Assembly (NCBI GenBank): GCA_039621445.1
Contig: CP154954.1
Coordinates: forward strand, 16,386,140-16,450,139
Length of the DNA: 64,000 bases
Direction of reading: 5' to 3'
From: Euglena gracilis
Lineage: Eukaryota
The translations under genes were made by a program, and so were the position numbers. The notes beneath the pieces are model-generated. The model was not told the DNA's origin. It saw only the letters and a program-made list of their open reading frames with translations, and ran no database searches. Shown here one piece after another: positions 1-64,000 of this stretch. Position 1 is the stretch's first letter. Each line of letters starts with the position of its first letter.

Positions 1-3000
1 ATCGAAAAATTCAAAATGTCTCGAGTTGAAAAAAGTAAAGAGGACCGCCTTCCACAACGCCCGATCGATCGGTATGCGCGGTTTGGGCCAACTCCTCGCC
101 TAGCCCGAGATACGGTCGTTTTGTGGTTTTGGGCCAGTTTTGCCAGTTTTGGCCATTTCGGGCCTGTTCCAGGCCCGAAACCGTAAATTGGCCGTATCTC
201 GGGCTAGACGAGGAGTTGGGACCCAAACCAGGGGGTCAATCATGAGGTTTGGGGGGGGGGGGTTGACCGTTTTTTGAGGTTCCCGGGGTCTGGTTGTGCA
301 ATTTTGGGCCAGTTTTGGGTACCCGGGGACCCCTGCGGGGGGTTGGAGGGCGGCTGGGCGAGGGGGGGATGGCAGGCAGGTTGGGACCCAAAATTTTGAA
401 AAAAATTTCTTTCCCTCAAAAACACTTTTTTTCACTTTAGAACATCAAAAAAAGTGTTTTTGAGCCAAAAAAATTAAACCGACCCGGCCCCCACCCCGGG
501 TGCGCCCCCCCCCCCCCCGGCCGGTGGACGTAGCCATTTTTGGGTCAAAAAGTCGAAAAAATTCGAAAAAATTTTTTGCCCAAAACCATGTTTTTTGACC
601 TCCTGGACCCGAAAAAAGTGTTTTCGAGCCGAAAATGAGCGTTTTTGGACCCCCGGCCTCCGTTTTGGGCCCGAAACCAATGGACGTTGGATCATTTTCA
701 TGTCAAAAAAGGAAAATTTCAGGGTCATTTTGGGGTCAAAAAAATCGAAAAATTCAAAATATCTCGAAGACGCGGAGTTGAGATAAAATAAAGAGGAACT
801 CATTCCACAACTTTGGGACGCCCGTTCGATCGGTATGCACGGTTTGGGCCAACTCCTCGCCTAGCCCGAATTACGCCCGTTTTGTGGTTTTGGGCCAGTT
901 TTGCCAGTTTTGGCCATTTCGGGCCCGTTCGGGGCCCGAAACCATAAATTGGCTATATCTCGGACTGGACGAGGAGTTGGGACCCAAACCAGGGGGTCAA
1001 TCCTCAGGTTTAGGGGGGGGGTTTAACCGTTTTTTGAGGTTCCCGGGGTCTGGTTGTGCGATTTTGGGCCATTTTTGGGTATTCGGGGACCCCTGCGGGG
1101 GGTCCGAGGGCGGATGGGCTTGGGAGGTCGGGAGGCAGGTCGGGACCTAAAATTTTAAAAAAATTTTTTTGCTCAAAAACACTTTTTTTCACTTCACAAC
1201 ATCAAAAAAAGTGTGTTTGAGCAAAAAAAAATTCCGACCCGGACTGCCCCCCACATGCCCCCCCCCCCCTGGCTGGGGCCCGCCCCGCTGGCCGGTGGTG
1301 CATTAAGCCATTTTTGGGTCAAAAAGTCGGAAAAATTCGAAAAAAATTGCCCAAAACCATGTTTTTTTGACCTCTCGGACCCGAAAAAAGTGTTTTCGAG
1401 CCAAAAATGAGTGTTTTTCGACCCTCCAGCGCCCCGTTTTGGGCCGCCAACCCATTGACTTTGGGTCAAAACTGGGCCAAAAAAAGTTGGGGAAAATCGA
1501 AAAAACCTTTTTTGCCCAAAACCACGTGTTTTTGCCTCCCAGACCCGGAAAAACTGTTTTTGACCCAAAAATGACCCTGCAATTTCACCAAAAAAAAAAG
1601 ACGGTAGACAACTTTTTTGCTCGGGCATATCTCCGGACTGGCGTGGAGTTGGGGTAACCCAAGGGCTCTGGAGAAACTAGGGATCGTCCCCTAACCTATT
1701 GGCTATTCACTTTGGGGGCCAGGAAATCCAATCACATCGATAATCCTCGGGGGTCCTTGCCTACCCAGGGAGGGGGGGGCGGGGGGCGGGGGGGGGGGGG
1801 CGGGGTGGGGGGGCGGACCCCCCCCTCCGGCCCCGGTGGTAAGCTTCGCTCTTACTCTGAAGAGATAAGAGCTCAGCGGCCAGGGTGTGACGTAGAGCTG
1901 AGCTCTTTGGGAGACCACCCTGGCCCGGCCCGGCCCGGCCCGGCCCGGCCGGCGGCTCGGCGGCCCAACCCAGGCCAGATACGGGGTTGAAAAACACTCA
2001 TTTTCGGGTCAAAAACACCCTTTCCTGGGTCTGGGAGGCAAAAACACGTGGTTTTGGGTAAAAAAAAATTTCGATTTTTTTTGACTTTTTTGACCGGAAA
2101 ATGACCCAAAGTCCAAAGGATTCGGGCCAAAAACGGGGTGCTGGCGGGTCGAGTGGCGCTCATTTTCGGCTCAAAAACACTTTTTCTGGGTCCGGGAGGC
2201 CAAAAAACATCATTTCGGGCAAAAATTTTTTTGATTTTTTTCGACCTTTTTGACCCGGTTTTGACCCAAAGTCCTTAAGATTTGGGCCCAAACCGGGGCT
2301 GGCGGGTCAAAAAACGCTCATTTTTTGGCTCAAAAACAGTTTTTCCGGGTCCGGGAGGCCAAAAAAAAAATGGTTTTGGGCGAAAAAAAACTTTCGATTT
2401 TTTTCGACTTTTTTTGGCCGAAAACGGCTAAGTGGGGATTGCAGGTCATTTTGGGGTCAAAAAATCGAAAAATTCAAAATGTCTCGAAAACGCTGCGGAG
2501 TTGAAAAAAAGTAAAGAGGACCGCCTTCCACAACGCCCGATCGATCGGTATGCGCGGTTTGGGCCAACTCCTCGCCTAGCCCGAGATACGGTCGTTTTGT
2601 GGTTTTGGGCCAGTTTTGCCAGTTTATGGCCATTTCGGGCCTGTTCCAGGCCCGAAACCGTAAATTGGCCGTATCTCGGGCTAGACGAGGAGTTGGGACC
2701 CAAACCAGGGGGTCAATCATGAGGTTTGGGGGGGGGGGGTTGACCGTTTTTTGAGGTTCCCGGGGTCTGGTTGTGCAATTTTGGGCCAGTTTTGGGTACC
2801 CGGGGACCCCTGCGGGGGGTTGGAGGGCGGCTGGGCGAGGGGGGGATGGCAGGCAGGTTGGGACCCAAAATTTTGAAAAAATTTCTTTCCCTCAAAAACA
2901 CTTTTTTTCACTTTAGAACATCAAAAAAAGTGTTTTTGAGCCAAAAAAATTAAACCGACCCGGACCCCGCCCTGGCTGCCCCCCCCCCCCCCCCCGGCCG

Positions 3001-6000
3001 GTGGACGTAGCCATTTTTGGGTCAAAAAGTCGAAAAAATTCGAAAAAAAAATTTGCCCAAAACCATGTTTTTTGACCTCCTGGACCCGAAAAAAGTGTTT
3101 TCGAGCCGAAAATGAGCGTTTTTGGACCCCCGGCCTCCGTTTTGGGCCCGAAACCAATGGACGTTGGATCATTTTCATGTCAAAAAAGGAAAATTTCAGG
3201 GTCATTTTGGGGTCAAAAAAATCGAAAAATTCAAAATATCTCGAAGACGCGGAGTTGAGATAAAATAAAGAGGAACTCATTCCACAACTTTGGGACGCCC
3301 GTTCGATCGGTATGCACGGTTTGGGCCAACTCCTCGCCTAGCCCGAGTTACGCCCGTTTTGTGGTTTTGGGCCAGTTTTGCCAGTTTTGGCCATTTCGGG
3401 CCCGTTCGGGGCCCGGAACCGTAAATTGGCTATATCTCGGACTGGACGAGGAGTTGGGACCCAAACCAGGGGGTCAATCCTCAGGTTGGGAGGTCGGGAG
3501 GCAGGTCGGGACCTAAAATTTTAAAAAAAATTTTTTTGCTCAAAAACACTTTTTTTCACTTCACAACGTCAAAAAAAGTGTGTTTGAGCAAAAAAAATTC
3601 CGACCCGGACTGCCCCCCACATGCCCCCCCCCCTGGCTGGGGCCCGCCCCGCTGGCCGGTGGTGTATTTAGCCATTTTTGGGTCAAAAAGTCGGAAAAAT
3701 TCGAAAAAAAATTGCCCAAAACCATGTTTTTTGACCTCTCGGACCCGAAAAAAGTGTTTTCGAGCCAAAAATGAGTGTTTTTCGACCCTCCAGCGCCCCG
3801 TTTTGGGCCGCCAACCCATTGACTTTGGGTCAAAACTGGGCCAAAAAAAGTTGGGAAAAATCGAAAAAACCTTTTTTGCCCAAAACCACGTGTTTTTGCC
3901 TCCCAGACCCGGAAAAACTGTTTTTGACCCAAAAATGACCCTGCAATTTCCCCAGAAAAAAAAGACGGTAGACAACTTTTTTGCTCGGGCATATCTCCGG
4001 ACTGGCGTGGAGTTGGGGTAACGCAAGGGCTCTGGAGAAACTAGGGATCGTCCCCTAACCTATTGGCTATCCACTTTGGGGGCCAGGAAATCCAATCACA
4101 TCGATAATCCTCGGGGGTCTTGCCTACCCAGGGAGGGGGGGCGGGGGGGGGGGGCCGGGGGGGGGGTGGGGGGGGAGGGTCGGACCCCCCCCCTCCGGCC
4201 CCGGTGGTAAGCTTCGCTCTTACTCTAAAGAGATAAGAGCTCAGCGGCCAGGGTGTGACGTAGAGCTGAGCTCTTTGGGAGACCACCCTGGCCCGGCCCG
4301 GCCCGGCCCGGCCCGGCCAGCGGCTCGGCGGCCCAACCCAGGCCGGATACGGGGTTGAAAAACACTCATTTTTGAGTCAAAAACACCCTTTCCTGGGTCT
4401 GGGAGGCAAAAACACGTGGTTTTGGGTAAAAAAAAATTTCGATTTTTTTTGACTTTTTTGACCGGAAAATGACCCAAAGTCCAAAGGATTCGGGCCAAAA
4501 ACGGGGTGCTGGCGGGTCGAGTGGCGCTCATTTTCGGCTCAAAACACTTTTTCTGGGTCCGGGAGGCCAAAAAACATCATTTCGGGCAAAATTTTTTTTG
4601 ATTTTTTTCGACCTTTTTGACCCGGTTTTGACCCAAAGTCCTTAAGATTTGGGCCCAAACCGGGGCTGGCGGGTCAAAAAACGCTCATTTTTTGGCTCAA
4701 AAACAGTTTTTCCGGGTCCGGGAGGCCAAAAAAACATGGTTTTGGGCGAAAAAAATCTTTCGATTTTTTTCGACTTTTTTTGGCCGAAAACGGCTAAGTG
4801 GGGATTGCAGGTCATTTTGGGGTCAAAAAATCGAAAAATTCAAAATGTCTCGAAAACGCTGCGGAGTTGAAAAAAAGTAAAGAGGACCGCCTTCCACAAC
4901 GCCCGATCGATCGGTATGCGCGGTTTGGGCCAACTCCTCGCCTAGCCCGAGATACGGTCGTTTGTGGTTTTGGGCCAGTTTTGCCAGTTTTGGCCATTTC
5001 GGGCCTGTTCCAGGCCCGAAACCGTAAATTGGCCGTATCTCGGGCTAGACGAGGAGTTGGGACCCAAACCAGGGGGTCAATCATGAGGTTTGGGGGGGGG
5101 GGGTTGACCGTTTTTTGAGGTTCCCGGGGTCTGGTTGTGCAATTTTGGGCCAGTTTTGGGTACCCGGGGACCCCTGCGGGGGGTTGGAGGGCGGCTGGGC
5201 GAGGGGGGGATGGCAGGCAGGTTGGGACCCAAAATTTTGAAAATTTTTTTTCGCTCAAAAACCGTAAAAACCAAGAGCCAAAAATGAGTGTTTTTCGACC
5301 CTCCAGCGCCCCGTTTTGGGCCGCCAACCCATTGACTTTGGGTCAAAACTGGGCCAAAAAAAGTTGGGAAAAATCGAAAAAACCTTTTTTGCCCAAAACC
5401 ACGTGTTTTTGCCTCCCAGACCCGGAAAAACTGTTTTTGACCCAAAAATGACCCTGCAATTTCCCCAGAAAAAAAAGACGGTAGACAACTTTTTTGCTCG
5501 GGCATATCTCCGGACTGGCGTGGAGTTGGGGTAACCCAAAGGCTCTGGAGAAACTAGGGATCGTCCCCTAACCTATTGGCTATTCACTTTGGGGGCCAGG
5601 AAATCCAATCACATCGATAATCCTCGGGGGTCTTGCCTACCCAGGGAGGGTGGGGCGGGGGCGGGGGGGGGGGGGGGGGGGGGGGGTCGGACCCCCCCCC
5701 TCCGGCCCCGGTGGTAAGCTTCGCTCTTACTCTAAAGAGATAAGAGCTCAGCGGCCAGGGTGTGACGTAGAGCTGAGCTCTTTGGGAGACCACCCTGGCC
5801 CGGCCCGGCCCGGCCCGGCCCGGCCCGGCCGGCGGCTCGGCGGCCCAACCCAGGCCGGGGACGGGGTTGAAAAACACTCATTTTCGGGTCAAAAACACCC
5901 TTTCCTGGGTCTGGGAGGCAAAAACACGTGGTTTTGGGTAAAAAAAATTTCGATTTTTTTTGACTTTTTTGACCGGAAAATGACCCAAAGTCCAAAGGAT

Positions 6001-6002
6001 TC
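1..6002. repeat. Head-to-tail tandem array of a ~2.4 kb unit (units start ~1, ~2463, ~4830; third unit internally deleted and truncated), built from diverged ~750 bp sub-repeats
   Basis: ATCGAAAAATTCAAAATGTCTCGA and the following kilobases recur almost identically at 1, 2464 and ~4830. A diverged sub-repeat starts at ~744. Unit 2 lacks ~100 bp near 3487; unit 3 skips ~1 kb near 5260. Confidence 0.95.
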
Positions 6003-6234
6003 TGACAATTCATTGGGGGGGTCAATGTCCCCGAGGAGTTGCGGAGGTCCCCAGAAACAACCTCACATTAATTTTTCCACGGACACTATCAGCACCTGCC
6101 TGGTGGCGTGGACCACCGATCCACCTTCTCCTTTCCTCCCAAAACCTGACCTGCTGATTTTGCACAATTCTGAAGAGGCATACCCCCCCTTCAATTTGCG
6201 ACGGACACAAACCCAAGGTATGTCAAGGCCCTAC

Positions 6235-6649
6235 TACCCCCCCCCCCTAGTCGTATGACCGGGTTCCTGCAGCCTGTGACCGGGGGGGGTGGTCATAACA
6301 CCCCCATAACCTGCAACCTGTGACCGGGGGGTGGTCATAGATGAGGGGGCGGTCGTAGAAGTGTGTGAAAACTGTCGCAAAATGGCAGATTTACCCCCCC
6401 CAAAATGTCCCATTTTTCAAAAATCCGGCGCTTCGCGCCGGCAGGGGGGACCTTATTTTGGGGGGGTCCATTTCATGGATTTTTGCTCGGACCGGCCAGG
6501 GGGGGGACTTATTTTTGGGGGTTAAATTTTTCGCAACCTGCAACCTGTGACCGGGGGGGGTGGTCATAACACCCCCATGACCTGCAACCTGTGACCGGGG
6601 GGTGGTCATAAATGAGGGGTGGTCGTACGACTAGGGGGGGGGGGGGGTA
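6235..6649. mobile_element. MITE with internal ~40 bp tandem repeats
   Basis: TIR TAC(n)TAGTCGTATGACC / GGTCGTACGACTAG(n)TA, with CTAC on both flanks (6231-6234, 6650-6653). Internal CCTGCAACCTGTGACCGGGG repeats. Confidence 0.8.
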
Positions 6650-8345
6650 CTACCGATACTAAATGCCTGACTTTGCTGCGGTGGCCTGACTACCGTGTCG
6701 ACATAGTGGTGCCCTGATTCACATTGGTGTGAAATAACACGTGTGGCCCACACTGTCCATCGGCTGGGGAGAGGCCAATGGCAAATAATCGCAGAAGGGA
6801 GCCAACATTGCTGCCCAGAATCCCCGGAAAGGGAAATTTCCCCTGCGGATTCGAGGAGTGGCTGGGGTTCTCAGCAAGACGGGCTGTCCTGGCACGGTGG
6901 ACAGGCCACGCGTGGCACAGGGCGGGGTGCTAATGGGTCAAAAAAAAGCCAATACTGGGGGAGGGCAAGAGAGACAGAACCACATGGGTTGGCACAGTGG
7001 CAGCACAGGGTTGGCTTGTCTCATATTCATATGCAAAATTTGCAATTTGCCACCCCGGTGCCTGTGCATTGCCTTTCAGGGTTTCTCCTGTTTCCGTGCT
7101 GGCCGAGGCCAAAATGTATCCGTGATTTTCAGTGATTTTCCGTGAATTTCCTTTTTTTATTTTTTTTAAAAAGTCAAAAATCATATTCCATATCAAATCA
7201 TATCCCTCTGCCTCATCCGTGAATATCCGTGAATTTTTGCGATTGCTGTAAAAATGGTCTCCCGCCTTTTTCCGTGATCCTCCATGAATTTCAATTAATT
7301 TCCTTTTCAGGAAGTGGAAGGATCCCTGTGCTATTACGCCGTTGAAAAACGATTCTCTTCGTTTCACATCATCACCAAGAAGGAAAAATTACTTTTCCAA
7401 TTACAAATAAATCACATCACCAGAAAACTTAAAAAAGCATGGGGGTAGGTCGGTGCGAAAAAGAATTAGCCTCCTCCAAAAAAACTGGTGACTTAATCCT
7501 GAGGACATTCGGAGGAATCGTTTCTGATTGAAGCGAGCAATGCTTCTGCTTGAGCAGTGTTCAGTGGTGGTCCTGCCCACCCCGGCATGCCAACTGTAGG
7601 TTGCATGCTGGTCCGCCTGTATGGAGGCAAAAAAAGAACAGCGCACGAACGTAGAAATTGAACATCACAAGTATTAGCAAAACCTTTTTCAAAATTGCTG
7701 AAGAGTTGGGGAAAGACTTCAGAACGGGTGGCTGATGTTTCTTTGGGTGAACATCTGGAAAAGAATTTTGATTTTCGCCGAAATAATGGTGACACCACTT
7801 TTCAAAATACATTGTTCAGAGTTTCATCAGAGAATGCATCGTCCATTCATTACAATACATCGTCCAGAATCAAATATTTCATATCTGAAGAATTAAAGCA
7901 GACAACAAAACGTCATTCCTTTCCCCGTCCAGCCTCACCCCTGTGACTCTCCAGTCCACAAGGGGACAGTTGGTGCAGCAAAAGTATTGAAACCACCGCG
8001 GGTGCCATTCACACAAGGGGGGGAATTTCGGACCAGGAAACAGCATTTTGCAATCCAGCGAAGCAACCCTGGCATCTTCTCTCTCTGCCTGTGGTGTGAG
8101 TTGACCGAGTCAAAATTGGCCAAGGGGCCAAACGGTGCGACTGTGTGTGTGGTGACTGCAGGCGAGAGGGCTGCGAAGTGTCCGCTAGGCAGGAACCCCG
8201 CGCCAGTTAATCCTAACCAGGCCACTGAAGCCTGGGTTTGGCTGCGCAGGGCAGGCTCCACACCGTAGGGCAGGGAGGTGCTTGACCCGGGTTTGGGGGG
8301 GAGGGGGTGGTGTTGAGTGCCAGGCAATCCGACCTGAACCTGGAG

Positions 8346-8607
8346 CAGAGTTTTTTTAAAGCCGGGGGGGGGGGGGGGCCCCCCCCGCCCACCCACCCCC
8401 TGGGCCACCCGGGGGGGGGGGGGTTCCGGAGCCACTCAAAAATCGCGGGAAATTCCAAAAATAGCACCTTTTCAAAAACTCTCGGCGCCTTCGGCACCGA
8501 AAAGTATATCCCACTCCCCCCTAGGGGCCCGGGGGGGGGGGGGGGGGCTCAGCCGGACCCACCCACCCTACCCCCCCCCGGGGGTCCACGACTAAAAAAA
8601 ACCCCTG
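8346..8607. mobile_element. hAT-type MITE
   Basis: CAG...CTG termini (CAGAGTTTTTTT / AAAAAAACCCCTG) and perfect 8-bp TSD ACCTGGAG (8338-8345, 8608-8615). Confidence 0.85.
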
Positions 8608-9504
8608 ACCTGGAGGAAGTTGGAAGTTCAGTGCCAAAATGTGCACATTTTCTGAGTGGTGCTGTAGCAAACCCGTCAGTGTGCCTAATGTGGTGCCCAG
8701 GAGCCTGATTCTCACAAACCAAGGGGTGGGGAGCGGAGTTCTGGGTGCTGTCCAGGGAGACACCCCCCCCCTCGGTTGCAGCTTCTCCCCCTTGAACTTG
8801 ACACGCCAAAATACGGGTGAAATGCGGCCAATAAGGCGCCAGTGTATGAATGTTGCGCCTTAATATCGAGCCTGATAATAAATTTGGCTGGAGGAACATC
8901 TAGTTGTCCAGATTTTCAGCAGTCATTTTTCTGCCTCACGTCAATGTCCTGACATTTTCAGTTCGAACGAAAACAATGGATAAAAAAAATTCGCCAAAAC
9001 AGAAACCACCACTTCAGCACAGGGGAGAGAACAATGGGATAAAAAAAATAATTCCTGCAGACAGAAGCCACCACTTCAGCATGAGAGAGGGTGACGAACG
9101 AGTCAGTCGCTCAGAGATTTTAAAAAAAAAGCATCACATCGGTCAGCCACCTCCCTCACATGAAAATAACCCGTTGGGAAAATACACTCTGGGGTGGGTC
9201 ACCTCGCAGACAGCCTGAGGAAGCCTCAGCAAGCTGGAAAGCGTTGGGAGAGGATATCCCACCATCCTTTCCTGCCCCTTGGTTCCATCTTTACCCAGCC
9301 TCCCCACTCCGGAAACTGTCCCCAGACAAATCAGCAAGCACCGATGTAGGAGGCAGGCCAGCAAGTACGGAGAGGGGGGGTGAGGCTGGGTGACAGGGAA
9401 AAAAGTCAAAAAAAATTCGACCGCCGGCAGACAGAAAATCCGACAACACAATTTTTCGCAAGTTTGGGATAAGCTTGAAAGCAATGTTCGGAGTTTTTTT
9501 CAAC

Positions 9505-9888
9505 TCAGGAATCTGCTTCTTCAAGAAATAAGTGAAAAATTTCAAACAATCGTTGGGAGACAAGATGCGGGGAGAGAGGAGGACAGGTGCCCCCAATGAA
9601 GACAGGTTGGCGAATATGGAGGGAAGAGAACAGGCTCCCTGGGGGGATTCCAACCTCAGAGTTTTTCAAAGGAACTTCATTGAATTTTAACCTCGACATG
9701 TTGGCCAGTATCTGGGGACCTGGCAGTTTCGTTGGTGGGCTGCTGACAGGTTCTCGGTCATGACAGCTTACTGAGAGGGGGGTGACGGCCAATTCTTCGA
9801 CCCATTTCTGGAAACGTCTTTCTGCAACCAAGCTCCAAAACTTTGGAAATTCTGCATCATGCCCTTGCTCCAACTTTACACCTTCCAC
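9505..9888 (-). pseudogene. Possible decayed hAT transposase C-terminal (dimerisation) fragment
   Basis: FW...LAVTPLSVSCHDR...LANMSRLKFN loosely matches the hAT C-terminal pattern (FW..P.ss...ER.fS...l.nl..l..N). Visual resemblance only. Confidence 0.3.
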
Positions 9889-11522
9889 CCAGAATGGGTT
9901 GGAAAAGAAACCTCACGAACATTTTTTTCCAACCTCTGCAAACCGCCGCTAATCAGACCACCACCGCCACCCCCATTTCCAAGTCAGGTCTGGTTGCAAG
10001 GAAGGAGCGCTCAAAAGGCATGCTAGGTTGCCCACCAATCGCACTCTGTTCTCTGGGAGAGAAAACATATAACAGGGCCATGACAGGCATGCATGTGAAT
10101 GAGCCGCGCGTCGGAGAGGGGTTGGACATTGCACAGCAGCTCTCCACTGGACCAGGCGTAAGCTACATCCCCACAGGGAAAAATTAGGGGGAAAGATGGG
10201 AAATAATTCCAAGCTTCTTTTTACCAAACTCTGGGGGAGGGGATGCCTAGCAGGCTTCAGTTTACCAACTCTGGGGGAGGGGGGGGGTCGGTCCTGTAAT
10301 AAAAAAAAAGCGCTTACCTGTACCGGTGGTGCAAGCTTCCTTCAAAAATCTTGGAAGGGTCATTCGTCAGTGAAGAGGCAATACACAACACAGCAACAGA
10401 AAATAGACGCCGACACACCAGCGTTGAGGCAGAAGTTGACGCCATCCCAACTCAAGCAAGGTCAGGTATTTTGATATGTCTACATTATACTGCTGCTCCG
10501 ACAGCGCCTGGGTTAAGTAGTTCTGCAATAAAATTGGCTAGGTGGTATGACCTCCAGGGGGCTGGGAGCCATGGCAGGAGGTGGGCGATTTTGACGGTGT
10601 CACAATTTGGACCTTACACTGGCATGGATTCTGTGTCTGTTGCAGGAGGATCAAAAGAGCTCATGCATAGTGTGTGGATGAAGAGCAAGAAAAAAAAACT
10701 TTCTGTTTCATTGGCCTCACAATTACGGGATGCGATCAGAACAGTGACGGGTTTCTTCTTCCGCTAAAAGCCGGGTTGAACAGACTGACTATTCATTTGC
10801 AACTCAACCACTGCGGAAATGCGGCACGACTCACCTGGTGCCACGTCCAATTTTGACGGCAAACCATCCGGCACCCTTTGAAACCTGGCACGTGTACTCC
10901 ACCACAATTCTGTCAACAGAAAATGCTCGAGATTTTGTTGTTAAAATCATTCTTTGGGGTTGTAACGAGCAGATTTTTTCCACACATCCTGAGTAATTGT
11001 CCCGTTATGCAAATTAAGCTGAGATGGTGCCAAATCGAACGCTCTTATTCTGTTGTGCCGGCAAAAGTTCTCTGATGCGATAAAATCCATGTTCCTTTGC
11101 GCAATTGCACAAAAGAACATAGCACAAACATTCCAAGAAGAATGTACAATTGTTAAACTAACACACTGAACCTTTTTTTTGTTTGGGCACTGCAAATTCT
11201 GTAATGATGTCGCAAAGCAGCCGGTCCCACCGTCGCGGTATGCGGACTACGCCTGCCTCTGCCAAAATGGGGAAGATCCTGGGCAGATGCGTCCAGGAGC
11301 ACTTCGTGGAGGGCTATGAGGTGTTTGTGGCCAATGCCCAGATGACCCCTACTGAACTTAATCATCCAGATGCCCACACCCAGGTCCTGCTGATTACCAA
11401 CAGCGCCTGCTTGGAGTACCTGCTGGTGGAGTTGTGATGGCAGCTGCGACTCAACTGGACAGAGTTGCTGCTGCGGGATGCCTAGGTCCTGTACCGTACA
11501 GTGCGCCACCGCGACTGCCCTA

Positions 11523-12925
11523 CAGGTTGCCAACACAAAAAAACATACCCCCCCCCTGACAGCACAAAAAAACATACCCCCCATCTGGTGAGTAAAGCTA
11601 TAAGCAGCAATGCGGCGAATCAAGCGCTGGATTTGCCGCGAATGCAACCGTCATGCAAAAGGGCGGGGTATGGGAAGGTCAGTAGTGGGTGTGTCCACCG
11701 CGAGCCGCAATGACAGCCCGCATGCGGTTAGGCATGCTGTCATAAAATGCTTTGACCTGTTCGGGGGAGATTTCTGCGAAGGCAGCTTGCAGAGCCGACC
11801 ACAAATGGTCTTTGCCCGCAAACACATGCCCACGCAACTTGTGCAGCACCATGGCGGAAACGCCTGGTGTTTGCACGCCAATATTCGACATATTCACAAT
11901 CCATTGTGCAGGACTGCGGGCTACCGCTTCCAGCAGGACGGGGCTTCTCCCCACCGTGCGCGGAGTACCACAGCGTGGATGAGGTGGAAGCGAGTGCTGC
12001 GCTTCAACGGAGGGGTTTGGCCACCACAGTCGCCAGACCTTAACCCCATTCGGACTTACCGGGGAGCTGCTGCATGAGGCTGAACGGCGCGGCCATGTGG
12101 TTTGGGGGGGGGGGGGCGGTGGCGGAGGCTAGCCGGAGAACCCTGTCAGGGGAAGAGCAGGGGTGGTTAGGCCTGAGATCTCTGGTCTCCAGGGAAACCA
12201 CGGGCTGGCACCCCGTGCCCCCTTTTTGCTAGGGGAAAGAATTGTTACCAAACCCAAACTGTTCACCGAGGACAGTAATGGCTTCCTTGCTGCGGTTTGG
12301 CAGCACAAGCCCGCCTTCCGTAGAATTGTACGGATGAATTCTGGAGATGGTTTTGGCGGTATCTGAAATTCACAAAAAAAGCATATGCATAACGATTGAC
12401 AAACACGCCTTAACCACTGCCCCTGCTGGACGGGCTAACAATGCGGTGCTAACTCGGAGGAAATGCTCGTCGGCGATTTGTTTGCAACTCCAAAAAAGGG
12501 TTTTTCATTGCCACTTTTAATACACCTCTTCGAAACCTGTGGGAATTAAGGAATGGAATATAATTTATTGCAAACGTCGCACACCGTTCTGAATATTTCT
12601 TTGCCTTTTGCTGATTGGATCCCGATCCAACTTTGCGATCAAGCGTGCCGCGTTCTTTGAATCTGGATGCCATACCTGGGATAAGTGGCTGGTGTGAATT
12701 GTGTACAAGCTGGGTATATACCTTGCACTGTAGCTTTGGATATTTTCTCATGATTTGCAATCTTATTGAGCGACCAGGGTGGAACAAAAGAGAGATACGT
12801 CTCCACGCGCTTGCTTAAAGCCGCTCTGTCGGCAGTGCTCATTTTTGGGGGCATGAGAGCAACTGGGGACAAAATGGAAAGGGGAATTTGCTTTTGGGGG
12901 GTATGTTTTTTGTGCTGGCAACCTG
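11523..12925 (-). mobile_element. Tc1/mariner (Tc1-like) DNA transposon, defective and internally rearranged
   Basis: TIR CAGGTTGCCARCACAAAAAA(A)CATACCCC at both ends with TA flanks (11521-22, 12926-27). Minus strand has an HTH-like N-terminus (KIANHEKISKATVQ; RFKERGTLDRKVGSG) and C-terminus SMPNRMRAVIAARGGHTHY. The catalytic segment FQQDGASPH..WPPQSPDLNPI is on the plus strand. Confidence 0.92.
12051..12259 (+). mobile_element. 5'-truncated non-LTR retroelement-like 3' fragment nested in the Tc1
   Basis: Nearly identical to 25822-26030 and ends in CCAAACCCAAAC tail repeats. Confidence 0.65.
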
Positions 12926-15900
12926 TATGGCGCAACAGCCCATCGTGGCCCCTGAGGACGTCCAATGCAGATGAAGGAGTCATTCAGCAGACGCCCGAGT
13001 CCCGGCGGCATTCACCTGACTGAACCCGACTGAAATCAGTGGTCACGAGGAGCGAGCGGACGGGTGTCGGGTGGAACTGCGGCAGCAGAGGCGGGGAAAG
13101 TCTGCGTGCTGTGGTACGACAACTTTTGGAAGCACCAGATGCGCTCCACCCTTTCGAACCTGTCCGCACCCAGGACTGCACTGGCCATCCCGGAGTACCC
13201 AAAGTGCCCTTCCATGGAGAGGGTGCTGTGCTACGTCCCGCTGGTGGCCAGGCGCCCAGTGCAGAAGCACCAGGTGCGCTCCACCCTTTCGAACCTGTCC
13301 GCACCCAGGACTGCACCGCCTAGCCATCGTGGCCATCGTGCAGACGACCCTGGTGGCCATCCCGGAGTACCCAAAGTGCCCTTCCGTGGAGAGGGTGCTG
13401 TGCTACGTCCCGCTGGTGGCCAGGCGCCCAGTGCAATCAGTCCTGGCGGACTTCGTGCAGCATCACCAACATCGCTGTGTCCCCGCTGGATGGCAAAGCG
13501 TGGACGTTCCCAATCAGTACACTCAGGACTTTGTTTCTTCTTTCTCATGCCATATGCCGTGAAAAACAATAATTTTCAGTGGATTGCTAGCAGAATTGCA
13601 GATGTGCAAGCTTTGTGGTATCAATTGGTTTGGGCAATTGTCTTTACAAGTCTTCACAGGCACCGTTTGCGCAATTGTGATTCTAATGTTTCAACAAATG
13701 TCTGGGTTAGGAGTCAGTTCGAGTAAGGGATGGCACGACAACAAAATCTGAATCCTGCCTTTTTGGGGGGTTGCCTCCGCGTCTCCACAGAGGCTCCGCG
13801 AAGGCTCCAAACGACCAGCCTCCACAGCGGCTCCTCAGAGGCTCTGTGGAGGCTCAGATGACCAATTTGCCAGAGCATGGCAAGACACATGGAAATGAAC
13901 GGGAAGATCTCAAAAAAATGGAACGCAAAAAGACATTTGAGCCTCACCTTGCACAGAGTAGTGATGCCATTTTTGTTCTGGGGGGGCATCCCCTCCCCCA
14001 GACGAGGCCGGTGTCAAAAAATGACGCCAAAAAAGGAGCCAACAAAAATGAATTGTATGCCAAAAACTTGGCATTCAATGAGGTCCAAGAGTGGGGTGAC
14101 AGGGGGGGGTGGCAGCGAAGGGTGTGTGTGGGGTGGCAGCAGGGGGGGGGGGGCGAGGTGTGGGGGGTGTGGAGGGGGGGGGTACTGTGGGTGCACCACT
14201 TCACGCCATCTCTCACTTTGAGCTCGAGCCAAAAAAAAAATAACAACAAACCCGCCCCCAAAAAGGCCGAGGGATGATGCCCCAGGGACCATTACAAGCC
14301 GAAAAAGATTGCACACACACGCACACACGAACATTACTCCCGTTTGATAAATCTTTTCTGTGGAATTTTCGATACTGCGGGCAAAAATCATAAACTTTCG
14401 ATCGAGGGGGAGGTGTGGGAGGTCGATGCTGCTGGTTTCGTTCAGGTTCGGTCACACAAAAGAGCGACCCTGAAAAAGCAGTGGCGGGCTCGGGGCCCAT
14501 TTTCCCTTTGAAACAGCCAACCTTTGCCATCGCTCCCCAACCATTTACCAAGCAAAACGATGCCTTGGGTCGTTAACACTCGGGGAACAGGAAAAAAGGC
14601 CGAGAAATGATGCCCCAGGGCCCATTATAAGCCAACAAAAAAATTGCACACGCACTCACACCGCACATTACTCCTATTTGACAAACCTTTTCTGTGGAAT
14701 TTCCCCCTGAGTGCCCCCCCCCCTGGGTCCAACCTTCAAGAAATCCCTGATTTAACAAGGAATCTGATTTTCCAAACCGCCCTTTCAGCTGTCCAGATTC
14801 GACTTGCTTGCTGCTTTATGAATCAGGGCAAGGATGATTATGCCATGGATTAGATAGGATTAAATGTGGCATCGACCGACAATCCTGAACGTAACCCAAA
14901 CCCTAGCTCAAACCAAACCCCAACCTGAGGACCCTTAAACCAGGTCCCCACCTGCTGGTGAGGTCCTGGCGTGGTCAATTGCCCTTTTTCTGCAGTGGAA
15001 AGCAGTACTCTTCCATTCACTTGCAAATTTTCTTCCGTTTTGCACAATTTTTTTTGCATTTTTGGAAGAGTTTTGCATTTGCATGGTTTTTTGTGTGTTT
15101 TTCCCTTTAATTCTTTTTTCCCAACATTCTCATTTTTTATTTTTCAGGATTTTTCTTTGCATGTTTTAGCACACTTTTGCACGCTTTTTTCCCTGAAGAT
15201 GTCCAAAAGACAGATACAGACACTCAGACACACATATTGACAAACAAACAAACATCCAGGCAGAGATGGGAAAATCCGTGATATTTTTGCGGAGAGAAAC
15301 TGGTCAAAACAGCATTCATTCATTCATTTCATAAAAACTGCAAAAAAAATCAGCTAATTGAGGTTTTGCAACTACAAAAAATCTTCAGAGTCCCCTCACA
15401 GAGGTGGGGAGCTTCATAGATCAGGGCTATAATGGGGAGTTGGCGCCCTCACCATAACTAAAATGTATTGCACGTGTTGAGAGCTGCCCTAGATTCACCC
15501 AATATAAAGATTGTGGGTGCGACATGGCTCAGCGGAAGGATAACACTCCATGGCAGCAACCATCCTGTAGCAGCGGTTGCCGACTTCTGCTGGCAATCAG
15601 GGATGGGACAATCCAAAAGCAAGAGCAGACCCTGAAACAAACGAGGAGAGTGGGGCAACCTGTGAATGTCCAATGCTCTCAGGCAATTGGGCTCCTTAGG
15701 TAAGTCCCAATTTGTTTCTTGTATATCCTTGTATAAAATCCTTGTATACAGATGAAAAATCTTAACATATTCAATAAATCTACAGTGTGCCCGGTAAATT
15801 ATCAATTTTCGGGAAACTGTCACCTGTCAAATCAGTGAGTACAGAGGGAGGTGAAAGGTCCCTATAAAGATAGGTCAAGGGTGCAGTGCTTGTCCGGGTA

Positions 15901-16075
15901 GCCAACACAAAAATCCGAAAATGTGGTTTTTCCACACATTTGCGATCAGCAGCCACAGAAATGCAAGCAATTTTTTTCGACTCGGGAAATGTGATTTTTC
16001 AACAAGAATGTGAAAAATCTCAAAAAATATAGGTACAGGTCTGCCTGCCCCATCCCATAACCCCCCCACTTATAC

Positions 16076-16523
16076 CAGGGGGGGAAATGCAACTTGGCCC
16101 TGCAAATTATGCAAGTCAAAAAAAATGCAAAAAAATGCAAAAAAAATGCAAAAAAAATGCAACTTGCATGAAAACCTTGAGAAAAAGCTGGAATATGACA
16201 GAGCTTTGCTGCCTAAAATCAAAAAAATTTCCAGGGCAAAATATTTTATGCAAAAAAAAAAAACGCAAAAAATGCAAAAAAAATCCAAACATATGCCAAC
16301 CAACTACAAAATTTTTTTCAAGGGCAAAATATTTTATGAAAAAAAAGGCAAAAAAAATGCAAAAAATTCCAAACATACGGCAACCAACCAACTACAAAAA
16401 ATTTTTCCAGGGCAAAATATTTTATGCAAAAAATGCAAAAAAAAAAGCATAAAAATGCAAATTTCAGGAAAACCTGATTATGCAAAAAAATGCAAATTAT
16501 GCAAGTTGCATTCCCACACCCTG
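16076..16523. mobile_element. hAT-type MITE with A-rich internal tandem repeats
   Basis: TIR CAGGG..GGAAATGCAACTTG / CAAGTTGCATTCCCACACCCTG. Flanks share CTTATAC(C). Internal TTTCCAGGGCAAAATATTTTATG repeats. Confidence 0.8.
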
Positions 16524-16950
16524 CTTATACCCCCCCATTGGGCCCAACTACCAAACCATGACTTATAACCACCCCCAGAAGGAAAAATGAAGCAGCAACA
16601 GGGTTTGGGGAAAATTTTTTGTTTTTCCCCCGAAAACTGGCAGAAAACGGCAGAATCGGAAGCCTGCCATGCTGTTTTATGCCATAAATCAGCCACATCT
16701 CGGGGTTTGGCAGGAAGATATCGGGAAATCAAAATACCATTAGATAGGGCATTCCACGGGCTTCAATTTAGGTCTCTGGACATTTCCTCTGATTTCGCTT
16801 CATTTCCGAGATATTTTGGAAACATCGATTTTTCTGGCCCCCAAAAAAGCCCAAAATGGCCCAGAAATGGGCCGAAACTGGCCGAAAAAAATGCCGTAAC
16901 TCTATGGCTACACGCAGGGTTTGGGAAAAAAAAAAAAAAACACGGTTGGA

Positions 16951-17438
16951 TAAACCCCCCCCCAAAAATAAGACCCACCCAAAAAATAAGACCCCCCACA
17001 AAATACGACCCCCCTGGGCCGAGCGAGCCACAATCCAAAAATAAGCCCCCCCCCTAAATCAGACCCCCCCTTTACGGCGCGAAGCGCCGGGGACGGTGAA
17101 CTTTTCCCCTGAAAAATGACCAAAAAACCCAATTTCATACACAAAAATGATGAAATTTCAAAAATTTTCGGATTTTTGAAGTTCAAAAAACACGGTAAAT
17201 GTCAATTTACACTAATTTTCACATGGCGCGAAGCGCCGAGCAAAAGGAAAAAAAAAAAAAAAAAAAAAATTATAGTCCTCTTGGGAACCTGAAAAATGGT
17301 GGTTTTTTTCGGACCCGGGTCGGTCAAGAAAAAATCCAAAATAAGACCCCCCCCAAAAAAAATAATACTCCCCCTGCAGGCTTCCAGCAACGGACCCAAA
17401 AATAAGACCCAGGTCTTATTTTTTTGGGGGGGGGGTTA
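16951..17438. mobile_element. MITE (Tc1/mariner-like, AAAATAAGACC repeats)
   Basis: Inverted ends AAC(n)AAAAATAAGACC / GGTCTTATTTTTTG(n)TTA; internal GGCGCGAAGCGCC hairpins. Confidence 0.65.
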
Positions 17439-19141
17439 GGGCATTCCAAGGGCTTCATTTTTACTCTGCGGACATTTTCTTTGATTTTGCTTCATTGTCG
17501 AGATAATTTGGAAAAATCGATTTTTGACCAAAAAACGGCCCAAAAAAAACACCCAAAATGGCCATTTTGGGCCGCCGCAAAAGCGTGCCGGAACACGGGC
17601 CAGGCGTGTCGGCGGCCAAAACGGTGAAGGGGGGGGCGATGGAGGGCCTCCGGGGGAACAGTTCGTCAGACCGCATTTCCGGAAATAATATACGCTTCCT
17701 CGAGATATTTTCGAAAAATCGAATTTTTGACCGACGGGTGACCCATTTTTGGACCCTGGCGAAATGGCAGAGTCGGAAGGGGGGGCGGGGCGGGCCAATC
17801 CTACCCAGTGGGGACCCCTTCGCGGCTGAATGACTGGTGCCTCGCGGGGTTGGCGGGGTCAAACGGAGGTGATTTGGAAACTAGAAATCCAGTCGCGACT
17901 GAAAAAAAAATTCCGGGAACGGAGCTGGGATCATGGTGATAATCCGCCGGTTCCTGAGGTGGCCCCGACCCGGGGGGGGAGGGTGGGGGCGGTTCGAACC
18001 CCCCCCCATTTCCCCAGGGGTAAGCTTCGCTCTTACCCATAAAGGGATAAGAGCTCGGCGACTCCCCCCTATCACCTTCCTCATGTCTGCAGAGCTTCCC
18101 ATACAACCCTGGGGCCGGGCTGGGCCGCCCTGGCTGCCACAAGCCTCAAACGTCTGCTGCAGCATGGCACCATCAGACACATGAAGAGCTCAGCACAACA
18201 CCTGGTTTACAAGGTAGGTGGAAGGTTGCTTTGAAGGCGGTTCAGGGTTGGCACAGGGGACGTTTTCCCGGGTATGTGCGATGATGGCCCCGCACATTCC
18301 ACAGAACCAGCCCAAATCCCATCTCAGAGTTGCGCCTGGTGGATTGGTGCTTTGTCGGGCAATTGCGACTGCTTAATCCAGATTGCACCGCTGCGGGATT
18401 GCAGAAATATGGTTTGGCATCGAGTGATACAGATACAGATACAGAGACATAAAAATTGCCGAAATGTATCGCGTTTGGGCGTATTTTATTGGCTTTCTCA
18501 CAAGTGAAATCTTGGTGAAATTGGTGACCCCATCCACTGCGAACACTCCACTTGAAAGAAAAAAAAACAGGCCCTGATTTTAACCCCATTGAGCACGCGC
18601 ACCAGTTGCAGGTCGGATGTTGTGCAGTCAGAGTGTTTTCTAACCGCGAGCAAGAATTGGCAGGCTGATGTGCTTGTAGGGACTTGATGGATTTCTTTCG
18701 AGGGAGCTGGGGGTAAACCCTGGGGTTTGGCATGACCTCATTTTGAGGTGGTGCTACTCAGTTCTAAGTGCTCCACCGGTACTCGCAACTCTGAGGTTCT
18801 TCAGCATGGTTCTGTGGAGTGTGGGGTGCCATTCTTTTTTCCCATTTCTTTTTTCAGGGGATGAAAATTCTCTGTGGACGTGGGTATGAGAATTTATGGG
18901 CACGCTGGAGATAACCACACAGCTTGTCTTCCCTCTTTTTTTAAAAAATTTTCTATCCCCTTTTTTCAGAGCGTTCTGGTCTCCGAATATGATTGCGACT
19001 TTGGCCGACACCACCCATCCTTTTTAAGGCCATTTTTTTGCTCATCCAATCTTTTCTTCAACCCCAAATTCCCACCTCTGGTATGAATTTTTGCGAAAGT
19101 GCACCCCACTCCCAAGCACAATAAGCCACGATAGATGCCTA

Positions 19142-19543
19142 CATTCCCCCCCCCTTGTCCTTGACACGCCAAAATACGGGGAAAGTGCGGTTGACACGGG
19201 GGGTGTGTCATGGACACGCCGTGTCATGGGAACCGTACCACAAAACATGCAGCAAAATGATGGCCAGGTAATCTAGGCCTCGGTTTAAGGGCCCAATCAC
19301 CATAGCATCAACAATAACTCCATTGGAGCGCTCATATCTCACTAAATCACCAAACTCAAAAGAAGATAAGTTCAAAGCCATGGTTCTGTACAGAAAATGG
19401 CAACCAATTAGCTCCAGAGACGAGCTCCAGAGACGTGAAGTGTGTCAAAAATACTTTACTCTTTTTAGGTACGGGAAAAGTGCGGTTGACACGGGGGGGG
19501 GGTGTCATGGACAAGGCGTGTCAAGGACAAGGGGGGGGGAATG
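19142..19543. mobile_element. Tc1/mariner-type MITE
   Basis: TIR CATTC(n)TTGTCCTTGACACGCC / GGCGTGTCAAGGACAAG(n)AATG with TA on both sides. Related partial copies near 8790, 21490 and 27460. Confidence 0.88.
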
Positions 19544-20541
19544 TAAGATGATGTGCGACTTTTTTTGCAAGTGACCAGAGCTTTGAACCTGGTGCACCAG
19601 GAGGCTTTCGGACGCAAAAACACGATTCCAAATAATTGGTAAAAATGCTGATAATTGTGGGACCCCCCTACTCAAGGACCAGTGAAAAATACAGCACTTA
19701 ACAGGTACCCTCCCCCTCTTGTCCAAGACAAGCCAAGTGTTCAAGGAAAGTGCCCTTGACAGGGGGGGGGGTCTCAACAACCGCTGTTTCAACGGCACGA
19801 TACCATGATAATGTTTTTCTCATTGCGGTTTGATCACCCAACAACCATGGCCTCCACAAGAGGAAGATGATTGCGCGGGCTGTCGGTCCTTGGACTCAAT
19901 CACGAGGCCGCTTGGACCACGTATTGAGGGCCATCGCTAGGGTCCCTGGGCGGTTGGGAAACGAGGAAGAGCCATTGGCACTTAATTCTGGCGGGGATAC
20001 AAAAAAAGGCAGTTTCCTTGACATGAGGAGGTGCTGTGGTCCTCAATGTGTAACAGGGATGTGCAGTTCTGGCAGACAAAACCCAATTCATTGGGTGACA
20101 AAAATCCTATGAATCAGTAAATTAAAGGAACACAGATTGAAATGGTGATTCAGGAAATGAATCCATTCCTTCTTTTAACAATGCCTCCGTTACTCTGCAA
20201 GTAGTTTGAAAACCCTCCGGTATATGGCCCAAGGACCTTCAAAAGAGTACGGATTGTGCACCGTATGGTAGGCTGGCTTACTTCCGGGTGACACAGGGGG
20301 AGGCAGGCTGGGACCCATCTGAGGGGGATCAGGGGCAGGCAGACCCTCACTGCGACATCAGTTCCCCATCTTTCAGAGCATCTGCCTGGCCGCCACGTAC
20401 GTGATGCAACAGGGGTGCGTGGGAGAGGACCACGTCAGTTGCAGCTACAGCAATGCTGTGCTCTGCCCGAGATCCAATCCCATCCATACAGTTGCCTAGC
20501 AAATTGGTGCTTACGCCCAGTCATGCCACAGGTATTTGGTG

Positions 20542-20850
20542 CATGCTTGTGCTTACCGACCAGGGGGGGAGGGTGGGTGGGTGCTATAGAGTGCCTGCCC
20601 CTAGCAGGCACACCCCCCAGGGGGGGGTAGGGGTCCGGGGGGCCCAGAAAATCTTCATTGAAAATGGCCTTTCCCAGGCCCCCAGCGCCTTCGGCGCCGG
20701 GGTCAGAGGGGGGTTGCCTGCTATGGGCAGGCACCCCCCAAAACCCTAACCCCCCCTGGGGGGGGGGGTCGGATCGGGTGCCATGGGGTGCCTGCCCCTA
20801 GCACCCACCCACTCCCCCGTGGGGTAGGCACCCGACTAAGCACAAGCCTG
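20542..20850. mobile_element. hAT-type MITE
   Basis: TIR CATGCTTGTGCTTA / TAAGCACAAGCCTG. Flanks ATTTGGTG / GTTTGGTG match at 7 of 8 positions. Confidence 0.75.
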
Positions 20851-21255
20851 GTTTGGTGGGGTTCTCCCTGGGCAGGTACAAAGGGTAAACCACCAGATTT
20901 GGGACAAAAATCCAAAGGCCATGCCCCCAAAAAGAAACCAGACAAAGAGGCCAAGAGAAGGGATGAGGGTTCAAAAAAAAGGCAGTCAGGAGGGGAGGCA
21001 GGAATAAGCAACCTTGCATGTCCCCATGTCCGACCACATGAAGCAGGGATCGGGCGAGTGGAGCCGATGGGAACGCAGCGCAGTCAGCCTGGGTGCCCTC
21101 GGAGGGGGCCCATTCAGCGAATTTCTTGAGAACCCCCTCTGGCGGGGTCCAAACGGCTGGCTGGAAAAAAATGCTGGCTGGACCCCCTCATTACTTTGTT
21201 TTACTTTATTACCACTCCCCCCCCCCCCCCCGGGGGGGGGGGTCGAGTGGAAACC

Positions 21256-21290
<35 letters not shown>

Positions 21291-23271
21291 CGGCCAGCTA
21301 AACCGGACGCCCCCCCCCCCGGGATAGGGTGGGGTCCAGCTTAAGAAATTCCCTGCGCCCATTGCGGCGGGCAGCAGTCCAGCACCCCAGGGTGTGTCGG
21401 CTCTGGGGAGGGGAGGGAGCTGGCAGTCCTGTCCTCCGAAGGCAGCAAGGCTGCTAACCCCCAAGGCACAGAAATGTTCCAGGAATGTGCGTTGACACAG
21501 GGGGGGGGGGTTGTCAAGGGCACTTGTGTCAGACAAGGGGACGCTCCTTAGGGATGGGCCAGTCGAGAGCTCTTGGAATTTTCGGGAAAGGCTTTCACCA
21601 CACCGATTCTGGGTTCCCTGGCACCGCGGTGAACTTGAAACAAAATCAAAGTCCATTTTGAGCAAGAATGGCTTTGGGGAGGGTGCAAGTGGTTCGGACG
21701 CTCTTGTCTGAACGGCGGCAAGAATGCTTTCATATTCTATGCTTTCCAGGGGAACGCGGTTCCTACCACAGAAATATTTCACAGGATTTTCTCTGTACAA
21801 CAGGTTTTTGCGACTCTTAAATTGTGAACTTGTGATACCCACCACACAATTTTTTACCGACCCCCGGGGGGTAGGGGGGTCACTCCACTTTTTTAAAAAC
21901 CAGTCAGCCACTCTCTTTCGGAAAACCAGCCAGTCACTATCTATGACTGTCTATCTATGACTGCTGACTGTGTGCTGAATACTCTTGTCTGTGTGCTGCA
22001 GACCGTATGAACGTGCTCTGCTTCACACTCCCAGGGATGGGGTTTGAAAAAGCAGGGGGAGGGTCGGACCGTCCCTGCGTCAACAAGAGAGCCCGAAGCC
22101 ACATTCTCTGTGTTTTTGAACTCCCCACTGGAGATCCAGGACAAATGTGCAATACCTACTGGCATCCCAACTCCAGGTTTAGGGTTGGGGTTTTGGGTTA
22201 TTGGTTCGGGATGGGGTCAGTGTCAGGGTTAGGAAGGTTAGGGTTAGGATTCATCCCGTTAAGACTAAAATTCGACAAAAATTAGGCCTAATTCAGCTAA
22301 ATTTAGAGCCAATTTGGCCAAATTTAACTTTGGCCCTCTTCTGAACGACAATTGCAACTCTAACCCCTATTCCTAAAATGACAGAGATTTCGATAAACCA
22401 TCCAAACCCCCTTCCGTTTGTGGAAAGTGGAAAGTACCAAAGGAATCCAGACAAGCACGCCAAAGTCCTCGGAGAAACTAATTCGTCGTGACGGAGCCGC
22501 GGCAGACTGTCCGTGGCTGGTGTGGCGCCAAAGCCCTGGTTGTCTCTGAAATGTTTGAGGGACGGCAGCGGAGGAGAGGGGTTCGGTGTGAATAGATGGC
22601 TTGTTGTTTTTTCACCCGGGGTCAGTGGAAATGGATTCCCTCATTTTTTTTCGGCCCCCTGGCCACAAGAAAGGGGTATATGGCCATTTTTGGCTGTTTT
22701 TGGCCTCTTTTTCGTAATTTCAACCACTTTGGCGGCTATGGACTTAAGCTGGGGGTGGGGAGATTGGTAGTCAACCGATTCAGAAAAGCCAAGTCCACAT
22801 GCAAGTTGCACCCCTGTGGCTCGGACCATGTAAACTTCGAGTTAGCCTGCTGATATCGGGCCCCCCAAGGTCCAGAATGGAGGAAAGGACTGAAAGCCGT
22901 AGGGGGAGTTGGGGAAACGACGAGGGGGAAGAGGTCCTCTTTGTTTGGATCGGTCGGGACTTGGGTGCAGTGCTGGGCACCACGCTGCCCTCTGAAAGAC
23001 ACAGAATCCAACTCCCTGCCAACAAAAAGCCGTCTTTCGTCCCTAAGCGGGTGGCCAACGCACGAGTGTGGGGGGTCCAGAAACCCCCTTTGGTTTCATG
23101 GAGGGGACACCCACACCAACGAAACAACGGTGCGATCATCATTCGGACCCGGCGTGCAGCCCTGGTCTGAAACATAAAAAGACATACCTGAATTTCTTTG
23201 CAAAAAGCAGTTTCAGGCAAGCACCGAAAGTGTTTTAGAAGAGGGGGGGGGACGCTTGCTTCTCCGCAGCC

Positions 23272-23850
23272 CAGGGCAGAACGGGAAGGCCTGGTGGGGG
23301 GGGGTCGACTCCCCCCCACCCACCACAGCATTTTCACCGATTTCGGGAAAACGGGGATTTTGGCCAGAAAAAAATTTGAATTTTTTTGAAAAATATACCC
23401 AAAGCACATGATTTTTGATGGAAACCCACATTTTTTCACAAAAAAATCTCAAAAAATTAAGGGTTAAAAATTGGCAGTTGTTAGGAGGGGGGTGAAAAAA
23501 CCGAAGGTCAAAAAAATGGACCGAATTTTGACACAGTCAAATTTTACTGACACTTTTTCTCTTTGAATTTTTTGGACTTTCAATGGCATTTTTTGCTTCA
23601 AAAACCTCTCAAAATCAACATTTTTGAGAAAATGTTGAATTTTTGGAAGGTGTGAAAAAATGGGGTTTTGGGGGGTTTTGGGGGGGGACCCCCTATATGG
23701 GTCCCAAAATGGGTCAAAAAAACGCCCGGCGCCGGAAAATCTTTTTCGGGTCCAAAAATTGGTGCTCCCGGAAATACGGGAAGAGGTGGGGGGGAACGAC
23801 CCCCCCCCACCCACCACCCTGGCTGTTCGGCCGATTCCCGTTCTGCCCTG
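23272..23850. mobile_element. hAT-type MITE
   Basis: 16-bp perfect TIR CAGGGCAGAACGGGAA and perfect 8-bp TSD CCGCAGCC. The internal part resembles 30895-31440. Confidence 0.92.
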
Positions 23851-25779
23851 CCGCAGCCCCTGACTTTTTGCTGCAGCAGCTCAGCAGCTAGAAGAACCAA
23901 CCCATTTGTTGGCTTCAGAATCAGTGGGTCCTGCCAGCCAGCTGAAGCACCCTCACCTTTTGTCATTTGAAAGTCAGTTGTAATGATGTCTTGAGGGATC
24001 CATGACCGGAAGCGTGGACGGCACAAGGACCAGGAACACCCTGTGATAGGCCAAACTTTTCGCCTATTTTGCATTCAAATTTTGAAGAAGTGCCTTTTTC
24101 CCAAAAAGTAAACAAACTTTCAAGCACAAGGTTTGTGGCTGCCCACAGCTGACTTGGCTTTCTCAGTTTCTTCGGGCACATTGCAACTAAAATCTCAAAA
24201 AATAAGAAACTCCAAAATTAGCCCCCGAAAAAATCCACCCGTGGTGCAGCTTTTCAGCAAACAAAAAAAATACCCTGCTCTCGGGATTTTCGGAAGCGCC
24301 CTCAAAAACGGTGAGAATTCCCCAAAGTGGACAACCATTTCTTTGACATATTTTCTTTTCTGCACTTTTTGAATGCATCAAAATTGGCACCTTTTGAGGA
24401 AATTTTGGAAAATTTTGGCTCGAGGCCAAAAATTGTCCCTTTTTAGGCCTGATTTTGGACCTTCCGCAGGATGGTTTTTCAAACAAAAATTACAAAAAGT
24501 TGACTCCCAAAAATAAGCCCACCCCCCCAGGGTTTAAAAACAACGGACCCAACGTAGACCTTGGTCTTATTTGGGGGAATCGCTTCCAATTTGAATGCAC
24601 TGGCGCAAGTGATTCAAATGTTTCCACTGACGGTCGCGTGCCCGCGCTTGCTACTTACGCCAGCAATGCCCCCTCCCACTTGGTGAGTGTGATGAGCCTG
24701 CAAGATGGAGAGCGGGGGCAGACCACAGGATTCGAACCTCCAGAAAGCATCCCAAACAGTGCGTCTCCCACCCCACCAGGGGGGGGTCCCGCTCGAGAGC
24801 TGGAAAAAGTTCATACAGGCCGCTGGATCAACCCCCGGAAATAAGGTCTGCTGGTTGGAACGTGACCCGACTTGGGCTCGAACTGGACACCTCAAAAAAA
24901 ATAAAAGGCCTGAAAATCAGCAAATACACAAAAAATTGATTTTTGATTCAAATTCTGAAGTAGGAAGTCGATTTTTTACCCGTTTTACCCCTTCTTTCAC
25001 CCAAGCGCGCACCTTCGAAGGCAAAATACATTGCAGTCCAGCTGGCGTTCGGAGGGGCTGGACAAGAATTAAAATTCTCTTCATGATGGGGCCAGGGGGG
25101 GGTCGCGAGGCTGGAACCCCTTTGGTGCCAAAACCATGCAGCAGTTGCTCTGCAAACATCATCGCAAAACCAGCAACCCCCCCCCTATGCGCTTGGTCAA
25201 CATTGTATACAAGACTGGGTGTGGGGGCGAAGTTGGGGGGCACCCTCAAATGAAAAACCAAAGGCCAGACGCCAGGAAGGGAGAAAAAAAAGAAGGAAAA
25301 GAAAAAACCATTTTCCATTTTTATGTGCCTTCCATCACCAACAACTGAGCGCATAATGAGGACCTTCTGGAGAACTCTGAGGCACAACTTATAACCCCCC
25401 CTCCCCTGCACAGACGTCCCTCTTTTGGGCCGACAGAAATCCATACAGGTCCAATAACCAACCAAAGGACGATTCAGGCGGAATTCGGGTGGGGGAGAAA
25501 ATTCCAGATGTGGGAATCCCAGAAAAATCAAAATGAAACCTTCCCGATTTTGGTTTTTTGGGATTTTTTTTGCCCTCACGCCCGGAATGCTCAAATACTC
25601 CAACAGATACGTAAGGGACAACAATTCGAACAGTTGGATGGAAGGGACAACGTTGGAACAGGGGATATTTGTTGGGAATTTTGCTCAAAAAGATGGACTT
25701 TTTGCACAGAAAACTGGTGGGAGGCGGTTGAGATGAAACGTCATGGTTTGGGTAGTACCATAATCATGTGGCCTAGGTG

Positions 25780-26036
25780 CGGTTCGGGCAGCTTCGGAGC
25801 CCCGCAGCTGCAGCCACAGGTCGGACTTACCGGGGAGCTGCTGCATGAGGCTGAACGGCGCGGCCATATGGTTTGGGGGGGGGCCGGTGGCGGAGGCTAG
25901 CCGGAGAACCCTGTCAGGGGAAGAGCAGGGGTGGTTAGGCCTGAGATCTCTGGTCTCCAGGGAAACCAACGGGCTGGCACCCCGTGCCCCCTTTTTGCTA
26001 GGGGAAAGAATTGTTACCAAACCCAAACCCAAACCC
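25780..26036 (+). mobile_element. Non-LTR retroelement-like 3' fragment with (CCAAAC)n tail
   Basis: Matches 12051-12259 and, partly, 62444-62553. The copies differ at their 5' ends, and two share a short-repeat 3' tail. Confidence 0.6.
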
Positions 26037-28048
26037 TCAACAAAAGAAGAGAATTCAAAAAATGCACAAACAAGACAGGGACCGCCGCACCTCCTCAGGT
26101 CATACAACCATCAATCAATCCAGAAGCCTTCCCAAAGAGCAGGCAGCCAGTGTGCAGAAAACCGTTTCTGCAAATGTCCTTCGGACACCTCTTGTAAAAT
26201 CTGCGCATTGACCCATATCGCACCCAGGGATTCCACCGGCCCGATAGTTTGGCTTCTCTGTGTACAGTAAGGGAACTAAATTTGCGGTTGGGTAACCAAC
26301 CGAACCCCCAGTGGAACCCAGCCTCAGCAAGGTGGGGAGGTGTTGAATGCCACATGCACAGCTAAGCGGGTTGACGAAGTATAAGCTCCCAATAAAATCC
26401 TCCCTGGGGGTCTTGAAATCCCGTCCAGGGTTCATGCCCTCCACTACTCAAGGGGAGCAGGGGGTGGGGAACACCCCCCCGAAATAGTGACCTGGTTAAA
26501 TTGACACCACATTACTTTTTGTCTTGGGACATGAATTTTTTTGCTCAAATCGTCCAAAAAAATCTTTGCACTTCCTGACAAAATCTCGTCAATGGGAAAA
26601 GCATTTTGAATACAAGCGCTGGAAGAAACAGTTTGACCTTTTTGGGATGTGGTCCCGGATGTTCCCCATTAGACCCCCCTATATATTTCTTCCTGTTAGA
26701 GCACCAACACCTCACAAAACACATGGGGAATCTCGTGCCGACACATCACATCGGTGCATGGGTGCAGCACCCCTTGCACCTGTGTTGTCTGTGCGCTGGA
26801 TGGTATTCAGGTAATGAATTCTTAACATACAAATTAAAAAAGATACATCAAAGTTAAGAAGCATTTGATGTTTGGAATCTGATTCATCACCAGGGTGGAT
26901 GAACGCAACATGGCCTTTGGAAACAGCGACCGAAAACATCGAATAACATACTTGGGAGAAACACCCACCTCAGCTGCCTGGAACCTGGTGCTTCCGGGGT
27001 GCCTCTCGGACCTTCTCCTGGAAACTAGAAAAGCAGTATTCCGTCTTTGTTGTAGAGCAAACCTTGGATCACTCCAAATTCAGAAATGGCGGGGGGGGGG
27101 GGGGCTCAACACAGACATACCGTCCAAAGGGCACCAGGGAGGCTAAGCTGACTAATTACCATCAATCAGTGGCATTCCATCGATCGTTCCTTTCGTGGGT
27201 AGTTCAATCAACCTTTCCGTCTAAACATCCACAAAAAGGACGTGAAAAACTATCGAAAAAAACAATGCATTTGGGGGGTTTTTCCTGTTTTGTGCCGCTT
27301 GTGCGATGCTTATCGGCATGGGGGTCATACTTGGTCACCAAACAAAGCCCCCAGGTGGTTTATATTGGGGGGGTTCATTTGAGGGGAGGGTGACACCAAA
27401 CCTAAACCCTACCATAAACGTTAGACTAACTGGGTGAACCCATTCCACACCACCCTCCTACCCCCCCCCGTCCTGACACGCCAAAATATGGGGAAAGTGC
27501 GGTTGACACGGGGGGGGGGGGTGTCATGGACACGCCATGTCATGTGCACTGAACCACAAAGAAAATGGCATTTTGGGAATGGGAAAAGTGCAGTTGATAC
27601 GGGGTGTGTCAGCTGGCAAGAAACAAATGGCTTTGCGTTTTGGATTTAAGCCTGGCAACAGTCAGCCCATTTTGCAGCTCATGAATCTGTGAAATGAATG
27701 CAAATGCGGAAAAGAAGCTGAAGCCCGCCCTTTCTCTGAGAATATAGAAAACCAAATTATTTATTGGTCAATAATTTTAATCTTAACATCTATCCGCATA
27801 CCTCTGTTTGAATCATCGAACAACACCACTGCCTAGGCACTGTTGGCTGGTACCACCCCATACGTGTGATGGGCACGGCGCAGCACACAACACAGAACAA
27901 CAGCAGAGCATAACACAACAATGGAAGCCCGCCATACACCACAGCTCCAGGTGTGGCATCGCTGGGGTGCAGTGCAATGGAACACAATGCGCAGCGCAAG
28001 ACGGGAGTGACTCGGTATGGGCAGGCGGGGGGGGGGGGAGGTATTGCA

Positions 28049-28119
<71 letters not shown>

Positions 28120-28120
28120 A

Positions 28121-28153
<33 letters not shown>

Positions 28154-28154
28154 C

Positions 28155-28193
<39 letters not shown>

Positions 28194-28230
28194 GTCTGTC
28201 TGTCTATCTATCTATATATATATATATATC
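28049..28230. repeat. (TATC)n microsatellite
   Basis: Directly visible. Confidence 0.98.
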
Positions 28231-30017
28231 GTCTTGGCAACCATTGGGCAGCAACGTGCTTTTCTTCTCCACCGGTTTGACGTGATGTTGTAGTGAGGTC
28301 CCCCCCCTTCACTGCAATGTTATAGAACAGGTTCTCCATCTACGACATTGGGGATGCTGACATGGGATTCTGACGGAGTGTGGCACTCCGTGAAACCCAT
28401 TCACCCTCTGCACGGTGCGTCGGTGGATTCAATAAAACCATGCCAAATAAAATTAATGGTTTGAGACATGTGCTATTTTAACCGACGCATGTGGTGTGGC
28501 TTCTGCATGCAAGGGCGTTCCTTTAGGACCCATGGGGGGTCCAGCTCAGAGGCTGGAGAGCTTGGGCTGGTTGGAAAAAGGCTGTTGGCTTACCCCCTTG
28601 GGGGTGCCAGGGCTGGAGCTAAGCCCGACCCGGGGTCGAAACGGGTATCACAAAATTGAAAGCGCAAAAATGTCCAAAAAAAAAACTGCCAATTATGCAA
28701 AAAAAATATCGATTTTTCGACCCCAAATTTGCCCTGACGATCCCTTTTGCGACCCATTTCCCCCATTTTTGACCCATTTTGGCCCATTTTTGGACCCCCA
28801 AAAGCGAAAATCTGTTACTGACCAGCCACTTTTCAGGCGGCTGGAAAAAAATAAAACTCGCTCTTGTCAAAGATTTTGTAATCTAACAACAGAAAAAGTG
28901 CACAAGGTATGCAGCAGGGCGTTGCTTAAGAAAATTTGACCAGAATTTGGTTAAAATTGGTTGCTTTCTGCAAAGAAGCAAACGGCCAGAGTACAGTGTT
29001 GGGCGGCATTCCTTCAAAACCCCTCAAAGTTGCAGTAAATACATTTTTTACCATGCAATAATTCAATTTTCATCAAGATGGTGGAAAATAACAAAAATTC
29101 AAAAAATAGAAGGAAAATGAATAAATGAATAAATCCGATGATTCAAAAACACCATAAAACGGCCACAGCTTCAAATTTGAGATACGTGAGACGAGTCCCT
29201 TTTTGTCCCGAGCTTTGCTAACAAAAGGGCCAAAGCCATAACTCGTCCAGGGCACTTGATATGTTACAAATTTCGGGTCCCACACACAAGCAGCTCAAAA
29301 ACCTTAAGAAATGGCTCAATCTGCAACGACAAGTCTGCATGAAATCCCGGTAAATTAACATGGACATTCACAGGTCCTTGACCCTGTGAATGCCCGAATA
29401 ACCTACGGGGGGGGGGCAAAGAAAAAAAAGATCGTTTTGGTAACCTGGCACACCGCCAGGTTTTTTGGTGGGGGTTTGGAGGGGGTTGGGGGGGGGGGTG
29501 CCCTCTCCATTGTACTGGCCATTGTTCAATGCTGTCCGAGTGGCACAGCGAATCACCACAGATCAGTGAAGGCCAGCTGCAAAAGGTGGAAATTTTCAGA
29601 CCGTCGCAAAAGGTTTGGACTCATCATTGTGATTTTCTGTCGCAGTCACCCCTTGATGAGAAAAAATAATAATAATAAATGCGTGATGGATTTGGTGCCC
29701 CAGGATGTGGAGTTCCCTGAGGGTAAAACAAGGTTCATCCCCAATGGCTCCCAGGCGAACAGACCCGGTTCAAATATGTCACTTTTTGATATTAGATGAG
29801 TGGGGAAGAACCGCCTTGGCTTTGGAACAGGCAGCCACAATAACAAAAAAAGCAGGGCAGGGAAGCGGCAAATGCATATAACGAACCTCTTCCAGCACAT
29901 CATTCTCTATATTAAAATGCAACCAAGGAGGGACAACACACGAAGATGGAATTGTTTGCCTCCTCCTTTGTTTGTTGAATACCAGAGGGGGGTGGCGAAT
30001 CCTACCCAGTTTGCACC

Positions 30018-32428
30018 CAGGCATTATTATTTTTTAAGGCGCCTTAAAAAACCTTAAAAAACCTTAAAACTTTTTTTGGAAAAATGCCTTAAAAAACCTT
30101 AAAAAACCTTAAAAAAATCACCCCGGGGTTTTTCTTCCCCGTGATGACCTTAAAAAACCTTAAAAATTTTCCCTGGGAATTTTTTTTCTTGCACCAAACA
30201 AATAATGGCATGTGTGAAACCCCGCATAAAGCCAGTCAATGCAGAAGCGGTTGTGAACAAACAATATGAAAACCGGATTGTTTGCCAAGGTTTCTGGCAT
30301 AGTTCGGTTGGCCTCGGTTCACCAAAAGCTGTGACACACGGCAGAATAAGCAAAACTTGCAACCACATCTTTCTTGATTTGAATTACTTGAGACATTCTT
30401 AGAGGAGTCAACCCAAATTGCTCAAAAGTGCAATTGCTGCAAAAGTTGCATGAACAACAAAAAAATCCCGATTTGGGACAATTTACTACGCTGGAGCAGT
30501 TTCCAACACTTGCCACAGCATTTCGAGCAGCGAAACAGTGCGTTCTCCAATTGAGTGGTGATTCCGCGAATTTTTCCCACTTTTTTTTGCCCAAGCACGC
30601 GAAAGTTTTGGTCCCCGCACTTATGTGCAGCAGTTGGAAGAAAGACTTTCTCGTTTGGATCAGACACCTTGCCATTGTGGAGAAATTCCTGCTGAATTTG
30701 CATGCTTTCACACCCAAAATCTCGAATATCGCAAAGTAGGTTTGAGAATTTGCAACAACAGTGGCAAAATGACACAGTGGATATCCGAACCGCAATCGTG
30801 GATTTGCAGACCCGCAATGCGGCAACCCGTGCCAGGGCGGTCCTTAGGCAAAAAAAAATCCTGTCCCCATACACTTCAACCATAAATTAAGGAAAAGGGG
30901 ATTTTGGCAGGGGAAATTTTTTTGAAAATTACGTTGAAAAATGAACCCAATATGCATTGTTGGTTTTTTGATGGAAAATTACATTTTCCCAAAAAAAATC
31001 ACCAAAATTTTAGGGATGAAAATTGTTAGTTTTTAGGAGGGGGGTCAAAAAATGCAGGTCAAAAAAATGGGACCAAATTTTGGAACAGTCAAATTTTACT
31101 GACATTTTTTCCCTTGGAAATTTTTTGGATTTTCCGTGGCATTTTTTTTGCTTCCAAAATCTCTCAAAATTAAAATTTTGAGAAATATTGATTTTGACAA
31201 AAAAAACTCAAAGATTTCAGGGTTAAATTTGGCAGTTTTAGGGGGGGGGGTGGAAAATAACGAAGGTCAAAAAAGGTGGACCAAATTTTGGCACAGTCAA
31301 ATTTTACTGACACTTTTCCTCTGTCAAATTTGTTGGATTTTCAATGGCATTTTTCTTGCTTCAAAAATCTCTCAAATTCAAAATTTTGAGAAAATGTTGA
31401 TTTTTAGGAAGATGTGAAAATGGGGGTTTGAGGGAGTTTAATGGCCATTTTTTGAGGAAAAAGTTCTAAAGTAATTTTTTGTCATCAAAAAGTGACGTTT
31501 TTAAGTTTTTCCAGACTTTTTTTTGTTGCGTTTTTTTTTAAAAAAGCACATATTTTTAAAAAACTTGTTTTCTTTTTGGAAAATTTATTTGTAAAAAACT
31601 TGTTTTTTTAAAAAAAAAGTTTTTTTTTAAAAAACATGCTTTTTAAAAAAAACATTTTTTTGTTTCAAAAAAAAAGCAGTCAACCTTGGCAAGCACCTAT
31701 GGTCAAGCCGCAAAATTTCCCCATTTGAGGCCATTTAAGGCCATTTAAGGCCAACAGGCAAGCTAATGTCCTGAATAGGGTCAGAAATTTAAAGTAATTG
31801 CAATGAAAAAAATGGATGGTTTCGAGTTTCGAGTTTCGAGGTGACCCACTCTGTATCCCATGCAACAAGGTTTTGAGCAATGTGTATGGCGGCACACTGC
31901 ATGGGCACGCGTTTGGTATTGCTCACATGAAAAAGTTGGATTATTTTGTCAGTGTTCATGAGGCTATCCGGTGTGGGTGCATGGGTCAGGGCGGTCCATC
32001 AGGGACGGGATTTTTTTTTTAGTTAACTGCCCCTTACGGACAGCCCCTCCAGGGCAGTTTTGGACCCGAAATAATTTTTCTGGCGTCTTCGGCGCCGGGT
32101 GTTTTTTTTGACCCATTTTGGGACCCATATGCAGGAACCCATAGCTAAAATGGCCTAAAATTCCTAAAATGCCTAAAATGGCAATAACTGTCCCTCATGG
32201 ACCGCCCTGATCCCATGCTTCGCCCGAGGCTTCTTCCTTGGGCGTTCCGAAGCCACAGGAGTCTGAAACCATCGGGGCATCTTCGAGGTCTGAGATTTTA
32301 CCTGAGGAAAAAAATGCCTTAAAAAACCTTAAAATTTTTTAAAATTCCTCAAAAAACCTTAAAAAACCTTAAAAAACCTTAAAAAACGCCTTTTTGAGAA
32401 ATCTCGCCTTAAAAAAAAATAATGCCTG
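30018..32428. mobile_element. Non-autonomous hAT element with nested repeats
   Basis: TIR CAGGCATTATTATTTTTTAAGGCG / CGCCTTAAAAAAAAATAATGCCTG, perfect 8-bp TSD TTTGCACC (30010-17, 32429-36) and subterminal CCTTAAAAAA repeats. Contains a C2H2-like remnant CIPCNKVL..HAFGIAH (31850-31930). It interrupts a copy of the repeat seen at 17790-17945. Confidence 0.92.
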
Positions 32429-35079
32429 TTTGCACCCCTTGTTGGCTGAATACCTCGGGCCTGGTGGGAGTTAGGGGCCAACCAGAAGTAGTTCAGAAAG
32501 CCGGGATCCAATCGCTCGCGATTGGGAAAAAATTTTGGGAACGGGGCAGGGGTCATGGTGATAATCTGAAGTTTTCATTCCCATTGAAGAAAGGCCATCG
32601 CTCATCCACCCAAAAAGTCAAAAAAATGCGGTTTTTTATTTCATAATTTTTCATTTTCAACCCTGTTCAACCCCAGACCGGCCATTGGCAGGTCCTTAGT
32701 CCTAAGACGGTCCATAATGGGGCAGTCCTTAAAAAAAAATACACTGCCCCATTGACCGACCTGCCCTTGGGGGAAAAGCACATGGACCCAATGGACCAAT
32801 GCATCACCTGTCCCGAGACGTGTACATCAGGAGGGAGGGGGCAGCCATCAGGCACCAGGTTTTCGGCGCATGATGCATGATGCATCGCCAGGTTCCAAGT
32901 GGTGGGCAAATGGCAGATCACGTAAAATAAAAGGAGAAATATGAAAAGTCCAGATATTATGTGAAAAGGGGAACTCTGGGTGTCTTTTTGAGCTTGAAGA
33001 ATTTCCCCAATAATACACCCCCCCGACTCAAGTACCCACCCTGGGCCCAAGTTTTGGATACCTGTATAATAAAACACCACCAGGTATACCATTTGGGGGA
33101 GGGGTTTCATTGGGCGAGGGTCGCACCAGTAGGGCCTTGGTAGGTTTGTTGTACCAAGCATAATTTTAAAATATGCTTTTTTTCAGAGGGAATTTGATGA
33201 GTTTCCGCTTTGCTTGATTTCTATCAAGGAGTGTGGCTGGGGGTACATTATTTGGGCAGCTGAAATCGCAGGCCAGGGGCGGGGTATATTATTTGGGGGG
33301 AAGTTTGTGAAGGTGTTTTGAAGGCTGCCGATCGATCACCTTCCCTCCATGTCTGTTGGATTTTTGGACGCACCTGCCATCAAGGGTCTCCATCCACCAT
33401 GCCACCACAGTGTCCCCCAAGAGCTTGGGTGAGATGAAAGTGGCTGAACTGCGGCGGGTTTGGGTGTTTTAAGGGTGGGACACAGAAATAAACAAAAGGT
33501 AAGTCCCGCCAGGCTCCGGCCACCTCCACGTACACAGACAAAAGGTTCAGAGGCGAAAAACAGCCAGAAGAAGGGAACAGAAGAAGGGATAAAAGGCACC
33601 AAACAAAAAGCCACAGTGCACACAGGGGCACTCGGGCCGAAAAGGCCAGAAACTTCAAAAAAAAATTCCCGTGGCTTCCGCGCCGGGTGGCCACTTTCGA
33701 GCATTCGTGGCCAACCTCCTGGGGGGGGGGGCGTCTGGAGCCAAAAACCACTCCTAAAAAACCAGCCAATCACCCCCCTGGGGGTCAGACAAACCGTAAG
33801 CAATGGTATAGTCAGGACCCCCCTCCCCCGAACAAACAATTTTTTTTCTGCTCAAAGCGCCAGAAAAATTGGGGGGCCAAAAAAAATTGCATTTCACATT
33901 ATTTTTTTTAACAATGACAATTTTGGGTTCTGGGCTGGGGCTTAGGCAGCCGAATTCGCACTTAAGGGTTTTCCCTTTAGGATGGGCGCATTTGCGCAAA
34001 TGTAACCATTTTTTTGTAACCCCTGGGACCCTGTACCCTGCCTGCCAAAAAGAAATTTTTGTGATCGCGGACGGAACTCGTTAGGGCTGGGCAATTCGAA
34101 CCCCTTCAAATACAAACTTGACTTCGCGACCGAACGGGCGCGCGAACATTTGTACCTCTCCCTCTCTGCAGATGGTTGTCTGCACACTGTCCGTGGGACA
34201 CCCGCCGACACCCTCTTCCACCCCACACCACCCCGCGGCACCCAACTGGCCAGATCTGACGGCGTACGGTTTTTGACTTTTGGGTGTCCAAATGTGACCT
34301 GTGGATACTGAACGTTTGCCGGGCGATGAAATCAGACACCCTTGATGAATTTCGAAATTATTGTGATGGTGTGTTGGGTGCCATGACTTATGAATTACGA
34401 TGTAATTGGGTGTGTCTGGAGAGGGGTGTGACACCCCTGTTTTGGACAAGGGCGAAGAAATGCCTGGTGATTGGAACTTTCTAATTGGTGTACGGAATAA
34501 ATTTTGTTTGTGGCGCACTGCACACTTGCGCAAATGCGCGCATCAAACGATTATTCCTACTGTGATTGACTGTGCTGCTGAGAGGGTGGTTGACGCCCCA
34601 GATTGTGTTAGAAATGAAAAGTGGTTGTTTAACGACCCAGAGGGCGTTGTGCTGCCAGTCTATTGACCTGCACGTTGTCATTCACTCGTTGTGTCAGTGG
34701 GGGTGTGATTTGTATGGCTGGTGGAGCTGGGAAGCTACGCTGCTCACCATTTGAGAGTGTGTGTGTGTTACGTGCTGGGTGGCTAAGGCTCTATGGTGGT
34801 GTATGGCCGGTGTCCCCTGTCTGGAGTTGACGTACATGGGGGATGGCCAGGCAGGGTACAGCGGTGTATTAATGTGTGCTTTTTTGTTTGTTGACTTGCG
34901 CATTTTGCGCGCACAAACAGTTCCAAATAAAAGAAATGACACACAGGATTGTGGGACGTGTAGCGTGTAATGTGTCTGTATGAGTGATGTGGACAGGGTG
35001 GCGACAACGGGGGTGTGAAGTTAACAGATTTGAGGTGGTGGTGAAAAGGCGGCGTGCCGGCAGACCTGGGGAGGACTGA

Positions 35080-36096
35080 ATGGAGTCCTTGCAGGCCAGC
35101 AGCACCCACTCCCGCCGCCGTGGCTACGAGGGCTACAGCGAGGAGGCCGCCTTGGCCGCGGAGGCCAGGAAGGTGCTGGGCCAGCTGGTGAAGGCCCACT
35201 TCGCCACCAGCTACGAGGAGTTTGTGGCGGCGGTGGTGCAGCGCGGCCACCCGCTGCAGACCCTGGTGGTGCAGGTGGCCCACACCCGGGTGCCGCTGCG
35301 GACGGAGGGGGGCGCGGCGCTGCTGGAGGAGCTGGCCCGGGAGCCGCGGCGGCCGCAGATTGAGCTGCTGCTCAAGGACGCCTGGGCGGTGTACCGGGCG
35401 CTGCGGCAGCACGCCTGCCCGCGGTCGGCGCAGCGGGTGGTGGCGGAGGAGCACGAGGCGCTGCTGGCCAGGCACCGGGCGGCCAGCCAGCTGCTGCGGC
35501 CAGTGGGATCCTGCCGGAGGAGCCGATGTGGAACCGGCAGTGGCGGCGGCAGCGGGCCTGTTAGCGGCTGGAGGACCTGTGGCAGCAGTCGGAGGGGCGG
35601 AGCTGCGTCCTGTGGTTCGACAACTTCTGGAAGAGGGCCATAACGTCGAACCCCCGGATGGTGATCCGCACCCACGACTGCTGCGTGATGGCCATGATGC
35701 GGACGGCGGTGGACGCCATCCCGGAGTACCTGGGGTACCCGTCGCTGGAGCAGCTACTGGGCCGCATCCACCGGGTGTCCGCACGGCTGGTGCGGAGCGA
35801 CCTGCCGGCGTTCTTGGAGCTGGTCTCGGAGATCAGCGCACGCCCGCTGGAGGCGCACCGCGAATCTGCCGTTGTCCGTGGCTGCCAAATCCTCGTCCGA
35901 GGGGTCCCTGCCTGAGCGACCGACTCGACGGTCGCGATTCGAATCACCAGCGGGCGACGAGTCACCTCCGCGGGCGGGCGGGCGGGTACCGGCGGACCCC
36001 GCAGGGCGTGGGGCGGCCACCAGCAGTCGGGACACGGTGCCGCCGAGGGCGGCTCGTGTGTACGTCCCGGCGGACCCCTTCGAGGGGTCCGACTGA
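35080..36096 (+). pseudogene. E1 transposase, frameshifted and internally deleted (keeps only the WxDNF first-Asp region and the C-terminal tail)
   Basis: GC-rich coding-like sequence. CVLWFDNFWKR and YPSLEQLLGRIHRV align with E2 VVLWLDNF and HPELSDLIGNLEVV. Homology stops at ~35860 and jumps to a low-complexity tail ending in TGA at 36096. Confidence 0.7.
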
Positions 36097-36640
36097 GCGG
36101 ATTTGCTGATGAGGCGACGGTTTAGTAACTTTTGATACAAGCCACACCACACTTTATTTTATGGATCATTCGATGCGCCATAACCAGGTGCATGTTCGCC
36201 AAAAGAAAAAAGTTGACAACTCCCCTCTAGACACCTTCTGGATTTCTAAAAAAGCAGGCCTACGGATGTCCAACAGTAAACCGCCAGTGTGTTAACTGTT
36301 TCGCGACCCGAATGCGTGACGTGTCACCCCCGGTTTGTGTTCGGCAGTTTTTGACACAGATACGCCATGAAAGATTACGAAAACGTAGCATATCCATACC
36401 CCCCGTTGTTACGGACCAGAATAATCCATTTTGTGCGTCCCGTCAGAACGTTTCACACTTTTTCCATTTTTTGCCTGAAAATGCCTAAGTCGGATGATTT
36501 TTTGTCATAATTTGCGCGGATTGCTTGCCGTAGGTTAGAAGGCATTTCAATGTGCTGAATTCAGTTGTTGCACGTGCAGTTCAGTCACTGGTCACATTCC
36601 CCCCCTTTTTGAAACGGCGCCTTGCCTCAGGTCACACACC

Positions 36641-39600
36641 ATGGCCGACCCTGTTGCTGTCCCCCCAGAGGGGGAGGCTGCCGTCCCCGGGCAGACGGAG
36701 TCCGGGACCGAGGCGGCGGAGCTGGAGCGGAGCCCGCCCCAGCTGAGGCCGCTGCAGCGCAGGAGCCGAAGCCCGCCGCCAAGCTGGGGCGGATCCGCCC
36801 CCGCAGTACCTCCCGCAACCTGCCCATCGCGGAGGTGTACAAGGAGGAGGTGAAGCAGTGGGTGCTGTCGACGGGGACAAAGCTGCTGCTGGACGTGCTG
36901 CACGTGGACTACAACCAGTCCGAGGGGCAGACGCGGCCCCTGGACAACACGGAGGTGGAGCGGAAGCTGCGGCAGCTGCAGCTGAACCCCCCGTTGGAGA
37001 TGGTGCGGGTCACCGTGTGGAAGAAGGCCGGTGTGTCTATCAGTGTGATTGCGTCATACGTGGGTGTTTGCGGTTGTGGGGTGGTTTGTCTGGAATGAGT
37101 TTGCCTCTGGAAACTCTGTTGGTGCAGGGTTCAGCATTGGAGTGCGTGCATTGCTTTGGAAGTCGGATTTGATTTGCGCATTTGCGCGCACAAGCACACA
37201 ATCCCTTTTTACTGGCTCATTTGCGCGCACATCCATGCATAATGTGTTTATTTGCGCATTTGCGCGCACATACGCATACAGTTTGTTTATTTGCGCAATT
37301 GCGCGCACATCCCTTCATTGTCCCCACAGAGAACCACTACGTGCTGATGTCGGGGCAGCACATCACCGCGGCGCTGAAGCGCTGGTCCGAGGGCTTCAGG
37401 TCCCAGAAACTGAACCCTCCGAAGGGTTCAGCCCTGTATTTGTTTGCGTGTTTTTTGTTTTGCCCCTCTCGTGCAGCCCCTCTCGTGCAGCCCCTCTCGT
37501 GCCGCCCCTCTCGTGCAGCCCCTCTCATGCAGCCCCTCCTGTGTCTGAAAGACATAAACCCCCCCCCCCAAATATAAACCCCCCCAAATACAAACCCCCC
37601 CCCCAAATATAAAACCCCCCCTGAGGACCTTGAAATCCCGCCCAAATATAAAACCCCCCCTCCGGCGCGAAGCGCCGGAAGGAAAAATTTTCGACAAAAT
37701 ATCTCCCAAAATTGTCATTTTGGCAGATTTGGGAACAATTTTTACCAAAAACATGTGAAAATTGCTCCTTCGCCCGAAAAATGAAGTTTTTGGACCCCCA
37801 AGGGTGGGCGTATTTGTTATTTTGGACAAAAAAAGTGTTTACTGGAGCCCACCGGGAAGTTGATTTTTCTGACCGAATATAAACCCCCCCCCAAATATAA
37901 AACCCCCCCTCGGGTCTTGAAATTTCCGCCCAATTATAAAACCGGGGGGTTTTATATTTGGGGGGGGGGGTTAGGTTCAAATGCAGGGCTGTGGCCAGGG
38001 CAAATACGACCTCACCACCATCCTCCACCCCATGACCCCGGTGCACCTGCGGCGGGCTGCCGGCGGGTACGCGCAGGCCATCCAGTTGGCAGTGAAGGAG
38101 CTGTCCATCCCCCAGTTCGCCAACCTCTTGGTGAAGGGGAAGCACATCTCCACGGTGCCGGCGGTGCGGCTGGCGGCGGCCTACCGGCAGGCCGGCTGGG
38201 ACCGGTCGGTCCCCCAGGTGTGAGCCCACTGCCAGTCTGCCGATGCATTGAATGACAGTGTCCTGTTTTATTTGCGCAATTGCGCGCATCAAAAGTGGAT
38301 TCATGCATAGAGCATTCTGCCTGTGATGAATGGACAGTGTGTTTACGTGTCCTTTGTCATTGCCTCAGGGTGAGGTCATCAAGATGTGGGGGCCGCTGCA
38401 GCGGCTGGTGGAGGAGACCCCCGAGGCGGTGGCGGGCCTCCTGAGCATGGAGTCGGCGCTGGCGGCGAGGGGCCGCACGCTGCTGTCCTCCCACATGCGG
38501 TCCCTCAGACGCCTGCTGACCCCCGAGGCGCGGGCCCAGGTGGCGGCAGCACTGCAGAGCCCGGGGATCGGGCTGGCCCAGCTGGAGCAGGCGGTGACGG
38601 AGGCCACCCACGAGATGTGGGTGGGCTTTGTGTGGAGGAGCGACAACCAGATGATCCACGGCCAGATCGGTATGCCATTGCTCTGGGGTCTGGGGTGCAA
38701 TTGTGTTGTTGGATATGAGAACAGACAGGCACGCGCGCACGGTGGATTGCATGCTGTTCTGTTGTAACTGTAGTCACACTCCCTCGCTGCTCCCTCACAG
38801 TGCACAACACGGCGGAGAGGAGCCGCTTCAAGCGGACGGTGCCCGTCGCCGCCCTGCAAGTGGCGCGGCTGGGGTCGTGGACCTGGAGCCCGGTGGAGCC
38901 GAGGCCCCCCCTGGCGGCGGTGCTGACCGCCCCCTTCTGGGTGGAGGCGCAATTCGAGGAGCTGCGGGCCTCCTTCGCCCTGCCGGCTGTGGAGTCGGAG
39001 ATCGTGTCCAAGGAGGGCGGGGCCATCCAGGAGGTGGCGGTGGCCAGGCCAGCCGGGGAGGAGAAAGGGGTGAAGTGCCTGGTCTACAAGGCCAGAGGAG
39101 AGGGGGTACCGGCGGAGGCGCTGGGGGCCGCAGTGGGCCTCGTCATCGTTGAGGTCAACCACAACACCGGCTCAGGGTTCTGTTATAGTCGAATTCTTCT
39201 TTTTTTTAAAGTGTTCCTGTTTTATTTGCGCATTTGCGCGCACCAAAAATAAAAATGATGGTTCTGATTAATACCTTCAGTTGCACACAGTTCCGGCCTT
39301 TATTTTCAAATAATTTTTTTATGCGCGCATTTTCGCAAAAGTTATTGTGCGCGCACTTGCGCAAATGAAATGACCACGGTTAAAAGAAATACGCTATCTG
39401 AAACAGAATTCTGCCTCCTCCTGGACGAGCAGGTCAAGCGCCTGGCCGGCGTCGTGCCGGTCGTCATCTACGGCGCTGCCGAGGCGGTGGCCGCTGTGGA
39501 GACGGCGGTGCGGCGGCTGGCGCCGGGGCGGGAGACGGCCATGGTGGACTGCAACAGGGGGGCTGCGACAGGGGCCAGGGGGTGGCCCGCAAGTTTGAGA

Positions 39601-41165
39601 AGAAGGCCCTGGTGGTCGTGTTCGGCCCTGGCGACGTGGAGCGGGGCAAGGTACGCACCCTGGATGACTCAGTGTGCAGATTGGCATTTTATGTTTTACA
39701 TATTGGGTGCCGGAAGGTCACCAGTGCCAAGCTGTCTGCTTTTAGTGAAGTGTCCCCTTTTTATTTGCACAATTGCGCCCACCTTCAGTACAAAAAAGCT
39801 TGATTCTTTCTATGTTTGTCTGGCTCCCCTTGCTGCCGAAGGTGGAGTGGGACGTGGAGTCCAGCTGCGGGGTGGGGCTGCACTGGCTCTGCGTGGAGTG
39901 GCTGTGGCGGAGGGTGGTGCGGCGGATGGAGGCGGCCAACGCCATGGTGATCCAGACCGCCGACGCGGCGGTGGCGGCCCGGGTGGCGGCCTGGGCGGCC
40001 AAGCCCCCCAAGGTGCTGGTGGTGGCGGAGGACTCCGCCAGCAGCCTGGAGGACGTCACCCAGACCGTGGGCAACACGGTGACGCTGCCCCGGCCCGTCA
40101 CCTCCGCCATGCTGCCGCTGCTGCTGGCCGCCCTGGAAGGGGGGGACCCCCTGTGGGTCCCCCTGGAGAACGCCGCCCTCCAGGACAAGCTCCGCCTGGC
40201 GGCTGAGGAGACGGCGCGGAGGGCGAAGGAGTCTGAGAAGCGGCGCCGCCAGACCAAGCTGCGGTAGGAGGAGCGCCGCCTGCAGAAGCTGGAGCAGCAC
40301 CAGAAGGAGGGGGGTGACCGGAAGAAGAAGCGGCGGAAGAAGGAGGCGGAGAAGAAGCCCAGCAGGCCCCCGCCACCCAAGGCCCGACGGGAGGAGGCCG
40401 AGGCGGTGGACAGTGACGTGGAGATGACCGCACCTGGCCGGGAGACCCCGGAGCTGACCCCGCCCGGCAGCCAGGCTGAGGAGGCCAGCCCCGTCATCGT
40501 GCTGCCGCCGACGGGCCAGCCCAGCCGGCACCCAAAGGCGGAGGACAGCAGCAGCGAAACCTCCGACACCTCCTCGCCGGTCGCCAGCGAAGCTCCCGCA
40601 GTCCCAGCAGGGGAGGCAGAAGAGGAAGAGGAGGAGGACACCATCGAGGAGATCACCCCCGGGTACAGGAAGCCAGAGCCCCAGAAGGGGAAGGAGAAGA
40701 AGGGGGAGGAGAAGAAGGTGGAGGAGAAGAAGGGGGAGGGGAAGGGGAAGGGCAAGGGCAAAGGCAAGGAGGACACCCGGTGGAAGGCGGCCGGGCTGAT
40801 CCGTCCACCCGGACCCGGTGAAGCCCTCAAGGGCCCGAAGTCCTGGCACCTCCTGGACCCCAAGAAGTACCCGGGGATGAAGCCGGTGATCGAGGGGGCC
40901 AAAGCCAGGGTGGCGTCGGAGGCAGCAGCGGCGGCGGAGGCAGCGGCGTCGCAGGCAGCGGCGGCCGCAGCACCAGCGCCGGAGGAGGCGGAGTTTCGAC
41001 GAGGAGGAGTCCGAAGAGGAGGAGGCCCCGCCACCGCCACCGCCACGCACCGCCCCGGCTGCGGCGCCCAGGAGCACCGTCCTCCGCGGGCTGCCGAAGC
41101 CTGGCGGCAAGCCGGCGGCCGCCTCGGAGAGCCTCGCCAAGCGGCTCTCCAAGCACAAGAAGTGA
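36641..41165 (+). pseudogene. E1 multi-exon ParB/Srx-like domain protein with a degenerate methyltransferase-like C-terminal region and a K/E-rich tail
   Basis: Approximate exons: 36641-37030, 37330-37424, 37988-38217, 38369-38669, 38801-39169, 39408-39650, 39842-41165, mostly with GT-AG borders. The peptide GQTRPLDNTEVERKLRQLQLNPPLEMVRVTVW..YVLMSGQHITAA is ParB-like. In-frame TAG at 40265 plus frameshifts. Confidence 0.75.
37555..37973. mobile_element. MITE inserted in intron 2 of the E1 ParB-like gene
   Basis: Inverted ends AAC(n)AAATATAAA / TTTATATTTG(n)TTA, internal CCCCAAATATAAAACCCC repeats and a CGGCGCGAAGCGCCG hairpin. Confidence 0.7.
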
Positions 41166-44100
41166 GACTGGCTGTGGGCCTGTCTCCTAATTTTTTTACG
41201 TTCTCTTCCCCTCTGCATTCTGTTTCCACCATTTCTTTTTTTTTTATAAAACACTTTTGATGCGCGCATTTGCGCAAATGTTTCTGTCACAAGTGTTTCA
41301 CCCTCTCAGTCCCCTCTCGGCTATGGTATGTCCCCTCTCAGAATTATTTGTTTTAAACAAATAAAAAACCTGTTGATGTTGATGTGCGCAATTGCGCAAG
41401 TGAAACACACACTTTGTTGTTTTGTGGTTTGAATGCCGGCCGGAGACGGTGCCCCACTGCCGTGGTGTCTGTGTACACCGCCCCCGCTGACCACCTCCGG
41501 CCTACGTCATCCCCATGCCCTCTACCCTGCCGGGGGGTGGACTTGTGTTTTTTTGGGGGGGTTGGTGTGACCCCTCTCGTGGCTGCAGCCCCCTCTCGTG
41601 CCGTGCTGTCCCTCTCACCCGTGTCATAAATACACAAAAGAAAAAACCCCTTAGTACCACCCCCCACTCACAACCAGCGCGGGCGGAGTGCGGGGCGGCC
41701 CCTCCTCCTGTTCAGCCAGGCGCCCGGGCGACAAGCGTATCACCGCCCGCCGGGGGTTTGTTTGTCTAGTTTCTTTTTTTTCTGTGTGGTCTGCACATTC
41801 CCATCTCTTTCAACCATCTGGTTCTTCCACCGGCACCCCTCTCACACACTGGCACGCACACCATCGTACGTTTTATTTGCGCAATTGCGCGCATCAACAT
41901 CAATCGTCTGTTTTGGTGCTTCACAAAAACACCAAAGTCAAAGTCCTGGGTTGCACACAAGCCAATATGTATTGTAAACCAAGCCCCCACTGACAACTGC
42001 GGGTGTCTGACCCCACCGCCCTGCCTGCCGCACATCACCCCTGCACACCCTCTGCACCATGACACCTCTGCACCCTGGACCCCTCCTCCCTCCCTCTACC
42101 CCCTGCACACCGTACCCATCAACCCGCACCCCTTCCAAAGCCCTGTCACCCTTTCCCCTGCTTTCCTTACCAATCAAAAATTACCAAGTCCCAAGGGTCA
42201 AAGTACACACACACACGCACACTCCGAGGCACCGGGAGGGAACACACTGCCGGCGAGACTGCTTCCCCAAAAAAGGCTCCGCACACTCACAGGGGCGGGC
42301 AGGGTCCCGGTCCCCGGGTGTTTTTTTTTACTTTTTTCAGTGTGGGCGGGCAGGTTCCCGGGTGTTTGGCCCCCAAATTTTTTTGGACACCTCTTAAAAT
42401 CACATTTTCGGCCAAAGTCCCAGGGGTCTCTCCGCCAAAACCAAAAAAATTGTTTCGTTTTTGCCCTTGCTTGCCGGCGTGTCTCCTCGCCCCCCAGACC
42501 TTCACCGCCGGAATCAAAAAACTCGGGGATTTGCGCAAGTGCGCAAATAAAAAGTTAAAAGCTTAAGTGCGAATTAGGCCGCCTAAGAGGGGGGGTCCCT
42601 GGGCCCACTTTGCAATGCACAAAACCACTACTTAAAACCCTACCCCATCCAAAAGGGCGATGGGCGAAACCTGCCAACCAGCACAAACAAAACTGCAAAA
42701 GATCAGGACCAACAAAGACAAATGTCAAGAAATATTTATATTACGTTGCATAACAAAAACGCACTCCATTTTAAATTTGGGTTCACCCGCCGTTGCCAGA
42801 ATTTGATTGTGCTGAGCACTTTGTCTTAGGCGGCGTAAACTGCCCATGATAAAATTGACTGGAAGTGGGTCCCGGAATGCCAGAAAAATGCTGCGAAAAA
42901 TAGCCAAAATTTTCGTGTTCCGCATCGTATCAAAAATTTTTCGCACCTATTGGCTGCATAACAGCTGAAGCGGAAAACCGCTTCGATGATTTCCGAAATT
43001 TATTTTTTAGCAGATTCACAGGTAAATGCGAACAAGCAAAAAGGTTGTAGAAAACCTACTACATAGACAAACAACGAAAGATGTCATCTGTCCTTCAAAC
43101 ACACAGATACAGAAAGAGAATATATACATAGCAAATACCTGCGTGCAAGTTAGACAGCAGCATAACAAAGAAATTCAAGTAAGATGCCTGATGAAGCGGA
43201 ATACCGCTTCATCGACACCCACAGTCATGATATGATGTTACGTCCATCTGAACCAGCTGTAACAGAAATTACAATCACATTTATGCTGTGCCGGATAAAA
43301 AGGAGGAGAGACCACGTTGCACCCGTGTGATTCACTCTGCCTGACACCGACGTTGGCCACCGTCGGGGTCGATTGTTCCTGTGAGCTGCCGGGGCCGCAA
43401 GCGGCGGAAGCAGGCACCCGGCAGCCCCGTGGCTCCCCGCCTTGCACTGCCGGAGACAGAATGGTTTTAGGCTTAGACTGAACGTAAAACTGACATATGA
43501 CGTTTGTGGTGCACATGGCGGTTTGGTGGTTGTGTAATGCGCGGAACAAATGCGTAGGTCCATGAAAAGCAAATACTCTTGACAGAGGAAGCGGGTTTCC
43601 GCTTCCTTTACACGTAATTGACACAATTCACAAAAAGGGGAGAGGCTGGACCGGGTCCAATTCACTTCCCCGTACCCCCGAACGGTGCCCAGCCGTGAGG
43701 GGTTCGGTTACAGCTTTTGCTGGACCAGGCTGGCGATCGTACAGTCCAGGCTCCCCGTTCATGGTTGCACATAAACGTTACCTAGTGTACGATGCACCTT
43801 GTGAAATGCACTTTATGGTTTGGTCAAACGTTAAACGGTTAACAGCATCGCGCATCGCATTGCAATGCTTACTAAGCCAGGCAAAATGCAACGTCAGATT
43901 CGACAGGAAGCGGTTTTCCGCTTCTTTTAATAAAGCGTCCAATATCTTTAATGTCTTTCGCGAGGTACATAACTGTTTACCGGTTGAGTGTACCATGAAC
44001 AGCACAACAGTCGTCATGTTAGCAACCAAATTGAAGAACACGGTTACAGTGGTGGACCGAAGCCAAGATTGGCATACTGCAACTCGTCGTGCTGGTACCT

Positions 44101-45247
44101 CATTGTTCGCCACTTGCGCTGAGTTGATCGAGTCCATGAGAAGTCCGCTGCAGACATGACCTTGGCGGAGTTTTTATTAATAACAACACGGAAAACGGTT
44201 TTATAAGTCCAACGCAATGAAAATGAAGCGGAAAACCGCTTCACCTACGACCGAAATCGCGATCATGTCTGTTCATACCAAGTGTGTGACCGCAAAGTAC
44301 TACATAGTTCAAACTACACGCATTCAGGTGGTATAACTGAACGTGCTCTGCGGGCTGCCGCTGGCAATGGCCAGCAAAGGCCGTATGTGGCGGGGACTGC
44401 CCACCCCCACCACGTACTGTCTGTGGTTCCCTACCAGTGACAGCCTCCTTTTTTGCTTTTACCGAGGGCAGCGGGAATCCGCTTCAAACGAAGCCACACA
44501 TGTGGGTAGCGACTGTGATCACCCAGGCAGTCGGGTTCATCAGTGCACATTGGGCGCAGCTTGTTGGACGATGTGTCACTCTTCTAAGTCACATTGGTAT
44601 GGACGGCTGAATAAAGACGTGAGGTCTGTGTATATACCGAGATCAAGATACTACATACGTCTGCGAGGTTGCGATCAGTTGGTTAGTCCGCAGGGTAGGG
44701 TAGTGACTGTGATCACGGCAGGCAGTCAAGCAAATGTGGGTAGTGACTGTGATCACTCAGGCAGTTGTACCAAAAAAAAGCAGTCAGTAATTTTAAAATG
44801 AGACAGAGTAGGAAGCGTTTTTCCGCTTCCTGAAAAAAACTGCTCAAAATATACGTAAATCCCACCCTACGTTTCTGAATCGCGAGGTTTCTAACCGACG
44901 TAACATGGCAGTTGTACCACCAACCACATCAATTCACCATAAGTTCCCAGGTACTCGTGTTTTGGGAAGGATTTTACCTGACATCGCGCTCTGGATGCGC
45001 CCAATTTGAGAGACCAACGTCCTGTTGCACCCCCATTTCAAAATCTAAATACACCTGCCAAACAGCACCAAGAAATCAGCAAACCCGTCTTATGAAGCGT
45101 AAAACCGCTTCATATGTGAAACTATAAGCAATTTGTCAACGCGTTCTTAGGTTAACGGGTCATAAACAAGAGAATACCAAGAGGAAGCGGTTATCCGCTT
45201 CCTTTTGACGCACGATATTCATATCTGGTCATTGGAACAGAGATCAC

Positions 45248-47902
45248 ATGCCAGCCGTTCCGTCGCCAGAGGAGTTGGTCCTGAACATTCGGGGCCTTCG
45301 CGCCTATTTGCAACGAGGTCGGCCTCGTTCGGGATGGGACCTATTTCATGATGCCTTCGTGGCTCGTGATGTAGGTGCCCAAGCAATTGTGGCACTGTGC
45401 TGCATGGTGCGGCTGAATCGGCGTTCACGTCGGACAGTAGAGGTGGTGCGGGAGGCCTACATGCGGTATTCCACTCACCATCCTCGGTGGCTGGGACAGC
45501 TCGCTACTGGGGCGTATGCTGTGTGGCGTACGCTGCATCGACAGGCCCAACCCCTCGCAGACCCCAATACAGTGGCCGAGAACACTTCCAGCACGCGGGC
45601 ACTTCAGCAGCTTCCGAGGGCAATGCGGAGAACGCTACGGCACACCGGCGTGGTGGGTCGTACGGAGGTGCAGGTTGCAGCCCGGGCAGCGGTGGCGGCG
45701 CGGGACATCCTGGCCTCCCTCCGGAACCACCAGGTTGTCCTCTGGCTGGACAACTTCTGCTGGCTACGAACCTGAGCCAGAACCTCACTGCTTTTGGAAC
45801 AGTGCAGGGCATACTGATGTGTGCATGATTCAATGAATCACTGGTTGGTTCCTGAAGCAGTGAATGGCAATGAAGCGGAAAACCGCTTCATTAGTACTCA
45901 ATATGTTTGCATGGCTGTTTGTGGTTCAACTGTAACAAATGAATGATTCAGAAGGATGGACCCGTACTTTGCACTGATGCCGCTTCCTGCAGCTGGAGAA
46001 CCTGTTGCACCGACAGGGGACGAGGACGCGTTCCTTGACCTTCCCGGTGTCTCCAGGACATCCAGAGCTGAGCGACCTGATTGGCAACCTGGAGGTGGTG
46101 GCGTCCTCCTGTTGTACCGCATCGTTGCTGCTGCACCAAGCCGTGGGTCGGATACGACGGATGCAGCTGACGGAGACGTCGATCAGAGTACCACTGGATG
46201 TGGCGCGGACCGACATGCGGTCCCTGCAGTGGCGGCCGCTGTCACTGACGGAGCAGGTGGTGTCAGCCAACCTGGACTTGCTGCTGGTGCTGTAGACGGC
46301 CAGGTCACTGCAACACCTCACTCGTCGCCAGACGCCGCTGCTGGTGGATGAGAACATCCACTACAGGTGCCTGAGGCTGCTGTACTCTGCGTCGGCATCG
46401 CGGTACTACGTGTCCCGCTATCTGGCCGAGGTCCCCCTGCTGTACGGCATCTGGCACGCGTACAAGCACACGGTGACCATCGTGTACCGGGCGTTCTTCC
46501 CGGTGCTGGCACAGCTGGAGGTGTCCCCCGGTGACCACCACCTGACGTGCAGCCTGCGGAGCCACCGGAAGGTGCTGTACATGGAGAAGCTGTTTGCCAG
46601 CCTTCTGTTGTCCCGCGAGTCGGTCATGTCCCACTCTGAGTCGCGTATAGCACCAGGGAAGCGATTTTCCGCTTGCTTCATGCTCATTGATGCTATTTCA
46701 TGATGTCCGTGTGGCATGCTATCTGCGACTCAGTAGTCAACTATCAACCAGAATGGGAGATTGGAGTCGCTCAGGGACTACACGAGCTGAACAACAGCAG
46801 CAACTCCGGTCCTACCCGTACCAGCTGCTACAAGGGCTGTGGAACATCCTGGTCTTCTATGCCCCGGCCTTGCTGCACTTGGGACACGAGGTCCGACAGT
46901 GTACCTGGAGAGGTAGACCTGAGGACGAGGTGAAGGGTACTACCGCTCGGCTGGTGCTGCAGAAGTGCCTCCTGCTGCTGATGCACCTGGAGAGCCTGAT
47001 GAGTCCCGGAAGGCCGCCGTCAGAGTACCAGCGGACCATCTCCCTGGCCCTGGCTGGGGTGGCAGGACTGGATGTCCCGGCTGCCGGGCTGCGTGTTCGT
47101 GGAGGAGGCTGGTGAGGCCATGCTGTCGAGGCTGTCGTCTGCCTGCAAACGGAACCCCCACGTGACCAGCTTCGAGGGTACACTGCAGCTGTTCCTCAAC
47201 CTCAGCGCCCCCTCCGGCGAGTCCCACCACAGCCGTGGCAGCCTCCGGAAGCAGCTCGTGCAGGAGATGGCACGTCGTGTTCGTGGCCTGGTTGGCAGCC
47301 CTGGTGACCGTCCATTTCCGAAGCGGGTGGACAGCACCACCGTGCAGTGGCTGGTGGACCCAGAGACCTACCCCACCTGGATGGCACCGGAACCTCTGCC
47401 AGCGCGGATGACCACTGAGCAGCTGCTGCCCGTCCTGCGACACTCCCTGCAGACGCTGGTCCGAGGACAGCGCCTCGCTGCAGACGTGGAGGAGTGGCTC
47501 AGGACCAACGTGGGCACTGTTGATCCAGATCTTCTGCAAGAAAGAGAAGAGGCGATGTACCCTTTCCTCGCGCGGAGAAGAACCAGGGCTGCCACAGCGG
47601 AAGTTCCTCTTCAGCGTCCCGATGAAGCGGAAAACCGCTTGCACGACGCGGATGAAGCGGATACCCGCTTCGATGTCAACTCAGCTGAGATGGAGGTGGC
47701 AGAGGCATCGATCGTGGTGGGTGACCAGGAGGAAGGCAGCAGTCTGTACGAGCCACCGGAGTCCCTCTACGAGCCGCCCGGTGACTTATCGGACGGCTAC
47801 GTGTCTGTGGGGGCCTCCGACGGATTGGACTGGCTGGGCTCACTGCAAGGCAGTGATATATCCGATGCTTCGTCGGACGTATCCGTAGCAGTGGTGTGTT
47901 AA
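45248..47902 (+). pseudogene. E2 spliced DDE-like transposase (DUF6589/Academ-like by motif pattern)
   Basis: Ordered motifs VVLWLDNF (D1), PLLVDENIH (D2), LLYGIWHAYKH (conserved H) and CVFVEEAGE (E), then an acidic tail. Introns at ~45830-45992 and ~46640-46740. In-frame TAG at 46293 and frameshifts at ~45770 and ~47055. Confidence 0.7.
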
Positions 47903-48270
47903 TGCCTCCTGATTGCTGTTTGTGGGAGATATCTGTTGCATATACGTTATTTGGGACACGTTGGGTTCACACGCTGGCTATTACTAACTAATAGATAGGC
48001 AAATATGAGCATACCGGACCATCACCACTACAGACAGCAAGAAAATGGATACATTTTTTAAACATGGTGCTGTTTGCTCCAGGTTGGCAGTGTAAAATGG
48101 AGAGTGTTTTGCAAACAACAAGCAAAATCAAAAAAAAATCACCAATTTGGCTGTGTTTTATAAGTTCTTTTTGAAAATAAATGATGCAAATCCATTCATT
48201 TCAGCCTTATTTTCCACAGATTGCAGGAATATATACATATTTTTTGCTTTCCCTTCACAGACCAGTACAC

Positions 48271-51200
48271 ATGCCTCCGAAGAAGCTGGCGAAGGCAGAC
48301 ACCACGGGACAGTCGATCCCGAAGCTGCTGGAAGACGAGGAGATGTGGCTGCAGAGGGAACAGGGTTAGATTTGTGGTTCGTTTGGTGAATGAACAGATA
48401 TGGATTGATAAGTGTGGCAAGATTACCCTCAGTGGAAAGACTTCTGTTGACATTCTTCATTGGAGCTAAGGTTCAGAAGCATTGACAGATAAAAAATCAC
48501 TTTGGTCAACCAATGAAGCGGAAACACGCTTCATTGCCGTTATTTTTCCCACAAAAGAAAGATAACTTAACTAACCCTGTAGTCGGGCAGCTGGTTCTGG
48601 ACGTTGACCTGAGCCGGGGGCAGGTCCGGCGGCCCCGTCAGGAGCACGTGAACGACCTCATCACCGAGCTGAAGAACAATCCGCCGCAGGAGCTGGTGCT
48701 GACGGTGTGGCCGGAGAGAGGTGTCCACCAGTACTCTCCATATTGTGTTGGTCGTTCCTGTGGATCAGAACCCCACGCTTCAAGTTGGTGGGTTGGCACT
48801 TTGGACATAGGACATAGGACACATGTGTGTTTCTCTGTTTCATCATATGGAAATGATCTTTCATGGGTTGTGTGGGGCTTTCTGAATTTGTTCCCCTCTT
48901 CGCAGCTACGGGGAAGTGGGTCATCCTGAGTGGTCAACATCGTTTCCTGGCCGCGTCGGCCATCGCCGACGCCGCCATCGCCGATGCCCGGCGAGCTCCA
49001 GCCTTCACGGAGAGGTTCCGGTGCAAGGTGGTGAAGGAGAACACCAGCATCGTCGAGCGCCAGCAGCTGGCCGGCAGGTTGCAGGCCATGGACGGCAACG
49101 TCATGGACATGACCCTGGCGGACCGCCTGCACTGGCTGCTGAAGGAGGACACCCACAACCGGGAGATTGCCGAGGTGGAAGGGGTGGCGTACAACCCCAC
49201 AAAGACGGAGCTGTTGAAGAACGTGTACAACAAGACGGGATGCCGGGAGACCGTGGACGGTGCGCTGGTATGTTCTGTCGCCTATGGACGATTCTGCAGC
49301 CCAGAATAATTATGCGATATTTAATGAACTGATAGCATATGGCATAGTCAGTTCGTTGTTGGAGGTTCTAATGTGATCACAAAAGGAAGCGTTTTCCCGC
49401 TTCATTAGCCTTCTATTTCAATTCTTGCCCTTCTCAGGGTACGTGGGTCAAAGCCATGATCCCGGTCACGGAGTGGGTGCTGCAGAGTGGGACCGAGGCT
49501 GTGGAGGTGGTGAAGAGGATGGAGGCCCGAGGTGGGGACCGTGTGTCCCCACACACGTTCAAGTGCCTGGAGGCCATCTACCACCCGGACGACTACGCGG
49601 AGCTGGCCCAGGTGATGTTGGACGAGAAGTCCAAGCCCACAACCCAACGGCTGGTCCAGGCTCCACATTTTGCATTCTACGTCTGGCGGATGGTTGTAAA
49701 TCGAAAATGAGGAGGGATTTTTCATACACAATGCAGATAGGAAGCGTGTTTCCGCTTCGTACATAAACTTTTAATTTTTAATGTATAATTGTGTTCACAG
49801 TATTCACCCATTCATCCAAAATACAAAATGGAGTCTGCTTCCAAGCACGAGACGGCGAAGCTGGTGCGCCGGAGGACCTGGACGTGGCTGCTGCAGCACC
49901 CGGAGCTGGATGCCGATGTTCTTCACCCGACCAGAAGTGTGTGCTTTTGTATAATTGTCTGCATGAATCATATTCGTGCAAGTCTGAGAGCTGCTGCCTT
50001 TGATAACTGGTTCTTTACAATGATAAACTTCAGTCTGTATCATGAAGTGTTTTTCCACTTCACTTTAATTTGTGTTCTTTTTGCAGAGGACCTGGTGCAG
50101 GTGGCCGCGCTGGAGACCGCCTTGCAGCCGGAGCACGTCAAGGTGCCGATGACCGGAGTGAAGTGGAGGTGGTCGCCCGAAGCCCCCTGTGCGGGAACCA
50201 ACTTCTGATTTGGAAAAACAATTCTCGTTTCATAGCCTGGAGTGAATGCACCCCTCCCAGTGAATGCATTCACACCCCCTCTGATGCGATGGTAATTGTC
50301 CCCCGGCATCGGCCGCCCATCGAGGTGGTACGTCGCGCACCGCTGTGGGCCGACCCCTTGTACGAGGGACTCAGGCAGCGGCTGCTGGGCCCCGTGATGG
50401 AGCCCGTCGTCAAGATCGGGGGTGTCTTCGGCACCTGGACCTGCACGGGATGAGCCTGCCTGGCCGTGGTCCGTCAACGCCCGGCAAACCAAAGAAACTG
50501 GAGGAGGAGGTGTCCAGCACCCAGGAGATCTCCACGCCAGGCCGGGCCACGGCCAAGCGGGCTGCCCAGCCTGAGGCGCCGAAGACCGGCCTCATCCACG
50601 TGGTGCCCATGCAGTCCACGGACAACGCCTGGCCGAAGGACCTCCGTCTGCTGGACCTGGCAGCCGTGGTGGTGGAGGTTGAGCCCCAGCAGTTCGCCGA
50701 CGAGGACAGCGTGCATACCGAGGTGTTGAGGCTCATGCTGACGGGGGTGCCCATGATCGCCGTCGGGAGGGACATCGACCTGCGAGATCTCCAAGCGCGG
50801 CTGACGAAGTTGCTGGGCAGTGAGATGACCGTCTTCCGCAAGGACATCGTCCTCTTCATCCCGCAGCCGGGGCCCGACCCGGAGTGGATCTGGGCGCGAA
50901 GGACCCTGTCCGTGTTCACCACGAACAAGAAGACCATGAAGGTGCACCATCAATTTTATTTTATGATGAAGCGGAAAAGCGCTTCCTGATAATGAGAGCA
51001 CTTCTTTTCTTTTCATGTATATGTCATAGTGAGTGCATACATGTACATCGTACAAAACAGAAATTCCCTGTTACTTCCCGTCGTAGGACCCCGGACAGAT
51101 CACCTTGCAGGGGATGCACCAGGTCCCAGATTGCACTTAGCATGCTAGCAAGCTAAGAATGTTGTCTTCAGTTTTCATACTTCAATCGTGAAACTTATGT

Positions 51201-52383
51201 CCCGGTTGCTGAGAGCAGTGTCCACCAACCCCGTTAGATTTTGGCGATGTCTGTTTTGAAGTGCTATCCGGTGCACCCGACGTTGCCCATCTTGTTCCTG
51301 TGGAGGTGGTCTGGTGGTTCCTGCGGCGGCTGGAGGTGGCCACCGCCGAGTGGGTGATGGTGCTGAGTTCCCGACCGGTGCTGTCCGCCCAGCTGGCCGT
51401 GCGGGCGGGCAGCGCCATCAACCTGCTGTGGGGCGTGCCGGCCCCCCTCCGACGACGCAGAGGCCCAGCAGCGCTGCCTGGAGGACATCGGCCGCGAAGT
51501 GAGGGTGGCCGACGGGCTACCGCCGGTGATCTGGGTGCAGGGTGGCCCAGGCTTCTGTCCCATACTTTCACCGAACTTCAATTTCACATGGTGTGACGTT
51601 TAACGAATGCAAATGGAAATCACCTGGTTGAATCTGTGTCTTTTTTCTAGATCTAACAATTGAAGCGTAAATCCGCTTCAAAGTACTTTGCTAAAATGTT
51701 TTATGGTTTTGTATCTGCATTCCCATTCCCTTCTGACTCCGGACAAGGCATTTTCATTGGGTTCCCCTGTGGCCAAGGACGTCCACCTGAGGATCGTCCG
51801 CCACGTAGCCCTGAACGTGTCCGGGTACATCCCGGAGGGGACGGAGACGGCCCCCGCACCACCGACGGAGGAGGAGCCCCCGTCCAAGGGCGGCCGGGAC
51901 CCGAAGGACTTCAAGTTCAAGGAGACCAAGGAGTCCCAGGACAAGCCCAAGGAGAAGGAGACCAAGGACAAGCCGGACAAGAAGACCAAGGACACGCCCA
52001 AGAAGGGCGTCCGCGGGAAGCAGTCCGCCTCCTCGCAGCAGCCGGCTCGGCACTCCTACGAGTCGTCCCCGGAACCGCCGGAGCGCCCGACACACAGGGA
52101 GCGGCCTAATGGAGGATTGTCTGTGATATCTCTTTCCTTATGTCATCTCTCCAGTTGGCAGTAATTTAACAGTTCTGTTCATGAAGCGTTTTTCCGCTTC
52201 CTTATAACTGAATCAGAGTATTTTTTGTAAGATTGGTATTGTGTTTCACGTTTTACTGTAATGCGATGCACCAAATCAAAACCGTTATCTGAGTTCCACA
52301 CCTCCCGTTTGCGCCGCTCCCTGTTGCCGAGGAAGCGGTCCGCCCTGGAGAACATCCAGGAGATGCTGGTGGACGACGAGTGA
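48271..52383 (+). pseudogene. E2 multi-exon ParB/Srx-like domain protein with a degenerate methyltransferase-like region
   Basis: Approximate exons: 48271-48364, 48583-48720, 48906-49268, 49438-49659, 49846-49938, 50087-50941, ~51308-51540, ~51748-52110, ~52332-52383. GQVRRPRQEHVNDLITELKNNPPQELVLTVW..KWVILSGQHRFLAA contains the ParB GxxRxxA motif. Collinear with the E1 protein (WRWSP..RPP..APLW vs WTWSP..RPP..APFW). Apparent frameshifts near 50420 and 51450. Confidence 0.8.
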
Positions 52384-55300
52384 GCGGGCGGCTGCGGCAG
52401 CCGCGGTGGCAGCGGGCGGCTGGTGCCGCCAGCGAGGGAGGGACAAGCGAGACCCAGACCTGTACCGGACCCAGACCGGACCAGACCCATACCCGCACCC
52501 AGACCCAGTCCCCAACCATGCGCACGCCTTCGCCACACCACACCCACCCATTTTGCCGTGTCTTTCCTTTGTGTTTGTCTTTGGCATGGCTGCGGAACTG
52601 GGGGCTGTGGGGTTTGTTGAAGCTGTGACTTTTGTTCTGAGAATCAAAGTTACAAATCCACAACTTGCTCAGTTAATGGTGCTTCGGGACACAATGCATC
52701 TTCTCGGTACTGTTTGATGCGTGATTCACGTTTGTTGCGTAGTTCAAGTTTGCCATTTGTCATTACAATCTGCATTCAGTTGGTTCAGTGATATTGACAA
52801 TGGCAGTTTCAGACCAGTGCACTACAGTTTGGATCAGACTAAATTTCTCTGCTTTGATTTGAGGAAGCGGAAACCCGCTTCATCGTTTCCTGCTTGTTTT
52901 TGCAGGTTTTCCCTCCTGCCCGCTTATGATGGCCCGGTACCTCAAGCGCAGACTTTGATTACAGGTCTGTATTGTTCTGTTTGTTACATTTGTATTCCGT
53001 TTGTTGTGGCTGTAATGTTTTCTGATGAATGTATTAGTTAAACTTATGCCAATGATTACTGCTGAGTTCGTGTGGTTCATCACACCCCTCCGGTTATGCT
53101 GAACGAATGTATGTCGGTATTATTATTCACTGTTTGAGGTGAATCTACTTCCATCTGACTTATCACATAATTTTTCAGTTTCTCATTAAAGCGGTTTTCC
53201 GCTTCCTTTTCGTTTTAGGAAAATTTTCTTCACTTTGCTGTAGTAATCCCTTTGGTATGATTCTTCTGCTGTTGATTTTGGTGACCTGTGTATGATTTTG
53301 AAGCGGAATGTCCTCTTTACCGCTTCCTATATTTTGTGTTTATTATTTTTCCCCCTTTGCAGGGGGTTTCGCCTTCTTCTATCTCTGGAGGCAGTCAACA
53401 TGCTCCTGGACTTTTTGTTTGATTTTGAGGCATTTTCGAGATATTTTGTGATTTTTGGACCAAAAACAGCCCAACATTGGTCGAAAAATGGTCATATCTC
53501 GAACCAGGTGGGGCGTAACGGGAAGATAGGGAGTTCTCAGGGTTTCATTTGATACTTTAAACATTTTCTTTCACTTTGCTTTATTTTCAGAATATTTTGA
53601 ACATTGTGTTTTTTTGCCCATTTTGGCCAAAAACGGGCCAAAAAGGCCAAAAAAAACATGTCAAAAAACGGGGGCGTAACTTTGGCCAGCGGTGGGGTTA
53701 CTGGGAAAGTCAGGTACCACTAGATAGGGCGTTGCTCATGGCTTGAGTTCTCCCATGGAGTCCTTTTGACAACTTGATTACCCTGGGGAGTTATTTCTGG
53801 ATCATTGGGATTACTTTAAGGGCTCCTGGGACCATGTGGGAGGCTTCCCTAAAAGACAACTCCCTGGGGAGGGAGGCAGTTCATACCGGGAAACGGGGGT
53901 TCTAATTATGTAGCCCAAGAGGCGGGGTGTCGGGGGGGGGGGTTCCCCTGGAAAGCTTCGATGTTACTCATAAAGGGACAAGAGCTCAGCGACCCTAACC
54001 CTATCTGAACCCCAAGATTGACACACTGGAAAGCCAAACCCCCAAACATGTTCAAGAAAGTGTTTGTCTCTCTGTTATAAGGGGGGCAGTTCTCCAAGGA
54101 TAACCACCTTGATAGCTCAGACAACAGAACCTGGTCGGTTGCAATGTAATACCCAGTGAAAACCTGGTGGGAATCCCTTGAAGAGCACAAAAAGCCCAAG
54201 AGGCCAAAAAATGATGCCAAGAAAAAAATGGGGGGAAATATTTATTTGTGAACAGCTGCAAACCAAGTGACCAGAAAGAGATCAAATGCCCGGAGAATAA
54301 TGAGGAACAGCGACAAGACACTTGGGACCTTGCACCAAGGAAGCAGAAACTCGGCGGTCAAGGCTGCGCTGATGGAACTGGGATGAGGTCGACTTAGACC
54401 CGCGGCACTTTCTTCAAATATTTTTTTAGCACTGTGGACCGGAGCATTTTAATGTTGTCGAAAAAAAATGCAATTCTCGAAGCCTCCTGGTTTTTTTCAA
54501 AAAAGCGCATTTGAATTTCATTCTAGGTACCAAAAAACTTAAATGCAACATCGACAAACTCGCCTAAATCGCATTTGCCAACCCTCCAAATGTCGAACGG
54601 CAAGCCTTTCCAAAAAGGGTCAGCCACAAAACAGGGCAGGCAGTTGGGGCTGTGCCTGCAGGACAATTTAACTGGCTGCTCGGCAGGCAGCAAGCAGCAA
54701 GCAGGAACAAATGGCACGCCATCACTGACTGTTCACCAACAACAAAGACCACAGTCAAAGAAGGAGGTCACTGAATGGTGGAACCATGACTGCCCAGCAA
54801 CGATGGAAGGAGTCGTAAGCTTTCACAACGGGCTAGATTTGCTTCCAACAATGCGAAACCATAATGGACGGGGTTTAGAGTCCCAACCACAAACATGTAT
54901 TGAAAAATAAACTACCAAAACAGAAATTGTTTATTGCATTGTACAGTGGAATGTTCCTGAAATTTTAAACATGAAAACTTACTCCCCCCTCCCTGGGCGC
55001 TTGGGTCCGCTCCTTCTTACGTGCAAACTTGGCCCCCTAAAGTTGGTCTTCAGCCTTAACTTGCAATTTGGCCCCCCATTAATGCTTTGGTCCTCTTTTG
55101 CACATGGCTCACTGAAATCCTTAACATGCAAACTTGGCTCCTGAGGTTGGCCCCCCGGCCTTGCCTTCAGTCGTGGCCCGGGCCAAGCGCCTGGGGGGGG
55201 GGGGGACACTCTTAGTTAGTTACGCTCTTGAGAATTCACCGACACCTCACAAAAGTCAGTATTAATCTAATCCACTTCTTTCAGACACCTGGCGACCCAC

Positions 55301-56487
55301 ATAGTGAAAATGTGCGGCAACCAATAGACGAGCCTGGTCCAAGCATTCCAGAGTTGCAAGCACGGATCAGGGATATATGAGAAGCCCGGAGAAGGGTGGG
55401 ACCGACCAATGAAAATTTGAACTCTGAATTATCTTCGCAAAAAAACTGTCACAGCTTTCTTTCGAGAAACTGTCATATTATCTTCAGAGGGTGGAAAACC
55501 TCCAAATTCCCCGTCACAAAAAAAATCAAATTTGAACCTCTTTTTTAATCCATGTTCTTATAACACTCATTCCATTAATTTTCATCCCGGATGGATCAAG
55601 AAAAATTCAGAAACAATATAAAAAACCAAAATGCAGACAAATCAAAACTTTCGCACACAAAAAAAAATACGTTGGGGCAATATAATTTGGAGAAAATAAA
55701 AAAAGGGAAACGCATTGGGAAACATAAAAGGTATTTATAGACAAAATTTCCAACATCGCCCACATTACCTTGCCCCATAAACAAATGACCGATAACTTTT
55801 CAAAACTTGCAAATAAATGTATAGAAGAAATTATATTTTATTCTGGCTTCTTTTTCTCCCTTTTGCTGTTTAAAAACGTTGAAAATAAAAGCTTCCTGGA
55901 TTATTAGAGACGCATTTGATTTTCGAGGAAAATATTTCATTTTTTTTCACATCTGGGAGAAAAACTTAATAAACTGCGATTGAGGTACATAATTTTAGAC
56001 AACTTAACTTAACATTTGATTCCAAAAGTGGTTTGTGTGGCAAAAAGCACAATTTTGCAATTTTACCGTTTTGTGCAAATTAACTATTTTCATTATCAAT
56101 TCTCTTCTCTGATTTTATAAGCATATTTAGGCCTTTAAATACATGCTGAAAAAAATGGAATTTTTTTTGAAAAACATCCTCCATATTCAATTATTGGCAA
56201 GAAAAAAAATTCTCTGACAGCTTAAAAAAATACAATTTTGACCAAAAGAAAAACAAACTTGATGGACAAAATGTATATTGGGTTTCATGTTAAGCAAAAA
56301 AACTATTCTTGGATATTTCGGCGATTCTTCAATAATTTGCACATTTTATCCATTACATATAATGTTCATTTTTTTGTCCTTTCCAACTAGGAGATATTTT
56401 TAAGGAAAAAAAGCCAAAATATTGATATCTGGAATTCACAAGAATACAGAGGGCTTCTTTTCATTAAAATATCATAGAAATGTTGAC

Positions 56488-56545
56488 ATATATATACATA
56501 TAAATATACATATACATATACATATGCATATACATATACATATAC

Positions 56546-56576
<31 letters not shown>

Positions 56577-56580
56577 TATG
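56488..56580. repeat. (TATACA)n-like microsatellite
   Basis: Directly visible. Confidence 0.95.
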
Positions 56581-57246
56581 TACAGTGGCACAGTCCAGGT
56601 GGCCGAAATTCTGCCCGGTGCGAAGCGCTGTGCCGATGCCCGGATGGTGGTGGCAGACCACCTTGGTTCTGGGCGCGCATGCTCTGCAGGTGGGCTAGTC
56701 AAGTCACGGCCCCTTGGGCACCCACCTGGAGAGCAACTCCGCAGTTACATGGCCCTCGGGTGTGCCCCCACACCCGAGGTACGGCCCGCGTCCGAACTTC
56801 CGTTGCCTCGGATTGGGGGCTTGTGGTGCAACCCCATCTCCTTGGCATAAAGGTGGTCACCCCTCTGGGATACTCTGGTCCCCGGCCAGCACCGACGGGG
56901 TCCTGGCTACCCCTCAGCCCGCCTCTTTCACCCAGAGATGGGCCAGACTTCCTGGAGCGACCCGCATAGAGTCGCCGTGGGGAGCCCTAGCCCGCGTCTC
57001 ACCAGGAGGGTATAAGGGGCTTCACCCACGTGACTCTCTCCCCGGTGCCGAATTGCACTTGGGGCTGCGCGGGAGGACCTTTCGCTCGAGTCCTCGCAGG
57101 CCGAGAGCATCACCTCGGTTGCTGCGTGGGGGACCTCGTTCATATGTTTAAACCACCTGAGCTGGCGGGAGCCCATATTGTATCCTCGCCGTGGGCGGTT
57201 GCATGGTTGCATGGGCGGTTGCAGTTGCGCGCGCTCTCTCTCTCTC

Positions 57247-58473
57247 TTCTGAAGCGGTGTTGCTGGGGGAACTCCTTGGGGGGAACTCCTTGCCGACCCG
57301 AGTGTGCGTCCTTGTGGGGAAAATGTGTTGTAAGTTGGTGTGGGTGCGTGTGTTGTCAGTCTGTGTTGCGGTTTCGCCCCAGGCTGGCAGTTGGGGCATT
57401 GTCAGGGGTGACGACTCTGCCAACCCTTGTCCCCGACCGCTCTTGTCTGTGTGGCATTAATTTTTGAAAATTTATTTTTGATGCGCTCAATTGCGCCCAC
57501 AAAATGCATTCTGCGTGTTCAGGGAGGGAGGGTGTGACCCCCCCATCCTCAAAAACGTTCGTAGTCTCAAACTTACGAAGCCACAAACATTCAGTACCTT
57601 CCCATCTACTTTTAGAACACAAAGAATTCCCAAAAGAAATGTGGGGTATGTGCAGGTGTACAAACGCCTGCACTAATGGGCCACTATTTTCACAGGGGAC
57701 TGAAGGAACTCTTTGTCAGACGCAGTACACGTACAAGGCCTACTGCACATGTCACTTAGGATGAATATGGAACAGTTTATACTTTTGATGCGCGCAATTG
57801 CGCAAATAAAAAGTATAAATTGTTTCATAAGGTACAACCGTATTGACAGCATCACCACACACGTGCACATGTTTTTTTTTACTTTTGATGCGCGCAAATG
57901 CGCAAATGCTAAGTAACACTTCCGTGTTCCTGAGATATGAATGTTAGCATGACAACGGTGATACTGAATAGCCCCCCAAATTGACTGAGCAACCGCGAGT
58001 CTGGCTGCTGCCTCCCCAGGAGCCCTCTCCTGGCGTGGACGGCGGCGACCCAGCACGCTGTCCCAGTGGACCTGGCAGAGATCCAACTCCGCCTGCGACC
58101 GGCGACTGCTGCCAGCCTGCGCGTCGTAGCACAGCTGGTCCAGCTCCGTCGCAGCGTCGGCGGAGGGTACCTGGTGCTTCAGGAGCGTCCGCAGCGCGTA
58201 CTGTAGGACATCCTTCAGCGCCGTCTCGCCCTTCGGTCCAGCGTCGGGCGCCAGCAGGGATGGCGAACGCACCCAGCCGTTTGGCCACCGCAGGACCACC
58301 GACTGGTCCTCGGACTCCTCCCCCTCGTCCGCGTCGAGGTCCTCGGGCTGCCGTCTCTCCGTGCGCAGCGCAGGACGGAAAAATGGCTCCACTACCTGTG
58401 GGGCACCCTCCGGGAAAGCACCCTTTGGGGAGGGCTAGTCAGGCCCTTTCGGTGTGGAGAGTGGCAAAAAATA
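57247..58473. mobile_element. (TC)n-flanked non-autonomous element containing a captured E1-family segment
   Basis: 57247-57455 matches 61241-61449 and 58365-58470 matches 61535-61640. The middle is different. Confidence 0.65.
57456..58364 (-). pseudogene. C-terminal fragment of an E1-family transposase plus downstream spacer
   Basis: LKDVLQYALRTLLKHQVPSADAATEL resembles E2 LLPVLRHSLQTLVRGQRLAADVEEWL. E1-type palindromes at 57482, 57789 and 57889. Confidence 0.6.
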
Positions 58474-58531
58474 TCTCTCTCTCACACACTCTCTCTCTCT
58501 CTGAAACAGTTGCTGGGTGAACTCCTTGGGG

Positions 58532-58616
<85 letters not shown>

Positions 58617-58621
<5 letters not shown>

Positions 58622-61156
58622 GATTGGTGTGGATGGGAAGTGTGTGGTGCAGGTGTGTCGGAGGTGGAGGGGGCTGCTTTGTTTTCATTCCAGGAGGTGC
58701 TCTGGGTGGTGACGGCAGGGCGTCCCCCGCCTGGCCTCCGACACAGCGAAACCGGGGGTGCCGGCTCACTACGCTGCGTCATCACTGGCCCACCACCACG
58801 GCCCCCGGTGTCCTCCTGGAAGGAAAGCTGCCGCTGCTGCTGGCGCTGCTGCTGCTGCTGCTGTCGCTGTTGCTGCTGCTGCTCCTGCTGCTGCCTGCGG
58901 GAGTTGGTTTGGGTCGTTTTGTCGGGTTTGCGGCTTTGCCGGTCCCTTGGGGGGTAGGAGGCTCCTCCCGTGGTTGTTGAACCCTCCCCCCTCCCGCTGG
59001 GGCTGGGTTGCTGCTGCTGCTGCCTTCGGCTGCGGCGGCTTTGGAGCACATCCCATTGGTTGGGGTGTGCGGGGATCGGAGGGGGGCCTGCCCGGTTTGC
59101 CCCATTCTCTCCCCTGGTGCTCCTTTGGTTGGCTGGGGGCACCGACTCCCCCCGACAGTGGCGTTCTTCAAAATTTTCCTTCATTTGTTGGACTTCTCGG
59201 GTCAGTGCAGCGATGGTCTCTGCCATTCGCTTCAGCTGCTTATGCACGGCTGCCCCTCGCCTGCCGTACACAGGGGTCCACTCGGCACCCTCTTCCTCTC
59301 TTAAGCCTTGGGTGCCCTGCACACTCTCAGGGCGGGAGGGTCTGAAAAATCTCATGGCGGCGGGGTTTTCTGTCTCCCCAGGGCGGTGCCCACGGGTCGC
59401 TTCCCTATTGGGTCACCAAGGGGCTTGGGGCCGGGGCAAATCCCGCTTTGCGAACTCCCCTGCGGAACGGGTTGGCGGGGCACAGGCACCACGCTGCCTG
59501 CCGCCCGCCTGGACATTGTGCTGTCTCGCTCCGGGAGCGTGGGGCCCGGAGTGGTTGTTAGATGGCTGCCCTGGGGGTTTGCCTTCCGGGTGGTGGTGTC
59601 GAGGACCAGGGTGGTCGGCCTCCCCGATCCTGGCGCCTTCGTGCCAGTCGTGCAACAGGTGTTCCTGGGCAGTGCTGCTGGCCATGTGGCTGGCTGCTGC
59701 TTCGTCTAGCCATTGCTGGATGGCCTCCCTCCGTTGTGGCCCACAGCAGGCCCAGACTTGGCTTTGCAGCTCGTGGTCCCAAGAAAAGAATATTGCCTTC
59801 CCTCGGCCTGGGTGCCTGCACCTCATTGCTGACTTCCATTCCTCGTACTTCTCCCTCCACTCTTTCGGCCACTCGCTCAAAATGGTGTACTTGCGCTTCT
59901 TGGAGGGGGCTTGTGAGGACGAGTCATCCTCTTCTTGTTCTTCTTCTTCGGCGAGGAATGCTTGTGGTGGGGGGGCAGGCAGCATGAGACGATTGGCAGC
60001 CTCGATGGCTGGGATGGCTGGGGCCTCGATGAGGCCTGTGGGTGCCGGGCCGTTGATGAGTGCATTGACTTGCACGTTTTGCACCAGGGCCGGGGGTTGT
60101 CCCTGTTGGTGGCTGGGGAGGTAGATGGGAATTGGGACCCGCACCTCGACTGGCACCGGCACCCGAACCTCCACGGGCACCTGCACTGGAACCTGCACGA
60201 GGCGCTCCACGATGCGATCCACGAAGACCGGCTCCCGGACCGGAACAGGTACCTGCCTCTCCACGATCACCGGTCGATCCACCAGGACCACCCGTTCCTG
60301 GTAGACCTCGCGGATGGCTGGCACCGGTGGAGCTGTTGTGGAGGTCTGGTCTGCCTCAGCATGGTGCTGGGAGGATGCACCATCGTGGATGGCCGGGGAG
60401 TCTTCCACTGGCGGTGGTGGGGGTGGGAGAGGCTTCAGGACAGGGGTGGGGATTGAAAGATCTAGAAAAGCCGGCTATCGACAGGCCAGCCTGGGCGGGG
60501 AAGCCGGGAGAGACACTGAGGCGTCCCCCAGTGTGGAGTCAGGCTGGCCTCGGTCCCTTCCCACCTCCCACAAGAGGGCTCGGTCACCGTCACCCCCCTG
60601 GACGTCTCCAGCATGCAGGTTGGCGGATGTACCAGGCGGTATCGGGACCGCGGCTGACATCGCCGGTTGGGGAGAGGAGGATTGTATTGGAGGCGGGGAC
60701 ATTCCCGGAGGGGCTGCAGCAGAAACAGCAGCCTGGCCGACAGCCTCAACGCCCCGAGGGGGAGCCCCCGGGGTGGAAGCAGGCCGGTGTTCGTTGGGCA
60801 AATGTGCGGCCCCCCTGGGTGGATGTGCTCGCGCAGAACCCTCTCCTTTGCCTTGCCCTGGAGCCTCTGGTGGTGGGTGGATGTGTGCGTGCTTGGGCAC
60901 CCGCTGCTTTCCGTGTCGCACGTGGGCCGCGTGGTCGACCTCCATCACGTCAGAGTCTGACCCCGCTCTCGGTGAAGCTGGGGGAGTCATTTCCGCCAGG
61001 AGGTCGTCAATGCCTTCTGTGGGCGCGGGTGCGGCGGGATGTCCAAACACAGCGAGTAAATCCTCCGTTGAGGGAGCATGTGCTTGGTCCAGCGGTATGG
61101 CGGTGGCCCACGGGGCAGGCGGCGCGCGGTTTGGGCCGGTGAGAAGCCACCTCCAG

Positions 61157-61157
<1 letters not shown>
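58617..61157 (-). mobile_element. Retroelement ORF1/gag-like region between two long (TC)n tracts, with a 2A-like motif and no RT
   Basis: ORFs 61050-60475, 60408-59413 and 59355-58617 (the last two are in frame across one stop). V/P-rich repeats, RIGEADHPGP, a coiled-coil-like stretch and poly-Q. (TC)n at 58535-58616 and 61158-61240. Confidence 0.55.
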
Positions 61158-61240
<83 letters not shown>

Positions 61241-61244
<4 letters not shown>

Positions 61245-61828
61245 GAATCGGTGTTGCTGGGGGAACTCCTTGGGGGGAACTCCTTGCCGACCCGAGAGTG
61301 TGTGCTTGTGGGGGAAGTGTGTTGTCAGTCGGTGTGGGCGCGTGTGTTGTCAGTCTGTGTTGCGGTTTCGCCCCAGGCTGGCAGGTGGGGCATCGTCAGG
61401 GGTGACGACCCTGCCAACCCTCGTCCCCGACCGCTCTTGTCTGTGTGGCGCAGACCGTTACAAACGAGCTCTGCGTCACCCTCCCGGGGGTGGGGGAGGG
61501 GGGGGGGCTGAAAAAAACCGGCCCCAAGAACAAGGCAGCGCGGGACGGAAAAATGGTCCACTACCTACGGGGCACCCTCCGGGACAGCACCCTTTTGGGA
61601 GGGCGAGACAAGGCCCTTTCGGTGTGGAAAGAGGCAAAAATTGCCGAAAAATACGGACGGCACCCGAAGGCTTGGGGCGTGAGTACCCAAATTAAGCCGC
61701 CGGTCCTGGGGTCGCAGCACCAACCCCTGGGGGAGGGGGTGGCCTGAGCCGCCGGTTGCTCAGCAGAACTGCCGCGGGTTTAGCCCACAAAATGGGGCGC
61801 TGGGGGCGAGGCATGGGGGTACGAAACA

Positions 61829-61830
<2 letters not shown>
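61241..61830. mobile_element. ~590 bp (TC)n-flanked non-autonomous element
   Basis: Bounded by (TC)n at 61158-61240 and 61831-61881; parts are repeated at 57247, 58365 and 58500. Confidence 0.6.
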
Positions 61831-61875
<45 letters not shown>

Positions 61876-61886
61876 TCTCTCTTTGG

Positions 61887-62294
61887 TAAACCCTCCCCCC
61901 AAATAATAACCCCCCCAAATTACCCCCCAAATCCCCCTCGGGCCGAGACTTCGGTGACCCCCGCCCCCCCCCCCTAATTTCGGGCCGACGTCCCGATTTT
62001 GAAAATGTAGGTAAATAAATAACCATCTTTGACAATAAATTACACAAAAAAATTATTCATTACAAAAATATTTTTCTGGATCATCTGGCGTCCAAAAATG
62101 CTAAATTTCATGAGAAAATAAAATAAATGACCAAAAAAGGGGGGGTTGGGTGCTATTTTGGGTCCTATGTGACTTCGAAAAACTTCGAAAATTCTGGGGA
62201 GCTATTACTCCCCCCAAATAATACCCACCCCTCGTGCGGGACTTCGGGCGAAAAAATAATAACCCGGGGGGGGAGATATTATTTGGGGGGGTTA
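61887..62294. mobile_element. MITE (CCCCAAATAATA ends)
   Basis: Inverted ends CCCCCCAAATAATA / TATTATTTGGGGGGGGTTA. A related element lies at ~33005-33300. Confidence 0.6.
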
Positions 62295-64000
62295 CACCAG
62301 GGTGCGTCCACCTCCCCCATTTCTGGTATGCTGTGACAGACTGCCTGTCATGTGGTCTGGGAGCAGTCCGGGCCACCCAAGTCAGGGGGGGGGGGGAGGC
62401 CTGACCTTGGGGGGATGGCCCTATGGCCTGGGGGCGGTCCGGGCCGCTTCGGAGCTGCAGCCACAGGTCAGACTTGCTGGGGAGCTGCTGCATGAGGCTG
62501 AACGGCGCGGCCATACGGCTTGGGGGGGGGGGCACGGAACGCTGGAGAACCCTGGTGGAGGTGGGAAGGGTGGCAGGAAGGCGTAGATTGGATTGAGACG
62601 TCTGGACCTTCGGATGATCAGAGGTTGGGGGCAGATCGCCTCCAACCGGGTGGACTGCATTGCAACACGTTTCAAAAATGTTTAGTATTGTTGAAAATTC
62701 AAAATGAAATTTAATGGGGGGACTAAGATATGTTTCCCATTATCGATGCATGCCGCGTTGGTTGCTGAAAGAACAGCCGTCAAACTATATGAATGCAGTT
62801 TTCTTCCATCATGTTAATCCTTTGGTTTTTTTAATTGCGGCCACCAGATCACCGAAATGTTCCTACCTAGACTTCCCCCCCATCCAGGGGGTTTGAGTAT
62901 GTGTCCCGCCAAAAGTTTCACAGCAAAGGAGAGTCTCCAAGGGTGGGGGGCACCCCCCAAGAGGCATGGGGGTGGTGGGTCCTTGAGAGTGGGTGGGCGG
63001 TGGGCGGGGTTGGGCTGCTGGACCAACCGGGCGTTGATAGTGCTGTATTTTCTTCAGAAGTAGCTCTGGATGGGTGTTCGTAAAGACACATAATCACTGG
63101 GGGGGGGGGGCTGTGCTCCCCGTTCCTTGGGCCTCCTGTTGTGGGATTTGTGGTGCGTGGTGTGATGGATGACGTCGCTGATCGTCATTCTTTCGGCCAG
63201 GGCTCCCTCACCTGCTTGGTCCCCCACCAGATGCACAACGCGACGATGAAGCCCACACGCATCGCTTCGTCATGTACCGCATTGCGCGTGCACGACGGAC
63301 GTCAACTTGCCACGAAGAGGCAAGAACGGGCAAGAGGCCTCTGTCTGCACTGGCAACCGTTGGGGGTTCTTGGGTACGCAATCCACAGGACCCCCCAAAG
63401 ATGCGAAATCACAGGTTGGACTAAGATTGGTCATTCTTGGCATCCCTTTGTGGGTCTCTAGAAAATTTTCTGTGACTGAGAACTACATCTGAATGGTGGC
63501 GTCACGTACAGCATTGCCAACCGTTGCCAGACAAGAACAGGCTCAGATGAAATAGTTATGGTTTTCCTTGGTATATGAAGCGGGGTTGAGGGAGGACAGC
63601 GAAGACCCGCTTTGGCTTAGACGGGGGCAGCCACCGCAAACGCAAAGACCCCCTGCTCGTTGGATCGGAAACCAAGCAAGAACCCTTCAAAAATCACTGA
63701 ACCAGGCTTAAAATTCCCTTGAGTGCGATTCTGCGTCGTTTTTTATTTTGGGTCAAAAACCGTGAATTTTCTCTTGCAGAAAAAAAACACAGTTGGTGTC
63801 AGCTCCTACCCCCACCCTCCCCATCTTCCAGGGCGGGGGAGGGTTCAACAAGGCGTTCCCGTACAGCCCTGCCTCCGCGTTTTGGTACAAATTGCCAGTT
63901 TTCCCCCACTCATCGCATCGGAATTGATCCAAAACGAAAGCAAAAGGCATGGCTTTCCACTTTCGAAAGCCACTCAATCGATTTTGGAAAAGGGGGTTGG

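Follow-up and report, generated by a model that had tools for sequence, protein, structure and literature searches.

The gene at 45248-47902 of the window (the whole 64,000-nucleotide stretch of Euglena gracilis DNA analyzed here) is very probably a pseudogenised transposase gene from a high-copy family of cut-and-paste DNA transposons of Euglena (euglenids). This family was previously unnamed and is very abundant in Euglena. The sequence-only reading had proposed that the gene might represent a new lineage, which is fair if the lineage is understood as new within an already known kind of enzyme; this particular copy is a pseudogene.

As presented in Table 1, the gene runs from a start ATG at 45248 to a stop TAA at 47900-47902, and a profile built from 60 family members matched it over 45281-47593. 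Relative to an uninterrupted homologue, we observed two intron-like interruptions. Among the contigs listed for the sequencing runs guessed to be RNA, no splice joints were found and one contig read through intron 1. The four motifs named beforehand (WxDNF, VDEN, GIWH and VEExGE) were recovered in the expected order on the + strand.

Table 1. Coordinates of the gene, its motifs and the surrounding features in the window.
Feature	Position	Strand	Basis or remark
Decayed near-full-length transposase gene, ATG to TAA	45248..47902	+	family profile positions 4-645 of 666
Coding block 1: helical N-terminal region and strand beta1	45248..45768	+	aligned to P0004 residues 13-170
WLDNF motif, first catalytic Asp candidate (P0004 D164, on strand beta1)	45743..45757	+	alignment and model
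Exon 1 remnant in shifted frame, TNLSQNLTAFGT	45769..45801	+	homologue alignment
Intron 1, inferred, GT..AG, 191 nt, phase 0	45802..45992	+	sequence read against homologue alignment
Coding block 2: catalytic core	45993..46644	+	aligned to P0004 residues about 192-409
RVPLD motif (P0004 R255, P257, L258, D259)	46185..46199	+	insertion between strands beta2 and beta3
In-frame TAG	46293..46295	+	Gln here in P0001 and P0002 (96-97% identical)
VDEN motif, second catalytic Asp candidate (P0004 D309, directly after beta4)	46344..46355	+	conserved 60/60
GIWH motif (P0004 W344, H345; start of helix after beta5)	46446..46457	+	conserved 60/60
Intron 2, inferred, GT..AG, 130 nt, phase 1	46645..46774	+	sequence read against homologue alignment
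Coding block 3: helical insertion domain	46775..47052	+	family profile, homologue alignment
Coding block 4: catalytic-Glu helix, C-terminal domain, acidic tail	47054..47899	+	family profile, homologue alignment
VEEAGE motif, catalytic Glu candidates (P0004 E516, E517, E520; helix 517-532)	47099..47116	+	alignment and model
Third paralogue, small fragment	13091..13300	+	profile positions 142-214
Truncated paralogue, N-terminal third only, frame change	35164..35855	+	profile positions 5-227; inside unit B
Weak C-terminal family fragment	58015..58305	-	profile positions 573-657, E 8e-5
Unit B left terminal inverted repeat	33941..33966	+	24/26 bases match right repeat
Unit B right terminal inverted repeat	42562..42587	-	24/26 bases match left repeat
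Candidate left terminus of the unit holding the 45248-47902 gene	42825..42838	+	first 10 bases same as unit B terminus
Array of 21 GAAGCGG-N4-CCGCTTC hairpins	42967..53205		around and inside the gene; in the window only in this span

The stop codon and the frameshifts that had been suspected in this copy are real. In addition to the in-frame TAG, the frame changes just after 45768, where a stretch coding for WGTDP and carried by other copies is missing; contigs from three runs continue with the WGTDP-coding sequence after this position, and loose ends at 45768 were observed in X15, X16 and X17. A further frame shift at 47052/47053 is due to an extra base at 47052 in comparison with many other copies, and contigs lacking this base were found in all four runs. 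Three lesions, namely the stop codon, the frameshifting internal deletion and the single inserted base, leave the copy at 45248-47902 unable to make the enzyme; it is a pseudogene. Near-identical copies free of these defects are present elsewhere in the genome, and at least one is transcribed; the best protein match, P0001, is a Euglena gracilis transcript product in EukProt that is 97% identical.

Conservation was counted over 60 family sequences sharing about 23-50% identity. The W of the first motif was conserved in 55/55 sequences, and its Asp (D164) and Asn in 56/56. In RVPLD, R, P and D were each found in 58/58 sequences and L in 57/58. The second Asp, D309, was present in 60/60, and the Glu candidates E516, E517 and E520 in 36/41, 38/42 and 40/42, respectively, so that the acidic residues are conserved among homologues as had been anticipated. 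The window copy still keeps the equivalents of D164, D309, W344, H345 and E520.

We tested the fold on an AlphaFold2 model of P0004, an intact homologue that is 58% identical, built with the 60-sequence alignment (mean pLDDT 85.1, pTM 0.80). The model predicts beta strands at 159-168, 182-191 and 271-276, a helix at 283-300 and a beta strand at 306-308, followed by a helix at 310-321, a beta strand at 339-341, a helix at 343-357, further helices up to 515 and a helix at 517-532. This is the RNase H-like order beta1-beta2-beta3-alpha1-beta4-alpha2-beta5 with a late helix behind it, and the placement of the candidate residues on these elements (an Asp each on beta1 and behind beta4, with Glu residues on the late helix) corresponds to a DDE-type arrangement. 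A helical insertion domain, as typical of P, hAT and RAG1, is also present in the model. Together with the conservation of the acidic residues, this predicted RNase H-like fold bears out the proposal of a DDE-type transposase.

Structure searches with the P0004 model gave a coherent picture. In a search made without Foldseek, ranks 1-38 among the matches listed were all DDE transposases or retroviral-type integrases, led in the first search by the P element (6p5a_A, Z 9.7, rmsd 5.8, 290 residues aligned), Tn5 (Z 8.4), Hermes (Z 7.8) and ISCth4 (Z 7.6). In a second comparison we obtained Z scores of 9.7 and 9.6 for the P element, 8.6 for Hermes, 7.2 for Transib and 6.9 for RAG1, with 270-300 residues aligned, which indicates that the insertion domain is included in the match. 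The best Foldseek rows were also Hermes and the P element, with weak E-values (best 6.3e-3, none at or below 1e-3). Since best Z scores of 7-8 are common for models without a clear match, the argument lies in the coherence of the list and in the long aligned lengths. Overall, the modeled structure shows the family as a probable remote relative of both P-element and hAT transposases.

The best structural match was the P element (PDB 6p5a and 6pe2), with 286-290 residues aligned over model positions 141-550. In both proteins the RNase H-like core is split by a large domain that precedes the helix of the catalytic Glu; however, the sequence identity is only 10% and the Euglena family has no Pfam match. 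The THAP DNA-binding domain and the GTP-binding insertion of the P element were undetected in the family, whose insertion is all-helical in the model. Such an all-helical insertion domain is shared with Hermes and other hAT transposases (PDB 4d1q, 8sjd and 6dww; Z 7.8-8.6, 271-292 residues aligned), as is a conserved motif with a His a short distance downstream of the second Asp. In hAT transposases this motif is CxxH, whereas the G-[IV]-W-H motif of the Euglena family carries Gly, and not Cys or Asp, three positions before the His. The family also differs from hAT by an 80-residue insertion with an invariant RxPLD between beta2 and beta3, and no Pfam match to the hAT dimerisation domain or to the BED finger was found in any of the 60 members. 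RAG1 and Transib have the same domain order, with 277-302 residues aligned, but their scores were below those of the P element and Hermes and no sequence similarity was found.

An intact protein of the family has about 770 aa. Its helical N-terminal region is probably the DNA-binding part, and in the predicted structure the all-helical insertion domain, which is large, interrupts the RNase H-like core between beta5 and the last catalytic helix; behind the catalytic core come a small C-terminal domain and an acidic tail. By analogy with the P element, hAT and RAG1/Transib, the Asp of WxDNF, the Asp of VDEN and a Glu of EExxE would hold two metal ions, which, as the fold and the conservation suggest, would cleave the DNA at the ends of the element and link these ends to another site.

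By sequence comparison, the family appears to belong to no current Pfam family, and its nearest neighbors in sequence space seem to be DUF6589 proteins. No Pfam family was matched by any of the 60 members at E <= 10 with HMMER, nor by the window exon ORFs or 20 homologues, and a sequence profile search of the PDB with the family gave nothing below E 0.6. The resemblance to DUF6589 (PF20231, an uncharacterised eukaryotic domain) and Academ elements that had been put forward was upheld only weakly. In protein-language-model feature space, DUF6589 was the nearest domain and accounted for 28 of 30 ESM Atlas look-alike clusters (top score 0.96, 200/256 features shared), in a search that compares language-model features and gives no alignment or E-value; a search with a 118-aa exon piece gave no usable match. 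By contrast, PF20231 itself was reached by none of the 60 members at E <= 10, by none of 20 homologues at E <= 0.1 and by none of the window exon ORFs, all of which remained short of its gathering threshold. The listed DUF6589 clusters come from fungi and molluscs, whereas the Euglena family comes from Euglena and environmental assemblies.

It is nevertheless a serious, if somewhat doubtful, possibility that the family is a very divergent member of an Academ/DUF6589 superfamily and not a separate lineage, a question that concerns classification only. Judged from their description, Academ elements (AcademX, AcademH) resemble those of the family in being large, in having several genes and in moving by cut-and-paste with a DDE transposase. 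According to one study, an XPG nuclease or a helicase is encoded in them as well, and their target duplications measure 3-4 bp or 9-10 bp (PMC10045372). No such partner gene was detected in the two units of the window, in agreement with what had been noted before: none of 126 ORFs (at least 90 aa, both strands, 33.9-53.5 kb) had a Pfam match at E <= 0.001, in a scan that genes split into short exons could escape. The equation of DUF6589 with Academ is our own inference from their similar taxonomic spread (rust fungi). The Pfam result and the missing partner gene argue for a separate lineage, and the look-alike clusters for the wider superfamily.

The family comprises 485 representative clusters at E <= 1e-3, 252 at E <= 1e-10 and 45 at E <= 1e-30. 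Full-length members of 700-840 aa without introns exist, such as P0004 and also a 720-aa ORF in metagenome locus L002, and the members in metagenome loci L001-L005 are all intron-free; neither similarity to the downstream gene nor hairpins were found in these five loci, which are too short to show neighbors. In the DNA runs we observed thousands of near-identical pieces, and in one of them 6400 contigs had at least 93% likeness to the 8.6 kb searched. Within the window, W.DNF occurs three times on the + strand in six-frame translation, at 13112, 35613 and 45743, each one base away from the position first given. All three sites lie inside matches to the 60-member family profile and are therefore homologous copies, not chance occurrences. 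They are, however, unequal, and we rejected the view of three comparable copies, two of them being short fragments by the family profile. When the exon ORFs were compared with the window by tblastn, they matched only themselves, which indicates that the paralogues are very divergent. A tblastx comparison of the locus with the rest of the window was swamped by low-complexity matches, and Rfam gave no match over the whole window.

Terminal inverted repeats were found for unit B, the neighbor of the unit holding the 45248-47902 gene. Unit B measures 8647 bp and contains a truncated family member; its 26-bp inverted termini occur nowhere else in the window. Its flanks read ...CTGGGG and AGGGGGGG..., and the G-runs on both sides make the target-site duplication, which is 8 bp in the hAT superfamily, ambiguous in this one copy. 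For the unit holding the gene, no right terminus matching the candidate left terminus was found in the window. The mobility of the family is indicated indirectly, by its very high copy number and by its decayed or truncated copies.

These observations also bear on a second alternative, in which the family would be a domesticated, transposase-derived host gene family that now works for the cell (for instance in repairing or rearranging DNA) and the window copy a dead duplicate. The transcription of a near-identical copy, the strong conservation of catalytic-type residues over deep divergence and the lack of a complete two-terminus element around the full-length copy in the window would fit such a history. 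Nevertheless, the very high copy number given above, the presence of four copies or fragments, three of them truncated, in a single 64-kb window, the position of one truncated copy inside the inverted-repeat-bounded unit B and the hundreds of divergent clusters make up a pattern typical of mobile elements, not of conserved host genes, and we consider domestication quite unlikely. Although E. gracilis is reported to contain giant endogenous viral elements in which transposase or recombinase genes are numerous (PMC12455990), an origin of the gene from an integrated giant-virus or other viral region, and not from a cellular transposon, is hardly credible, as no relative was encoded in 7 candidate stretches from 2.9 million viral contigs, tblastn against phage records gave no match, a BFVD fold search gave none at E <= 0.001 (the best was a Pandoravirus hAT-domain protein, E 0.07), the region is intron-bearing and mostly non-coding against a coding density above 90% in that same study, and the 126 ORFs without Pfam match showed no viral hallmark.

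Hairpins of the array sit in both inferred introns, at 45872-45889 in intron 1 and at 46658-46675 in intron 2. Many joints in the DNA run jump between hairpin copies, which we took as assembly-graph effects. In a broader and rather speculative reading, to which we give little weight, the family would found a new lineage at superfamily level among the cut-and-paste transposons of eukaryotes, restricted to euglenids. Besides the transposase, its elements would then carry another conserved gene and a dense set of short palindromes that differ between element lineages (GAAGCGG-N4-CCGCTTC versus TTGCGCA-N2-TGCGCAA) and are placed even inside the introns of the elements and next to the inner end of their terminal repeats. 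Such elements might also be a source of the transposon-like non-conventional introns of euglenids. If this were true, the protein and the palindrome, varying together, would form a recognition system not known from eukaryotic transposons.

Repeats of unknown class make up about a third of the 2.37-Gb genome of E. gracilis (PMC11252322), and the family would give a name and a mechanism to part of them. It would also add to the catalogue of DDE transposases a deep-branching lineage from Euglenozoa that is structurally P/hAT-like, and provide an annotation for Pfam-less proteins in hundreds of environmental assemblies. If the link with DUF6589 holds, a role for that uncharacterised domain would be suggested as well. 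The palindrome arrays, which are specific to a lineage, offer a testable case for the recognition of its own DNA by a transposon.

The gene that follows the transposase had been labeled ParB-like, and this label found no support: there was no Pfam match for 10 exon ORFs at E <= 10, nor at E <= 1 or E <= 0.001, and phmmer against the PDB gave nothing relevant. A ParB/Srx-like N-terminal domain would here span two exons in different frames. Homologues of this downstream gene were absent among longer proteins, and a single 96%-identical fragment was found among proteins of near length.

The gene at 45248-47902 is genuine but decayed; it probably encoded a DDE transposase and belongs to an abundant and unannotated family of euglenid transposons. 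Using the central exon as a phmmer query, with its stop read as X, against a database of 1.84 billion representative proteins, we obtained 485 matches at E <= 1e-3, 252 at <= 1e-10 and 45 at <= 1e-30. The best match, P0001, was 97% identical and is labelled as an Euglena gracilis transcript product (EukProt); therefore, the window stems from E. gracilis or from a very near relative, and a near-identical copy of the gene is transcribed. Nearly all the remaining members came from environmental assemblies, carrying neither a name nor a precomputed Pfam domain. Full-length members reach 700-840 amino acids and some are uninterrupted, such as a 720-aa ORF on a metagenome contig (L002) and the 770-aa homologue P0004, 58% identical to the window copy over the core and used here as the modelled reference and for numbering. 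In one DNA run, 6400 contigs of at least 93% likeness to the window fell on the 8.6 kb compared, which indicates a very high copy number of the family. No description of the family was found in the searched literature on the E. gracilis genome, repeats and transposases, on DUF6589 or on Academ, although the supplement of PMC12455990 may include it. The available part of that paper describes abundant transposase or recombinase genes in endogenous giant viruses, with families unnamed; the available part of PMC11252322 gives 32.7% repeats of unknown class and 4.6% DNA elements for the E. gracilis genome.

We compared a profile of 60 members (666 positions) with the six-frame translation of the window. 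As presented in the Table, the coverage of the profile identified one near-complete gene, two fragments and a fourth, weak fragment. The W.DNF motif occurred at three sites of this translation, all on the plus strand. The three copies announced by the sequence-only reading thus exist as motif sites, but only one belongs to a near-complete gene and the two others to fragments. Within the gene, the claimed motifs were found on the plus strand in the claimed order; the sequence-only observation was accurate within one base.

Table. Features of the window discussed in the text.
Feature	Position	Strand	Detail
Family fragment	13091-13300	+	profile positions 142-214/666; W.DNF at 13112
Unit B, left inverted repeat	33941-33966		26 bp, 24/26 bases match right repeat
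Family fragment	35164-35855	+	profile positions 5-227/666; W.DNF at 35613
Second gene, unit B	36613-39250		
Unit B, right inverted repeat	42562-42587		26 bp, 24/26 bases match left repeat
Likely left end of downstream unit	42825	+	first ten bases of unit B terminus
Transposase-like gene	45248-47902	+	start ATG, end TAA
Near-complete profile match	45281-47593	+	profile positions 4-645/666
WLDNF	45743-45757	+	W.DNF at 45743
Frame change	directly 3' of 45768	+	
Intron 1, inferred	45802-45992	+	191 nt, phase 0, GT-AG, frame kept; from sequence and homologue alignment
RVPLD	46185-46199	+	
In-frame TAG	46293-46295	+	
VDEN	46344-46355	+	
GIWH	46446-46457	+	
Intron 2, inferred	46645-46774	+	130 nt, phase 1, GT-AG, frame kept; from sequence and homologue alignment
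Frame change	47052/47053	+	
VEEAGE	47099-47116	+	
Second gene, downstream unit	48486-51000		
Weak family fragment	58015-58305	-	profile positions 573-657/666, E 8e-5

When P0004 was aligned to the window together with P0001 and P0002, which are near-identical to it in sequence to the window copy, the gene resolved into four coding blocks; the two interruptions can each be read as an ordinary, frame-preserving GT-AG intron. The stop and frameshifts suspected earlier were borne out as three breaks. At the position of the in-frame TAG, P0001 and P0002 both have Gln. Past 45768, contigs of the sequencing runs X15, X16 and X17 read on into letters coding for WGTDP, a segment present in P0004 and missing from the window copy. 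Contigs without the base at 47052 were present in 4/4 runs compared, with 24548.7/65551.5 (DNA run X1), 40.9/90.5 (X15), 63.7/63.7 (X16) and 18.1/18.1 (X17) of the summed depth, which is not a copy number. All three defects are peculiar to the window copy, which is a pseudogene even though all the conserved motifs are retained. In addition, an acidic C-terminal motif, YEPPESLYEP, was observed both at 47740-47790 and at about residues 725-740 of P0004, in a tail otherwise poorly conserved and modelled with low confidence; it may be a docking motif.

No Pfam family matched the exon ORFs of the window copy, 20 full-length homologues (E <= 0.1) or any of the 60 aligned members (E <= 10), and a PDB profile search returned nothing below E 0.6. 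An AlphaFold2 model of P0004 was built from the 60-sequence alignment (mean pLDDT 85.1, pTM 0.80). It has strands at 159-168, 182-191 and 271-276, helix 283-300, strand 306-308, helix 310-321, strand 339-341, helix 343-357, an all-helical stretch to about 515 and a last helix at 517-532. This predicted order is RNase H-like, with a large insertion ahead of the last catalytic helix. In a Foldseek-independent structural search against representatives, ranks 1-38 among the matches listed were all DDE transposases or retroviral-type integrases: P element 6p5a_A (Z 9.7, 290 residues aligned, rmsd 5.8, model 142-550), Tn5 (Z 8.4, 209 residues), Hermes (Z 7.8, 282), ISCth4 (Z 7.6, 225), integrases (Z about 6), RAG1 (Z 5.7, 291) and Transib (Z 5.2, 253), a best Z of 7-8 being common for models without a clear match. 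The case therefore rests on the uniform match list and on the long alignments covering the insertion domain. When the best 1000 Foldseek chains were re-compared, the P element gave Z 9.7 and 9.6, Hermes up to 8.6, Transib 7.2 and RAG1 6.9, over 270-300 residues each. Foldseek alone put Hermes and the P element on top, weakly (best E 6.3e-3; none <= 1e-3).

Conservation was counted in the same 60 sequences, about 23-50% identical to P0004. W162 was found in 55/55 sequences, D164 (on beta1) and N165 in 56/56, R255, P257, D259 and R262 in 58/58, D309 (directly after beta4), W344 and H345 in 60/60, and E387 in 59/60; at the start of the last helix, E516, E517 and E520 were found in 36/41, 38/42 and 40/42, respectively. 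In the model, D164, D309 and E516-E520 occupy the canonical places of the DDE triad, as candidate catalytic residues. A rough count inwards from where the alignments end places D164 near what we take to be the first catalytic Asp in both Tn5 and Hermes, and E520 near the presumed catalytic Glu of Hermes, the P element and RAG1. Both the fold and the conserved acidic residues supposed by the sequence-only reading were thus found.

That reading had also proposed a resemblance to DUF6589/Academ-type proteins. When the ESM Atlas was searched for look-alikes of P0004 residues 130-680, 28/30 matches were DUF6589 (PF20231) clusters (top score 0.96, 200/256 shared features). This speaks for the proposed resemblance, as a lead that comes without alignment or E-value, whereas HMMER did not detect DUF6589 in the 60 members at E <= 10. 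The domain is reported, in the part of the source available, as enriched in rust fungi; the available part of PMC5751038 places the peak abundance of Academ in Pucciniomycotina and gives it no Pfam model as of 2017. We infer that DUF6589 and Academ are one and the same. Academ elements encode an XPG nuclease or helicase, according to the available part of PMC10045372; in contrast, neither gene was detected here, as first noticed, with Pfam matches at E <= 0.001 in 0/126 ORFs of at least 90 aa within 33.9-53.5 kb. Judged from the model, the family appears nearest in structure to the P element and hAT enzymes, perhaps with a remote tie to DUF6589. The enzyme is thus of a known kind, but its lineage is new.

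The window contains two adjoining units alike in gene order, each with a family member followed by a further gene. Between the units, this second gene shows homology in two collinear blocks (48591 with 36898, 50310 with 38902) at 39-40% identity, and its exons are in different reading frames. Searches of Pfam, of the PDB and for broad homologues gave no match for it; its description as ParB-like found support in none of these searches and goes back to a short GQHR-type pattern only. The upstream unit, unit B (33941-42587), encloses a truncated family member and is therefore a deletion derivative. Its 26-bp inverted repeat occurs nowhere else in the window, and its flanks are G-runs from which a target duplication is not clearly legible. 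The first ten bases of its terminus recur in the unit with the transposase gene, 142 bases ahead of the first hairpin there, so this recurrence is likely the left end of that unit. No right end was found within the window; at 53394, contigs of three runs diverge from the window sequence. In run X1, one contig passes from 47937 to 53164 by way of 27 unrelated letters and so omits the entire downstream gene region; the second gene may therefore be missing from some copies of the element, an assembly effect being possible for a single contig.

The hairpin GAAGCGG-N4-CCGCTTC, with at most 2 mismatches, was observed 21 times in 42967-53205 and 0 times elsewhere in the 64 kb (0.22 expected). Its sites are spread over non-coding parts and both inferred introns, and two are in frame within the C-terminal tail of the gene (47624, 47654). 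Unit B has a different palindrome, TTGCGCA-N2-TGCGCAA, with 16 matches in the window at the same tolerance (0.34 expected), 13 of them within the unit (33984-42546), where the two terminal repeats each carry one at their inner edge; the three others (11097, 57790, 57890) are close to the family fragments around 13 kb and 58 kb. The palindrome thus seems to differ from one element lineage to the next. These arrays, together with the unexplained second gene, would be the most rewarding aspects of the locus to follow up. Elsewhere, 1-10000 and 20000-34000 consist mostly of other non-coding repeats in which long ORF-like translations recur (one such repeat is at 1197-1676, 3564-4040 and 5080-5553), and no Rfam family matched in the whole window. 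Finally, P0003, a family member from another assembly (51-54% identical), reads into its own intron at the same place as window 46645-46680, and its C-terminus has GKGFVSSCF there, against GKRFSACF, the translated hairpin, in the window; therefore, the hairpin at the start of intron 2 is apparently conserved across divergent copies.
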